Source: Tubulanus polymorphus
Lineage: Eukaryota; Animalia; Nemertea
Direction of reading: 5' to 3'
Length of the DNA stretch: 64,000 nucleotides
Assembly (NCBI RefSeq): GCF_964204645.1
Contig: NC_134034.1
Span: forward strand, 8,940,962 to 9,004,961
The stretch's first letter is position 1. Each line of letters begins with the position of its first letter. A program made the translations under genes and the position numbers. Shown piece after piece: positions 1 through 64,000 of this stretch. The notes beneath the pieces are model-generated. The model did not search any database and was not told where the DNA came from. It worked only from the letters and a program-made list of their open reading frames with translations.

Positions 1-3000
1 AATGCACCAAATAGCACAGGTTTTCAACAACAAACAAATAAGTAAATTAATTAATAAGGAACGGATTCCAACGAAATTCAATAGGGTTAGAAATTTTATT
101 ACTGCATTGAATGTTTTGAAAGTCCCGAGGAGAAACTAAGCCTTGTTTGGAAGTTATTTTGTACCAACGGAATGAATTATATTCAAATTTGAATTGAGTT
201 GATTTGCTGCGGAAAACCTGTCGATTCATTAAATTAGTCCAAATATACGATCAGGATGGCGCAACAGAACTGAATGAAACCCATGTGGCTGTACCGGAGA
301 AAAACCAAACGCGCAGTGCGCACATTCACCCGGAGTGTTTCACCACTGACAAACACTAGCAAACCGCTACGAAAAAATTTGATGGGGGGGGGGGGTTAAT
401 TAAACAACCCACAGTGGATAGTGTTGAAAAAAACACTAAGCTCTTGAACTAGGCCCGTTGTCAAATAATGAAACCCTTTGGATGTTACGTGTCATGACGC
501 GTGTAAACTTACTTACCTTGTTACTGTGTGCAGATGAGATTGCAGACAATCAGCTCAGTACAGTATCAATTCATTTTATAAATGTAATGAAAATGTATAA
601 TATATACTTGTTTTAAATAATCGCATTGAAATAATCCATCATGACGGAATCATATTACTAATTATGCGCGAGTGCGATTTATGTGAATAATCAGGATTTA
701 TCAGGTGTGATGGTGTGCTTGTGGACTACCAAAGAGTTCCACGTTTTGCTAGACGAATAGACCCTACGGTCTAAACCCGGGTTACCTCGAATCCTTGATC
801 GGGCTTATAACAGAAACAAGTAATTTCGGCGTTAGTTTGTGAATTGCGCACTTTGAGGAAAGCAATATTATAGGAGAGCAATTTAGAACCTCATAAGCCA
901 TCTTTTAAGGATTCAAGCCCTGCATCATGCGATAACTGTTGTTTCTTCGTATCAACATTCCCTGTCACTCGTAATCATGTTCATTTTTGAAGATATGCCA
1001 TTAGCAGAGCTTCAACTCAGCTAGGTTAGCTTTGGATGTCTGGGGTCATAGTTTGTGTCAGATCATTCTTCTGCAGCATAAAAAGAATTCCATTGTCTAG
1101 ACAGTTTGAATAATATCTAATTAATGAGTGCAGAGTGGATCTCTCGTTAGGATTCAGGGGATCTTACGAGACATCAGTAAGACCCTGAAAATGTAAGTGC
1201 CCCTAATTTCATATGAAAGGCATTTTGTGTGATAATGGTTTGAAATCGGGATTTGTATACCCAAACGGATAATTCGTAAATGTATGCGGAAATGACACCA
1301 TTTGGGAATCCGAAGATTATACATGATCCATGGTATGAGTGATGATAACATTATAGTAAAGAAGGTACATTCATCAAATGCTTTAAAACCATTACATGCG
1401 GTACAGCTTGGAATTAACTTAACCCATATCGTCAGCGTGTTTTAACGCGACTTGAACGCGTTCTTAAGCTGATACAACGATGGACGGTACGCGCCAATCA
1501 TTCTCCATTTTAAACGAAAACGAGGCGGAAAATAATAGTTTACGATATTGATTTAATACTAGGTTGTGAACCCGAACACATATAAACTATTAGTATGGAT
1601 TATTTTTGATAAATATGGCTGAATCTTAATACGATTCTGATTGTACTCATTCACACGTAGAACAGCTGGAATGAGCAGATTGTTTTCGGCTTAAATGCAG
1701 CGTGAACGCGTTGAATATGATACCCAGCAGAGTCGCTGCCAGATAAAATCCTAAATAAATTTTGAATACTGAATTTGAAATCTAATATAACGGACGAGTT
1801 TGAACTCTCTGACATAGCTCAGTAGCAATACTGGACCACAATTTGTTCTAGTGATGATTGAAACATTGAATGCGCTTTGAATATTACCAAACGTTTTCAC
1901 CCGCTCGAGTGTCCATCGTGCTATCTATTGCGTGAATCCTGTAGATTTATCTTGTACTAACTTGTATTGAAGTTAGTTCTATTCATATTAGGGTTACTTC
2001 CATTATTAGAGAACCATCTCCTTTCCTTTCGGCCGGTGCAATTCGTGATATCTCAACATTTTACCAATTATCACTATCGATTGCAGTTCATCTCATCATG
2101 AGCTATTGTGAAACATTCACGTACCAAATGTGTTTTGCATACGTTAAAATTGAGATGAGTGAATTTTTACTATTTCGCATATATTTTGTATCTATTTCTG
2201 TATGTTAAATTGCTTCTAGTTTTATACATAGCTATAATTTGATAGAAATACCAATAAACGTTGGTGAAACATACTACATCAATTTTAGTTAAATATCTGC
2301 GCATCGCGTTTGCTTTAATTTTGTCATACATCAATAATAGGAGGATCCAGTTCATATTTATGTGTGGTCATTTGTATAGAGGGCGATAAGTGGTAAAGAT
2401 ATCTGCGCAGCGCCGACGTACTAACTCTTACTAGCGCTCACTCAATGAGTACTGCCTTCCATTGAGTAGTGTTTTGGGCTAGATATGCAGCAACAGCATA
2501 CATCGATTGGGTCGGAAGATTAACTCTATACTTACGTTAATGATTCCAACTTGTAAACCAACTGAAAGTGTTTGAAATGCATACAAATTATGATAATTCC
2601 TGGTTTTTCAACTACGTGGACATGGGTGAGTTTAAACGGCGTGTCCGGACACGCATCTCGGATCAGAGATAGGTACAGATAGCAATAGTTCTTTTTGTTT
2701 CAGTTGGTCTAGGGGGTACCTTAGGCCTAGTGACCTAGATACATATATGATAAGCAATTAGGATTTCATTTCAAGGAAATAACGCAAAAAATGTTTCTCA
2801 ATCTTTTCTGAAGAAGCGGAGAATACAATGACGGATTTTATCATCATCTATGCAGTTTGAGGTGCCCAGGGGTAACTCAGATCAAACGTTTCCCCACCAA
2901 TACGATATTGTGCACGGTCGAGTTCTATATTTCCGTACCATATTTTTATGAAACGTTTTGTTCAAATAAATTTCTTTTGTCGTCATATATCATAGCAAAG

Positions 3001-3320
3001 AAGTGTAGTTATCTATTTCTATGTGGAATATGGCTCTATTTGAGGATTACTATTTTTCCAGGCTGCTATTCCAGAAACTTTCCATGGTAATTTCGAATCC
3101 AAGATGGGTGACATTGGTCACATGACCTCAACGCACCAATCTGAACCATGGAAAATCATTATGATATGTAGCCCTGATTCATATCTCAAATTTGGTGTAC
3201 AGCTTGTTTATATAAGTTGAGTAGTTTCTGAGTAATGCTAAGTTAACTGCAGACACAAGTTTCGCCCAAAAATCATCTCAGTGTTATAACATATGAATGG
3301 GCCAGTACTGAAAGGGTTAA

Positions 3321-3804
3321 TGTTTTATCAAGCAGTTCATTGTCCGTGAAGAGCGGATAACAGCATGTATGCCATACGCCAAACTGTATTTGGTGTTCCA
3401 ACTAATCGGCGTATGGCAGCAGCTGTTGTTTCATCCAACAGAGAGTAGGCATCCTAAAATAAAAAGAATTTACAGTGTAAATGGTATTCTTTACTAAAGC
3501 TATTTCGAGCTTACAAAATCTAATATGTAAATACCTGAAGTAATTCAAGATCATTTGTATCAGCTTCCATATAATGCTGTTGTGGTGGTTGATGCAGCTG
3601 TTGCTGTTCTTGTGGTTGTTGTTGTTGCAGTGGTTGTCGAAGTGGTGGTAGTTGCAGTTGTTGCTGTCGTGGTCGTTGTGGGTGTTGTTGTTCTTCTTGC
3701 AGTTGTTGTTGCAGTTGTGGATGAAGTTGCTGTTTTTGTTGTATTCGTTGTTGCTGCGGTTGTATAAGTTGTTGTCGTCTATCATTGTCATATATTTTCA
3801 TTTG
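3321..3804 (-). pseudogene. Decayed spliced gene fragment: poly-Q exon (3535-3804) plus a downstream exon (3453-3321) with BEN-domain-like sequence
   Basis: AG/GT boundaries at 3805/3534 and an acceptor at 3454 join QMKIYDN...ELLQ to DAYSLLDETTAAAIRRLVGTPNTVWRMAYMLLSAL, then (after a frameshift) FTDNELLDKT. The frame ends at a TTAA-CCCT piggyBac-like end (3317-3320). Confidence 0.35.
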
Positions 3805-4408
3805 CTGAATTAAAAAGCAAAAAAGAAGTGTCATAGTCATTCAATGTCACTGAAAATGCAGATCTAATCCATGGAGCAGAGATGTACCACGTTTCCTCAG
3901 GTTTTCAACAATAGTCTGCTTGATATGAATAGGCAAATCTGAAAAGTTTTGAAATACCATGATCCCTGCCTTGTTCTATTTCATACAAATTTAAAAAAAA
4001 GAAATATTTCTGCCCCTAAGATCAAATCGTATTATACAACCATTTAAGATTTTTACAAAATAAACATACCAGTTTGTAACTGCATGTTGAGGGCAAGCAG
4101 TTTTTTTATTTCGTTCCATGCTCTCTCTCTCTCAACTGAAGTCGAAGGGACTTGATTACATTTTCATGATGCCTATATTCCGGACAGTCGTAGTCAGATT
4201 CAGAGGATGAAGGATCAAGGTTCTGTTTCTATAATGACAAGTCAGGTGGGGTAAGCACATCAGGTGGGGTAGCTCGGTCAGTTTTAGGGGTACATTGATT
4301 TTTGTTCAAAACATTGGTTTTAAAAAAACTTTCATTGAAAGGGGTTTAAAGAGAGAAAAGACACTCCATGATTTGAAAGTTTAACAATATTTTTCCATGC
4401 CTACCAAA

Positions 4409-5678
4409 CCCCTGTGAAGCTGGCTCCCGGTTCCCGGTTCCTTATTCAGCTCCCGATTCAAAATGCTTTTGAACCGGGAGCCGAATCGGGAACCGGGAAC
4501 CGAGAGCCGGCTACTGGTTCAGCTCCCGATTCAAAATGCTGTTGAACCGGGAGCCGAATCGGGAACCGGGGGCCGGCTACTGGTTCAGCTCCCGATTCAA
4601 AATGCTTTTGAACCGGGAGCCGAATCGGGAACCGGGAGCCGAATCGGGAACCGGGCACCGGGAGCCGGCTACAGGTTCAGCTCCCGATTCAAAATGCTGT
4701 TGAACCGGGAGCCGAATCGGGAACCGGGAACCGGGAGCCGGCTACTGGTTCAGCTCCCGATTCAAAATGTGAAGCTGGCTACTTATTCGCCAGGTGGCGC
4801 TGGTATACACTATGCCGTAGTCCAGACATTTTACGTAACTATGTCTACTCTGCTGATAAACAAACTCGACCTCAACCTTGACAAGAAATCGCCAGGTGTG
4901 GCGCGAGCCAATCCAGACGTCTAAACACGATTGCGTATGCGACCGCGAGACTCGCGGTCAGCTGTATGTAGCTATACGTCAGTAAGCTGCGTCTATTAAT
5001 AACATAACTTGGTTTAAGAACGTGCGTATTGCTCGGTCGTTTTTCTCGTCACCAATCGACTTCTTCATATGTTATTCGCCTCTTTAATCATTTAATCAAT
5101 AAACCATCGATTGTTCCCGAGCTATAGGGTATTGATTAGTCAGCACTGAAAGGGTTAACAAGAGAGAAAGTTTCTAACGAAAGTTATCGAATCCCCAAGA
5201 CAACAATATCTGCAAGCCCATGAAATTGTAAGATATAAAATAAACAGACGCTTTCTGCCCGCCGTATAAATCACCCTTCATGCAGGGTAAATCCATTGTC
5301 GAAGATGAAAAAACAATCACTTCAATATTCTATTAAACTTAATATTTTCCTATCTATCAAATTCCATAGAAACCATAAAAGAACATTTTTCTCATCCCTA
5401 AACCGAAAATAGCTTGAAATGAGAGCGCACACAAAATTCTAATCCAATAGTTACCACGGCTGCATGGTAAAACAGTGAGACCACTAACATTGGCGCAGAG
5501 ATAAGATGGTTGTTTAGACGTCTCAATTGCAAAATGTGAAGCTGGCTACTTATTCGATTCGACTCTATTGCGGACAGCAGGTAAACATAATTACGTAACT
5601 ATGTCTGCTGAAATGAGTGCAACCTGACCTCGGCCACCAGGCTAATCGAGACGTCTGAATTAACAACACGCGTGTGAC
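4409..5678. mobile_element. Copy of a non-autonomous TIR/minisatellite host repeat (same family as 36029-37445, inverted)
   Basis: Starts CCCCTGTGAAGCTGGCTCCCGG and has a ~60-bp GGGAGCCGAATCGGGAACC minisatellite at 4440-4770. Near-identical reverse complement of ~36260-37445. Related modules recur at ~6263-6500 and, inverted, at ~7308-7395. Confidence 0.75.
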
Positions 5679-7404
5679 TTCAATATACACAGTTACTATG
5701 CAACTATATTCTATACTATAAGCGGCTAAGCCATAGCGTATTAACTTTTTAGCGCGTAATCTCCGTTCGTGTGGCTTCGATTACGCGTTGAGTGGTATGG
5801 ATTGAAAGAGGATTGTCTGATCTGTGTTAACGAATAGATTTCGTGCCGATACGATAAAGTTTAGGTACACTTTTCTACCATTAAGTTTGGACTTTCCGCG
5901 TGACGTCACTGCGCGCGATGATGAAAACAAACATTTGCGCGATGTGAGCGTCAGCTGTTGCTCGTTGACTACAGAGACGCCGGTGACCTAATTTCATTTT
6001 GTCTGCCTACAGAGACGCGGATGACGTCAATTCTGGGGAATGTAATAGTGGAGAATACTGCGATGTGAGCATCATCGGTCTGATACGAGAAAGACGTACT
6101 GCATAATTTGTTATATGTTACTAGTTCTTCTGCCCTGGGCCCGGTTTAGGTGATAATTCTAATGGAAAATGCTTAATTCGGGTTAGTTAATTGGTTTACC
6201 TTTGTCAGCGATATGAAGTTGGCTATTGAAATGTGTATTGAAATATTGTCAACATATTTGAAAATCATTTTCAATCGGGAGCCGAATCGGGAACCGGGAA
6301 CCGGTAGCCGGCTCCCGGTTCCCGGCTCCCAATTCAAAATGTGAAGCTGGCTACTTATTCGCCAGGTGGCGCTGGTATATTCGATTCGACTCTACTGCGG
6401 ACAGGTAAATGTTATGATTGCGTAACTATGGTGTCTGCTCTCAAGTGCTAGCCGCAACCTTGACCACCAGTCGAGACGAGGCCAATCGAGACGCCTAAAC
6501 ACATCGCGCAACCAGGTGTGCTGATTGCGAGCGTTGCCCGGAGCGTTGACATGCACTTTGACTCAGCAACTCATAATATCTTCTTTTATTCATTGAAGGT
6601 TTTGTGAAATAAGCGAAATCCTCGGAAATTTCTTTCCTTTTAAAAACTGCCAGCTGCTGCTAATACGTCATCATTCCGATATGAGTGTATGAAGCTACGA
6701 GATTGTACGCGTGACTTGTGATATGTAGTTTTTCCCACAGCCAAATGGGTTAATGCCCTGGGCCCGGTTTAGGTGATAATTCGAATTGAAAGTGCTTTAT
6801 TCTAGTTAGTGAATTCGATGATTAAATCTCTTTCACAAACGCTAATTAGGGAAAAGTAATTAATTGTAATTATCTCCGAAGTTAATTCCAAATTAATTAT
6901 TGCATTATTCCTATACGATGAAAAAACTATCATTAATAAAATGACCAGCCCCGTCGCTATCTATGCACACCGGAATTAGGAGGAGCTTAAATTCCCCTTC
7001 GTGAAACCCGAAACCCGACCCTGGTGAAAATGCGATCAACAAGATCAAAATTGTGACATCATCAAATAAACAGGCGTTCGATCGAGACGTCCGCCCACCG
7101 TCTGAATCACCTACATATACATACCTATAGTCGCCTTTTTTGTTGAGTATTATATTTTCCGTAAATATTATAACACACTAGAAAACGAAAACATGTGGAT
7201 AATTTGGAAGAAAGGGTTGTAGTGTAGGTAAATATATTCATATGTAGTCTAATCCAATGGTTACTGTGGTTGCATAGCAACTGTGAAACTACTGAAATCT
7301 GCACACGCAGACGTCTCGATTAGCCTAGTGACCGAGGTCAGGTTAGCTATCGCTTATCTCAGGCGAGACATGGTTACGTAAATAAGTCTGGACTGAGGAA
7401 TATC

Positions 7405-7672
7405 AGTAATAGGGATAATAGGCTTTCAAGCCAAAGGTCGAACGAGCGAGCTCGTAAAAAATGAAAAACATGAAAATAATTACAATTTCTACTTGAATTA
7501 CTCGCGAAACTCATAAAAATGAAAAATAAATTCTCACACACTCGAATTTATTTTTCATTTTTATGAGTTTCACTCCTAATTCAAGTAGAAATTGTAATTA
7601 TTTTCATGTTTTTCATTTTTTACTCACCCGCCCGTTCAACCTTTGGCTTGAAAGCCTATTATCCCTATTACT
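7405..7672. repeat. 268-bp imperfect palindrome (fold-back) at the left terminus of element A
   Basis: AGTAATAGGGATAATAGGCTTTCAAGCCAAAGG... pairs with ...CCTTTGGCTTGAAAGCCTATTATCCCTATTACT, with two mismatch bubbles and a 10-nt loop (TCACACACTC). Confidence 0.95.
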
Positions 7673-7752
7673 CTTAAAATAATCATATAAATGAATAACA
7701 TTTAAATCATTGAACTTCTAAAATCAATTTTAATAAAAAATGTAGTATTAAA

Positions 7753-8004
7753 ATGGAAGCAAATAAGTACTACTGTCCAACATGTAATATCAACATAGAT
7801 AAATCCCAAAAAGCAAGACACAATAAAACTAAAACACATTTAGAGAATAAATTGAAACTAGAATATTTACAGTTATATTCAGAACAGTTAACAAAGGGAA
7901 AGAAATTTATTGAATTATGGAATAATGATCCAAATAATGAACAATACGTTGAGGAATTTGATATCAAGGATCTGATGTTTATACTAGAACATGATTCTAT
8001 TTGA
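7753..8004 (+). CDS. Small C2H2 zinc-finger protein fused to a copy of the HNH-protein C-terminal tail
   Basis: YYCPTC...RHNKTKTH finger. KKFIELWNNDPNNEQYVEEFDIKD matches the tails of 9517-9849 and 43503-44180. Confidence 0.6.
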   Translation: MEANKYYCPTCNINIDKSQKARHNKTKTHLENKLKLEYLQLYSEQLTKGKKFIELWNNDPNNEQYVEEFDIKDLMFILEHDSI

Positions 8005-8704
8005 ACCTATATACATTCAATGTACAGAGCTATGGAATAAATCTATAAATTCACAGCTGTTACAGCTGTTACTATGACGCCGAGACATTATGAATCATTA
8101 TTACAAACGTGCAGAGAGAGAACACTCTAGAACCGGAACTAGATGACGTGGCATAATTAACGACGTGTCATTCTAGAAATCGCCCCGGAAATGGACATAC
8201 GCTGTAATATTGTGCTCAGGATATTCTATCTTTCGAAACGAAATTAGGAGTTTATAGTTTACAATTATAAATCTAAATGTAAGTACTGTTTGTTGTAGTT
8301 ATTAAGGCTATTAAATATGAAACCTTTAGATATATTTAAGTGTATTTAGTATATATTTTAGATGGTTAGAGTTACCGCTAATATCTTTTAGATTAATAAA
8401 ACGCCATACGAATCAAGAAGTGATAGAGAAACTCAAGATACTCTTTCTGACTGAGGAATCAACAGCAATGGATATCAAACCAATAGAATCACCAAAAGAT
8501 CGACGAAGAAACTATATAAGAATTTCAAAAACATTAAGACTCCAATGATTAAGTTTAACATTTGTTGATGTAGTTAAATATTTACCGGCAATTGAAAAAT
8601 GTTTGTAATTATAAATTGTATTTATAGAAATCAAATGATGTATTGGAAGAAATGACTGAACAACTTGTATAATGAATTGTGTAAATCTGTTTGGTGAATT
8701 TTTA

Positions 8705-9050
8705 TGTTCGGTCGTTTCTATTCAGAATGAATATATAATTAGGATTAGCGCATGCGCATTAAGCAAAACCGCGCACGAATGCGCGGTTTGCTCAGTTGTA
8801 TGATTCAGATATTTCATGTTCGGTCGTTTCTATTTACATAATGAATATATAATTATGATTAACGCATGCGCATTGAGCAAAACCGCGCATGAATGCGCGG
8901 TTTGCCTAATGCGAACACGTTTTGATATTTTCTGTGTTCGGTTGTTTCTATTTTACAGAATTTATAGAATGAATATATAATTATGATTAACGCATGCGCA
9001 TTAAGCAAAACCGCGTACGAATGCGCGGTTTGCTCAGTGGTATTATTTAG
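8705..9050. repeat. Three ~115-bp tandem units, each with a GC-rich hairpin
   Basis: Unit TGTTCGGTCGTTTCTATT...GCATGCGCATT...GCAAAACCGCGCACGAATGCGCGGTTTGC occurs three times. Confidence 0.85.
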
Positions 9051-9174
9051 ATATCAAGGAATCGAAACTGACTTATCAAAAGCAGCGAGGAATGAAAAAG
9101 GATGACGTTGGTCGAAGAAATGGAAGAGGATTCTAAAATTATTAACCAATTTAGTAAAGAAATACGTATAATAA

Positions 9175-9849
9175 ATGGAACCAGAATAACCACAAATTAT
9201 CAATATTACAAATAACACTGGTGTTATAAACATATACTACAAGAAGTGTTCTAAATGTGAATTAGATAAATCATTAACATAATTTAGTAAGCGTAAGATT
9301 AGCAAAGATGGTTTTCAATATTGCTGTAAAACTTGTTTTAAACTATATACCAAACAATATCGAGAAGATAATATAGAACATTATAATTATTATATGGCAG
9401 AATATATGAGAGAAAGATATCAAACAGATCTTAATTTTAGATAAAAACAATGCTTAAGATCTAGATTAACACAATTATTCAACAAAGAAACACATTCAGA
9501 AACATTATCTAATTTATTGGGTTGTTCAGATGAATTTCTCAAATCATGGATTATATTTCAATTCGATGATAAAATGAATATAGATAATTATGGGGATTAT
9601 TACCATATTGATCACGTGTTACCAATATCTAAATTTAACATGAATGATGAATACAATAAAAAACTTATTTGGGGTTGGAAGAATTTAAGACCTTTAGAAA
9701 AGAAGGAAAACATAATTAAATCTAATAAACTAGATATGAAATTATATTTAGATCAACTGGATAAAGCAAAGACATTTGTTGAATTATGGAACAATAATCC
9801 AAATAATGAACGATACGTTGAGGAATTTGATATCAAGGATCCGAAATGA
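9175..9849 (+). pseudogene. HNH endonuclease pseudogene (homologue of 43503-44180)
   Basis: Colinear with the intact copy in C from a TAAATG start at 9175, with in-frame stops (e.g. codon 5). HIDHVLP...NLRPL...EN motif retained in ORF 9517-9849. Confidence 0.85.
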
Positions 9850-10128
9850 CTTATCTGGACAGTTATAACTACTGCTCCTAATAGATAAACAAAAGTAGTG
9901 AGATATCAAATAGAATTTAAATAAAATATAATAAAAATTACATACCTTCAACTATCTATTATTTCTATTTTAATTTTTAATATTTTCTTTTCAAAAAAGA
10001 ATACTTTATATCACAAATAAAAAATACTAAAAAAACAATAACTAATACTAGAATTCTTTAGCTTTAACTAGCTAGTATCATTTGAAGAATACTTATAATA
10101 TTTTTTTTGCTTTTTTCCTCTAATATAA

Positions 10129-10731
10129 ATGTCAAAGAAATCTAATAAGAATAGTATTGATATTGAAAAGACATTAGATGATTTGGGTATTAGTGATAAT
10201 AAAGATACAGTTGTTTCTAATTCTATTCAAGTTAATAACAATATAGATTATGAATACTATTTATATTGTAAGCATCATCTTGAATTATTAATTGCTAGCG
10301 GAAAGTGTTAACAATTTTTAACTAAGACTATTACTTTTCAAGAATTAGATGCTATGAAACCAGATAAAGTAATAAAATATTTTAAGATTTATGAAGAGGC
10401 AAGATTAGCTAAAATAAATGATTCTATTTCGAATGGTATTGTCAAATGTTATTCTAAGTTATGTAACCAGTTAATACCAATTGATGATGAAAATAAATTA
10501 TATAGTGATTTGAAAAATGACTACTTAGTTATGACTGAATTACAAAAATGGGTTGGATATGCTTCATTTCAATTAGGATCGGTTATGACATTAATTTCTA
10601 CTGGTGTCATAACATTTTCGAACATCAAGCCTATGGAATATAAATCAGGTAAGAACGAAACAGATGTACTACAACCAAACGTCGAAACAGAAAATGAATC
10701 AGAACAAAAATTAACTAAAATAAATGAGTGA
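10129..10731 (+). pseudogene. Conserved Polinton protein split by one nonsense codon (homologue of 44598-45188)
   Basis: ORFs 10129-10311 and 10354-10731 are in the same frame and together align with the 196-aa protein of C. Confidence 0.85.
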
Positions 10732-11092
10732 TGGAGTTAAGAAAAAGGCTAGATCCGAGAAACAAATTAAATGGGCAAGAGAATTAGGTAAAAGATCTTC
10801 AGAATTAAAAAAAGCTAAGAAAAAGAAATTAACTGATATAAATGAATCACAGAAATTATCTGATATTGATTCAAATAATAATCCATCTGATTCTTCTTAT
10901 GCTGGAAGTAATTATAAATTATATATTACAATTGGATTAGTAACAGTTATTATATTATCCGGTGTAATATATAAATCAAAATTCAAATCTGATAACAATA
11001 ATGATTCCAATGACAACAAACCTATCATACCAGAAAATAAGTCAAATCATAAAGCCATTGAAACTAAATCTAAATTATTATTAATGGATTAA
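10724..11092 (+). CDS. Basic single-pass membrane protein, function unknown
   Basis: KKARSEKQIKWARELG N-terminus and hydrophobic LYITIGLVTVIILSGVIY. Homologue at 44248-44650. Confidence 0.75.
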   Translation: MSDGVKKKARSEKQIKWARELGKRSSELKKAKKKKLTDINESQKLSDIDSNNNPSDSSYAGSNYKLYITIGLVTVIILSGVIYKSKFKSDNNNDSNDNKPIIPENKSNHKAIETKSKLLLMD

Positions 11093-11098
11093 AAGAAG

Positions 11099-12211
11099 AT
11101 GAAAAAAGAACAATATTTAAGAGATTTATATTATAACCCAGAAAGTGAAGTATCATATTCTAACGTTTCAGAATTATGGAATAAAATTAAATCTGATAAT
11201 GGTTATGGTGCCGTACGGCACCCACACGGTGATATAAAATATAGTGACTTAAAATCATGGTTACAAAATCAACCAACATATCAAATCCACAAGAAAATGT
11301 ATAAAACTTATTTAACAAGAAAAGTTATGGTTTCATATATTGATCAACAATGGCAAGCAGATTTAATTGACATGAAGAACTTAGAGGAATACAACAAAGG
11401 ATATTTTTGGATACTAAATGTTATAGACATATTCAGTAGATACGCGTGGTCAATTCCAATCAAAAATAAAACGGGTATAGAAGTGACAAATGCTTTTAAA
11501 TCAATATCTAAAGAAGCTATTCCAGATAAGATACAATTTGATGAAGGTAAGGAATTTTATAACAAACATTTTAAAAAACTATTATCTGATAACGATGTAG
11601 ATTATTTTTCAACACACTCAGACAAAAAAGCATCTATTATAGAAAGATTTAATAAAACATTGAAAACTAGAATGTGGAAATATTTTACTGCTAATGAAAC
11701 ATATAAATATATCAATGTGTTAGATGATTTAGTGAAAGGTTATAATAATTCTAAACATAGTTCTATAAATATGAAACCTATACAAGCTAGAAAAGAAGAT
11801 AATTCGGAAATAGTTTGGAATAATTTATATGGAGCGTTTGTTACACATGATTTCGGTAAACCTAGATTTAAAATTGGACAACATGTTAGAATATCTAAAT
11901 ATAGAAAAACCTTTTATAAAGGTTATACCCCAAATTTTACAGAAGAAATATTCAAGATTAAAAAGATAATATTAACTAAACCTTTTGTTTATAAATTAGA
12001 AGATTTAAAAGATGAAGAAATATTAGGTTATTTCTATGAACAAGAATTATCACTTGTACCAAATCCAGATGAAATAGAATACAAAATAGAAAAAGTATTG
12101 AAAACAAAAACTCTTAAAGGAAAAAAGTATTCTTTGGTGAAATATAAAGGATACGATGATAAATTTAATGAATGGATTTTATCTAGTAAAATTAAAAGAA
12201 TAAATGAATAA
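11099..12211 (+). CDS. Retroviral-type (RVE) integrase with C-terminal chromodomain
   Basis: WQADL / IDIFSRY / QFDEGKEF / IIERFNKTLK DDE core. YKIEKVLK...LVKYKGYDDKFNEWI chromodomain. Confidence 0.96.
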   Translation: MKKEQYLRDLYYNPESEVSYSNVSELWNKIKSDNGYGAVRHPHGDIKYSDLKSWLQNQPTYQIHKKMYKTYLTRKVMVSYIDQQWQADLIDMKNLEEYNKGYFWILNVIDIFSRYAWSIPIKNKTGIEVTNAFKSISKEAIPDKIQFDEGKEFYNKHFKKLLSDNDVDYFSTHSDKKASIIERFNKTLKTRMWKYFTANETYKYINVLDDLVKGYNNSKHSSINMKPIQARKEDNSEIVWNNLYGAFVTHDFGKPRFKIGQHVRISKYRKTFYKGYTPNFTEEIFKIKKIILTKPFVYKLEDLKDEEILGYFYEQELSLVPNPDEIEYKIEKVLKTKTLKGKKYSLVKYKGYDDKFNEWILSSKIKRINE

Positions 12212-12815
12212 AGATTTATTTATATTTGAACCGCATAATATGTTAATAACTGGAGTAACCAATTGTGGTAAAACACATTTCATATTAGACTTGTTAGAAA
12301 CTATTTATAAGAATCATTTTGATAATATAATATTATTCTGTCCTACTTATGAAATGAATAAAACATATAATAGAGATATAGTTAAGATGAAAAAGTTTAT
12401 CATATTAGATCCTAAAACAGTAAAAGAAAATTTAGATAATTGTATAAAAATAGCAATTGATACTTATAAAGGATCAAATACATTATTCATTATAGATGAT
12501 TGCGCAAATTTACATGATTCAAAAGTTAGAGAAAGTGAGTTATGTTATCTAGCTTTCTCCGGGAGACATTTTGGGATAACAACTTGGGTTTTAAATCAAA
12601 AATATAATTCAATTGTTGAAGACTTTAGAGAAAACATTAGATTTCTAGTTTTATTTCATAACAAAGATAAAAAATCTATGCAACAATCATTGGAAGAAAA
12701 TCAAATTATACCTACTGAATTACACGATGAATATATGAATAAATTAAAGAATAATAAAGGTTCAAAATTATTACTGAGACTACAATTTCCCTATGAATAT
12801 AAATTTATAAAATAA
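12204..12815 (+). CDS. A32-like (FtsK/HerA) genome-packaging ATPase
   Basis: Walker A GVTNCGKT, Walker B LFIIDD, then GRH and LNQ motifs. Confidence 0.93.
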   Translation: MNKDLFIFEPHNMLITGVTNCGKTHFILDLLETIYKNHFDNIILFCPTYEMNKTYNRDIVKMKKFIILDPKTVKENLDNCIKIAIDTYKGSNTLFIIDDCANLHDSKVRESELCYLAFSGRHFGITTWVLNQKYNSIVEDFRENIRFLVLFHNKDKKSMQQSLEENQIIPTELHDEYMNKLKNNKGSKLLLRLQFPYEYKFIK

Positions 12816-12824
12816 AATTTATAA

Positions 12825-13515
12825 TTTGGAATATTATAGAAACTAATTTATATATCTATGTACTAGACGTACGAGTAAGAAAGTAAGATTCTTGCCAAGA
12901 AAGTAAGAAAGTAAGAATCTTGGTAAGAATTCTTACGTACGTCTAGTATATAGATATATAAATTAGTTTTATAATAATTATTCTAAATTTAAATTATAAA
13001 AATGAATAAATTATATGTTTTCTCTTAATAAAAATAAAAATAGATTATATTATAACTATTTCTATACTTAGATTAATAATTTTATGTTTTTAATTTTTAT
13101 GAAAACTAAATTATATATCTATGTACTAGACGTACGAGTAAGAAAGTAAGATTCTTGCCAAGAAAGTAAGAAAGTAAGAATCTTGGTAAGACTTCTTACG
13201 TACGTCTAGTATATAGATATATAAATTAGTTTTATAATAATTATTCTAAATTTAAATTATAAAAATGAATAAATTATATGTTTTCTCTTAATAAAAATAA
13301 AAATAGATTATATTATAACTATTTCTATACTTAGATTAATAATTTTATGTTTTTAATTTTTATGAAAACTAAATCTATGTACTAGACGTACGAGTAAGAA
13401 AGTAAGATTCTTGCTAAGAAAGTAAGATTTCTTGGATTCTTGGATTCTTACCAAGATACTTACGTACGTCTAGTATAAAGTTATATAAATTAGTTTTATA
13501 ATAATTATTCTAATT
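12825..13515. repeat. ~263-bp tandem repeat (about 2.6 units), each unit with a long imperfect hairpin
   Basis: TACTAGACGTACG starts at 12861, 13124 and 13380. Each pairs with a downstream CGTACGTCTAGTA around a loop of AAGAAAGT repeats. Confidence 0.92.
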
Positions 13516-13548
13516 TTGTTTCTAATATATTTATAAAATCATCTTTGT

Positions 13549-14715
13549 TTAATCTAATTCACCAAAAGTCTTAGGTAGATTTATTAATTTTAATTGAGCC
13601 ATCTTAACATAATTATTAGTAGGTAAATTAGCTTTTTCTCTTAATTTTTCTAAGTATTCATCAAAATCATCATAATCAAAATCAAAATGATATCCAAAAT
13701 TAGTTATCAGATAATTTAAATCTATTTTTCTTAAATATAATAATTTATATATTTGTTTAGGATTATCTTCTGCATGAGCTAATAATTTATCAAATAACAA
13801 CTTATAGAATATATAATATTGGTTAGTTTTAGGATTGAAATATTTGATATATTTCTCTGGGTTATTTAACAATGGTATCATACTCACCATTTTATAAACA
13901 TTAATTAGATGTAACTTTGATTTATAATGAGTATTTTCATCAACAGGTTCAATTTTCTTATTACATTATTGACACATTTTATTTCTTTCTATTTCTTCTA
14001 ATTTCTTTTCATTTTCTATATGCGCTTGAGATTTTTTATGTTTAGAAAAATTACTTTTAGAAATATCTAAATTACAAATGTTACAATGTTTTTTAGAATC
14101 ATCAATTGTTTCATTATCATTAGTTTCAATTGTATCAACATTATCTGTTATATTATCTATGGTATCATTTGTTTCAATTGTATTAACATTATCTGTTATA
14201 TTATCTATGGTATCATTTGTATCAATTGTATTAACATTATCTGTTATATTATCTATGGTATCATTTGTTTCAATTGTATTAACATTATCTATGATATTAT
14301 CTATTATATTATTATCAGATATATTATTATCATTATTATTCTTTTCTTTTTCTATATGTTTATTTGATTTCTTATGTGATGCCCAATTTTTATATGATAT
14401 ATATTTCTTACATACATCACAATATTTTTCATTTGTCTTTTTGGTTTTGATATCAGGTTCAATCTTATCATTATTAGATGTAGTAGGTATTATATTATTA
14501 GATGTAGAAGGTATTACATTATTATCAATTACATTACTTAAATTATCAACAACTTCACTTTTATTATTATCGATTTCTATTAGTTTAGTTTTATAAATTT
14601 TGAAAATAGGATCAAATATCAAAGCTATATTACAAGGTATTACATAATATAAACCATCATTATTTTCATGTGTATCGATGTATGGAATATGTTTATATAC
14701 TTTACCTCCTTCCAT
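13549..14715 (-). pseudogene. Multi-C2H2 zinc-finger protein with a 16-aa tandem repeat; ORFs 13966-14715 and 13549-13890 are probably one disrupted gene
   Basis: Fingers CDVC...HKKSNKH and CNIC...HKKSQAH, and TNDTIDNITDNVNTIE repeats. The stop at 13966 falls inside a third finger (MCQ*CNKK...THYK..LH). Confidence 0.6.
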
Positions 14716-14747
14716 TTATTATATATATTTTTATTAAAGTTAAAATT

Positions 14748-15995
14748 TTAATACATAACACTATCTAATTGTGAATTTACAATATTTAATTGCGCGTCAG
14801 ATATAATATAAATGTGCATTTTAAAATTTTTGATTCCTTTATTCTTTGTCATGAATAATTGTATTCCATCTTTAGTGTTCTGTAGTTTTTTTCCAGAACC
14901 ATGTAATGAATTATCCTCTGTTGTTCTAAAATCTAACCATAATGCATATTTATTACCGGTATAATAATCAATTTGATTAATCTTACAATTTTCAGATGAT
15001 TTTACTTTTTCATTCATAAAATGTTTTCTAATTTCTGGCCATTGATCAATCATTCTCATTCCTTGACAAAATATTTTATTTGCTATTCCTTCGATAGTTA
15101 TTTCTACTTTTGTTATTTCAGGATTATAATAATTATCAACATTTATTGCGCCATTAGTATATGTTGCAATGGTAAAAAATATTAATATGCCTTTAATAGA
15201 TCTTCTTGGGAAGTTAATATTCTCATTAATTATTTCATCATTTGCATTAATAGTTACGGTTTTAAATTTATCAATATCATCATATAATAATGAACATCCT
15301 TGATTGTATTTAGTTTGAATTATACTTGAAATATTTTCATCAGTTACTGTATCATATTCTAAACATATATTCGATAATTTATAACTCATATCTTTAACAA
15401 CGCTAGATAATACAATTTCATTTACAGGAGCAAATGTTATCTCAAATATAATATCTTCTTGAATTGCGTATTTATATAAAGGTGCATTATTATTTATCAA
15501 TTCAAAGTCTAATGGAATTTTATATTTGCTTCCATATATACTTTTTATCAATTTATCTACAGCATTAGTTAATATTGCGCTATTAGCTTCTGATCTTAAT
15601 TTATTTTGGTTTTCTGATTGGATGCCTTGAAATATCATATTATTTCTATTTTCTTTAGTTAACCATAAATCTTTATAATGCATAAATAAATTATAATCAT
15701 CTAATGAGAAAACTGTTTCTGGACCAATCTTTATAGTTAATTTTTTAATCAAATATCTTCCAACATTATCAACAACATAATTATTATTATTACCGATTAC
15801 TTTTATATCAGCCGATAAATAAATACTATTTGGAACATAACAAGTATTTTGTGTTAATCTCGGAATTCTAACATATAAAGTTTCATCGGGATTAATATTT
15901 GAAGGGTTATGAGTAATTATACGATGTGATCTTTCTGCTTTAATAGCATTAGATATTCTATGATTCTTAGAAGGATTGATATAACTCCCACTCAT
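14748..15995 (-). CDS. Major capsid protein (double jelly-roll, inferred)
   Basis: 415 aa with a beta-strand-like pattern. ITHNPSNI...VRIP, LEYD and LWLDFR motifs resemble MCPs of invertebrate Polintons. It is the most conserved large gene between A and C. Confidence 0.78.
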   Translation of the reverse strand: MSGSYINPSKNHRISNAIKAERSHRIITHNPSNINPDETLYVRIPRLTQNTCYVPNSIYLSADIKVIGNNNNYVVDNVGRYLIKKLTIKIGPETVFSLDDYNLFMHYKDLWLTKENRNNMIFQGIQSENQNKLRSEANSAILTNAVDKLIKSIYGSKYKIPLDFELINNNAPLYKYAIQEDIIFEITFAPVNEIVLSSVVKDMSYKLSNICLEYDTVTDENISSIIQTKYNQGCSLLYDDIDKFKTVTINANDEIINENINFPRRSIKGILIFFTIATYTNGAINVDNYYNPEITKVEITIEGIANKIFCQGMRMIDQWPEIRKHFMNEKVKSSENCKINQIDYYTGNKYALWLDFRTTEDNSLHGSGKKLQNTKDGIQLFMTKNKGIKNFKMHIYIISDAQLNIVNSQLDSVMY

Positions 15996-16035
15996 TTATT
16001 TAACAAAAAAATTAATTATTTATTTTTTATCAGGT

Positions 16036-17724
16036 TTACTTGATATTTTTTGATATCATGTTTACTAATCCAAAAATAATAGCACTTACAACAGTTATTA
16101 GAAATAAAATGATATGTTCAGCAGCAAAGTTAATAATGTTTCCTGCAGATTTCAATATAAAACCAACAATTGAAGCAATAACTCCAGGTAAAGCTGCAGC
16201 AGATTTTTTAGATAGTTCCCATAAATATTTTGCTAATTTCTTTAAACCATCTTTAACTCTATGTTGTATAGAATTATTACCTGGGGGTTTATCCGGTTTG
16301 TTAGGAGTGGGAGTAGGAGTAGATTTTAAAGCATTTGATATAGCTAAACCAATTGTTGTAAATAACATAGTTACAGCTGTTAGAATTGAAAGAATTGTTA
16401 TTCCTTCTAACTTAAATAATAATTTTATTCTGTCTTTTAATGATATTTCAGAATCTGGTTTAATCAACAAATCTTTACAAATAACTTTTAATTTTTTAAT
16501 ATGATTAAGATCATATGATTTTAATAATATATCTCTTTCTTCTTTTTGTAATTTTATGTTATATTCTAAATCATCTATTTCTTTTTCTAAAGCTAACTTT
16601 CTGCTTTCATAATCAACTTCATAAATTACATTAAGATCTCTATTTAATTCTAATTGTTTTAATTCTTCATCTGCATTAGTTATTTCTTTTTCTAACATGG
16701 TTATTTTAGAAAATCTCATCTTAATATTAGCAATTTCATCAGTTGATACTTGTATACCTTTAATTTCTCTACGTATTTGTTCAGGAAATGTTTCTAATTC
16801 TTCATCAGTTAAATTAAGAAATCCTTTTTCTAGTAAATATTGCAGTCGATTTATTCCATCACTATTCATCAGTTCTTCTGAATCTCTTAATCTATCAATT
16901 TGTTTTTCTAATTGTAATTGACTTGAATAATTATCAATTTGTTGAGTGTCTCTTCTCGATGTTTCGGGTGTTGAAGATCTTAATCTATCTAACCGATCTC
17001 TATTCTCTTCCATTTCTGGATCAAAATCAGTAGGATTTAGATTTTTAAATGGATTTTTAAATGGTGAATATTTGTTTATATCAATTTTAGGAATTGGTTC
17101 TTCATTTATTCTATCGAGTGCATTCCATATAATTCTTAGAAATTCTGCGCCACCTTTTGAACGTTCAATTGTAGATCTTGCTAACATTTCAGGTTCAAAA
17201 ATATTTTCTTGACCCATTTTAGATAATTGTATTGATGCAGTTTTGTTATTTAATTCAACATTATAATACCATGAATCATTTTTAAATTCTAAATTATTCG
17301 TGAAATATGGGTCATCTTTAAAAATTTGTTCTACAACATCTTCAGTATCAATTTCATCTATTACAACTATTGGTAATAATTCGTTAACAATTGTATCTGT
17401 TACTCTAGATTTCATTTTAAATAATTCCAAACGTTCATCAGGATATTTTTCTTGTTGTTTTACTAATAGTTTCATAAATTCTTCTCTTTCTCTTCTAGTT
17501 GAAATTCTACCAATTTCAGGAGCTTTTAAATATTTATTTAATTGTTCACGTAATTCGGGATCATCATCATAATCATCATCATAATCATCACCTAAATTAG
17601 TATTATATTCTGGCTCATTATCATCATTAAAACTTGTTTCACTAAAATCAGGTGGTTGTTCATCACTTATACCAGGTTCATCTAAAGGATCCATTGGAAT
17701 ATCTTCTCCACCTTCTACATCCAT
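16036..17724 (-). CDS. Large acidic/coiled-coil protein with C-terminal hydrophobic segments (putative virion membrane protein)
   Basis: 562 aa. GITILSILTAVTMLFTTIGLAI and IILFLITVVSAIIFGLV segments. Homologue at 48513-49949. Confidence 0.8.
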   Translation of the reverse strand: MDVEGGEDIPMDPLDEPGISDEQPPDFSETSFNDDNEPEYNTNLGDDYDDDYDDDPELREQLNKYLKAPEIGRISTRREREEFMKLLVKQQEKYPDERLELFKMKSRVTDTIVNELLPIVVIDEIDTEDVVEQIFKDDPYFTNNLEFKNDSWYYNVELNNKTASIQLSKMGQENIFEPEMLARSTIERSKGGAEFLRIIWNALDRINEEPIPKIDINKYSPFKNPFKNLNPTDFDPEMEENRDRLDRLRSSTPETSRRDTQQIDNYSSQLQLEKQIDRLRDSEELMNSDGINRLQYLLEKGFLNLTDEELETFPEQIRREIKGIQVSTDEIANIKMRFSKITMLEKEITNADEELKQLELNRDLNVIYEVDYESRKLALEKEIDDLEYNIKLQKEERDILLKSYDLNHIKKLKVICKDLLIKPDSEISLKDRIKLLFKLEGITILSILTAVTMLFTTIGLAISNALKSTPTPTPNKPDKPPGNNSIQHRVKDGLKKLAKYLWELSKKSAAALPGVIASIVGFILKSAGNIINFAAEHIILFLITVVSAIIFGLVNMISKNIK

Positions 17725-17740
17725 TTACATAATAAAAAAA

Positions 17741-19120
17741 TTAAAATTTAAAATATAATATTCCTCCGATTACAATTCCTATACAAGTTATAGCTAATTT
17801 AGTATTTTCATGGGATTTATTATCATCATTAGTTTTAATTATATCATGTTGAATAATATCGGTTCTATTATTTTCTGATGTATTATAATCTTTTATTTTA
17901 GAATCATTATTTAATTTAATATTCTTAGTTTTAGTTTCAGTTGATTGAATGTGTTTTTTATTTTTTTCGCCTTCCATTAATTTTGGAGCAGTAATAATCT
18001 TTTTATTTATATCATTCAATCCAAATGAATTATTTATTGTTGCAGTTTTAATTAGATTATTGTAACCAATTATATTTCCCATCTTTAATACTAAATCATT
18101 AGAAATAATTAATAGATTAGGGCCTATACAATAATTAAGTCTTACATGAGATTTATCTAAATAATTTTGATATCTTATAATGTTTTCTGGAATCGATCTA
18201 TTTTTATCATTATGAATGGAATCTTCAAATAAAACTTTAAATTGTTTCTGTGTATCAAATGATGTATTTAAATTTCCAATTATTGGTGATCTTGGTGCAC
18301 CTAAAATACATATCAAATAAGTTCTAATAGATCGATTTATTCTTTGTATACCTGATTTAGTAAAACCTTCACTATTTTCTAAAATAAAATAAACCCAACC
18401 ATTATTGTTTTCTTGTTTTAAATTATCATAAAATTTCGGTAATTTATTGAAATTTAATGTTTCTAAATCCTTAGTTTCTATTTTACCATAACCTAATTTA
18501 TTATTATAAATATTATAAAAGCTATTAGATGGTATGGGAAGTGCGCAATATGCTGCAACATTTTCAGGGCAAGGAAGTGATCTTATTGTTCCAATTTTTG
18601 TTCTAAAATCAGAATTATTTATATCTATATCAAATTCATTACAAATTTTATAAAACTTTGATAAATTAATATTATTATCTAATTCTTTAAAATATCTAGA
18701 TCCTGGTAAAGCACACTCTAATTCATTTAATATTATTCTGATTTGAAAGTATGTATGAAATCTAAATAAACTATGAATTAATTTATGTTTAGAATTATTC
18801 AAATGATCATTCCAACTTATTCCACATCCTGTTGTTGCACAATAAACAGCAAAATTTAATTGGTTCTGCCAATACTTCATATTAGATTTTAATAACCATT
18901 GTTTTTCATCTTTCAATTTTTTAAAATTAATTAAATATACATGAAATATATTTTCCATCTTTGCATTAAAATTATTAGTTTCAGTAACATAAATTTCTAA
19001 ATTAGTTAATGAATCTAAAACTTCATTTCTATATGTAATATCTTTATTAAAATCTATTGCTGGAATATTATATTTAATTGATTTATTATATTGGAAAGCT
19101 TTTGGAAAACTATCTACCAT
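17741..19120 (-). CDS. Conserved Polinton protein (WQNQLNFAVYCATTGCGIS motif) with a C-terminal membrane anchor
   Basis: 459-aa open frame. Homologue at 49966-51267. Ends LAITCIGIVIGGILYFKF. Confidence 0.8.
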   Translation of the reverse strand: MVDSFPKAFQYNKSIKYNIPAIDFNKDITYRNEVLDSLTNLEIYVTETNNFNAKMENIFHVYLINFKKLKDEKQWLLKSNMKYWQNQLNFAVYCATTGCGISWNDHLNNSKHKLIHSLFRFHTYFQIRIILNELECALPGSRYFKELDNNINLSKFYKICNEFDIDINNSDFRTKIGTIRSLPCPENVAAYCALPIPSNSFYNIYNNKLGYGKIETKDLETLNFNKLPKFYDNLKQENNNGWVYFILENSEGFTKSGIQRINRSIRTYLICILGAPRSPIIGNLNTSFDTQKQFKVLFEDSIHNDKNRSIPENIIRYQNYLDKSHVRLNYCIGPNLLIISNDLVLKMGNIIGYNNLIKTATINNSFGLNDINKKIITAPKLMEGEKNKKHIQSTETKTKNIKLNNDSKIKDYNTSENNRTDIIQHDIIKTNDDNKSHENTKLAITCIGIVIGGILYFKF

Positions 19121-19136
19121 TTATTTAATAAAAAAA

Positions 19137-19555
19137 TTAATAATTTATTAATTCTTTTAATAATTTATCTTGTTCTTCAACTGTTATATGGCCATTTAAA
19201 CTTATTATATAATCTTGTGTGTTCTTTAATTTATTAATTTCTTTTATATTAGTTTTAATTTTTTCTTTATTACTTTTTATATTTAATTTTGAACTTATAC
19301 CAGTTAAAACACTTGAACTTAATCCTAATACACCAATTGATATAGCTAAAGGTGTTAATGGACTGAATATTGCTAAAAATGTTATTACAGAACTAATTAT
19401 AACCGAACCACTTATAATCAAATAATATATAATTTTACTTTTTAGATATTTTTTCTTTTTTATCTTTAAGTCACTTTCAAATTCTAATATGTTTTTAATT
19501 TAGTTTTATTTATATCATGAGGAATAATATCAATACTATCAACTTTATCTTCCAT
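19137..19555 (-). pseudogene. Two-helix membrane protein frameshifted by a 16-bp deletion
   Basis: TAAATG start at 19555. Lacks TTGTTTTTCTAAATAT, which is present in the C copy (~51638-51653). Confidence 0.8.
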
Positions 19556-19575
19556 TTATTTAGCAAAAAAAATTA

Positions 19576-19998
19576 CTAATTAGTAAATTTATATGCTACA
19601 AATATAACAATAACTGTTCCACCTAAAATCCAAATTATTTCATATTTCTGTTGTTCTTTACTTGGGGTATAATAATCTGATAATTTAGGTTTGTGTAGAT
19701 GTAATTTTTCTTTATTGGTTACCGCGTTATATAAACTCATAGCTTCATCAACTGATTGAAAATCTCTATGTGAAATCTTCTGATCATATAATTCTTTGTT
19801 AATATAATCCATATAGTTTTGCCTCTTTTCTCTATATTCTTCTGCTGCTTTATTATATTTCTCTAACGCTAAGTTATGTCTTCTTTGTTCTCCTAATGAA
19901 CTATTTTTATCAATATGCTTAAATAAATATCCACCTCCAGTAAATGCTAAAGCGTTAACAATTGCCGATCCTATAATAGTTATAATTGCAGAAGCCAT
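19576..19998 (-). CDS. Small hydrophobic structural-module protein (MASAIITIIGSAIVNALAFTGG)
   Basis: 140 aa with hydrophobic N- and C-termini. Nearly identical to 51738-52160. Confidence 0.85.
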   Translation of the reverse strand: MASAIITIIGSAIVNALAFTGGGYLFKHIDKNSSLGEQRRHNLALEKYNKAAEEYREKRQNYMDYINKELYDQKISHRDFQSVDEAMSLYNAVTNKEKLHLHKPKLSDYYTPSKEQQKYEIIWILGGTVIVIFVAYKFTN

Positions 19999-20022
19999 TT
20001 ATTTAGTAAAAAAATTATGCAT

Positions 20023-20244
20023 TTATATGGGAGGAATATATTTTTGTTTTTCCAAATAATCAATAGTTAAATTAGATAAAGTAACTGCTAATGTTAATTT
20101 TAAAATATCATTTATATCAAATCTATCAACATTAACACTTCCCATTTTGAATACTTTTTTTAATACAATTGAATAACCAACAGTTCCAACTGATAGTAAT
20201 GCTCCATTATATAATCCAGTTATTATCAACTTATTATCACTCAT
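20023..20244 (-). CDS. 73-aa hydrophobic protein
   Basis: TAAATG start. Nearly identical to 52189-52410. Confidence 0.8.
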   Translation of the reverse strand: MSDNKLIITGLYNGALLSVGTVGYSIVLKKVFKMGSVNVDRFDINDILKLTLAVTLSNLTIDYLEKQKYIPPI

Positions 20245-20601
20245 TTATTTATCAAAAAAATTACTATCATCAAAATATTTAGTTATCTTATTTATGATTA
20301 TTTCAACATTTATTTCATTACTAGTTTCATTTGTATATATTTCAATTATTATTTTTTTAATATCATCGATGATAAAATCTTCATCTAATTCATAAAATCT
20401 TAAAGATTCTCTAATTAAATTAGTAATCTTTTCTACATTTAAAGTTTCTTTATCTATTGTTGTTTCATACTCAAATGTTGTTTCATTAGAAAATGCAATA
20501 TTTTTGATGTGTGTAATTACATCATTAATGTTAAATTTCATTTCTTTCTCACGTTTAAAATCAAACCCAAAACAGATACTCGGTCCAACAGTTATATTCA
20601 T
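20245..20601 (-). CDS. 118-aa acidic protein, function unknown
   Basis: TAAATG start. Nearly identical to 52411-52767. Confidence 0.8.
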   Translation of the reverse strand: MNITVGPSICFGFDFKREKEMKFNINDVITHIKNIAFSNETTFEYETTIDKETLNVEKITNLIRESLRFYELDEDFIIDDIKKIIIEIYTNETSNEINVEIIINKITKYFDDSNFFDK

Positions 20602-20618
20602 TTATATAATGAAAAAAA

Positions 20619-21381
20619 TTACTTTCTACATCTTATAACTAATTCATAAAATACAGGGAAATTATTTAAATCAATTAAGTATCCATTATGATTTCTAATT
20701 TCTAATCTAAAATTATTAAAACGAGGAATGCATGGTTTGAAATCACATTCTGTTAGATTATAATTTATTTGCGTTCCAAATTCTTTAACATTCTTCAATG
20801 GTAAAATGTTTAGTAAACCAGAATTACAAGTTATATCTTTAGTTGCTTCGAATGTTTTTGTAGGATAGATTAAATTGCAATAAATATAAAAATGTGTGTA
20901 AGGTATTAAGTTTGGTGTAGTAGCGTCAATATTTGTAAAAGATCTTTCTGGAAGAATTCCTAACAGTTTAGCTATAGGTTTTTTTTACCATAAATTTATG
21001 TTTTTCACTATTAGACAACCTTATCTTTATTCTATCAGAACTCTCACTTTTTAAAAATCTAATACTAAACCCAGAACTACTACCTAATTTGTGCCAGGCT
21101 TTTCTATTAATTTCTTGTGCCAATGTATCTAAATTATATAACCCTGGTTTTAAATATATATAGACCCATTCATTTTTATTTTTATTAAAAATTAAAAAAG
21201 CTCTATGTTCAATAGTTTTATTCGATATATTGTAAAAAGAATTACATAAACTTATATTAACTAATTTTAAATCAACACAATTTTTGAATTCTCTATCTAA
21301 TTGTACTAATAAATTATGTGATTTATAATTTGTAAGTTTTCTAGAATCTACAAATATTCTGTATTCTTTTAATTCTACCAT
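20619..21381 (-). pseudogene. Minor capsid protein (penton) pseudogene
   Basis: Colinear with 52784-53539. Frameshift in the T-run near 20980. Confidence 0.8.
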
Positions 21382-21398
21382 TTATTTTACATATTTTC

Positions 21399-21752
21399 TC
21401 ATTCGAAATCTATTTCATGGTGCCCTTTTTCATTCTTACCTTTGTATACGAAATAGAAATCTCCAGAACATAATTCTTCTAAATCTTCACTTGATAATCT
21501 ATGAAATCTATCTGGTAAATATGTTCTGAATTTATATGTATTTCCTTTTAATCCTTCATATTCTAAGTGTATAACTAATTTATCTCCATATTTGTTAGTA
21601 ACTGTATCAATATTTGTAATTAGATATTTCTTATGGATTGTTAATTCTGTTAACTTTTTGAATTTATAATCTACAGATTTTACATTTGTAGTATATTTAA
21701 TTCTATCTAGAAATGATTTGTTTTTCTCACTGTTTGCTTGTTTACTCTCCAT
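21399..21752 (-). CDS. Small conserved protein, possibly an OB-fold ssDNA-binding protein
   Basis: KKLTEL...TNKYGDKLV...YLPDRF...VYKGK. Homologues at 30697-31050 and 43018-43344. Lies immediately downstream of pPolB. The fold is inferred. Confidence 0.6.
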   Translation of the reverse strand: MESKQANSEKNKSFLDRIKYTTNVKSVDYKFKKLTELTIHKKYLITNIDTVTNKYGDKLVIHLEYEGLKGNTYKFRTYLPDRFHRLSSEDLEELCSGDFYFVYKGKNEKGHHEIDFE

Positions 21753-21781
21753 TTTAATAACATATTTTTATTAAAATTTGA

Positions 21782-24700
21782 TTAACACGTTAGAATTCTT
21801 TTCATTATCTCGTTCTCTTTTGTTTCTTCTCTTTTAAATTTTAAGTATTCATCTAAATTACAACCATAAGCAACTGTATGAATTCCATCATCTAAAATAT
21901 ATCTTTTATCATCAAATGGGTTTAGACTTATCTTTTCAATTTCTTCAATAAACATTTCATGATCTTCAGATCTTAAACATCTCATCTTATGTTTTCTAAC
22001 TTCTTCATTGAATATACAATTTATGTAATCTTTGAAATGAATATTCTTTTCTACTACACTTTTGGTTATTCCTTTTAACTTTTTAGCTTCATGTTCTTTA
22101 GTTTTATATGAATACATTTTAGATCTAATACCTATGAATTCAATCATTTCTTCACCGCCTAATTCATCTTTGAATTTACCGGGAACTTTTTTATTATCAT
22201 TGCTAAACAATTCATGATTTTTAGGATAGTTACTAAAATCAAAATGATGTTTTAATGTTTTTAAATCATCTGTTATGTTATCAGTTTTTATCTTTAATAT
22301 GTAAGAATCTGTATCAAAATATAATATTTCTATATGTTTTTCTCCAAAAAGTGGTTGTAATATATTATAATAGAATTCATACATTAGTAATTTTGATAAT
22401 TCTAAAACTGAAGCGCCGACATAGATTGGTTTATTAAATTTCATTGATGTTCTTCTCATTTTAACTGCGGCTAAATTTTCATCAAATATTCTGTTACCAA
22501 TGAACTTAGGATATGTTTGTAAATACCTTATCCTTTTGCCATTACTTACTAACTCAATATCATTTCTATTTCTAATATTTTCACAAGTCTTACCATAGAA
22601 TGCATTATTCATTAACTTGAAGAAATGTTTCTCGAAATCAGTTTTAGCTTCAGTTCTCTGTTTGGTGTTAAAATCTATATATTTTTCTAACCACTTACAT
22701 TGACTAAATGAAATATATCTATGTACTTTTTTTAGAATCATTCCTTGATTCAAATAGAATTTTAACATTCTATAATGTACTATATAATTATATTTATCTT
22801 CTTGAGTTACCATTAACTTTTCTGTATGAAAATGATTTTCGGGTTTAATTCTTTTTTGATAATTTGATAATTCTTCATGAGTTACAGTTTTATGTTCGGG
22901 ACAATAAGCTAGATTTCTAGATTTAAATTTAATATGTTCAGGATATTCTAAATCTACAACAAAGAAGTAACCAGTATCTGAATCATCTGCAATATCTAGA
23001 ATTCTTTTCTTCCAATCAAATTTATCATTATTTTCATTCTGTAAAACTTCACTTATTTCAAATACTCCATAAGGTTGTGGTTCCATCATTGCCCAACCAT
23101 ACAAATTATTTGCATTTTTATATAATAACTTATATCCATTTACATTGAAATATCTATCACCTAATACACCTGAAACACCTCCTCTTATAGATTTTTCAAA
23201 TAATAATAATTGATCTATATTTGTTAACAAATCAATTTTTATATTTGTAAATTTTAATCCACAATCCCATGTTAATCCTGGACTTGAATAACAATGACAA
23301 GGATCAATATTGAAATATTTTAGGTTTACATCTCTAAACCTTTCGAATATATCGGTTAATAATAATACATCCGATTTTAAATATATATCTACTAATTGCC
23401 CATGATTTTCTATTTTGAAATGATTCCAAATATTCAATGTTCTATTATAGACTTCATCTTTAACATATTCATTTTTTAATTCATCATAAAATTGTTCTTT
23501 CAATAATTCAGTTATGTTAAAATCATTATGTGATTTATAAAATGAATATGGAATTGCGCCTTTATATCTCATTAATTTAAAATCAATAATATTTGGGTAA
23601 TATTCTTTTAATATCTTAAATTCATCATCAACTAATGATTTTGATAAGTTATCTAATGAACTATTTAAAAATCTATATGAATCTATAAATCTTAGGCAAC
23701 CAAATTGGAATGATATATAATTCTCAGATGTTTTAGCTAACATTCTAAATTTATAAGTTGGTATTTTATCTTTTGATCTATTTGAATTTAATATTTCTAT
23801 TTCATTATTGATTTCTTCTATTTTATGACATAACTGTTTGATGAATAAATGTGCATCATATCCTGATAGATTATGAAATATAACTGGTACAAAGTTAATT
23901 TTCTTAGCTTGTAAGTTACAATTCTCATGTGCAGCGCCTCTAAACTTTCCGTTCAAATGATCATGGTCTCTTACTTTTTTATCTTTATAATTAAATATCT
24001 TTTCACAATAATAACATTTATCTGCAAACGCAAATGCTTCTTTATCTTCTTCTGTCATTATAATTTCTATATTTTTATTTAACTTTTCATTAAATTTTAT
24101 TTCATATTCAATTAATAAGTCACAAAAATGATTGATAACATTTTCATTTCTATAATCATAATATTCACTTTCAATTAGTTCTGGATAATCAGATTTAATA
24201 TATAACCCGAAAGCTGCAGCTGATTGATGAATCTTTTTAATAGTATTTGTTTTTGGCGGTTCTTCAGAATAATCATTTTCATTAGAATTTAATTTCTTCC
24301 TCTTATAATATATTTCTTTTCTATCTTGATCAGTTAGTTCTTTATTTAATGATTCAAAATCTCCATATATTACAAATGGTACTTTATTTTTGTAATCATA
24401 TTTTTTGAATTCTAATATTTTATCCTTTTCATTTGGTAAAACTAATTTACAATAATCATGATTTTCACATAATTGTTTATGATTTAATAATGTACTTTCA
24501 TTACTGAATCTATGTAAACATTTTCTACAAAGATATATTTTATGGTGATCATTTTCTGATTTAAAAAATAAATCGATTTGTTTAATCCACATATAATGAT
24601 TCTCATAATATAATATATCTATAACATCCTTTGAATCATAATCTTTTGATAGGTATAAAGGTTCTAATGTATAATGTTTTATATTGTTACCTTTTGTATT

Positions 24701-25599
24701 TGGTAATTTAATTAAATCAAATACATTTATTTTTAGATTATTATCTCTTTCTATTTTTGGGATGTTTTTAATTATAACAGGATACTTATCTATCTTATAA
24801 TTATTTTCAAATAGTTTATAATGAGTTAATCTAAAACTATGTTGTTTATAATCTTCAACTGGGTGTAAACAACTTATTATAGCCCATAGAAAACATTTAT
24901 CATCTTCATTTTGTACATTTATTACAGCATTAGTTTTAAATGGTAGTTTAATATAACTTGTTCCATTTATACTATCATCTTTATAATATGATACATTATT
25001 TTCATCTATTGGTTTCGATTTAGTTAACTTATTATATTTTGTGTTATAAACATGTAAAGTCATAAATATTATCTCATCAAATATTAAACCAGATCCTTCA
25101 AAATATTTCTCTTCTATTTTAGTTTTTACTTCATTATAACATTTATCTAATTTATCATCTATATGTTGTTTAGATATAATATGTTGTGAATGAGAATTTA
25201 TATTATATATTGGTTTATCTTCAGATTTTATGAATTTAACTTTAGAAGATATACTAATTTTAGGATATTCAACATCAGTTATTATTTTTATTATTTCTTT
25301 CATATTTTCTAAATGTTTTTTATTTTCTTCTAATGTTTTTCCTTTATGAAATTTAAACTCGATAGCTGCCGGGCCAATATCACTTTTAAATGCTTCGGTT
25401 ATCTCTATATCTTCGTTATTATCTAATGAATTAATATATTTTCTTACATCTTCCATGTATGGTCTTTTATTGTTTAATTTATTTTTTATGCTTTTAATTG
25501 TCTTCTGTTTCTTATCATTATCTTTATCAAAATAATCTTCACCTAAAATATCATTATTCTTATTTCTAATATGACTTATAGATTTTAAATGTTCTTTAT
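21782..25599 (-). pseudogene. Protein-primed family B DNA polymerase, 5'-truncated, motif A mutated (ORF 21782-25456 remains open)
   Basis: YGDFES, FHNLSGYD, KLMNNAFYGK and YFDTDS motifs, with an EndoVII-like RDHDHLNGKFRGAAH..CN insert. Motif A reads YKNANNLYG instead of YIDANNLYG. The frame continues upstream of 25456 (YKEHLKSISH) up to the junction. Confidence 0.93.
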
Positions 25600-26585
25600 A
25601 ATATCCCGAACGCGAGTAGACCGTAACGAGACGCCCGAAAAACTTTACAGTAGGATCCGTCTGTGGATGAATAACCTAATGTGGAAGAGCACATTAATCT
25701 GTTTTTGCTTCAACATCTAAGCAAAAATAACAAAAATGAACCCGCGTCTCGCAGAAAGGGCATCAAACTTACATGTTCCACTGACTTCCTTTTTCTGTTA
25801 AATCTTTTAGTATTGTGACAACTTCTATTGTAGCATCCCTGAATATGAAAACAAAGCTTTACAGCATAAATCATACCAATACCAATGAATTTCTATAATT
25901 TCATTTCGAGAAACATATTACTCACGTTCTTAGTCTGATAAAAAGGAGTAAATAATTTAGGCTTTAAACAAATAGCAACACCAGCCACATCAATTTTAGT
26001 CATGTACTGGAAAAAAAGACAGATTTGTGCATGCACAGCCTTTAGGTAATTGTTAAATAAAAGTGACCAAACTAATATCAAATCATAAGTTCTTGAGATG
26101 ATATGTACCTGGTCGAATGTGAAAAAGGCTCTTTGATCTTCACAACAGAATTGTTTCCTTGTATGATGCGCAACGTCAAAACTGCTATACTGGATTGAAG
26201 GATACAAAAAACTGTTAAAATATATCTAACTTTATAAAGATAAATCACGTACAAATCACTTAGGAAAACAACTTTACCACTATTGTTGAATCATCCCATG
26301 CTCTTGCTTGATAATCCTTCAATTTGTTTTTTGCTATCAGCTATCAATATGATTCATTAATTCAATCCAAGGATTTTGAATAAAGTGGTTTCGTATTCAA
26401 GTTATAAAAACTAATTGCAAATCATTCATTTTCTAGGATATCAATGCTAAATGATTACCTTTCGTCGATGGACTGCTCTACTTCTTTGCATCTTTTCAAT
26501 CTCATATGGAAAGTATTGAGGGCACCTGATTAAGAATCATTCATTATTTCCAGTACAATCATAAAAGTTATGTAGTTTGCATACC

Positions 26586-27335
26586 TGGTAATTGGATAAA
26601 ATAATGCAATTCTACGTACATTTCATCTTTCCATTATCCTGTTATTTATGAACTGATTTCCCTTACGGCTGGGGTGTAACAAGTCAGTCCTAGATCACAA
26701 AATTTAGAAAAAAACAAGTTAGTTTAAATCGCGAAAAAATGCACATAACCTACTGGGCTTATTAAAATTAAACGATTACTTACGGAGAAAGGAGATCTCT
26801 TGAGAAGTGAAAATCAACGAACTTTACACCAAGTGTAAAGCATTCGCGGTGCAGCATTTCATTGTAATGAAATATCTTTGTGTCAGCATCGAAAAAGAAA
26901 GAAATTTAAAAATCATTACATCGATCATAAATATAGTACTTCAAGAAAAATCTATTCTTGATACTTACTCATCACATCGAGGAAAAAGAGCTGGTACAAT
27001 GATGGTCCCAGTACATTTATAGAGCAACAATCGAATTAATTCAACGTGTCTTCGCAGAACAATCTCAAGCGGGACATCACGCGTCATATTATTTGTTCCA
27101 ACATGGACGATTAGTTGTTCCACATTCAGCATCTTCACCTTTTTCAATTCTGTAATATACAACTAATCAGTAACCCAATGAAAATGAACAATATAAATCA
27201 GTACTGAACCGAGAAATTACCTTCCATCAATGTTTCAATGGTTCCTCCGGGGCACACGATCCTTGTCCATTCAAATAAGCCTACACCATCTAGCCCAGCA
27301 TACTTTAAAATGCTGTCTGCTACGAGACCAATACG
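26586..27335 (-). pseudogene. Spliced SGNH/GDSL-hydrolase-like gene fragment (four exons)
   Basis: Exon 27335-27221 (LVADSILK, GGT) and exon 27149-26969 (IVHVGTNN) splice in frame. Then ~26888-26783 (YNEMLHREC..GVKFVD) and ~26688-26586 (TDLLHPSRKG). One acceptor is defective and there is an in-frame stop. Confidence 0.6.
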
Positions 27336-29104
27336 CTACAAAAAAGATTATTTGTCAGTCTCAGGCCAATATCACAGGGAGGTGTGAGAGAGCACACTGG
27401 TTACTGTAAGACCCTACTATATGCAAAAGAAGTGACACATATATGTATATCAATGTGATAGAATTGATTGAAAAAATTGTGCATAATAGTAGCTAGTGCC
27501 CAAAAATAGAACACAGTGTTATTGAAGTGAAAATTTCTAAAATCCTCTGAAGCGGTGCTTATTTGGTAGCTACATGGGTATTCTAATTGAATAAGCATAA
27601 AGATAAGCGTGCACACACAGTAGCCTATGCATAAACAAGGGCCAGTTTCACCTTCACCTAAAAGTCCTGCAGTGTGAAGACTAACTTGTTCACCTAAACC
27701 ACCTCTACCAGGCTGTGGAAGGCCTAACATCAGGCACTAAATTAAAAGATTCCTCTAAATCAAATTATCTATAAACATCCTCTTAATTGCAGGCAGACTG
27801 ATTCAGGGAGGGGTGCAGCCCAAAATAGGGCATACATATCAGTATCATATATAATTAAAAATCAAAAGGGCTCCAGATCATCAGAAAACATAATACCTAT
27901 ATTTTGGAAGTAGGCCTACAGAGAACATGTTTTGGAATATAAGCTTTTTAAAAATACTTGTTGATATTTTTAATTTTTCCTTTAAATTTCAGTGCAACTT
28001 AAAAGTTTTAAGGGGTGTACACCCCTGTATACTCTCCTGATCTGCCCCTGAATTGCCACTTAACAAAATTACTCAGCTTAATTGTTGGCTAACTAGCTCA
28101 GTGAAACTGGGACCAGACCTAATGCATACACCCTCAGTGGCCAGGGCCAGGATTAAACAGTTAGGCTACGTATATAAATAAAGGAATGAAAAGTACTTAT
28201 CCTGAAATTGGTTAGGCTATCTATCTGCAACAAGAAATACATTTTCATTAACTCTGAATACAGGGAACTACCATTCTTCTGTTTCGAGGCCTTAAAATTT
28301 ATTGTTTATTTTTTGTTGCTGGATTTGGAATGGTTGTTGGAATATTTAAGGCCTAATGTCTATTTATTAATTGATGAGACCTGTTTTTCTTGGATATTTT
28401 GCTTACTTTTTGGGGTACATACCTCATTTATGTCTTAACAGAATGCCAAAAGTCGCGGACAACAACTGAATATCCGATATATTTCCAGTTCTGTACCAAT
28501 TAGATGGATTGGCAAAAAGACTAGTAGCCTTCCGCGACTCGACGACCTTGATTTAAACTTGATCAATTCAAAGTCTGTTTATTGACGCTTTTGGTTACAT
28601 GAACTGATCAGCAATATACTTAAATAAAATAACCGGAATAACAAGAAATCAAAAATATTAAAGAGGTAACAAACAAATGCCCGTAAACCTGTCAGACACG
28701 CGAACGCCGGACTCGTAAACTCTTGGACTCGGACCCGCTGAGCAATAAATTCATAAAATTGACTTTGAAATTGATTGTGGAGAAGGGAATTATTCGATAG
28801 CTCTTCCTCGAAAAGAAGAGAGAAATATCGGTAAGAAAACACAACATGGCTACTAATTGAATGGAGCCAAATTTCTGATGTTTACGGCTCGACAGTGCCT
28901 TTATAACGCGGATTTATCAAAATTCCCATGCAGTATCTGGAGATTGAAGTGAGCTGAAGGACATCATACGGATTGTATCGGCGACAGCGGTAAGGTAAGG
29001 AAGCCTTTACACTTTTAACAAAAACTATGTGGAAAAGGGAAAAAAAAAATAATAATAATCACGCGAATTTCAATAGAGTTTTCTGTGAAGAAACAGAAAA
29101 CCCT

Positions 29105-30667
29105 AAATAGATCAAAAGATAAAATACCAACTTATAAATTTAGAATGTTAGCTAAAACATCTGAGAATTATATATCATTCCAATTTGGGTGTCTAAGATT
29201 TATAGATTCATATAGAGTTTTAAATATTTCATTAGATAACTTATCAAAATCATTAGTTGATGATGAATTGAAAATATTAAAGCAACACTACCCAAATAAT
29301 GATGATTTTCAATTAATGAGATATAAAGGAGCAATTCCATATTCATTTTATAAATCACATAATGATTTCAATATTACTGAATTATTGAAAGAACAATTCT
29401 ATGATGAATTAAAAAATGAATATGTTAAAGATGAAGTATATAATAGAACATTGAATATTTGGAATCATTTCAAAATAGAAAATCATGGGCAATTAGTAGA
29501 TTTATATTTAAAATCAGATGTATTATTATTAACCGATATATTCGAAAGGTTTAGAGATGTAAACCTAAAATATTTCAATATTGATCTTTGTCATTGTTAT
29601 TCAAGTCCAGGATTATCATGGGATTGTGGATTAAAATTTACAAATATAAAAATGGATTTGTTAACAAATATAGATCAATTATTATTATTTGAAAAATCTA
29701 TAAGAGGAGGAGTTTCAGTTGTATTAGGTGATAGATATTTCAATGTAAATGATAACCCCGGATATAAGTTATTATATATAGATGCAAATAATTTGTATGG
29801 TTGGGCAATGATGGAACCACAACCTTATGGAGTATTTGAATTAACTGAAGTTTTACAGAATGAAAATAATGATAAATTTGATTGGAAGAAAAGAATTCTA
29901 GATATTGCAGATGATTCAGATACTGGTTACTTCTTTGTTGTAGATTTAGAATATCCTGAACATATTAAATTTAAATCTAGAAATCTAGCTTACTGTCCCG
30001 AACATAAAACTGTAACTCATGAAGAATTATCAAATTATCAAAAAAGAATTAAACCCGAAAATCATATTCATACAGAAAAGTTAATGGTAACTCAAGAAGA
30101 TAAATATAATTATGTAGTACATTATAGAATGTTAAAGTTTTATTTGAATCAAGGAATGGTTCTAAAAAAAGTACATAGATATATTTCATTTAACCAATCT
30201 AAGTGGTTAGAAAAATATATAGATTTTAACACCAAACAGAGAACTAAAGCTAAAACTGATTTCGAAAAAGATTTCTTCAAGTTAATGAATAATGCATTCT
30301 ATGGTAAGACTTGTGAAAATATCAGAAATAGAAATGATATTGAGTTAGTTAGTAATGGTAAAAGAATTAGACAATTAGAATAACCAAAAGTGTAGTAGAA
30401 AAGAATATTCATTTCAAAGATTACATCAATTGTATATTCAATGAAGAAGTTAGAAAACATAAGATGAGATGTTTAAGATCTGAAGATCATGAAATGTTTA
30501 TTGAAGAAATTGAAAAGATAAGTCTAAACCCATTTGATGATAAAAGATATATTTTAGATGATGGAATTCATACAGTTGCTTATGGTTGTAATTTAGATGA
30601 ATACTTAAAATTTAAAAGATAAGAAACAAAAGAGAACGAGATAATGAAAAGAATTCTAACGTGTTAA
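29105..30667 (+). pseudogene. pPolB fragment with a ~450-bp internal deletion removing the DTDS motif
   Basis: ORF 29085-30383 matches A pPolB from NRSKDKIP. At ~30380 the sequence jumps to ATAACCAAAAGTGTAG (GITKSVV region). Confidence 0.9.
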
Positions 30668-30696
30668 TCAAATTTTAATAAAAATATGTTATTAAA

Positions 30697-31050
30697 ATGG
30701 AGAGTAAACAAGCACACAGTGAGAACAACAAAGTATTTCTAGGTAGAATTAAAGATATAACAAATGTAAAATCTGTAGATTATAAATTCAAAAAGTTAAC
30801 AGAATTAACAATCCATAAGAAATATCTAATTACAAATAGTGTTACAGTTACTAATAACTATGGAGATAAATTAGTTATACACTTAGAATATGAAGGATTA
30901 AAAGGAAATACATATAAATTCAGAACATATTTACCTGATAGATTTCATAGATTATCAAGTGAAGATCTAGAAGAATTATGTTCTGGAGATTTCTATTTCG
31001 TATACAAAGGTAAGAATGAAAAGGGGCACCATGAAATAGATTTCGAATAA
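30697..31050 (+). CDS. Copy of the 117-aa putative ssDNA-binding protein
   Basis: Near-identical to 21399-21752. Confidence 0.7.
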   Translation: MESKQAHSENNKVFLGRIKDITNVKSVDYKFKKLTELTIHKKYLITNSVTVTNNYGDKLVIHLEYEGLKGNTYKFRTYLPDRFHRLSSEDLEELCSGDFYFVYKGKNEKGHHEIDFE

Positions 31051-31066
31051 GAAAATATGTAAAATA

Positions 31067-31460
31067 AATAGGATTAAAAGAATACAGAATATTTGTTGAT
31101 TCTAGAAGGCTTACAAATTATAAATCTCATAATTTACTTGTACAATTAGATAGAGAATTCAAGAATTGTGTTGATTTAAAATTAGTTAATATAAGTTTAT
31201 GTAATTCTTTTTACAATGTATCGGATAAAACTTTTGAACATAGAGGGTTTATGATTTATATGAGAAATAAAGATAAATGGTTTGATATATTTTTAGAACC
31301 AGGATTATATAATTTAGAATCATAAGCGCAGGAAATTAATAGAAGAGCTCGGTTGAAAATCGGGGGCACTTCTGTATTTGAAATTAAATTTAGTAAAATT
31401 GATAGTACTAATAAAATAAGAATAAAGATATCTAATGAACAACATAAATTTATGGTAAAC
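31067..31460 (+). pseudogene. 5' half of minor capsid gene (start damaged, stop codon, truncated at (TA)n)
   Basis: LKEYRIFVDSRRLTNYKSHN... matches the mCPs of A and C. Confidence 0.8.
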
Positions 31461-31461
31461 A

Positions 31462-31634
<173 letters not shown>

Positions 31635-33178
31635 AATAAAATCGCCCCACCCGGAGATATCGGATGAAAGGATGAGGTGCTGAAGCAAAAATGAACCAGA
31701 GGTGTTAAACAGAAACAGGGTCCATTTTCGCCACACAATCTGCTGCCTGTACCTTAGACAATCATGTTTTGGTATATGCCTAGACGATCTGATTTTACAA
31801 TCTATTTGACTATCTAAGGTACAGTGCGTAGACAAATCGGTGCAGGGCCGTAGAAGCCGGTCAAATTAGATTCTTAAAGCAGTTTGAAACTAATTTGTCA
31901 ATGTTTTAATTATGACTTTAATCGACAACTGTGGAACTGCATAGATCAAGATTGATAGCTGCAATAGGGGTCATTCATTCATTACGTACTCATTAGAGGA
32001 GGGGGAGGGGTAAGTGCAATTGCGTACTGCAATGCTTAATGTACATGAAAAAATGGCCGATTTGTGTACAGAGGGGGAGGGGGGGTTGAAAAAGTCAAAT
32101 TTTATAACTTTAAAAAGATCTAAAAACTTCGGACTTTAAACATTCTATCGGCACTCTTTCAAAATTGATCGTCCACATCTCACATGTGTTCTTGAAACAT
32201 TCACTCAAAATGAACTACACACACCATACATCAGACATTCCATTTAGCACACTCTTTCAAAAGGTGGCCCTCTACACTTCGCGTTCAGAATTTCACCAGA
32301 GGTATTTGCTGGTAACATATGTCATCAGCCTTCTATCAAACACTGATCGTCCACACTTCACGTGTTCAGAATTCCATTGCAGACGTTTATACTTGAAGAC
32401 GAACTACAAACATAAGACATTGGACATTGTGCAGTGGGATTCGAACATAATTCAGTGCATCAATTGGTCCGGTGCCTTGTCCGACACAGGTATTAAATTA
32501 TCATGTGTTCCCCTAAACTAACCAAAGCTCTCGGAAAGTTCACCGCATTGGGATTCGAACAACGTATGTAAATAATCGATCACTGTTATTGTTATTTAAA
32601 AAAAAAAAATGTTTATTCATATTTTTCAACTGCGTTTTTAGTATGATTTTCTTATAAATTTTGTATTTTACCCTTTTCTCATCTTTATTGTAAAAAAAAA
32701 AACCTGACTTGTATTTTATATTACTCAAAGGACAATAAAGATATATTGAATTGAATTGAATTGAATTGAATTGGTATTCCTCGGGGGAAAACCCGATTAC
32801 TATTTACATTGATATTGAAGACATTTCACATTTCTTGAAAATTCAGCGATATGACAACACCGCACAATTTCTAGTTGAATTATGCGGGCCAGCTGCAAGC
32901 ATTACGCGAGCCCTGGGGAACTGGTGATTTGAACAGCTTTCATCGCACACATTATTAGGTAGGCTCATACATATGTAAGTTCGAAGCATCGAGTACTTAA
33001 AATGTATGAACGACTTATTCGAACATTCAAACAACAAAATCGATAAATTGATTCCATTTCCTTTCATTGGCTGAACGACTGAACAAACTGTTAAATTTAC
33101 AGTTTTATGTTCAACTAGTAAATGCTGTTCAAATTACTAAATACTGTTCAAACACTTATCTGCCTGGCACTCAAATGA

Positions 33179-35818
33179 TCATTATGAGAATGCCGGTTTG
33201 CTAGCGTATCTATTTAACACCCGTATTGCTCGGGTTAGTTTTACTATCAACGGGTGGCGCTGTATGTAAATTTCACATAAATCAACGACTTTCGGCTATT
33301 AGCGGTACTTAAGACCACTTGAAAACATCATAGTCAATTACGGTAGTAGTGAACATAAAAAGATACAGTACAAATATACAGTACGGTGTACAGTTAAGGA
33401 CATGATTCCATAGCACCCATACCAGAGACATTTTGTTCAGACAAGGACTATTAGTTAAACACTAATCTTAATTTTCAGCAATTAACGATCTGGTGAATTA
33501 ATTAGTGATTCGGTCTTTCGGTGGTTCGAGATAAAATGCCCGCAAAATAAGAACCTAACGAACCAGGGCTGACCACAAATTGCCCAACAGATAAATTTTC
33601 GAAACGACACAATCCAATCATGTTTGGTAACAAATGTGGCGTGGACCATGGTCTTTTAACTGACCAATGCATGACCAGTACTGACCATATAGTAAATTAT
33701 TTGTTTGCAAACAATTAAGTTGTTTGGTGTCAAATAACTAGATATGATGTGGGCATTAATCTAAAAATTGTTTAACTGACCAATGCTTGACCAGTACTGA
33801 CCAGTTACCAGTGCTAACCAGAACCCCCATAAGTAATTTATATGTTTAGTGAATCCTTCGTTGGTACTACTAGCTCTTACATTTAAATGTGTCGCTTGAA
33901 AAAGTCTTGTCCGATTTTTGTTGTATGTAGCGAGCTAACTTTGAAATTCCGCTAAAATGCATAAGATTTTTACGTAGGGTTTTGAACGAACAACGTTTCC
34001 ATTTGTAATTGTAACGTGCGCATTTGAGCCTGTAACGTGCACATTTCACTCGCGTGAACGTGCGTATCGGTACCAACATGCGAGACTTGTCAAACTTTTA
34101 CGATCAAGACTTTTAAACTGAACAAAGAAGATATCATATCATATTATATATACGTGAATAGATGGAATGATAATGTAGTAGTTTTGATTGTTTCGTAGCT
34201 GCTGTCCACTGACCACAGATCAAAGCTAATTGCCTGATATGAAATATATTTTTGTTATAGAGATGTAGTAGATCAGTGAGAATTCAAACTTATGGTTAAT
34301 TTTGAGTGATCACAACGCTAACCAATAGAGAAAGCTAAGGCCTAAGAAAAGATGCATTAAGTATAACATATCTTTCAATATAATGATGAAGTATTCAACT
34401 GGCCATCACAACAATAGTTTGACTTATCTTATTGAAAAAACCGGAGTGTTAATGGGAAAACCTTGAATTCGAAACAATTTCACACTCAATCGTTTACTTT
34501 GAAAACACAATTTGGATTTTGTGGACATGTATTTTTTTCTGCACCAAAAGCATGAAGTATATTATCTTTGCTTGTAAAAATTTGAAATTTTGGGGAAGAT
34601 TTTTGGCCTCGTTAACCTGTGAACACGTCCTTCGTATATTTTCTAAGACCGACCCTTGAAATAATGCTGAGAGTTCCGAGGATAATTTTGGTAGGATGTA
34701 AACTTAGGCTGCTTCGTATCCGTGGAGGGTTGCTAATACACAATAATCATAAGTACCATGAGATTCGATAGAATATCGTTTTTCAATCATACGTACACGA
34801 ATTATCGCGATATAAAGATAAATAATATGTTCATATACTTTTTACGTCTTATACTGTATATTTCTTTAGTAGTATAAATAAGGAGTGGATCAGCAGGCCA
34901 CCTGAGACCATTCCACGATCTAAGGTCAGTTGCCAAAAGTTAGTAAGTTTACCAGTGCGACAAACAGCTAGTGCAAATAGCTAGAAAAGGTAACAATAGT
35001 GCATTGGCAAACTTAGAGCAAGCGTACATTGGTTGTTTAGGTTTTTCGAAGGGGAGAATTTGTGGGAAAATTAATCATTACTGAGATATATCCGTGGCGA
35101 GCTTTTCCAGGGATTTAAAAAGTTGAGCTGTACACAAGGAATTTTGTGTAGTCCAATATCCGTGATTACCTCTGGCGTGGAGAGATACAATCTAAAACCA
35201 ACCCTAGAGTCAAATATTTTACCACAATTTTTTATGATCAATAAAAAGATTGAGTAATAGACATTCAAACAGTATTATCTGAATTCCACTCCATTTTAAA
35301 CTCATTCATCTCTTCACCAACTCCAACTTGTTGAACAGTCCACATTAAAATTAGGGACCACTATTCTTGCTCATCTACACTGGCTACCAATCTAACAAAG
35401 GATTATATTTGAGTGTTTGATGTTATAACAATATCAGACTGATGGATTCGGTTTCTACTTTTTAATTGAACATTTATATCACATATTGGGCATCATTTTT
35501 ACCAGTATATATTGAATAACCTATCCATATATCATCTTCAATTTTATAAAATCTGACTTTTGAGATGTCATTCAATCAATGCATTCACATGCGGTCGTCG
35601 CTTTCAATAGCCACCACGGACTGGCTCCTTATTATTTCTTTGGTGATACCATTGGCGGACGATCCCACACGTTTCTTGCTCCAGCCCTAGAATGCTCAAT
35701 ATTCGTCATGAACCCCGATTTGAGTTTAAATTCAAAATACTCCTAAAACACACCTGTTAACTAGATTACTCTAAAACACCTTTATGTGCAAGAATCAGTG
35801 AAATTGGCGCTTTATCAG
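33179..35818. repeat. ~2.6-kb direct duplication, copy 1
   Basis: Colinear with 37713-40532 and carries the same spurious ORFs (33870/38404, 35071/39781). Confidence 0.93.
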
Positions 35819-36028
35819 TTGTATTCATCTCGTACCCACGAATCTCGTATCGTATCCTATTAATGTGGAGACCCATCCTCGTAAAGAGAATGAATAGGCT
35901 CTGTTGCGTTCATATCATTTGATATGAGGCTACATGTCATCTTCAATTGAAATCACGTTGTTTTTTTAAAGGGTGGGCGAGAATATATTCTTATGTTTTT
36001 GTTTCTCTGAATGTTGCTACTTAAGAGA

Positions 36029-37445
36029 CCCCTGTGAAGCTGGCTCCCGGTTCCCGGTTCCTTATTCGGCTCCCGATTCAAAATGCTATTGAACCGGGAG
36101 CCGAATCGGGAACCGGAAACCGGGAGCCGCCTACTGGTTCAGCTCCCGATTCAAAATGCTTTTGAACCGGGAGCCGAACCGGGAACCGGGAACCAGTAGC
36201 CGGTTCCCGGTTCCCGATTCGGCTCCCGATTCAAAATGATTTTGAATCGGGAGGAAATCGTCACACGCGTGGTGTTAATTCAGACGTCTCGATTAGCCTG
36301 GTGGCCGAGGTCAAGGTTGCACTCATTTCAGCAGACATAGTTACGTAATTATGTTTACCTGCTGTCCGCAATAGAGTCGAATCGAATAAGTAGCCAGCTT
36401 CACATTTTGCAATTGAGACGTCTAAACAACCATCTTATCTCTGCGCCAATGTTAGTGGTCTCACTGTTTTACCATGCAGCCGTGGTAACTATTGGATTAG
36501 AATTTTGTGTGCGCTCTCATTTCAAGCTATTTTCGGTTTAGGGATGAGAAAAATGTTCTTTTATGTTTTCTATGGAATTTGATAGATAGGAAAATATTAA
36601 GTTTAATAGAATATTGAAGTGATTGTTTTTTCATCTTCGACAATGGATTTACCCTGCATGAAGGGTGATTTATACGGCGGGCAGAAAGCGTCTGTTTATT
36701 TTATATCTTACAATTTCATGGGCTTGCAGATATTGTTTTCTTGGGGATTCGATAACTTTCGTTAGAAACTTCCTCTCTTCTTAACCCTTTCAGTGCTGAC
36801 TAATCAATACCCTATAGCTCGGGAACAATCGATGGTTTATTGATTAAATGATTAAAGAGGCGAATAACATATGAAGAAGTCGATTGGTGACGAGAAAAAC
36901 GACCGAGCAATACGCACGTTCTTAAACCAAGTTATGTTATTAATAGACGCAGCTTACTGACGTATAGCTACATACAGCTGACCGCGAGTCTCGCGGTCGC
37001 ATACGCAATCGTGTTTACACGTCTGGATTGGCTCGCGCCACACCTGGCGATTTCTTGTCAAGGTCGAGGTCGAGTTTGTTTATCAGCAGAGTAGACATAG
37101 TTACGTAAAATATCTGGACTACGGCATAGTGTATACCAGCGCCACCTGGCGAATAAGTAGCCAGCTTCACATTTTGAATCGGGAGCTGAACCAGTAGCCG
37201 GCACCCGGTTCCCGGTTCCCGATTCGGCTCCCGGTTCAACAGCATTTTGAATCGGGAGCTGAACCAGTAGCCGGCTCCCGGTTCCCGGTTCCCGATTCGG
37301 CTCCCGGTTCAAAAGCATTTTGAATCGGGAGCTGAACCAGTAGCCGGCTCCCGGTTCCCGGTTCCCGATTCGGCTCCCGGTTCAAAAGCATTTTGAATCG
37401 GGAGCTGAATAAGGAACCGGGAACCGGGAGCCAGCTTCACAGGGG
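36029..37445. mobile_element. Non-autonomous TIR element with subterminal minisatellites
   Basis: CCCCTGTGAAGCTGGCTCCCGGTTCCCGGTTCCTTATT at the left end and its reverse complement ending at 37445. No coding capacity. TSD not evident. Confidence 0.8.
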
Positions 37446-37712
37446 TCGTACAGTCACTGGCACGTACGGGTAACAACTTCGTACTTAAAAAATGGTATTG
37501 GCTACTAGGAACTCACGTACAGCGTTAGTAGGGAACTCACGTACGGTTAACCTGTGGAGATCACCATACAGCCACGTAAGTGTAACAACTACGTACTTAC
37601 TGGTATTGGCTACTATATAATAAGACAAATAAATACCGGTACTGCGGAAGGCTTTCTTAGCTTCCACACTTCACAACCGAACCAACTGACCAACCAGTAT
37701 ATTTATTCCCAG

Positions 37713-40532
37713 TCATTATGAGAATGCCGGTTTGCTAGCGTATCTATTTAACACCCGTATTGCTCGGGTTAGTTTTACTATCAACGGGTGGCGCTGTATG
37801 TAAATTTCACATAAATCAAAGACTTTCGGCTATTAGCGGTACTTAAGACCACTTGAACACATCATAGTCAATTAAGGTAGTAGTGAACATAAAAAGATAC
37901 AGTACAAAGATACAGTACGGTGTACAGTTAAGGACATGATTCCATAGGACCCATACCAGAGACATTTTGTTCAGACAAGGACTATTAGTTAAACACTAAT
38001 CTTCATTTTCAGCAATTAACGATCTGGTGAATTAATTAGTGATTCGGTCTTTCGGTGGTTCGAGATAAAATGCCCGCAAAATAAGAACCTAACGAACCAG
38101 GGCTGACCACAAATTGCCCAACAGATAAATTTTCGAAACGACACAATCCAATCATGTTGGGTATCAAATGTGGCGTGGACCATGGTCTTTGAACTGACCA
38201 ATGCATGACCAGTACTGACCATATAGTAAATTATTTGTTTGCAAACAATTAAGTTGTTTGGTGTCAAATAACTAGATATGATGTGGGCATTAATCTAAAA
38301 ATTGTTTAACTGACCAATGCTTGACCAGTACAGACCAGTTACCAGTGCTAACCAGAACCCCCATAAGTAATTTATATGTTTAGTGAATCCTTCGTTAGTA
38401 CTACTAGCTCTTACATTTGAATTTGTCGCTTGAAAAAGTCTTGTCCGATTTTTGTTGTAGGTAGCGAGCTAACATTGAAATTCCGCTAAAATGCATAAGA
38501 TTTTTACGTAGGGTTTTGAACGAACAACGTTTCCATTTGTAATTGTAACGTGCGCATTTGAGCCTGTAACGTGCACATTTCACTCGCGTGAACGTGCGTA
38601 TCGGTACCAACATGCGAGACTTGTCAAACTTTTACGATCAAGACTTTTAAACTGAACAAAGAAGATATCATATTATATTATATATACATGAATAGATGGA
38701 ATGATAATTTAGTAGTTTTAAATGTTTCGTAGCTGCTGTCCACTGACCACAGATCAAAGCTAATTGCCTGATATGAAATATATGTTTGTTATAGAGATGT
38801 AGTAGATCAGTGAGAATTCAAACTTATGGTTAATTCTGAGTGATCACAACGCTAACCAATAGAGAAAGCTGTAAGGCCTAAGAAAAGATGCATTAAGTCT
38901 AACATATCTTTCAATATAATGATGAAGTATTCAACTGGCCATCACAACAATAGTTTGACTTATCTTAATGAAAAATACCGGAGTGTTAATGGGAAAACCT
39001 TGAATTCTAAACAATTCCACACTCAATTGTTAACTTTGAAAACACAATTTGCATTTTGTGGACATGTATTTTTTTCTGCGCCAAAAGCATGAAGTATATT
39101 ATCTTTGCTTGTAAAAATTTGAAATTTTGGGGAAGATTTTTGGCCTCGTTAACCTGTGAACACGTCCTTCATATATTTTCTAAGACCGACCCTTGAAATG
39201 ATGCTGAGAGTTTCGAGGATAATTTTGGTAGGATGTAAACTTAGGCTGCTTCGTATCCGTGGAGGGTTGCTAATTATTGATTATATACACAATAATCATA
39301 AGTACCATGAGATTCGATAGAATATCGTTTTTCAATCATACGTACACGAATTAACGCGATATAAAGATAAATAATATGTTCATATACTTTTTACGTCTTA
39401 AACTGTATATTTCTTTAGTATTATAAATAAGGAGTGGATCAGCAGGCCACCTGAGACCATTCCACGATATAAGGTCAGTTGCCAAAAGTTAGTAAGTTTA
39501 CCAGTGGATAGTTAACATTTATAATGACAATTAAATTTTCATTGCTAAAATAACTTTGTACTCTTTGACTCAAAAAGCAGAGAATTGAAAATTAATTTAA
39601 ACTATCTTTGAGAAACGGGTCCCAGAGCTGTATCCTTTACTCCTGTAATAAAGGATGCAATCTATTTGCGACAAACAGCTAGTGCAAATAGCTAAAAAGG
39701 TAACAATAGTGCATTGGCAAACTTAGAGCAAGCGTACATTGGTTGTTTAGGTTTTTCGAAGGGGAGAATTTGTGGGAAAATTAATCATTACTGAGATATA
39801 TCCGTGGCGAGCTTTTCCAGGGATTTAAAAAGTTGAGCTGTACACAAGGAATTTTGTGTAGTCCAATATCCGTGATTACCTCTGGCGTGGAGAGATACAA
39901 TCTAAAACCAACCCTAGAGTCAAATATTTTACCACAATTTTTTATGATCAATAAAAAGATTGAGTAATAGACATTCAAACAGTATTATCTAAATTCCACT
40001 CCATTTTAAACTCATTCATCTCTACACAAACTCCAACTTGTTGAACAGTCCACATTAAAATTAGGGACCATTATTCTTGCTCATCTACACTGGCTACCAA
40101 TCTAACAAAGGATTAAATTTTAGTGTTTGATGTTATAACAATACCAGACTGAATTATGGATTCGGTTTCTACTTTTTAATTGAACATTTATATCACATAT
40201 TGGGCATCATTTTTACCAGTATATATGGAATAACCTATTCATACATCAGGTTCAATTTTATATAATCTGATTTTTGAGATGTCATTCAATCAATGCATTC
40301 ACATGCGGTCGTCGCTTTCAATAGCCACCACGGACTGGCTCCTTATTATTTCTTTGGCGATACCATTGGCAGACGATCCCACACGTTTCTTGCTCCAACC
40401 CTAGAATGCTCAATATTCGTCATGAACCCCGATTTGAATTTAAATTCAAAATACTCCCAAAACACACCTGTTAACTAGATTACTCTAAAACACCTTTATG
40501 TGCAAGAATCAGTGAAATTGGCGCTTTATCAG
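37713..40532. repeat. Direct duplication, copy 2 (with an extra ~160 bp near 39507-39667)
   Basis: Colinear with 33179-35818. Confidence 0.93.
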
Positions 40533-42015
40533 CAATTTCTAGCAATTTGATAATATCCTTCGAAATCTAAATTCTAAAAAGGAATCAGGCATATCTTCTT
40601 GTTTGACTAAATATGAACTCAACAACAAGTGACACTCCCTTCAAAAGCGCCAAAGTAAAATCATGTGTCGAGTGGAGATGATATTGTGTCAGAATTTCTT
40701 CAAAATCGGAGAAAATTGAATATTTTGAAAATAATCATTTTACATGTATGTTTAAATCCGTTATAACTGGAGCAATTTTCATGAAAAAATATCTATGGAA
40801 TCAGCGAAATGTAATTAAGAAGAATTCTATGTTTAAAAAGTTATCAAAGACATTTGAAAAAAGTTTTCTGAATTCGTCAACTGTTAAACTAGTAACAACC
40901 AGATGCGTTCCCATTTAATCACCGACCGCGAGCTGAGTCTATGTGCGATGTGCCCTACACTGAAAATCTCAAGTGCTATACAACCGGTTTTTTAGGTGCC
41001 TCTGAATGTCGGCCGTTAAAAAACTGACCAATTCCCATTTAGACAGGGCCTACGTAGTTAGAGAAAATTCAAGATGTGTATATCGTGGGATACAGGCTCC
41101 ATATTTCATGTGCGTTTGGAATTTAACCTTGTTTATAACGAAACACGCATGTATTTATGCTATTTTAGATTTAAAAAGAGCGCACGAAAGTGTTTCATGA
41201 GACCCGCAAATAACGTCAAGTTATTCATGCATTTTTGATTTATATGAATAAATTTCGCTTCGAAATCTTTAAATTTCTCAGGTGGATTATTTAATAAATT
41301 TACAACAGTCCATTATGGATTAGTTTGACGCCAATCGCTCTTTTAAAGATCGTTCTTTCTCGAAGAACGATTTTCTTAAAAACTTTGATTATGGCGAATC
41401 TTTTATGTGTCCGATAGTTAAACCTTCGGGTATTACACTAGAACACAAATTTTTAAAGATATTCATAACATACTGAAGGATATCACAGTTTATACCCGAA
41501 GATATGCAGTTGGATAGATCTTTTTGTTTCGATTCGCATGCGACAGTAAAAACGGTACTTGATATGATATGTGAACTTCATCATTGATATTTTCTCTACT
41601 TGAATTCCAAAAAAGAACTGACAATGAAAAAGGGTTACAGCTGTGACTGATATCACTCCAAATTTCAATTCCTATGAACACTTTCATATAAAGAAAACTA
41701 TTAACGAAGCAGTTTTTAAAGGCGAAGAATCCGCGTTACCATCGCATTTTCAAAACGTGAAGGAATGTTTAATGCCTCGGTGACCACTGGTCTAGTACGC
41801 GATTTTCTGAAATAAAAGTGGCCAAGTCTAAAGAACAACTATTGTATCACATGATTTCAAATATTAGGAACCCAATGCGTGTAATGATTTAATTAATTGG
41901 TATCGCGCAGATTGGTTGAAAGACGGGTGTTAGTCACCTTGTGATTTGATTGTTTTTCATGCATCGATTAATTAATCTTATTATAACTTATTTGTAGGCG
42001 GTTCCACTTGGGCAG

Positions 42016-42470
42016 TGGTGGTCAGTGATGGTCAATTTATGAATTTCAATGGCGAATCCTTTCTAGTTTCACATCAAATGCGGTACCGGTATATCGTTCT
42101 TTCAAAAAGTTTCAATTGGTCAGTGGTGCGTGGTTAGTAATGGTCAATTTATGAATTTTAATGGCGAATCCTTTCTAGTTTCACACCAAATGCGGTACCG
42201 GTATATCGTTCTTTCAAGAAGTTTCAATTGGTCAGTGGTGGTCAGTGATGGTCAATTTATTAATTTTTAATGGCGAATCCTTTCTTGTTTCACATCTAAT
42301 GCGGTACCGGTATATCGTTCTTTCAAGAAGTTTCAATTGGTCAGTGATGGTCAATTTATGAATTTTCAATGGCGAATCCTTTCCAGTTTGACACCATAAC
42401 GCGGTATATCGTTTTCATATTCGAGAAGTTTGAATTGGTCATTGGTGGTCAGTGATGGTCAGTGATGAAT
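42016..42470. repeat. ~112-bp tandem repeat, about 4 units, adjoining element C
   Basis: TGGTCAATTTATGAATT...ATGGCGAATCCTTTC...GCGGTACCGGTATATCGTT is repeated. Confidence 0.9.
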
Positions 42471-42516
42471 TTGCAATGATGATACCTTAGTAGTTTGAAA
42501 ACAAACATTACATGAT

Positions 42517-42686
42517 AGTAATTAGGAGATGGCGTTTTCAGGCCAGAGGACGAGAGGACGAGACACCACTCATCACCACAAGTAATTTTTTTCCCTAATA
42601 AATGGGAGACAGTGAGTTCCAACTAGAAAACAATAATGTCAATAAAAATCAATATTATTGTCAATATTGTAAAAAATACATCGATA
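42517..42686 (+). repeat. Left terminal inverted repeat of C
   Basis: Reverse complement of 58823-58992, with one mismatch seen (position 10). Confidence 0.97.
42568..42604 (+). promoter_or_regulatory. Putative promoter motif ACTCATCACCACAAGTAATTT...TAAATG
   Basis: The same motif lies directly upstream of the ATGs at 42602, 43018, 43503 and 58907(-), with a partial copy before 53608. Confidence 0.65.
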
Positions 42687-42805
42687 AATCTTACATGGAA
42701 AATGTTAGAAATTATATTGATTCATTAGAAATAAAAGATACAATTGAAATTTTAGAAATATTACGTAGTAAAATTGTGACACACATAAACAGTGAGTGCG
42801 CGTAA
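42602..42805 (+). CDS. Mini-ORF made of two pPolB N-terminal pieces, starting inside the left TIR
   Basis: The first 28 aa are identical to the pPolB start, then join in frame to YMENVRNYIDSLEIKDTIEILE. Confidence 0.45.
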   Translation: MGDSEFQLENNNVNKNQYYCQYCKKYIDKSYMENVRNYIDSLEIKDTIEILEILRSKIVTHINSECA

Positions 42806-43017
42806 CAACAGCTGTGTGTGGATAGATCGATACAGTGAGTCTCTACTGAGAACGGTTATTAATGTGTGTGCTATTACTGTAGTACAGTGATTGCGTGTCA
42901 ACTGTACCAGGATAAATAGATGCTGTGAGGCTTGGGTGAGAACGGTTAATAGCGTGCTTGTTATATAGGGGGAAGTAATCCCCACTCATCACCACAAGTA
43001 ATTTGTTTTCCTTAGAA

Positions 43018-43344
43018 ATGGGAGATAGAAAAGCATTCTTAGCAACAATAAATAACAGAATAAAACCAGCAAAAAAACAATTTGAAATAAAAAAGTTAGT
43101 TGATGTTACAAAAGAAATTGAACATAAAATATTGAAATTAGAAAAGATAAAAACTAAATATGGAGAGAAAGTATCAGCTAATTTAAGCTACTGTAATGTT
43201 AGTACATCGCGAGAATTTAAAGTATTTTTACCCGATAAATGGGTTTCATTGAGTATGGAGGAATTGAAAGATTTAGTAGGATTTAAAATAATATATCATG
43301 GGAAAAATGAAGACGGTCATCATGATTTAGAAATTGTTGATTAA
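43018..43344 (+). CDS. Divergent homologue of the putative ssDNA-binding protein
   Basis: KKLVDV...KTKYGEKV...FLPDKW...IYHGKNEDGHH aligns with 21399-21752. ATG at 43018 follows the promoter motif. Confidence 0.7.
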   Translation: MGDRKAFLATINNRIKPAKKQFEIKKLVDVTKEIEHKILKLEKIKTKYGEKVSANLSYCNVSTSREFKVFLPDKWVSLSMEELKDLVGFKIIYHGKNEDGHHDLEIVD

Positions 43345-43502
43345 ATTTTAAAAAAAATAAATTAATAAAAATAATGAATATCTAGAATCCGAAATGACTT
43401 ATCTGGACAATTTAATTGCTCCACATAGATAGACAAAAGTAGTGAGATATTCAATTATTTTTTTTCATACTCATCACCACAAGTAATTTTTTTTCCTAAT
43501 AA

Positions 43503-44180
43503 ATGGAACTAGAACAACTACAAACTATCAATATTACAAATAACACTGGTGTTATAAACATATACTACAAGAAGTGTTCTAAATGTGAATTAGATAAATT
43601 AGCTTTAATAGAATTTAGTAAGCGTAAGATTAGCAAAGATGGTTTTCAAAATTGTTGTAAAACTTGTGCTAAACTATATACCAAACAATACCGAGAAGAT
43701 AATAGAGAAGCTTACAATGATTATATGACAGAATACATGAGAGAAAAATATAAAACAGATCTTAATTTTAGATTAAAACAATGTTTACGGTCTAGATTAA
43801 CGCAATTATTCAACAAAGAAACACATTCAGAAACACTATCTAATTTGTTGGGTTGTTCAGATGAATTTCTCAAATCATGGATAATATATCAATTCGACAA
43901 TAAAATGAATATAGATAATTATGGTGAATACTTTCATATTGATCATGTGTTGCCGATTTCTAAATTTGATATGAATGATGAATATGATAAGAAGCTAATC
44001 TGGAACTGGAGAAATTTAAGACCTTTAGAAAAGAAAGAAAATATAATTAAATCTAACAAACTAGATATGAAATTATATTTAGATCAACTGGAAAAAACAA
44101 AAAAATTTATTGAATTATGGAACAATAATCCAAATAATGAACGATACGTTGAGGAATTTGATATCAAGGATCCGAAATGA
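43503..44180 (+). CDS. HNH endonuclease with an N-terminal CxxC...CxxC zinc ribbon (large-DNA-virus type)
   Basis: KCSKC...SKDGFQNCCKTC, FRL...LRSRL, LGCS, HIDHVLP, NLRPL...ENIIKSNK. Confidence 0.85.
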   Translation: MELEQLQTINITNNTGVINIYYKKCSKCELDKLALIEFSKRKISKDGFQNCCKTCAKLYTKQYREDNREAYNDYMTEYMREKYKTDLNFRLKQCLRSRLTQLFNKETHSETLSNLLGCSDEFLKSWIIYQFDNKMNIDNYGEYFHIDHVLPISKFDMNDEYDKKLIWNWRNLRPLEKKENIIKSNKLDMKLYLDQLEKTKKFIELWNNNPNNERYVEEFDIKDPK

Positions 44181-44247
44181 CTTATCTGGATAATTTAATT
44201 GCCCCACAGTGAGATATTTAATTATTTTTTTGTTTTTTTCTAAAATA

Positions 44248-44650
44248 TTAATCCATTTTTTTTATTATAAATTTTGGAATTTCAGAAGTACTTTCATTTT
44301 TGATAGCAGTTGGTTCAGAATTACTAATATCATGAATTTTATTTGATTTCTTATACCAATTACACCCAATCAAAATGAATACAATTACAAATCCAACTGT
44401 AAAATATAAATATTTATCAAATATTCTACTATCAGAAGGAGTAGAAATAACAATATAAATATTTATCAAATATTCTACTATCAGAAGGAGTAGAAATAAC
44501 AATATTTTCACCATTTTTATTAACATTTTTATTACTTATTTTTTCTTTTACAGCTTTTTTATATTCTTGTGATTTAATTCCTAATTGCCGAGACCATTCA
44601 ATTTGTTTCTGAGTTCTCGGTTTTTTCTTCACTTCTTTCACCTCGCTCAT
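44248..44650 (-). pseudogene. Basic single-pass membrane protein frameshifted by a 49-bp tandem duplication
   Basis: 49-bp period at ~44403-44505. Removing one copy fuses ORFs 44432-44650 and 44248-44526 into a homologue of 10724-11092. Confidence 0.85.
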
Positions 44651-45188
44651 TTATTATAGAAATATTTTTACTTTCAATATTTGAAAATGTTATAACCCCG
44701 GTTGACAATAATGTCATAAATCCACCTAATTGAAATGATAAATATCCAATCCATTTATTTAATTCAGTCATAACTAAATAATCATTTTTTAAATCGGAAT
44801 ATAATCTATTTTCATCTTCAATTGGTAGTATATAATTACATAATTTACTATAACCTTTTACTACATTTTCTGATATCGCGTCATTAATTCTAGCTGTTCT
44901 CGCGGCTTCATAAATCTTAAATAATCTAATAATTTCATCTGATTTCATTGTGTCTAATTCATTATAAGTTAAATTTTTACTGACAAAATTTTTACATTTT
45001 CCAGATGCTATTAATATTTCTAATTGATGTTTACAATAAAGATAATATTCATAATTATTATTTGTTGTAACATTATTTAAAGCACCATCATCTGGAGTTA
45101 ATTTTGTTTCTGTTATTCCTAAATCATCTAAAGTTTTTTCAATTGGAACATCACCATTTTTAGATTTTATTTTCTTTTCACCTCCCAT
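44598..45188 (-). CDS. Conserved Polinton protein of unknown function
   Basis: 196 aa with a TAAATG start. Homologue at 10129-10731. Confidence 0.82.
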   Translation of the reverse strand: MGGEKKIKSKNGDVPIEKTLDDLGITETKLTPDDGALNNVTTNNNYEYYLYCKHQLEILIASGKCKNFVSKNLTYNELDTMKSDEIIRLFKIYEAARTARINDAISENVVKGYSKLCNYILPIEDENRLYSDLKNDYLVMTELNKWIGYLSFQLGGFMTLLSTGVITFSNIESKNISIINERGERSEEKTENSETN

Positions 45189-45214
45189 TTATATAACAAA
45201 CAAATTAGTTGTGT

Positions 45215-45472
45215 TGTTGCAACTAGAATTCAACTAGAATTTAACTAGAATTCAACTAGATTAACAAGCTAGTTGAAATATTGTTGTTTTTGTTTATTTC
45301 TAGTTACATTATAGTTGATTTTTGTTTCAACTACTAACAACTAGAATTCAACTAGAATGTAACTAGAATTAAACTAGATTAACAAGCTAGTTAAAATATT
45401 GTTAAATCTATTTGATTTTTGTTACAACTACTAATAACTAGAATTCAACTAGATTAACAAGCTAGTTGAATT
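45215..45472. repeat. Array of 11-bp CAACTAGAATT repeats with short hairpins
   Basis: Three clusters, each closing with AACTAGATTAACAAGCTAGTT. Confidence 0.85.
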
Positions 45473-46080
45473 TAAATAAATTCATATTTAAATGGGTGTT
45501 GTAATCTAAATAGTAATTTTGATCTTTTAATATTTTTCAACTTATCCATATATTCATTATGTAAATCATGTGGAATAATATCATTTTCCTCAAGTGCATT
45601 TTTCATCGATTTTCTATCTTTATTGTAGAATAAAACTAGAAATCTAATGTTTTCTCTAAAGTCTTTAACAATTGAATTATATTTTTGATTTAAAACCCAA
45701 GTTGTTATCCCAAAATGTCTGCCAGAAAAAGCTAAATAACATAACTCACTTTCTCTAACTTTTGAATCATGTAGATTAGCACAATCATCTATGATAAATA
45801 ATGTATTTGATCCTTTATAAATATCAATTGCTATTTTTATACAATTATCTAAATTTTCTTTTACTGTTTTAGGATCTAATATAATAAATTTATTATTTCT
45901 AGTAATATTTCTATCATAAGTTTGATTAAATTCATATGTTGGACAAAATAATACTATATTATCAAAATAGTTTTTGTAAACAGTTTCTAGTAAATTTAAT
46001 ATGAAGTGTGTTTTACCACAATTTGTTACACCAGAAATTAACATATTATGAGGCTCAAATATGAATAATTCCTTATTCAT
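45472..46080 (-). CDS. A32-like packaging ATPase
   Basis: GVTNCGKT, LFIIDD, GRH and LNQ motifs. Confidence 0.93.
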   Translation of the reverse strand: MNKELFIFEPHNMLISGVTNCGKTHFILNLLETVYKNYFDNIVLFCPTYEFNQTYDRNITRNNKFIILDPKTVKENLDNCIKIAIDIYKGSNTLFIIDDCANLHDSKVRESELCYLAFSGRHFGITTWVLNQKYNSIVKDFRENIRFLVLFYNKDRKSMKNALEENDIIPHDLHNEYMDKLKNIKRSKLLFRLQHPFKYEFI

Positions 46081-47208
46081 TTATATATTTTTAATTTTAC
46101 TTGATAATATCCATTCATTGAATTTATCTGGCCATCCAACCCATTTTACTAAAGAATATTCTTTTCTTTTAACAGTTTTTGTTTTTAGTACTTTTTCAAT
46201 TTTATATTCTTGTTCTAGATTTTCAGTAGTTAAACTTAATTCTTCTTCGTAAAAGTAGCCATCAACTTCTTCACCATCTAAATCTTCTAATTTATAGACA
46301 TATGGGTTTGTTGTTATTACCTTTTTTATTTTGTATATTTCTCTAGTAAAATTTCGATCGTATCCTTTGTCAAATATCTTTTTATACTTAGAAATTCTAA
46401 CATTTTGACCAACTTTAAATTTAGGTTCACCAAAATCATCTACAAGAAATGCTCCATATAAATTATTCCAAACAATTTCAGCATTTTCAGGTTTTCTAGC
46501 ATCAATAGGTTTCATTCCAATAGAAGAATGATAAGAATTATTATATCCTTCTATAAATTTTGGTAAAACATCAATCCATTTATAAGTATTATTTGCTGTG
46601 AAATATTTTGATATTCTTGTTCTCAATGTTCTATTAAATCGTTCAACAACTGCTGCTTTTTTATCCGATTTTGTTGAAAAATATTTAATATTATGAAAAT
46701 CTAAAAGTCTATGAACTAATGAATTATCAAATTCTTTTCCATCATCAAATTGAATTTTTTCTGGTTTTAGTTTACCACCTGAAAGAAATTTTCGTAAAAC
46801 ATGTGATTTTTGTGCAGCATCTTTTCTATAAAGCGGGAAGCTCCATACATAACGACTAAAAATATCAATTATATTCAATATCCACCAATAATCATTATTA
46901 TCTTTTTTAAGATTTTTCATATCAATTAAATCTCCTTGCCACTGTTGATCTACATAACTTACCATAGTTTTACGAGTTTTATATTTTCTAACAATTTTTT
47001 TATGTGTTGTATATGTTGGTTGTTCTAACATAAATTCATTTATATCTTTGTATTTAACTAAATTTTGTGGGATTATCTTATCTAATTTATCTTGTTTTAC
47101 TTTACGCCATATATTTTTAGTAGAAGAATAAGCAACCGAACTCTCAGGGTTGTAATATAAATTTCTTAAATATTGTTCTTTAGTATTAGGAGTTTTTTTA
47201 CCACTCAT
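46081..47208 (-). CDS. RVE integrase with chromodomain
   Basis: WQGDL, QFDDGKEF, VVERFNRTLR core. LVKWVGWPDKFNEWI chromodomain. Confidence 0.96.
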   Translation of the reverse strand: MSGKKTPNTKEQYLRNLYYNPESSVAYSSTKNIWRKVKQDKLDKIIPQNLVKYKDINEFMLEQPTYTTHKKIVRKYKTRKTMVSYVDQQWQGDLIDMKNLKKDNNDYWWILNIIDIFSRYVWSFPLYRKDAAQKSHVLRKFLSGGKLKPEKIQFDDGKEFDNSLVHRLLDFHNIKYFSTKSDKKAAVVERFNRTLRTRISKYFTANNTYKWIDVLPKFIEGYNNSYHSSIGMKPIDARKPENAEIVWNNLYGAFLVDDFGEPKFKVGQNVRISKYKKIFDKGYDRNFTREIYKIKKVITTNPYVYKLEDLDGEEVDGYFYEEELSLTTENLEQEYKIEKVLKTKTVKRKEYSLVKWVGWPDKFNEWILSSKIKNI

Positions 47209-47238
47209 TTATATATCCTTAATTTTAACTTTATATTT

Positions 47239-48492
47239 CTAATATTGAACACTATCTAATTGTGAATTTACAATATTTAATTGTGCGTCAGATATAATAT
47301 AAATATGCATTTTAAATGAACTTTTTAAATGAACTTTTAACTTTTTCATGAATAATTGTATTCCATCTTTAGTGTTCTGTAGTTTTTTTCCAGAACCATG
47401 TAATGAATTATCTTCAGTTGTTCTAAAATCTAACCATAATGCATATTTATTACCAGTATAATAATCAATTTGATTAATATTACAATTTTCAGATGATTTC
47501 ACTTTTTCGTTCATAAAATGTTTTCTAATTTCTGGCCATTGATCAATCATTCTCATTCCTTGGCAAAATATTTTATTCGCTATACCTTCGATAGTTATTT
47601 CTACTTTTGTTATTTCAGGATTATAATAATTGTCAACATTTATTGCGCCATTAGTATACGTTCCAATGGTAAAAAATATTAATATACCTTTAATAGATCT
47701 TCTAGGAAAGTTAATATTCTCATTAATTATTTCATCATTTGCATTAATAGTTACAGTTTTAAATTTATCAATATAATCATATAATAATGAAAACCCTTGA
47801 TTGTATTGAGTTTGAATTATACTTGCAATATTTTCATCAGTTACTGTATCATATTCTAAACATATATTCGATAATTTATAACTCATATCTTTAACAACGC
47901 TAGATAATACAATTTCATTTACAGGAGCAAATGTTATCTCAAATATAATATCTTCTTGAATTGCGTATTTATATAAAGGTGCATTATTATTTATCAATTC
48001 AATATCTAATGGAATTTTATATTTGCTTCCATATATACTTTTTATCAATTTATCTACATCATTTGTTAATATTGCGCTATTAGCTTCTGATCTTAATTTA
48101 TTTTGGTTTTCTGATTGGATTCCTTGAAATATCATATTATTTCTGTTTTCTTTAGTTAACCATAAATCTTTATAATGCATAAATAAATTATAATCATCTA
48201 ATGAGAAAACTGTTTCTGGACCAATCTTTATTGTTAACTTTTTAATCAAATATCTTCCAACATTATCAACGACATAATTATTATTATTACCGATTACTTT
48301 TATATCGGCTGATAAATAAATACTGTTTGGAACATAAAAAGTATTTTGTGTTAATCGAGGAATTCTAACATATAAAATTTCATCGGGATTAATATTTGAA
48401 GGGTTATGAGTAATTATATGATGTGATCTTTCTGCTTTAATAGCATTAGATATTCTAGAAATCTTAGAAGGACTTATATAACTCCCACTCAT
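47239..48492 (-). CDS. Major capsid protein (inferred)
   Basis: 417 aa, near-identical to 14748-15995. Confidence 0.78.
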   Translation of the reverse strand: MSGSYISPSKISRISNAIKAERSHHIITHNPSNINPDEILYVRIPRLTQNTFYVPNSIYLSADIKVIGNNNNYVVDNVGRYLIKKLTIKIGPETVFSLDDYNLFMHYKDLWLTKENRNNMIFQGIQSENQNKLRSEANSAILTNDVDKLIKSIYGSKYKIPLDIELINNNAPLYKYAIQEDIIFEITFAPVNEIVLSSVVKDMSYKLSNICLEYDTVTDENIASIIQTQYNQGFSLLYDYIDKFKTVTINANDEIINENINFPRRSIKGILIFFTIGTYTNGAINVDNYYNPEITKVEITIEGIANKIFCQGMRMIDQWPEIRKHFMNEKVKSSENCNINQIDYYTGNKYALWLDFRTTEDNSLHGSGKKLQNTKDGIQLFMKKLKVHLKSSFKMHIYIISDAQLNIVNSQLDSVQY

Positions 48493-48512
48493 TTATTAAA
48501 CAAAAAAATTAA

Positions 48513-49949
48513 TTATTTATTTTTTATCATATTCACTAAACCAAAAATAATAGCACTTACAACTGTGATTAAAAATAAAATAATATGTTCAGCAGCAAAG
48601 TTAATAATGTTTCCTGCAGATTTCAATATAAAACCAACAATTGAAGCAATAACTCCTGGTAAAGCTGCAGCAGATTTCTTTGATAGTTCCCATAAATATT
48701 TTGCTAATTTCTTTAAACCATCTTTAACTTTATCTTGTATAGAATTATTATCATTCGGGGGTTTATCCGGTTTATTGGGAGTAGGAGTAGATTTCAAAGC
48801 ATTTGATATAGCTAAACCAATTGTTGTAAATAACATAGTTACAGCTGTTAGAATTGAAAGAATTGTTATTCCTTCTAATTTGAATAATAACTTTATTCTA
48901 TCTTTCAATGATATTCTAGAATCTGGTTTTATTAGAAATCTTTTAAAAACATCTTTTAATCTATCAATATTATAATCATATGATTTTAATAATGATTTAA
49001 TTTCTTCTTTTTGTAATTCTATGTTATATTTTAAATCATCTTTTTCTTTTTCTAAACGAAATTCTTTTTGCCTATATTCTATTTCATCAATTACTTGATG
49101 ATCTAAATCAGACTTTAATTGTTCTATTTCTTTATTTTTATCAGTTAATTCTTTTTCTAAAGTTCTAATTTTTTGATCTCTTATACTTTTATTATGTACA
49201 ATTTTATCAGCTTCATTTCTTATACTAATAATTTCTCTAATTGCTTCATCAGAAAATATATTTAAATCTTCTAATTGTTGATCTGTTGCATCAAGTAATC
49301 CATTTGGTAAAAGTTTTTCAGTTTGAACTTCTCTTGAATTAGGTTTACTAGTTTTGGAATTAATAACTTCTTTAGGAATTTTTTTTTGTCTTAAATTTTC
49401 ATTAATTATCTCAAAAAATTTAGCATTTCTTTGTTTAAATTCTTTTATATTATAATCTCTTTCTTCTTGTGTAACATCAGTTATAACATCATCAATGATT
49501 TTCTTAATTCTATCTGGTTTAAATAAATTAAAAGTTGATTGTGTTATTATTTTATCGCTACTTTTAAGATTTGAAATCTTAAAATAATAGTCGCCTTTCA
49601 ATTTCCAATAATAATCACCATTTAAATATTTTAAATCTTTTACTAAATAATTCATACCTTTATTTGTTATATTGAAACCAGATCTTTTTAATATTGGTTT
49701 AAATTCATGAATAATTTCATTATAATTGTATTCTTTTTCTGTTATTTCTGGTACTTCATTTTCAATACTTATCTTTGAACGTGTTTTATCAATATATTGA
49801 GGTGTAGTTAAATTAGAATTATATGCTGATTCATCATTATTATCAATATTAGTTTCATTAAAATCGGATCGTGGTTCATCATCAATATATCCTTCATTAT
49901 CATTTCCCATTTCTCCCATTTCATAATCTTCTCCACCTTCTACATCCAT
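48513..49949 (-). CDS. Acidic/coiled-coil protein with C-terminal hydrophobic segments
   Basis: Shares the MDVEGGED start and the C-terminal third with 16036-17724. Confidence 0.8.
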   Translation of the reverse strand: MDVEGGEDYEMGEMGNDNEGYIDDEPRSDFNETNIDNNDESAYNSNLTTPQYIDKTRSKISIENEVPEITEKEYNYNEIIHEFKPILKRSGFNITNKGMNYLVKDLKYLNGDYYWKLKGDYYFKISNLKSSDKIITQSTFNLFKPDRIKKIIDDVITDVTQEERDYNIKEFKQRNAKFFEIINENLRQKKIPKEVINSKTSKPNSREVQTEKLLPNGLLDATDQQLEDLNIFSDEAIREIISIRNEADKIVHNKSIRDQKIRTLEKELTDKNKEIEQLKSDLDHQVIDEIEYRQKEFRLEKEKDDLKYNIELQKEEIKSLLKSYDYNIDRLKDVFKRFLIKPDSRISLKDRIKLLFKLEGITILSILTAVTMLFTTIGLAISNALKSTPTPNKPDKPPNDNNSIQDKVKDGLKKLAKYLWELSKKSAAALPGVIASIVGFILKSAGNIINFAAEHIILFLITVVSAIIFGLVNMIKNK

Positions 49950-49965
49950 TTATATAATAAAAAAA

Positions 49966-51267
49966 TTAAAATTTAAAATATAACATTCCTCCGATTACAA
50001 TTCCTATACAAGTTATAGCTAATTTAGTATTTTCATGGGATTTATTATCATCATTTAGTTTAATTATATCATGTTGAATTTTATTAGTTCTATTATTTTC
50101 TGTAGTATTGTAATCTTTTATTTTGGAATCATTATCCAATTTAATATTCTTAGTTTTAGTTTCAGTTGATTGAATATGTTTTTTATTTTTTTCACCTTCC
50201 ATTAATTTTGGAGCAGTAATAATCTTTTTATTTATATCATTTAATCCAAATGAATTATTTATTGTTGCAGTTTTAATTAGATTATTATAACCAATTATAT
50301 TTCCCATCTTTAATACTAAATCATTAGAAATAATTAATAGATTAGGGCCTATACAATAATTTAGTCTTACATGAGATTAATCTAAATAATTTTGATATCT
50401 TATAATGTTTTCTGGAATCGATCTATTTTTATCATCATGTATGGAATCTTCAAATAAAACTTTAAACTGTTTCTGCGCATCGAATGAAGTGTTATCATTT
50501 CCAATTATTGGGGATCTTGTTTCAACTTGAGCGCCTAGAATACATATCAAATAAATTCTAATAGATTGATTTATTCTTTGTATACCTGATTTTGTAAAAC
50601 CTTCACCATTTTCTAAAATGAAATTAACCCAACCATTATTATTATCAATTTTATAATTATGATAAGCTGAAATTCTATGCATATAATCAATTCTTTTTAT
50701 TTCAAACTCTTCACCAACACCTTGCAATTTACCATGCGCTCTAAAATCGGAATTAATATTTATATTAAATTCATTACATATTTTATAAAACTTGGATATA
50801 TTAATATTATTATCCAATTCTTTAAAATATTTAGACCCGGGTAAAGGACATTCTAATTCATTTAATATTATTCTGATTTGAAAATATGTGTGAAATCTAA
50901 ATATTGTGTGAATTAATTTTAAATCAGAATACTTCAAATTTTTATCTAAGTTATTTAAATGATCATTCCAACTTATTCCACATCCTGTTGTTGCACAATA
51001 AACAGCAAAATCTAATTGGTTCTGCCAATACTTCATATTAGATTTTACTTTATATATATGATATTCATCTCGAGTAAAAGTAACTTCATATGTATTAAAT
51101 ATATTTTCCATTTTAGAAATAAAAAACTGTGATTCATTAACATAAATTTCTAAATTAGTTAATGAATTTAAAACTATATTTTTATATGTAATGTTTTTCT
51201 TAAAATCTATTGCTGGAATATTATATTTAATTGATTTATTATATTGGAAAGCTTTTGGAAACCCCAT
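49966..51267 (-). pseudogene. CATTGCGIS-motif membrane-anchored protein interrupted by one nonsense codon
   Basis: TAA at 50377-50379 where A has AAA. ORFs 50377-51267 and 49966-50307 are in frame. Confidence 0.85.
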
Positions 51268-51283
51268 TTATATAATTAAAAAA

Positions 51284-51718
51284 TTAATAATTTATTAATT
51301 CTTTTAATAATTTATCTTGTTCTTCAACTGTTATATGACCATTTAAACTTATTATATAATCTAGTGTGTTCTTTAATTTATTAATTTCTTATATATTAGT
51401 TTTGATTTTTTCTTTATTACTTTTTATATTTAATTTTGAACTTATACCAGTTAAAACACTTGAACTTAATCCTAATACACCAATTGATATAGCTAAAGGT
51501 GTTAATGGACTAAATATTGCTAGAAATGTTATTACAGAACTAATTGTAACCGAACCACTTATAATCAAATAATATATAATTTTACTTTTTAAATATTTTT
51601 TCTTTTTTATCTTTAAGTCACTTTCAAATTCTAATATTTGTTTTTCTAAATATGTTTTTAATTTAGTTTTATTTATATCATGAGGAATAATATCAATACT
51701 ATCAACTTTATCTTCCAT
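51284..51718 (-). pseudogene. Two-helix membrane protein with a premature stop at 51389
   Basis: A reads NIKEINK here, while C has TAA. Homology continues to the A stop position. Confidence 0.75.
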
Positions 51719-51737
51719 TTATTTAGAATAAAAATTA

Positions 51738-52160
51738 CTAATTAGTAAACTTATAAGCAATAAATATAACAATAACAGTTCCACCTAAAATCCATATTAT
51801 TTCATATTTCTGTTGTTCTTTACTTGGGGTATAATAATCTGATAATTTAGGTTTGTATAGATGTAATTTTTCTTTATTTGTTACTGCGTTATATAAACTC
51901 ATTGCATCATCAACTGATTGAAAATCTCTATGTGAAATCTTCTGATCATATAATTCTTTATTGATGTAATCCATATAGTTTTGCCTCTTTTCTCTATATT
52001 CTTCTGCAGCTTTATTGTATTTCTCTAACGCTAAGTTATGTCTTCTTTGTTCTCCTAATGAACTATTTTTATCAATATGTTTAAATAAATAACCACCACC
52101 AGTAAATGCTAAAGCGTTAACAATTGCCGATCCTATAATAGTTATAATTGCAGAAGCCAT
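51738..52160 (-). CDS. 140-aa hydrophobic structural-module protein
   Basis: Near-identical to 19576-19998. Confidence 0.85.
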   Translation of the reverse strand: MASAIITIIGSAIVNALAFTGGGYLFKHIDKNSSLGEQRRHNLALEKYNKAAEEYREKRQNYMDYINKELYDQKISHRDFQSVDDAMSLYNAVTNKEKLHLYKPKLSDYYTPSKEQQKYEIIWILGGTVIVIFIAYKFTN

Positions 52161-52188
52161 TTATTTAGCAAAAAAAATTACACACTTC

Positions 52189-52410
52189 TTATATGGGAGG
52201 AATATATTTTTGTTTTTCCAAATAATCAATAGTTAAATTAGATAAAGTAACTGCTAACGTTAATTTCAAAATATCATTTATATCAAATCTATCAACATTA
52301 ACACTTCCCATTTTGAATACTTTTTTTAATACCATTGAATAACCAACCGTTCCAACTGATAGTAATGCGCCATTATATAATCCAGTTATTATCCACTTAT
52401 TATCACTCAT
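52189..52410 (-). CDS. 73-aa hydrophobic protein
   Basis: Near-identical to 20023-20244. Confidence 0.8.
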   Translation of the reverse strand: MSDNKWIITGLYNGALLSVGTVGYSMVLKKVFKMGSVNVDRFDINDILKLTLAVTLSNLTIDYLEKQKYIPPI

Positions 52411-52767
52411 TTATTTATCAAAAAAATTACTATCATCAAAATATTTAGTTAACTTAGTGATGATTATTTCAACATTTATTTCATTACTAGTTTCATTTGT
52501 ATATATTTCAATTATTATTTTTTTGATATCATCGATGATAAAATCTTCATCTAATTCATAAAATCTTAAAGATTCTCTAATTAAATTAGTAATCTTTTCT
52601 ACATTAAAAGTTTCTTTATCTATTGTTGTTTCATACTCAAATGTTGTTTCATTAGAAAATGCAATATTTTTGATATGTGTAATTACATCATTCATATTAA
52701 ATTTCATTTCTTTCTCACGTTTAAAATCAAAACCAAAACATATACTCGGTCCAACAGTTATATTCAT
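52411..52767 (-). CDS. 118-aa acidic protein
   Basis: Near-identical to 20245-20601. Confidence 0.8.
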   Translation of the reverse strand: MNITVGPSICFGFDFKREKEMKFNMNDVITHIKNIAFSNETTFEYETTIDKETFNVEKITNLIRESLRFYELDEDFIIDDIKKIIIEIYTNETSNEINVEIIITKLTKYFDDSNFFDK

Positions 52768-52783
52768 TTATATAATGAAAAAA

Positions 52784-53539
52784 TTACTCTTTACATCTTA
52801 TAACTAATTCATAAATTACAGGGAAATTATTTAAATCAATTAAGTATCCATTATGATTTCTTATTTCTAATTTAAAATTATTAAATTGAGGAATACAAGG
52901 TTTGAAATCACATTCAGCTAAATTATAATTTATTTGCGTTCCAAATTGTTTAACATTCTTCAATGGTAAAATGTTTAATATACTAGAATTACAAGTTATA
53001 TCTTTAGTTGCTTCGAATGTTTTTGTAGGATCGATTAAATTGCAATAAATATAAAAGTGTGTAAAAGTCATTAAATTTGTATAAGTTTCGATACTTGAAT
53101 AATCTCTATCCGGGAGAATTCCAAACAGTTTAGCTAAAGGTTTTCTTACTAGAAATCTATGTTGTTCATTAGTTAACTTTATTCTTATTTTATTCGAACT
53201 ATCATTTTTGATAAATTTAATTTCAAATCTAGCAGCTGCACCCATTTTTAAACGAGCTCTTCTATTAATTTCTTGCGCTAATGTTTCTAAATTATATAAT
53301 CCTGGTTTTAGATAAAGATGAAACCATTTATTCAAATTTCTAACATGAATTTTAAAAGCTAAATGATCAAGACTTTTATTTGATATATTATGAAAAGAAT
53401 TACATAAACTTATATTTACTAATTTTAAATCTACACAATTCTTAAATTCTCTATCTAATTGTACTAATAAATTATGAGATTTATAATTTGTAAGCCTTCT
53501 AGAATCTACAAATATTCTGTATTCTTTTAATTCTACCAT
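52784..53539 (-). CDS. Minor capsid protein (penton, single jelly-roll)
   Basis: 251 aa. IFVDS, LKPGLYN, FYIYCNLI, ILPL and LEIRNHNGYLIDLNNFPV pattern typical of Polinton/PLV pentons. Confidence 0.8.
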   Translation of the reverse strand: MVELKEYRIFVDSRRLTNYKSHNLLVQLDREFKNCVDLKLVNISLCNSFHNISNKSLDHLAFKIHVRNLNKWFHLYLKPGLYNLETLAQEINRRARLKMGAAARFEIKFIKNDSSNKIRIKLTNEQHRFLVRKPLAKLFGILPDRDYSSIETYTNLMTFTHFYIYCNLIDPTKTFEATKDITCNSSILNILPLKNVKQFGTQINYNLAECDFKPCIPQFNNFKLEIRNHNGYLIDLNNFPVIYELVIRCKE

Positions 53540-53607
53540 TATTTATAACATAAAAAAATTACCGCTCATCACTAAAAATTAATTTTAATAAAATTTTTCC
53601 TTAATAA

Positions 53608-54909
53608 ATGGAAGAGAAGATAGAATGTGAAATTTGTGGTGAACTTCTAAGAAAAAGTAATAAGGCTCGACATATGAAAAAACATGATGAAAATTATAAA
53701 CCCCCTAAAATAAACTGTCCAAAATGTAATCAATTATTCTCAAGAAATTATGTTAAAAAACATTCAGAGAAGTGTAGAATTAATGGCGCAACGGCTAATG
53801 TTGGTAATAATTCTGCTGAAGTTGAACCTGAAGTTATTTGGAAAAGACCTTTTTTATTTTATAACAAGAATAATGTAAAGAATAATTTCTGTGAGCCTTG
53901 TCAAGTAAAATATAGCCCTGACAATATAGAAGATTGGGAGAATCATCAATTTTGTAAAGCACACATAGATAAAATTTCTAATAAATTTGAAACTGAATTC
54001 AATGAAAGAAAAAATAATTTATTAGAAAAAATAAAATATGAGAAAACGTTACCAGATAATGAAGAAACAGTTGAAAAGTTAGAAAAACAATATAATGAAT
54101 TAACAAGAAAAACATATTATTGTAAATATTGTAAATTGATTATTACAACAAGTAATTCAAATCTACATAATAGAACAATAAAACATAAAGAAAACGTAAG
54201 AAAATACCAAGAGCTTAATGAAGATCTATTACCAATAAATTATAAACAAAAATGCCCACAATGTAGTTATGCGACCTTAAGGCAAGAAGGTACTGTGTTA
54301 TTTTGTGTTGATTGTGGATGGCAAAAGAATTTATGGGGTGAAGAAAAAACTAGAAATTTTCTTATAGATCCAAAATTAAATTATCTTGATGAAATTTTTA
54401 AAATATTTTCTATAGAAGATCATACACCAGAATATATGCAATGGCTTGAAAAAATGAAAATAATAGAAAATAAAAATGGTGAAATAACTAAAAAAGATAT
54501 TATAAAAACAATTATTCCACCAACATTTAACACAAAAGAAAAGAAAATGTATTTATATTTATTATTTAACGATTATTATGAAAAACCTAAATTAACAGAA
54601 GAAGATATGGAAAATATAAAAAAAATATTTAAACAAATATTAATGTATCATTTGGAAAATAGAATAACAGATTCAATAAATTATGAATTTTTTTTAAATA
54701 AGATTGTAAATTATTTAAACCTAGATATTATAATTCCATTTGATGAATTAACAAACAAAAAGAAACAAAGAGAGCGAGATGAAATGTGGAACAAGATAGA
54801 ACTTTATTTAAATGAGAAAAATGGAATGGAAGAAGAACCTGAACAATTAAATGAAAATGAAGAAGCTAATAGTGATTTCGAGTATGATGATATTGATTTT
54901 ATGTTTTAA
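53608..54909 (+). CDS. Multi-zinc-finger protein with an acidic tail
   Basis: CEIC..HMKKH, CPKC..HSEKC, CEPC..H..H, CKYC..H..H and CPQC..CVDC motifs. Confidence 0.85.
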   Translation: MEEKIECEICGELLRKSNKARHMKKHDENYKPPKINCPKCNQLFSRNYVKKHSEKCRINGATANVGNNSAEVEPEVIWKRPFLFYNKNNVKNNFCEPCQVKYSPDNIEDWENHQFCKAHIDKISNKFETEFNERKNNLLEKIKYEKTLPDNEETVEKLEKQYNELTRKTYYCKYCKLIITTSNSNLHNRTIKHKENVRKYQELNEDLLPINYKQKCPQCSYATLRQEGTVLFCVDCGWQKNLWGEEKTRNFLIDPKLNYLDEIFKIFSIEDHTPEYMQWLEKMKIIENKNGEITKKDIIKTIIPPTFNTKEKKMYLYLLFNDYYEKPKLTEEDMENIKKIFKQILMYHLENRITDSINYEFFLNKIVNYLNLDIIIPFDELTNKKKQRERDEMWNKIELYLNEKNGMEEEPEQLNENEEANSDFEYDDIDFMF

Positions 54910-57900
54910 TGACCATAAGGTAATGTTTTTATACCATCATCTAAAATATGCCTTTTATCATCAAATGGATTTAAACTAGTTTTTTCAACTTCATTAATGT
55001 ACATCTCATGATCTTCTGATCTTAAACAATTCATTTTGTGTTTCATTAAAATTGATTTATATAAACACTTTATATAATCTTGAAATTCTATATGTTTATC
55101 AACCACATGTTTTGTTATTCCTTTTAACTTTTTAGCTTCATGATCTTTTGTTCTGTAACTATACATTTTACTTCTTATCCCAACAAATTCAATCATTTCA
55201 TCACCTCCTAATTCATCTTTAAACTTACCAGGAATCTTTTTATTATCATTACTAAACAATTCATGATCTTTAGGGTAATTGCTAAAGTCGAAATAATGTT
55301 TCAATGTTTTTAAGTCTTTTGTTATATCATTTGTCTTTATTTTTAGTATGTACGCGTCAATATCAAAATATAATATTTCAATGTGTTTTTCCCCAAAATG
55401 GGGTTGTAATACATTATAATAAAAATCGTACATTAATAATTTTGAAACTTCTAAAACTGTTGAACCAATGAAAATGGGTTTATTAAATTTCATGGATGTT
55501 CTTTTCAATTTTACCGCTGTTAAATAATCTTCGAATCTTTTATTTCCTAGATGTCTAGGACTTGATTGTAAATGCCTTAATCTTTCATAATTATTTACTA
55601 ATTCAATGTCGTTTCTATTACGAATATTCTCACAAGTTTTTCCATAAAAACTATTATTCATCAATTTAAAACAATCTTTTTCGAAATCAGTTTTTGATAT
55701 TGTTCTCTGTTGAGTATTGAAATCTATATATTTTTCTAACCACTTCGATTGATTAAATTCAATATATCTATGTACTTTCTTTAATTTCATTCCTTGTTTT
55801 AGATAAAATTTTAACATTCTATAATGAACAATATAATTGTATTTATTATTTTGAGTAAGTATTAATTTTTCTGTAAAAACATGATCTTTCGGTTTTATTT
55901 TCTTCTGGTATTCACTTAAATAACTATCATCTACAGTTAAATGTTCTGGGCAATAAGGTAAGTTTCTTGTTTTAAACTTTATATTTTCAGGATATTCTAA
56001 ATCAACTACAAAGAAATAACCAATTGGTGCTTCATCTTTTAAACTCGCAATTGCGCTTTCCCAATCAGTTTTATCATCATTTTCAACTTCTGTTAATATA
56101 AAATTTTTATATGGTTGAGGTTGCATCATTGCCCAACCATATAAATTATTGGCGTCAATATATAATAATTTATATTCATCATTTGCTTTAAAATACCTAT
56201 CTCCCATAACACCACTAATTCCACCTCTAATTGATTTTTCAAATAATAAAACCATATCTGGTTCTTTTAATAAATCTAATTCTACATTTGTATATTTTAA
56301 ACCACATTGCCAGGTTAAACCAGGACTAGAGTAGCAATAACAAGGATCAACATTAAAATGGTTTAGATTAACTTCTCTAAACTTTTCAAATATGTCAGCC
56401 AATATCATAACATCTGATTTTAAATATAAATCAACTAATTCGCCATGATTTTTCATCTTAAAATGGTTCCAAATATTTAATGTTCTATCAAAAACTTTGT
56501 CTTTCACATACTCCTCTTTTAATTTATCATAAAATTGATCTTTTAATAATTCTGTTACATTAAAATCATCATGTGTTTTATAAAATGAATAAGGAATTGC
56601 GCCTTTATATCTCAATAATTTAAAATCTTGGTCATTTGGATAATAATATCGAGTTATAACAAAATCATTATCAACTAATGATTTTGATAAATTATCTAAT
56701 GAACTTGCTAGAAATCTATAAGAATCTAAAAATCTAATGCAACCAAATTGAAATGAAATATAATTTTCAGATGTTTTAGCTAATAGTTTAAAATCATATT
56801 TTCTTACATTTGCTTCGTTCATAGCATTAAATTCTTCTATTTCTTGATTAATTGCGCCCAATTTTCCCGATAATTGTTTTATAAATAGATGGGTATCATA
56901 TCCTGATAAATTATGAAATAATATTGGTACGAAATTTACTTTTTTAGCTTGTAAATTGCAATCTTCATGAGCAGCTCCACGATATTTTGAATTTAAATGA
57001 TCATGATCTCTAACTCTTTTATCAAATGAATAAAAACGTTTTTCACAATAACAACAATGAGTTGCATAATTAAAATCAATTTCATCTTCTTTTGTCATAA
57101 CTATTCTTTTATTTTTGTTTAATAATTTTGCAAAATCACTTTCTAATTCAATCATTTTATCACAAAAATCATTAACTACATTTTCACCTCTAAAAGAAAT
57201 ATATTGACTTTCATATAATTCGGGATAATTTGATTTTATATAAATTCCATAAGCAGCGGCTCTTTGATGAACTTTTTTAATTGTATTTATAATTGGTGGG
57301 TCTTGAATTATATCTTCATTTAATTCATTTCCTTTATCCATTGATTTAAATAATTGCTTTTTGTTATATATTTCTTTTCTATCTTGATCAGTTAATTCTT
57401 TATTCAACGATTCAAAATCCCCATAAATTACAAATGGAACAATATTTTTAAATTTATGATTAGTAAATTTCAATTTATAATCTTTTTCTGTTGGCATTAT
57501 TAATTTACAAAAATCTTTATTATCACATAATTCTTTATGTTTTAATAATGTATTCTCAGTTCTAAATTTAGATAAACATTTTCTACATAGATAAATTTTA
57601 TGGCTGTTAAAATCACTTTCTGTTCTAAAGAATAAATCAATTTGTTTTAACCACATATAATGTTCATTTTCATCTTTTTTGTAATATAACAAATCTATAG
57701 CATTTTCATCATCATAATATTCTGTTAAATATAAAGCTTCCAATGTATAATCTTTAATATTTTCACCTTTTGTCTTTGGTAATTGCATTAATTCGAATAC
57801 ATTTATTTTTAAATTATTAATTTTTTCTATTTTGGGTATCATTTTTATAGTTACTGGATATTGATCAATTTTATATAATGTTTCATATTTCCGGTAATCT

Positions 57901-58907
57901 GTTATTCTATAAACATGTTCTTCTGTTGGATGTAAGCAACTAATAATTGACCATAGAAAACATTTATTATCTTCATTTTGAACATTTATTACTGCTTTTG
58001 TTGTAAATGGTAATTTAATATAAGATGATGCTTTAATATCCTTTTCTGTTGTAAAGTTTGAATCATTTTTAAACATTTTATTACTTTTTGATGTTTTATT
58101 CCTTTTTGTATTATAAACATTTAAATCTAAATATATAATTTCATTCAATGTTAAGCCAGAACCCTCAAAATATCTTTCTTCAATATGACGTTTAAATTCA
58201 TTTAATATTTTTTCTAACTTCTCTTTTATTTGTGTTTTTGAAATTATTTCTTCAGAGAGTGTTTGAATATTATAATCCATTTTTTCTTCTGACTTTATAA
58301 AACTTACTTTCCCAGAGATACTAATTTTTGGATATTCAACATCTGTTATCAAATCTAGTATTTTTTCTATTATTTCATTAAATTTATTATAATCTTCTAT
58401 TGTTGTACCTTTAAAAAATCTAAATATAATAGCTGCAGGACCAATTTTACTATGTAATGTTTCTAAGATTTCAATTGTATCTTTTATTTCTAGTGAATCA
58501 ATATAATTTCTAACATTTTCCATGTAAGGTTTATTTGAAATGGATTTAGTTTTTGAAGTTGATTCTTTTACTTGTTGAGGTTTATTATCAAAATATTCTA
58601 ATCCTAAAACATTATTACTCAAATTTTTATAATGTTTTTGTGATTCGAGATGTCTATTATAATTCCTTTTTACTATAAATTCATTACAAACTTCACATTT
58701 TATTTCATCCACATTCATATTTTCTAATCGTTCTTTTCTTTCATTGGAATTTTCTGGAGTTTCAAAATCTATTACATTTTTTATATGATTTGCAGTTTTT
58801 TCATGTCGTGTTTTATTAGATGTATCGATGTATTTTTTACAATATTGACAATAATATTGATTTTTATTGACATTATTGTTTTCTAGTTGGAACTCACTGT
58901 CTCCCAT
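54906..58907 (-). CDS. Full-length protein-primed family B DNA polymerase with two N-terminal C2H2 fingers
   Basis: 1333 aa. NEDNKCFLW, YGDFES, EndoVII-like insert, FHNLSGYD, YIDANNLYG and KLMNNSFYGK motifs. Motif C reads YFDIDA. Confidence 0.96.
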   Translation of the reverse strand: MGDSEFQLENNNVNKNQYYCQYCKKYIDTSNKTRHEKTANHIKNVIDFETPENSNERKERLENMNVDEIKCEVCNEFIVKRNYNRHLESQKHYKNLSNNVLGLEYFDNKPQQVKESTSKTKSISNKPYMENVRNYIDSLEIKDTIEILETLHSKIGPAAIIFRFFKGTTIEDYNKFNEIIEKILDLITDVEYPKISISGKVSFIKSEEKMDYNIQTLSEEIISKTQIKEKLEKILNEFKRHIEERYFEGSGLTLNEIIYLDLNVYNTKRNKTSKSNKMFKNDSNFTTEKDIKASSYIKLPFTTKAVINVQNEDNKCFLWSIISCLHPTEEHVYRITDYRKYETLYKIDQYPVTIKMIPKIEKINNLKINVFELMQLPKTKGENIKDYTLEALYLTEYYDDENAIDLLYYKKDENEHYMWLKQIDLFFRTESDFNSHKIYLCRKCLSKFRTENTLLKHKELCDNKDFCKLIMPTEKDYKLKFTNHKFKNIVPFVIYGDFESLNKELTDQDRKEIYNKKQLFKSMDKGNELNEDIIQDPPIINTIKKVHQRAAAYGIYIKSNYPELYESQYISFRGENVVNDFCDKMIELESDFAKLLNKNKRIVMTKEDEIDFNYATHCCYCEKRFYSFDKRVRDHDHLNSKYRGAAHEDCNLQAKKVNFVPILFHNLSGYDTHLFIKQLSGKLGAINQEIEEFNAMNEANVRKYDFKLLAKTSENYISFQFGCIRFLDSYRFLASSLDNLSKSLVDNDFVITRYYYPNDQDFKLLRYKGAIPYSFYKTHDDFNVTELLKDQFYDKLKEEYVKDKVFDRTLNIWNHFKMKNHGELVDLYLKSDVMILADIFEKFREVNLNHFNVDPCYCYSSPGLTWQCGLKYTNVELDLLKEPDMVLLFEKSIRGGISGVMGDRYFKANDEYKLLYIDANNLYGWAMMQPQPYKNFILTEVENDDKTDWESAIASLKDEAPIGYFFVVDLEYPENIKFKTRNLPYCPEHLTVDDSYLSEYQKKIKPKDHVFTEKLILTQNNKYNYIVHYRMLKFYLKQGMKLKKVHRYIEFNQSKWLEKYIDFNTQQRTISKTDFEKDCFKLMNNSFYGKTCENIRNRNDIELVNNYERLRHLQSSPRHLGNKRFEDYLTAVKLKRTSMKFNKPIFIGSTVLEVSKLLMYDFYYNVLQPHFGEKHIEILYFDIDAYILKIKTNDITKDLKTLKHYFDFSNYPKDHELFSNDNKKIPGKFKDELGGDEMIEFVGIRSKMYSYRTKDHEAKKLKGITKHVVDKHIEFQDYIKCLYKSILMKHKMNCLRSEDHEMYINEVEKTSLNPFDDKRHILDDGIKTLPYGH

Positions 58908-58992
58908 TTATTAGGGAAAAAAATTACTTGTGGTGATGAGTGGTGTCTCGTCCTCTCGTCCTCTGGCCTGAAAACGCCATCTTCTAATTACT
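58823..58992 (-). repeat. Right terminal inverted repeat of C (contains the pPolB promoter and first 28 codons)
   Basis: Reverse complement of 42517-42686. Confidence 0.97.
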
Positions 58993-59576
58993 CATGATAA
59001 ATTTCCGAAATTCGAAGTCAAGTGTTCAGACTCGGGGATATCTCAATTGGTCAGTTACTGACCATCGTGGTGTCACCATTGTGGTCTATAGCTCAAATGA
59101 AACATGTGGAACCGAGCGTTAAGTCATTTCCTGGAGTGACGTGATCCAAAAATGCCCTAACTGGAAAAGGCAGTCTCTCAATTGGATGAAACCAAATCGG
59201 ACAGGACAATTAAAATTTGGGAAGGTCACAGGTAGTGGACTTTCTACGAAGCCCACGCGGTGAGCGTATTAATATGAAATCTTTTTTTAAACCACCATGT
59301 ACCACGAAGTAATTAGCATCGTTGTAAGCACTTGAAACAGCCATTAACCACTTGAAACTGTCAGATCAAACATCATACCGCATCCCCGCAAAGAGGGGTG
59401 GTTCAGCAAACCGGAGTTTTCATTGGCCTCTCTAGACTACCCCGCCAGTACGGGTAGCCGAGCAAACCGGAAAACTCATAATGTACGCACCAACCGGCAC
59501 AGGCCTAACACTTTTTGTCAACTGTGTGTACCGTAGTAGGCTATCGATAATCACCTGATACTTTTCTGTCGTTTGT

Positions 59577-62501
59577 TGTCAGAGCTCAGACCACTATTCC
59601 AAAATCTTCTATATCCTATAGTAAAAACAAGAAATTCGAGAGTTTAGTTCATATATAAGCGCGTAAATTCAGGGGAAATCCTGCTTATGGCTCATAGGCC
59701 AGCATCTTAGCTACGCATTGAAGTGGTTTTCGCCCCACATACCCAACCTAACTTTTGAAATAATCAAACCTTTAGAAAGGAGGGGTATCCCAGTACAGGT
59801 ATGCCAGTACATCCGAGCCAAATATCTAAGGGAATCCCCCACCGTGTTTGGTACCCTTACTCCAAGCAAAAAAAGTCCAGGGAATCCCTTATTTCATCAT
59901 CAATCTGTCTCTCGGATGGATTTCATACATATAACCGAAATTCGTTACCTATCCCATTTGCAGAAATTATGGCAACATTTACGGGGGACCTCTTCTTCAC
60001 TCTAGGTACTATTTTTGGGGTCCGGCCCTACGCATCTTCGAGCTACTAACCTAATTGTGGTCTGATGCCTGTCAAGTACCCAAACTTAAGAATAGCATTG
60101 GTTTTTGTACAGTTTTAGAAAGAGTGGAGACACCCTAGTTATACAACGCAATACAATAGCTCTCGGCCAATTACACATGGAAATACATACTAATGCACAA
60201 ATCGCGCGTATGCGACAAAATCCAAGTTTTCTATCAATATCATCTAAGTCAAACATTCATTTCAAAATATGAATAAAATAATTAGGGTTTTCTGACTTTT
60301 GTCGAAAAACCCTCTTGAAATTCTGTTGATTATCATTATTATTATATATTTTCCGCCGATTTCGCCAAATAAAATTCATCTTCATTCAGATTCGGCAACT
60401 GACAGCTTCGAAACGAAATGTATAAACTGATACTGTAATAACGGTCTCTCTGAACCAACAGATTGTCTGAATGTACATTCCATCCTATTTGAAACTTAAA
60501 ATTACTTATTAGGTTACTGTAAATAAAGAATTGAATTGTTAGACAACAAGCATCGGCGAAATAACAGTTTGTGACGTCATTTAGTAAGTAAATAAAGGAG
60601 GGCTCCGAGAATTTCCAAATCATGGGGGACTATACTGGGGTTAGACCATTCAACCAAAAAGAGGATTGCTCCGATAATATCCAAATCATCTCATTTTATA
60701 TTTTCCATCGAATACCCGGTAATTAATTTTTCCTTTCGATCACATGCATCCAGAAAACCCGTTATCGCTGCTTTGCAGCTATATTTAGGGTTTTCTGACT
60801 TTCGTCGAAAACCCTCTTGAAATTCTCTTGATTATTATTATTTTTATATATTTTCCGCCGATTTCGCCAAATAAAATTCATCTTCATTCAGATTCGGCAA
60901 CTGACAGCTTCGAAACGAAATGTATATATTGATACTGTAATAACGGTCTCTCTGAACCAACAGATTGTCTGAATGTACTTTCCATCCTATTTGAAACTTA
61001 AGATTACTTATTAGGTTACTGTAAATAAAGAATTGAATTGAATTGTTAGACAACAAGCACCGGCGAAATAACAGTTTGTGACGTCATTTAGTGAGTAAAT
61101 GAAGGAGGGCTCCGGGAATTTCCAAATCACGGGGACTATACTGGGGTTAGACCATTCAACCAAAAAGAGGATTGCTCCGATCATATCCAAATCATCTTAT
61201 TTTATTTTTTTCCATCGAATACCCGGTAATTAATTTTTCCTTTCGATCATATGCATCCAGAAAACCCGTTATCGCTGCTTTGCAGCTATATTTATACAAC
61301 ATTTTCTGAATACTTGATAGATTTTTTTCACTGATGGATATAAATATATGGCTATGGATAAAAATCAGAAACACAATCTTTAAGCATTTTTTGAAAAAAA
61401 AATGCCATTTTCATCATCGAATTGGCTGAAACCTTTAGATTTGGCGTTTTCTTGCGCTGAAGGCCTAATTCGAATGCACCCTACTGCGTCCACAGGCCTT
61501 CGGCCGGGACGAATTTTATATAACATGTGTAGTTGTCACCAGTACTACTTAGGAAAAATATCACAACTGGCCTCTGACAATGTCCTTTCGGTTGCCATGG
61601 TTTCAACGAAAATATGCATTTCCCCTACCCCTTAAATTCCTGACAGTATCTGGCACCAAAAAGTCAGCCAAACTAGTTAACTTAATCAAAGAAAGCTGAA
61701 TTAATGTGATTATTCTGCATGGGCAAGGATGGCCTTTATGAAATAAATTTATGAGCCTAGACCGAGCCTCCTACGAGAAAATATCTTACGATTCATGCCT
61801 AAAAATTGACCGAAATCTGCGATTCTAGCCTTCTACAAGCAAAAATATAACCAAATCCTACCATGAAACTGATTAAAATCAGCGAATTAGGTCTCAATGA
61901 ATGCCTCAAGACGACTCATATGTGCAGAAGATGTATAAGATAAAAATTATTTGTGAAATTTCATCAAAACTTCAAAATTTGTTATTTTAGCTGTATTGGC
62001 TGTCAGAGCTCAGACCACTATTCCAAAATCTACTATATCCAATAGTAAAAACAAGAAATTCGAGAGTTTAGTTCATATATAAGCGCGTAAATTCAGGGGA
62101 AATCCTGCATATGGCTCATAGGCCAGCATCTTAGCTACGCATTGAAGTGGTTTTCGCCCCACATACCCAACCTAACTTTTGAAATAATCAAACCTTCAGA
62201 AAGGAGGGGTATCCCAGTACAGGTATGCCAGTACATCCGAGCCAAATATCTAAGGGAATCCCCCACCGTGTTTGGTACCCTTACTCCAAGCAAAAAAAGT
62301 CCAGGGAATCCCTTATTTCTTCATAATCAATCTGTTTTCAGGATCAATGGATTTCATACATATAACCGAAATTCGTTACCTATCCCATTTGCAGAAATTA
62401 TGGCAACATTTATGGGGGACCTCTTCTTCACCCTAGGTACTATTTTTGGGGTCCGGCCCCACGCATCTTCGAGCTACTAACCTAAGTGTGTTCTGATGCC
62501 T
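59577..62501. repeat. Nested local duplications: 59577-60070 vs 62001-62501, and tandem ~500-bp units ~60285-60785 / 60786-61291
   Basis: Direct sequence identity and duplicated spurious ORFs (59718/62142, 60342/60844). Confidence 0.88.
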
Positions 62502-63335
62502 TCTCTCTGAGACGAACATAATTCTAATAGCCCTCCGCGACTCAACGACCTTGATTTAAACTTGATCAATTCAAAATCTGTTTATTGAAGCTTTTGGTTA
62601 CATGAACTGATCAGCAATATACTTAAATGAAACAGGGAAGTGTGATGAGATGAAATACGGACGCTTTTAATTGCCGGATGTAGGCTATTCAATTCAGCCC
62701 GTACATCAAAGGTTACCGCAACAGCAGTAAGCTACGCTTATCGAGTGTGTGTTACCAGCTGAACACCAGTCAACATCAACTTTGATTCGGTCGCAGAACA
62801 ACCCGCAATAGTTTTAGCCCGATAAATGTTCTGCGATCGATACTACGCATGCGCACTGCAGTTCATTGAACAACGTGGAAGTGGCTGTGTATACATATAT
62901 TTTTCTTTAGAAAATCGGTTGAAATTCAACAACTTCTCGTAAAATTTGTCCAAAAAGGTATGTATTTTTATTCTTCTATATCTCCGAAACCCGGTATCGG
63001 AACATTAAGTATTTATATTGTGATTAAAGTCTGTTTTTATGTGTTAAACATATTTTTTGCCAGTTCGTTCCGATTCCGGGTTTAGCGTTATTTGGGCCTT
63101 GGAGATGTCAAATATTTCGGCCCAGACTCGCGCAGCTTTCGTTTCTGACGTCATGTTGCTATGTTACGACACAAACATATACACGAAGTATGATCTTTAA
63201 AATGTGTATTTACTACATAATAATGTTACTTAATAACGCTTACATTAGGCCTACAAATTATTGTCCCCCATATAAACCAAGTTGCCTAAATAGTATCAGC
63301 AATCTCATTTAATTAACCTTTTCTTGTTTTTAGTC

Positions 63336-63668
63336 ATGGATCTTTGTCGATTGTGTGGAAAAAATGCGAAACCTCCGGATCGTCGTCCTATCGATAAAAA
63401 TAATTTCAAAAGCCATGTGAAGGAGTTGTTCAACATTGATTTTGATGATGATACTGAACAGTACCCGATATATATCTGTAATATGTGTCGTGTCAAATTA
63501 CAAAAATGGCGTAAGAACAAAAACGTTAAAAAAACTGTCCCTGTGATTATCAAATTAAAACAATGGACATGTAAACGACTGGTTAATTCCAAGTCTGGAC
63601 GGCGACGTATTTGTAGTCAAAATTTTATCGATCGATTTTCCATAATGTACTGCTGCCATTCCATTTGA
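63336..63668 (+). pseudogene. Chapaev-transposase/RAG1 N-terminal-like zinc domain fragment
   Basis: CRLCG-x~30-D-x4-YP-x3-CNMC...W spacing resembles the CRxCG...D..HP..CxxC motif. Possible next exon after the acceptor at ~63905. Confidence 0.4.
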
Positions 63669-64000
63669 ACTGAATTTAAATACTCGATGGTTAATCACTT
63701 CAGTCATAGCCTTTTCCAAATATATAGTGTTCCTGCGAAAATAATAATAATGATTATTATTTTAACATGTACTTATCTGGATTTTTTATATTATGTTTAT
63801 ATATTATTTTCTGTATTCGTTTATTATTTTATAACCTAAAAGGATTGTATTGATTATAAACATAAATGTAAAAAATACCTGTATGTGTGTTTTCTCGTGT
63901 TCAGATCGCAGTCTCTGGTCAGCTGAGCCTGAGAAGTACCTATATGAAAAAGAAAAGGAAAGAATGAAGTGCCTGCAATTAGGTGGAAACTATTCCGATA

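Follow-up and report, generated by a model that had tools for sequence, protein, structure and literature searches.

Nearly every gene start in an integrated Maverick/Polinton (hereafter element C) carries a T-run followed by TAAATG, a signal shaped like a poxvirus late promoter, and such elements therefore probably rely on the transcription apparatus of a large DNA virus. Element C occupies positions 42517..58992 of a 64,000-nucleotide stretch of Tubulanus polymorphus DNA (the window). Its start signal is restricted to one capsid clade and is thus lineage-specific. The motif probably acts as a promoter for the polymerase of a co-infecting helper nucleocytovirus, implying a virophage-like lifestyle.

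Element C and its related copies

Element C is a full-length integrated Maverick/Polinton of 16.5 kb, with a GC content of about 24% as opposed to about 36% in the host. It is bounded by 175-nt terminal inverted repeats at 42517..42691 (+ strand) and 58818..58992 (- strand) and by 6-bp target-site duplications CATGAT at 42511..42516 and 58993..58998 (both + strand); such duplications are 5-8 bp long in Mavericks/Polintons. Since the repeats are 99% identical and the duplication is intact, the insertion is recent. Together with pPolB, rve integrase, A32-like ATPase and double jelly-roll capsid genes, these features bear out the earlier proposal of an integrated virus-like element. The term "virophage-like" applied to it in the initial annotation fits its most plausible lifestyle, but by gene content the element is a Maverick/Polinton, outside the virophage class. 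Introns had been reported as lacking, and the ORFs are indeed uninterrupted, ORF continuity being the sole basis of that statement. The flanks are gene-poor and repeat-rich, which makes an animal host plausible.

On the + strand lie an endonuclease VII/HNH-like gene (43503..44180; phrog_1035, E 5e-15; TAAATG start) and a zinc-finger gene (53608..54909; T-run and TAAATG start), the latter divergent from the penton gene. On the - strand, the A32-like packaging ATPase (45472..46080; PF04665, E 4e-13) and the rve integrase with a chromodomain-like end (46081..47208; PF00665, above cut-off) both start with TAAATG preceded by A-rich sequence. T-runs and TAAATG precede the double jelly-roll major capsid protein (47239..48492), a conserved Maverick protein of unassigned function (48513..49949) and each of four small genes of 109, 140, 73 and 118 aa (51389..52767). 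Another conserved Maverick gene (49966..51267) is divided into two ORFs of 296 and 113 aa, of which only the first starts with TAAATG, while its counterpart in element A is a single 459-aa ORF. The same strand carries a likely penton or minor capsid protein (52784..53539), starting with TAAATAATG after a T-run, and pPolB (54906..58907; PF03175, E 3e-18), for which 2551 homologues were detected at E<=1e-100. In total, one gene of element C is split and one is shortened.

The capsid model (pLDDT 86.5) matched PBCV-1 and iridovirus capsids in Foldseek (E 1e-16), with the mavirus capsid ranking 43rd and below; a sequence search of the capsid against solved structures gave no match, nor did that of two small ORFs (best E 0.18-0.83). 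The penton candidate had the mavirus penton as its top match (E 1.5e-8), but its model was of pLDDT 64 and TM about 0.3. Even the closest named relatives were remote, with 38% for a bivalve capsid and 37% for a lacewing polymerase. No adenovirus-like maturation protease was matched in the element by Pfam, PHROG or a crude motif, and likewise none among 55 non-clade ORFs scanned; this protease is usual in Maverick group 1 and variable in group 2. An Rfam scan gave no match.

Element A (9000..25600) is a related copy, rearranged and partly decayed, that carries the same start motif; its ends were not found. Fragment B (29100..31460, + strand) is a broken inverted copy of the polymerase and penton region of A. 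In A, the starts at 9175 and 19555 now open just 4 and 23 codons, those at 13890 and 21752 read TAAAATG, and those of the integrase (11099) and the pPolB ORF (25456) are without the motif. As A and C are 76-93% identical, their motif counts are not independent.

The start signal and its spacing

All exact TAAATG starts listed in the initial annotation (15 of 15 in C, 13 of 13 in A) were found as given, as were the variants GAAATG at 43018 and TAAATAATG at 53539. The comparison of starts with other ATGs suggested there was made on ORFs called by an objective rule (first ATG, minimum length 60 aa), with in-frame Met codons excluded from the other ATGs, where TAA is impossible. TAAATG was present at 15/19 starts and 34/533 other ATGs in C (Fisher p 6e-14), and at 11/17 and 33/582, respectively, in A (p 8e-10), the background thus being about 6% of other ATGs. 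When the 40 nt upstream were shuffled (5000 shuffles), a mean of 1.3 and a maximum of 8 motif starts were obtained. T-runs do lie near most of these starts, as had been noted: at least four Ts occurred at 11/15 TAAATG starts in C and 7/11 in A, compared with 8/34 and 6/33 non-start TAAATG sites. A typical example is the entire 20-nt gap before the capsid gene (48493..48512, - strand), which consists of AA, T-run, spacer and TAA, followed by the ATG.

A promoter cassette was found duplicated ahead of unrelated genes. Copies are located before the endonuclease gene (43469..43506, + strand), at 42982-43025, where the cassette ends in GAAATG, and within the left terminal repeat, which includes the start at 42602; the right terminal repeat contains the pPolB promoter and the start at 58907. 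Because 42602, 58907 and 43503 (and 43018) derive from one copied cassette, element C contains 13 independent exact sites.

T was present at position -13 in 11/13 of these independent starts and in 40/55 clade starts, and at -12 in 49/55 clade starts; further upstream, AA was conserved at -18/-17. A matrix spanning -25 to -4, built from 25 starts of distant clade members, separated the 13 starts of C from 34 internal TAAATG sites with an AUC of 0.97. After removal of composition, the matrix score peaked at shift 0 and exceeded 10000/10000 within-spacer shuffles. In the late promoters of vaccinia, a T is conserved ten bases ahead of TAAAT (PMC11980589). The "poxvirus late-promoter signature" proposed at the outset therefore holds for the two-part shape and its spacing, but it is not specific to poxviruses, as two iridovirus-related bins share TAAATG.

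Distribution among relatives

In close metagenomic relatives (n=16), TAAATG was present at 55/65 starts, as opposed to 4/321 in more distant Mavericks (n=61), the AT-rich ones among them having 1/40. The clade motif occurs even in loci of 40-44% GC. At homology-anchored capsid starts, TAAATG was found in 13/14 clade loci and 2/33 others; T occupied -3 in 14/14 clade loci, whereas 30/33 others had a purine there. In the capsid tree, a quick build without bootstrap, two motif-bearing long branches (L076 and L080) were placed outside the clade. No relatives of the element were detected in IMG/VR or GTDB genome contigs.

Transcription machinery and helper candidates

Pfam and PHROG-type scans of the element gave no match to an RNA polymerase, TBP or TFIIB gene, and no poxvirus-type genes were present in the elements or among those clade ORFs that were scanned. 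When IMG/VR was scanned for the exact motif, 12 single matches were returned. Two were in giant-virus bins with iridovirus-type capsids, one of them classed as Pimascovirales PM_01; most matches outside bins were without the motif at gene starts, and none was recognisably poxvirus. In these bins, TAAATG was present at 8/27 and 6/16 unselected starts over a background of 4-7%, and the pattern count was 192 versus 110 in the control for G001, with no excess for G002 (108 versus 126). The capsid genes of both bins do not start with exact TAAATG. Since this start motif is also found in iridovirus-related bins, the helper could equally belong outside the poxviruses. A poxvirus relative is possible though doubtful, an iridovirus-like virus less likely still, and any other nucleocytovirus improbable.

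Clade coding sequence is poor in T5NT, the early terminator of poxviruses (O/E 0.42), but this was dropped as support, because T5NV, T6 and A5 were equally depleted, which indicates general homopolymer avoidance. TAAAT showed no depletion within coding sequence, and counts of splice signals failed to set clade loci apart from the others.

A model and its alternatives

By analogy with vaccinia, initiation would take place inside the AAA of TAAAT, and polymerase slippage would generate a 5' poly(A) leader replacing the T at -3. With such a leader, an encoded leader or Kozak context would be unnecessary, and gaps of 16-30 nt would suffice. As in mavirus, the integrated copy would remain silent until helper infection, upon which all genes, including polymerase and integrase, would be switched on together in the helper's factory. 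Against a helper, several unassigned small ORFs could encode transcription factors, transcripts of polintovirus genes occur in coral samples for which no helper is reported in the relevant part of PMC11131425, and TAAAN initiators are also used by helper-free yeast elements encoding their own polymerase (PMC6211774).

The coral expression data would suit a private core promoter that a nuclear polymerase of the host reads, perhaps under the guidance of a factor from the element itself, giving near-leaderless mRNAs without any helper. We consider this unlikely, even though the element integrates in the nucleus, encodes several zinc-finger and unassigned ORFs, and TATAA is the commonest 5-mer before ATG in relatives (21/43). 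A TATA box usually precedes the site of initiation by 25-30 nt (PMC5294985), so transcription would begin inside the ORF; moreover, no TBP or TFIIB was matched, and T at -3 is a poor translation context unless a leader is added, whereas non-clade relatives retain the purine. Dense internal AATAAA (56 within the 12.6 kb of C that is coding, not depleted) also speaks against nuclear transcription, but AT-rich non-clade Mavericks behave alike, without depletion (O/E 0.92) and with AATAAA at 1/60 convergent gene ends compared with 0/10 in the clade, and the AATAAA tests thus fail to separate nuclear from cytoplasmic transcription.

Alternatively, the signals might be genuine nucleocytovirus-type promoters persisting as relics, in a lineage that now spreads helper-free or in copies that are dead here. 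The decay of A and B and the split and shortened genes of C would fit such a history, which is nevertheless quite improbable given the recent insertion of C and since maintenance of the motif across relatives with capsids just 50% identical needs continuing selection.

Slightly less probable again is a translation signal, acting in re-initiation or coupling on polycistronic RNA. In its favour, the TAA at 46080 (ATPase start) doubles as the integrase stop codon, that at 52410 is likewise the upstream gene's stop, the conserved AA at -18/-17 is formed by the upstream stop at two 16-nt gaps, and the short intergenic gaps described initially were recovered (0-30 nt at 8/17 upstream gaps in C). However, stop-start pairs make up just 2/15 sites in C, the motif is present at 11/12 starts having a divergent upstream neighbour and at starts within the terminal repeat, and a fixed T-run 10 nt upstream would be unexpected for coupling. 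Finally, chance arising from 76% A+T and from calling starts at the first ATG, or a poly(A) signal belonging to the gene upstream, is highly implausible: TAAATG is frequent (49 sites in C), an in-frame TAA by construction makes the next ATG the first, and AATAAA overlaps many motif sites, but composition-matched and positional controls, the capsid-start contrast between clade and others, and the lack of AATAAA at clade convergent gene ends refute it. The enrichment, clade, matrix and gene-end tests led to the rejection of base composition, coupling of stop and start codons, overlap with poly(A) signals and Kozak context as explanations.

Returning to the helper-driven promoter, the clade-restricted signature would set one group of Mavericks, likely dependent on a helper, apart from all others, and would predict an undiscovered large DNA virus in the host. 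We can tentatively speculate that a distinct, widespread Maverick clade gave up transcription driven by the host and became virophage-like in lifestyle, exploiting undiscovered poxvirus-like viruses of invertebrates. Integrated copies would then serve animals as an antiviral defence that infection induces, and the promoter signature would be a sequence-only marker of helper dependence and helper kind. If true, virophage-type defence, so far a matter of protists, would extend to hosts with large genomes, probably animals.

Comparison with known systems

Polinton-like viruses associated with poxviruses are already known, as are virophages that share a promoter with their helper; for the putative T-run and TAAATG promoter in Mavericks, we found no published description. 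Element C shares anatomy and core genes with Mavericks/Polintons (adintoviruses, Polintoviricetes; PMC8502044; bioRxiv 10.64898/2026.06.19.733378) and several accessory genes with non-clade relatives, but the 61 related loci lack its T-run and TAAATG at nearly every start, and the word "promoter" is absent from the main text of both reports. By capsid sequence, the element appears to fall outside the Virophaviricetes capsid lineage, its relatives being Maverick capsids in Maverick gene contexts.

Mavirus-type elements share their helper's late promoter (PMC10945749). The motif of element C matches known nucleocytovirus promoters. Mavirus and the type-4 EMALEs of Cafeteria (PMC10945749) also integrate, encode pPolB and rve integrase and carry a giant-virus late promoter motif, but their capsid lineage and motif differ from those of C, and helper and reactivation are demonstrated there but putative here.

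Vaccinia and mpox late promoters likewise have TAAAT over the ATG and a T-run centred ten bases upstream (PMC5294985 and PMC11980589), and a minority of the element's upstream regions are A-rich and seem to resemble the intermediate class. Unlike in these viruses, the putative promoter lies in a 16-kb integrating element without a polymerase and has an extra AA at -18/-17.

Polinton-like viruses that occur in entomopoxvirus occlusion bodies (PMC11296320) are Polinton-related and proposed poxvirus parasites, with one capsid lineage adjoining Maverick group 2. Compared by description only, they are about 12 kb long, all with a protease and some without an integrase; they are tied to the poxvirus by co-purification, and "promoter" occurs 0 times in the main text and supplement of PMC11296320. 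The yeast cytoplasmic elements pGKL1/2 (PMC6211774) have a similar TAAAN initiator that yields 5' poly(A) leaders by slippage, but they encode their own poxvirus-like polymerase, whereas element C does not.

Element C and related sequences in the window

Three A+T-rich blocks were found in the window, with about 22-26% GC vs about 36% GC in the flanks. The full-length block C (42517-58992) is a Maverick/Polinton, and the integrated virus-like element suggested here by the initial annotation is confirmed by the Maverick gene set, the terminal inverted repeats (175 nt, 99%) and a 6-bp duplication, CATGAT, present on both sides. The block starts with AG and ends with CT. Its genes encode a protein-primed polymerase (PF03175), an rve integrase, an A32 ATPase, an endonuclease VII-like protein, a double jelly-roll capsid protein (model pLDDT 86.5; the top fold matches were PBCV-1 and iridovirus capsids) and a likely penton, whose weak model had the mavirus penton as top fold match. 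Among the encoded proteins, neither a protease nor an RNA polymerase subunit nor TBP was detected.

Block A (about 9000-25600), a relative 76-93% identical to C, has been rearranged and has partly decayed, and its ends were not found; block B (29100-31460) is a fragment. Short-repeat non-coding stretches adjoin the ATPase gene both in C (45190-45470) and in A (12834-13517), possibly representing an origin or terminator region. Directly 3' of a 129-nt palindrome (7405-7672) lies a short remnant of an element (7690-8004), which starts with TAAAATG. Repeats and fragments aside, the flanks contained no long ORFs and gave no Rfam match; with such flanks, an animal is a plausible host. They include two inverted copies of a host repeat that contains internal units of 73 nt (4408-5678 and 36027-37447), a tandem duplication (33179-35818 and 37713-40532; 97% identical, spacing about 4.5 kb) and a low-complexity, Thr-rich, mucin-like stretch on the minus strand (3520-3800), possibly a host exon.

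Start motif in C and A

All start-site sequences listed in the initial annotation matched their description, and the enrichment at true starts held: of the 19 starts called objectively in C, 15 have TAAATG, vs 34 of 533 other ATGs, and in A the figures are 11/17 vs 33/582. Upstream of the starts, C shows a sharp profile, with A at -18 in 18/19 starts, T at -14 to -11 in 15-17/19 and A at -4 in 19/19. At the ATPase, integrase and 44650 starts, which may form a second class, an A-rich upstream region takes the place of the T-run. Three of the exact C sites belong to copies of a single terminal-repeat promoter cassette, also present before the ORF start at 43018; the cassette (42566-42609, 42982-43025 and 43469-43506) has been copied ahead of two unrelated genes, and two of the three sites were removed ahead of the matrix tests described below, leaving 13 C starts. 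The short ORF at 42602-42805 is assembled from pieces of the polymerase N-terminus.

Distribution among relatives

Capsid alignment yielded 187 metagenomic relatives, of which 80 loci were retained. Where the capsid was at least 50% identical (16 loci), TAAATG stood at 55 of 65 ORF starts, and three further loci (L073, L076 and L080) had it at 6/7, compared with 4/321 in the other 61 loci and 1/40 in their 12 members below 40% GC; these counts overstate independence owing to near-duplicate loci (L006/L007, L009/L010, L011/L012), and the underlying first-ATG calls are biased toward TAA-ATG. The motif was kept in loci as high as 40% and 44% GC. Capsid starts fixed by homology served as control: TAAATG was found in 13/14 loci of the clade (the Mavericks closest to C by capsid, with TAAATG at most gene starts) vs 2/33 others, namely L076 and L080, and position -3 was T in 14/14 clade loci vs a purine in 30/33 others.

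A quick maximum-likelihood tree was built from 59 capsids without bootstrap, excluding loci whose capsid ORF was below 300 aa or not found. In it, both copies from the window formed a single group with 14 of the 16 clade loci (SH-aLRT 97), L016 and L070 being placed in the clade by identity only. The long branches L076 and L080 fell outside the clade.

Several relatives had further peculiarities. In a close one (L001, capsid 74%), the same motif precedes a gene for a deoxynucleoside kinase (10340-10981; PF01712, E 2e-31). Among non-clade relatives, L019 has a large helicase gene (9970-13596) where the polymerase would be, and L028, a Maverick with no TAAATG starts, gave a weak match (6543-7049; E 6e-4, below cut-off) to the poxvirus late transcription factor VLTF3. 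Three polymerase relatives (P0180, P0192 and P0218, one 54% identical) matched an intein (PF14890), two of them also LAGLIDADG; inteins are unusual in elements of animal genomes. Several assemblies labelled Bartonella contain short contigs with capsid relatives 53% identical (P0046, P0147-P0154), probably contamination from a eukaryotic host.

Promoter reading and candidate helpers

When a matrix for the sequence preceding TAA was trained on 25 starts of distant clade members, it discriminated the C starts from internal TAAATG (AUC 0.97). With composition removed it still did so, peaking at shift 0, a value reached by 0 of 10000 shuffles. The motif is independent of the upstream gene, since it was present at 11 of the 12 starts whose neighbour is divergent, stop-start pairs accounted for only 2 of 15 sites in C, and AATAAA was seen at 0 of 10 convergent ends. 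The T-run with TAAATG is a real, conserved and clade-specific promoter-like signature in a Maverick.

We lean towards a helper nucleocytovirus, i.e. a co-infecting large DNA virus, as the source of the polymerase that would read this signature. A poxvirus is a possible but uncertain identity for this helper. The late-promoter signature proposed initially stands as to TAAAT and the spacing of the T, both as in vaccinia, but is not diagnostic of poxviruses, the motif also occurring in iridovirus-related bins. In unselected stretches of two giant-virus bins found by motif scan, G001 and G002 (L093-L096), TAAATG was present at 8/27 and 6/16 starts, about a third, vs 4-7% of all ATGs. G001 has a T-run at -15 to -9; in G002 the full pattern was not in excess, and the exact motif was absent at the capsid genes of both. 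By resemblance, these capsid proteins are presumably of iridovirus type. G001 is listed as Pimascovirales PM_01 (PMC8575486).

As for results against this reading, clade and non-clade elements could not be told apart by whether they avoid nuclear processing signals. Depletion of T5NT was rejected as support, being non-specific. Ordinary samples contain transcripts of coral polintovirus genes (PMC11131425), a comparison that concerns expression and not start motifs.

Comparison with known systems

No published report of TAAATG or a late promoter in Mavericks was found, though subscription journals and preprint supplements, outside the search, could hold one. By term counts, the word "promoter" is absent from the main texts of PMC11296320, PMC8502044, PMC11131425 and PMC13215967 and of three bioRxiv preprints (10.64898/2026.06.19.733378, 10.1101/2023.08.22.554363 and 10.1101/2024.03.23.586382). 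Integrated virophages are known to share promoters with their helper (PMC10945749), and polinton-like viruses of entomopoxvirus occlusion bodies have been proposed to be poxvirus parasites (PMC11296320).

In vaccinia, late promoters combine TAAAT, which overlaps the start codon, with a T conserved ten bases upstream; intermediate promoters are A-rich upstream (PMC11980589). C and its clade resemble the late type in both features: at -13, the position of this conserved T, T was found in 11/13 C starts and 40/55 clade starts vs 8/34 internal sites. In vaccinia and yeast cytoplasmic elements, polymerase slippage on a TAAAT-type initiator produces a poly(A) leader (PMC6211774); similar slippage in the clade would add such a leader, and T at -3 may be tolerated for this reason.
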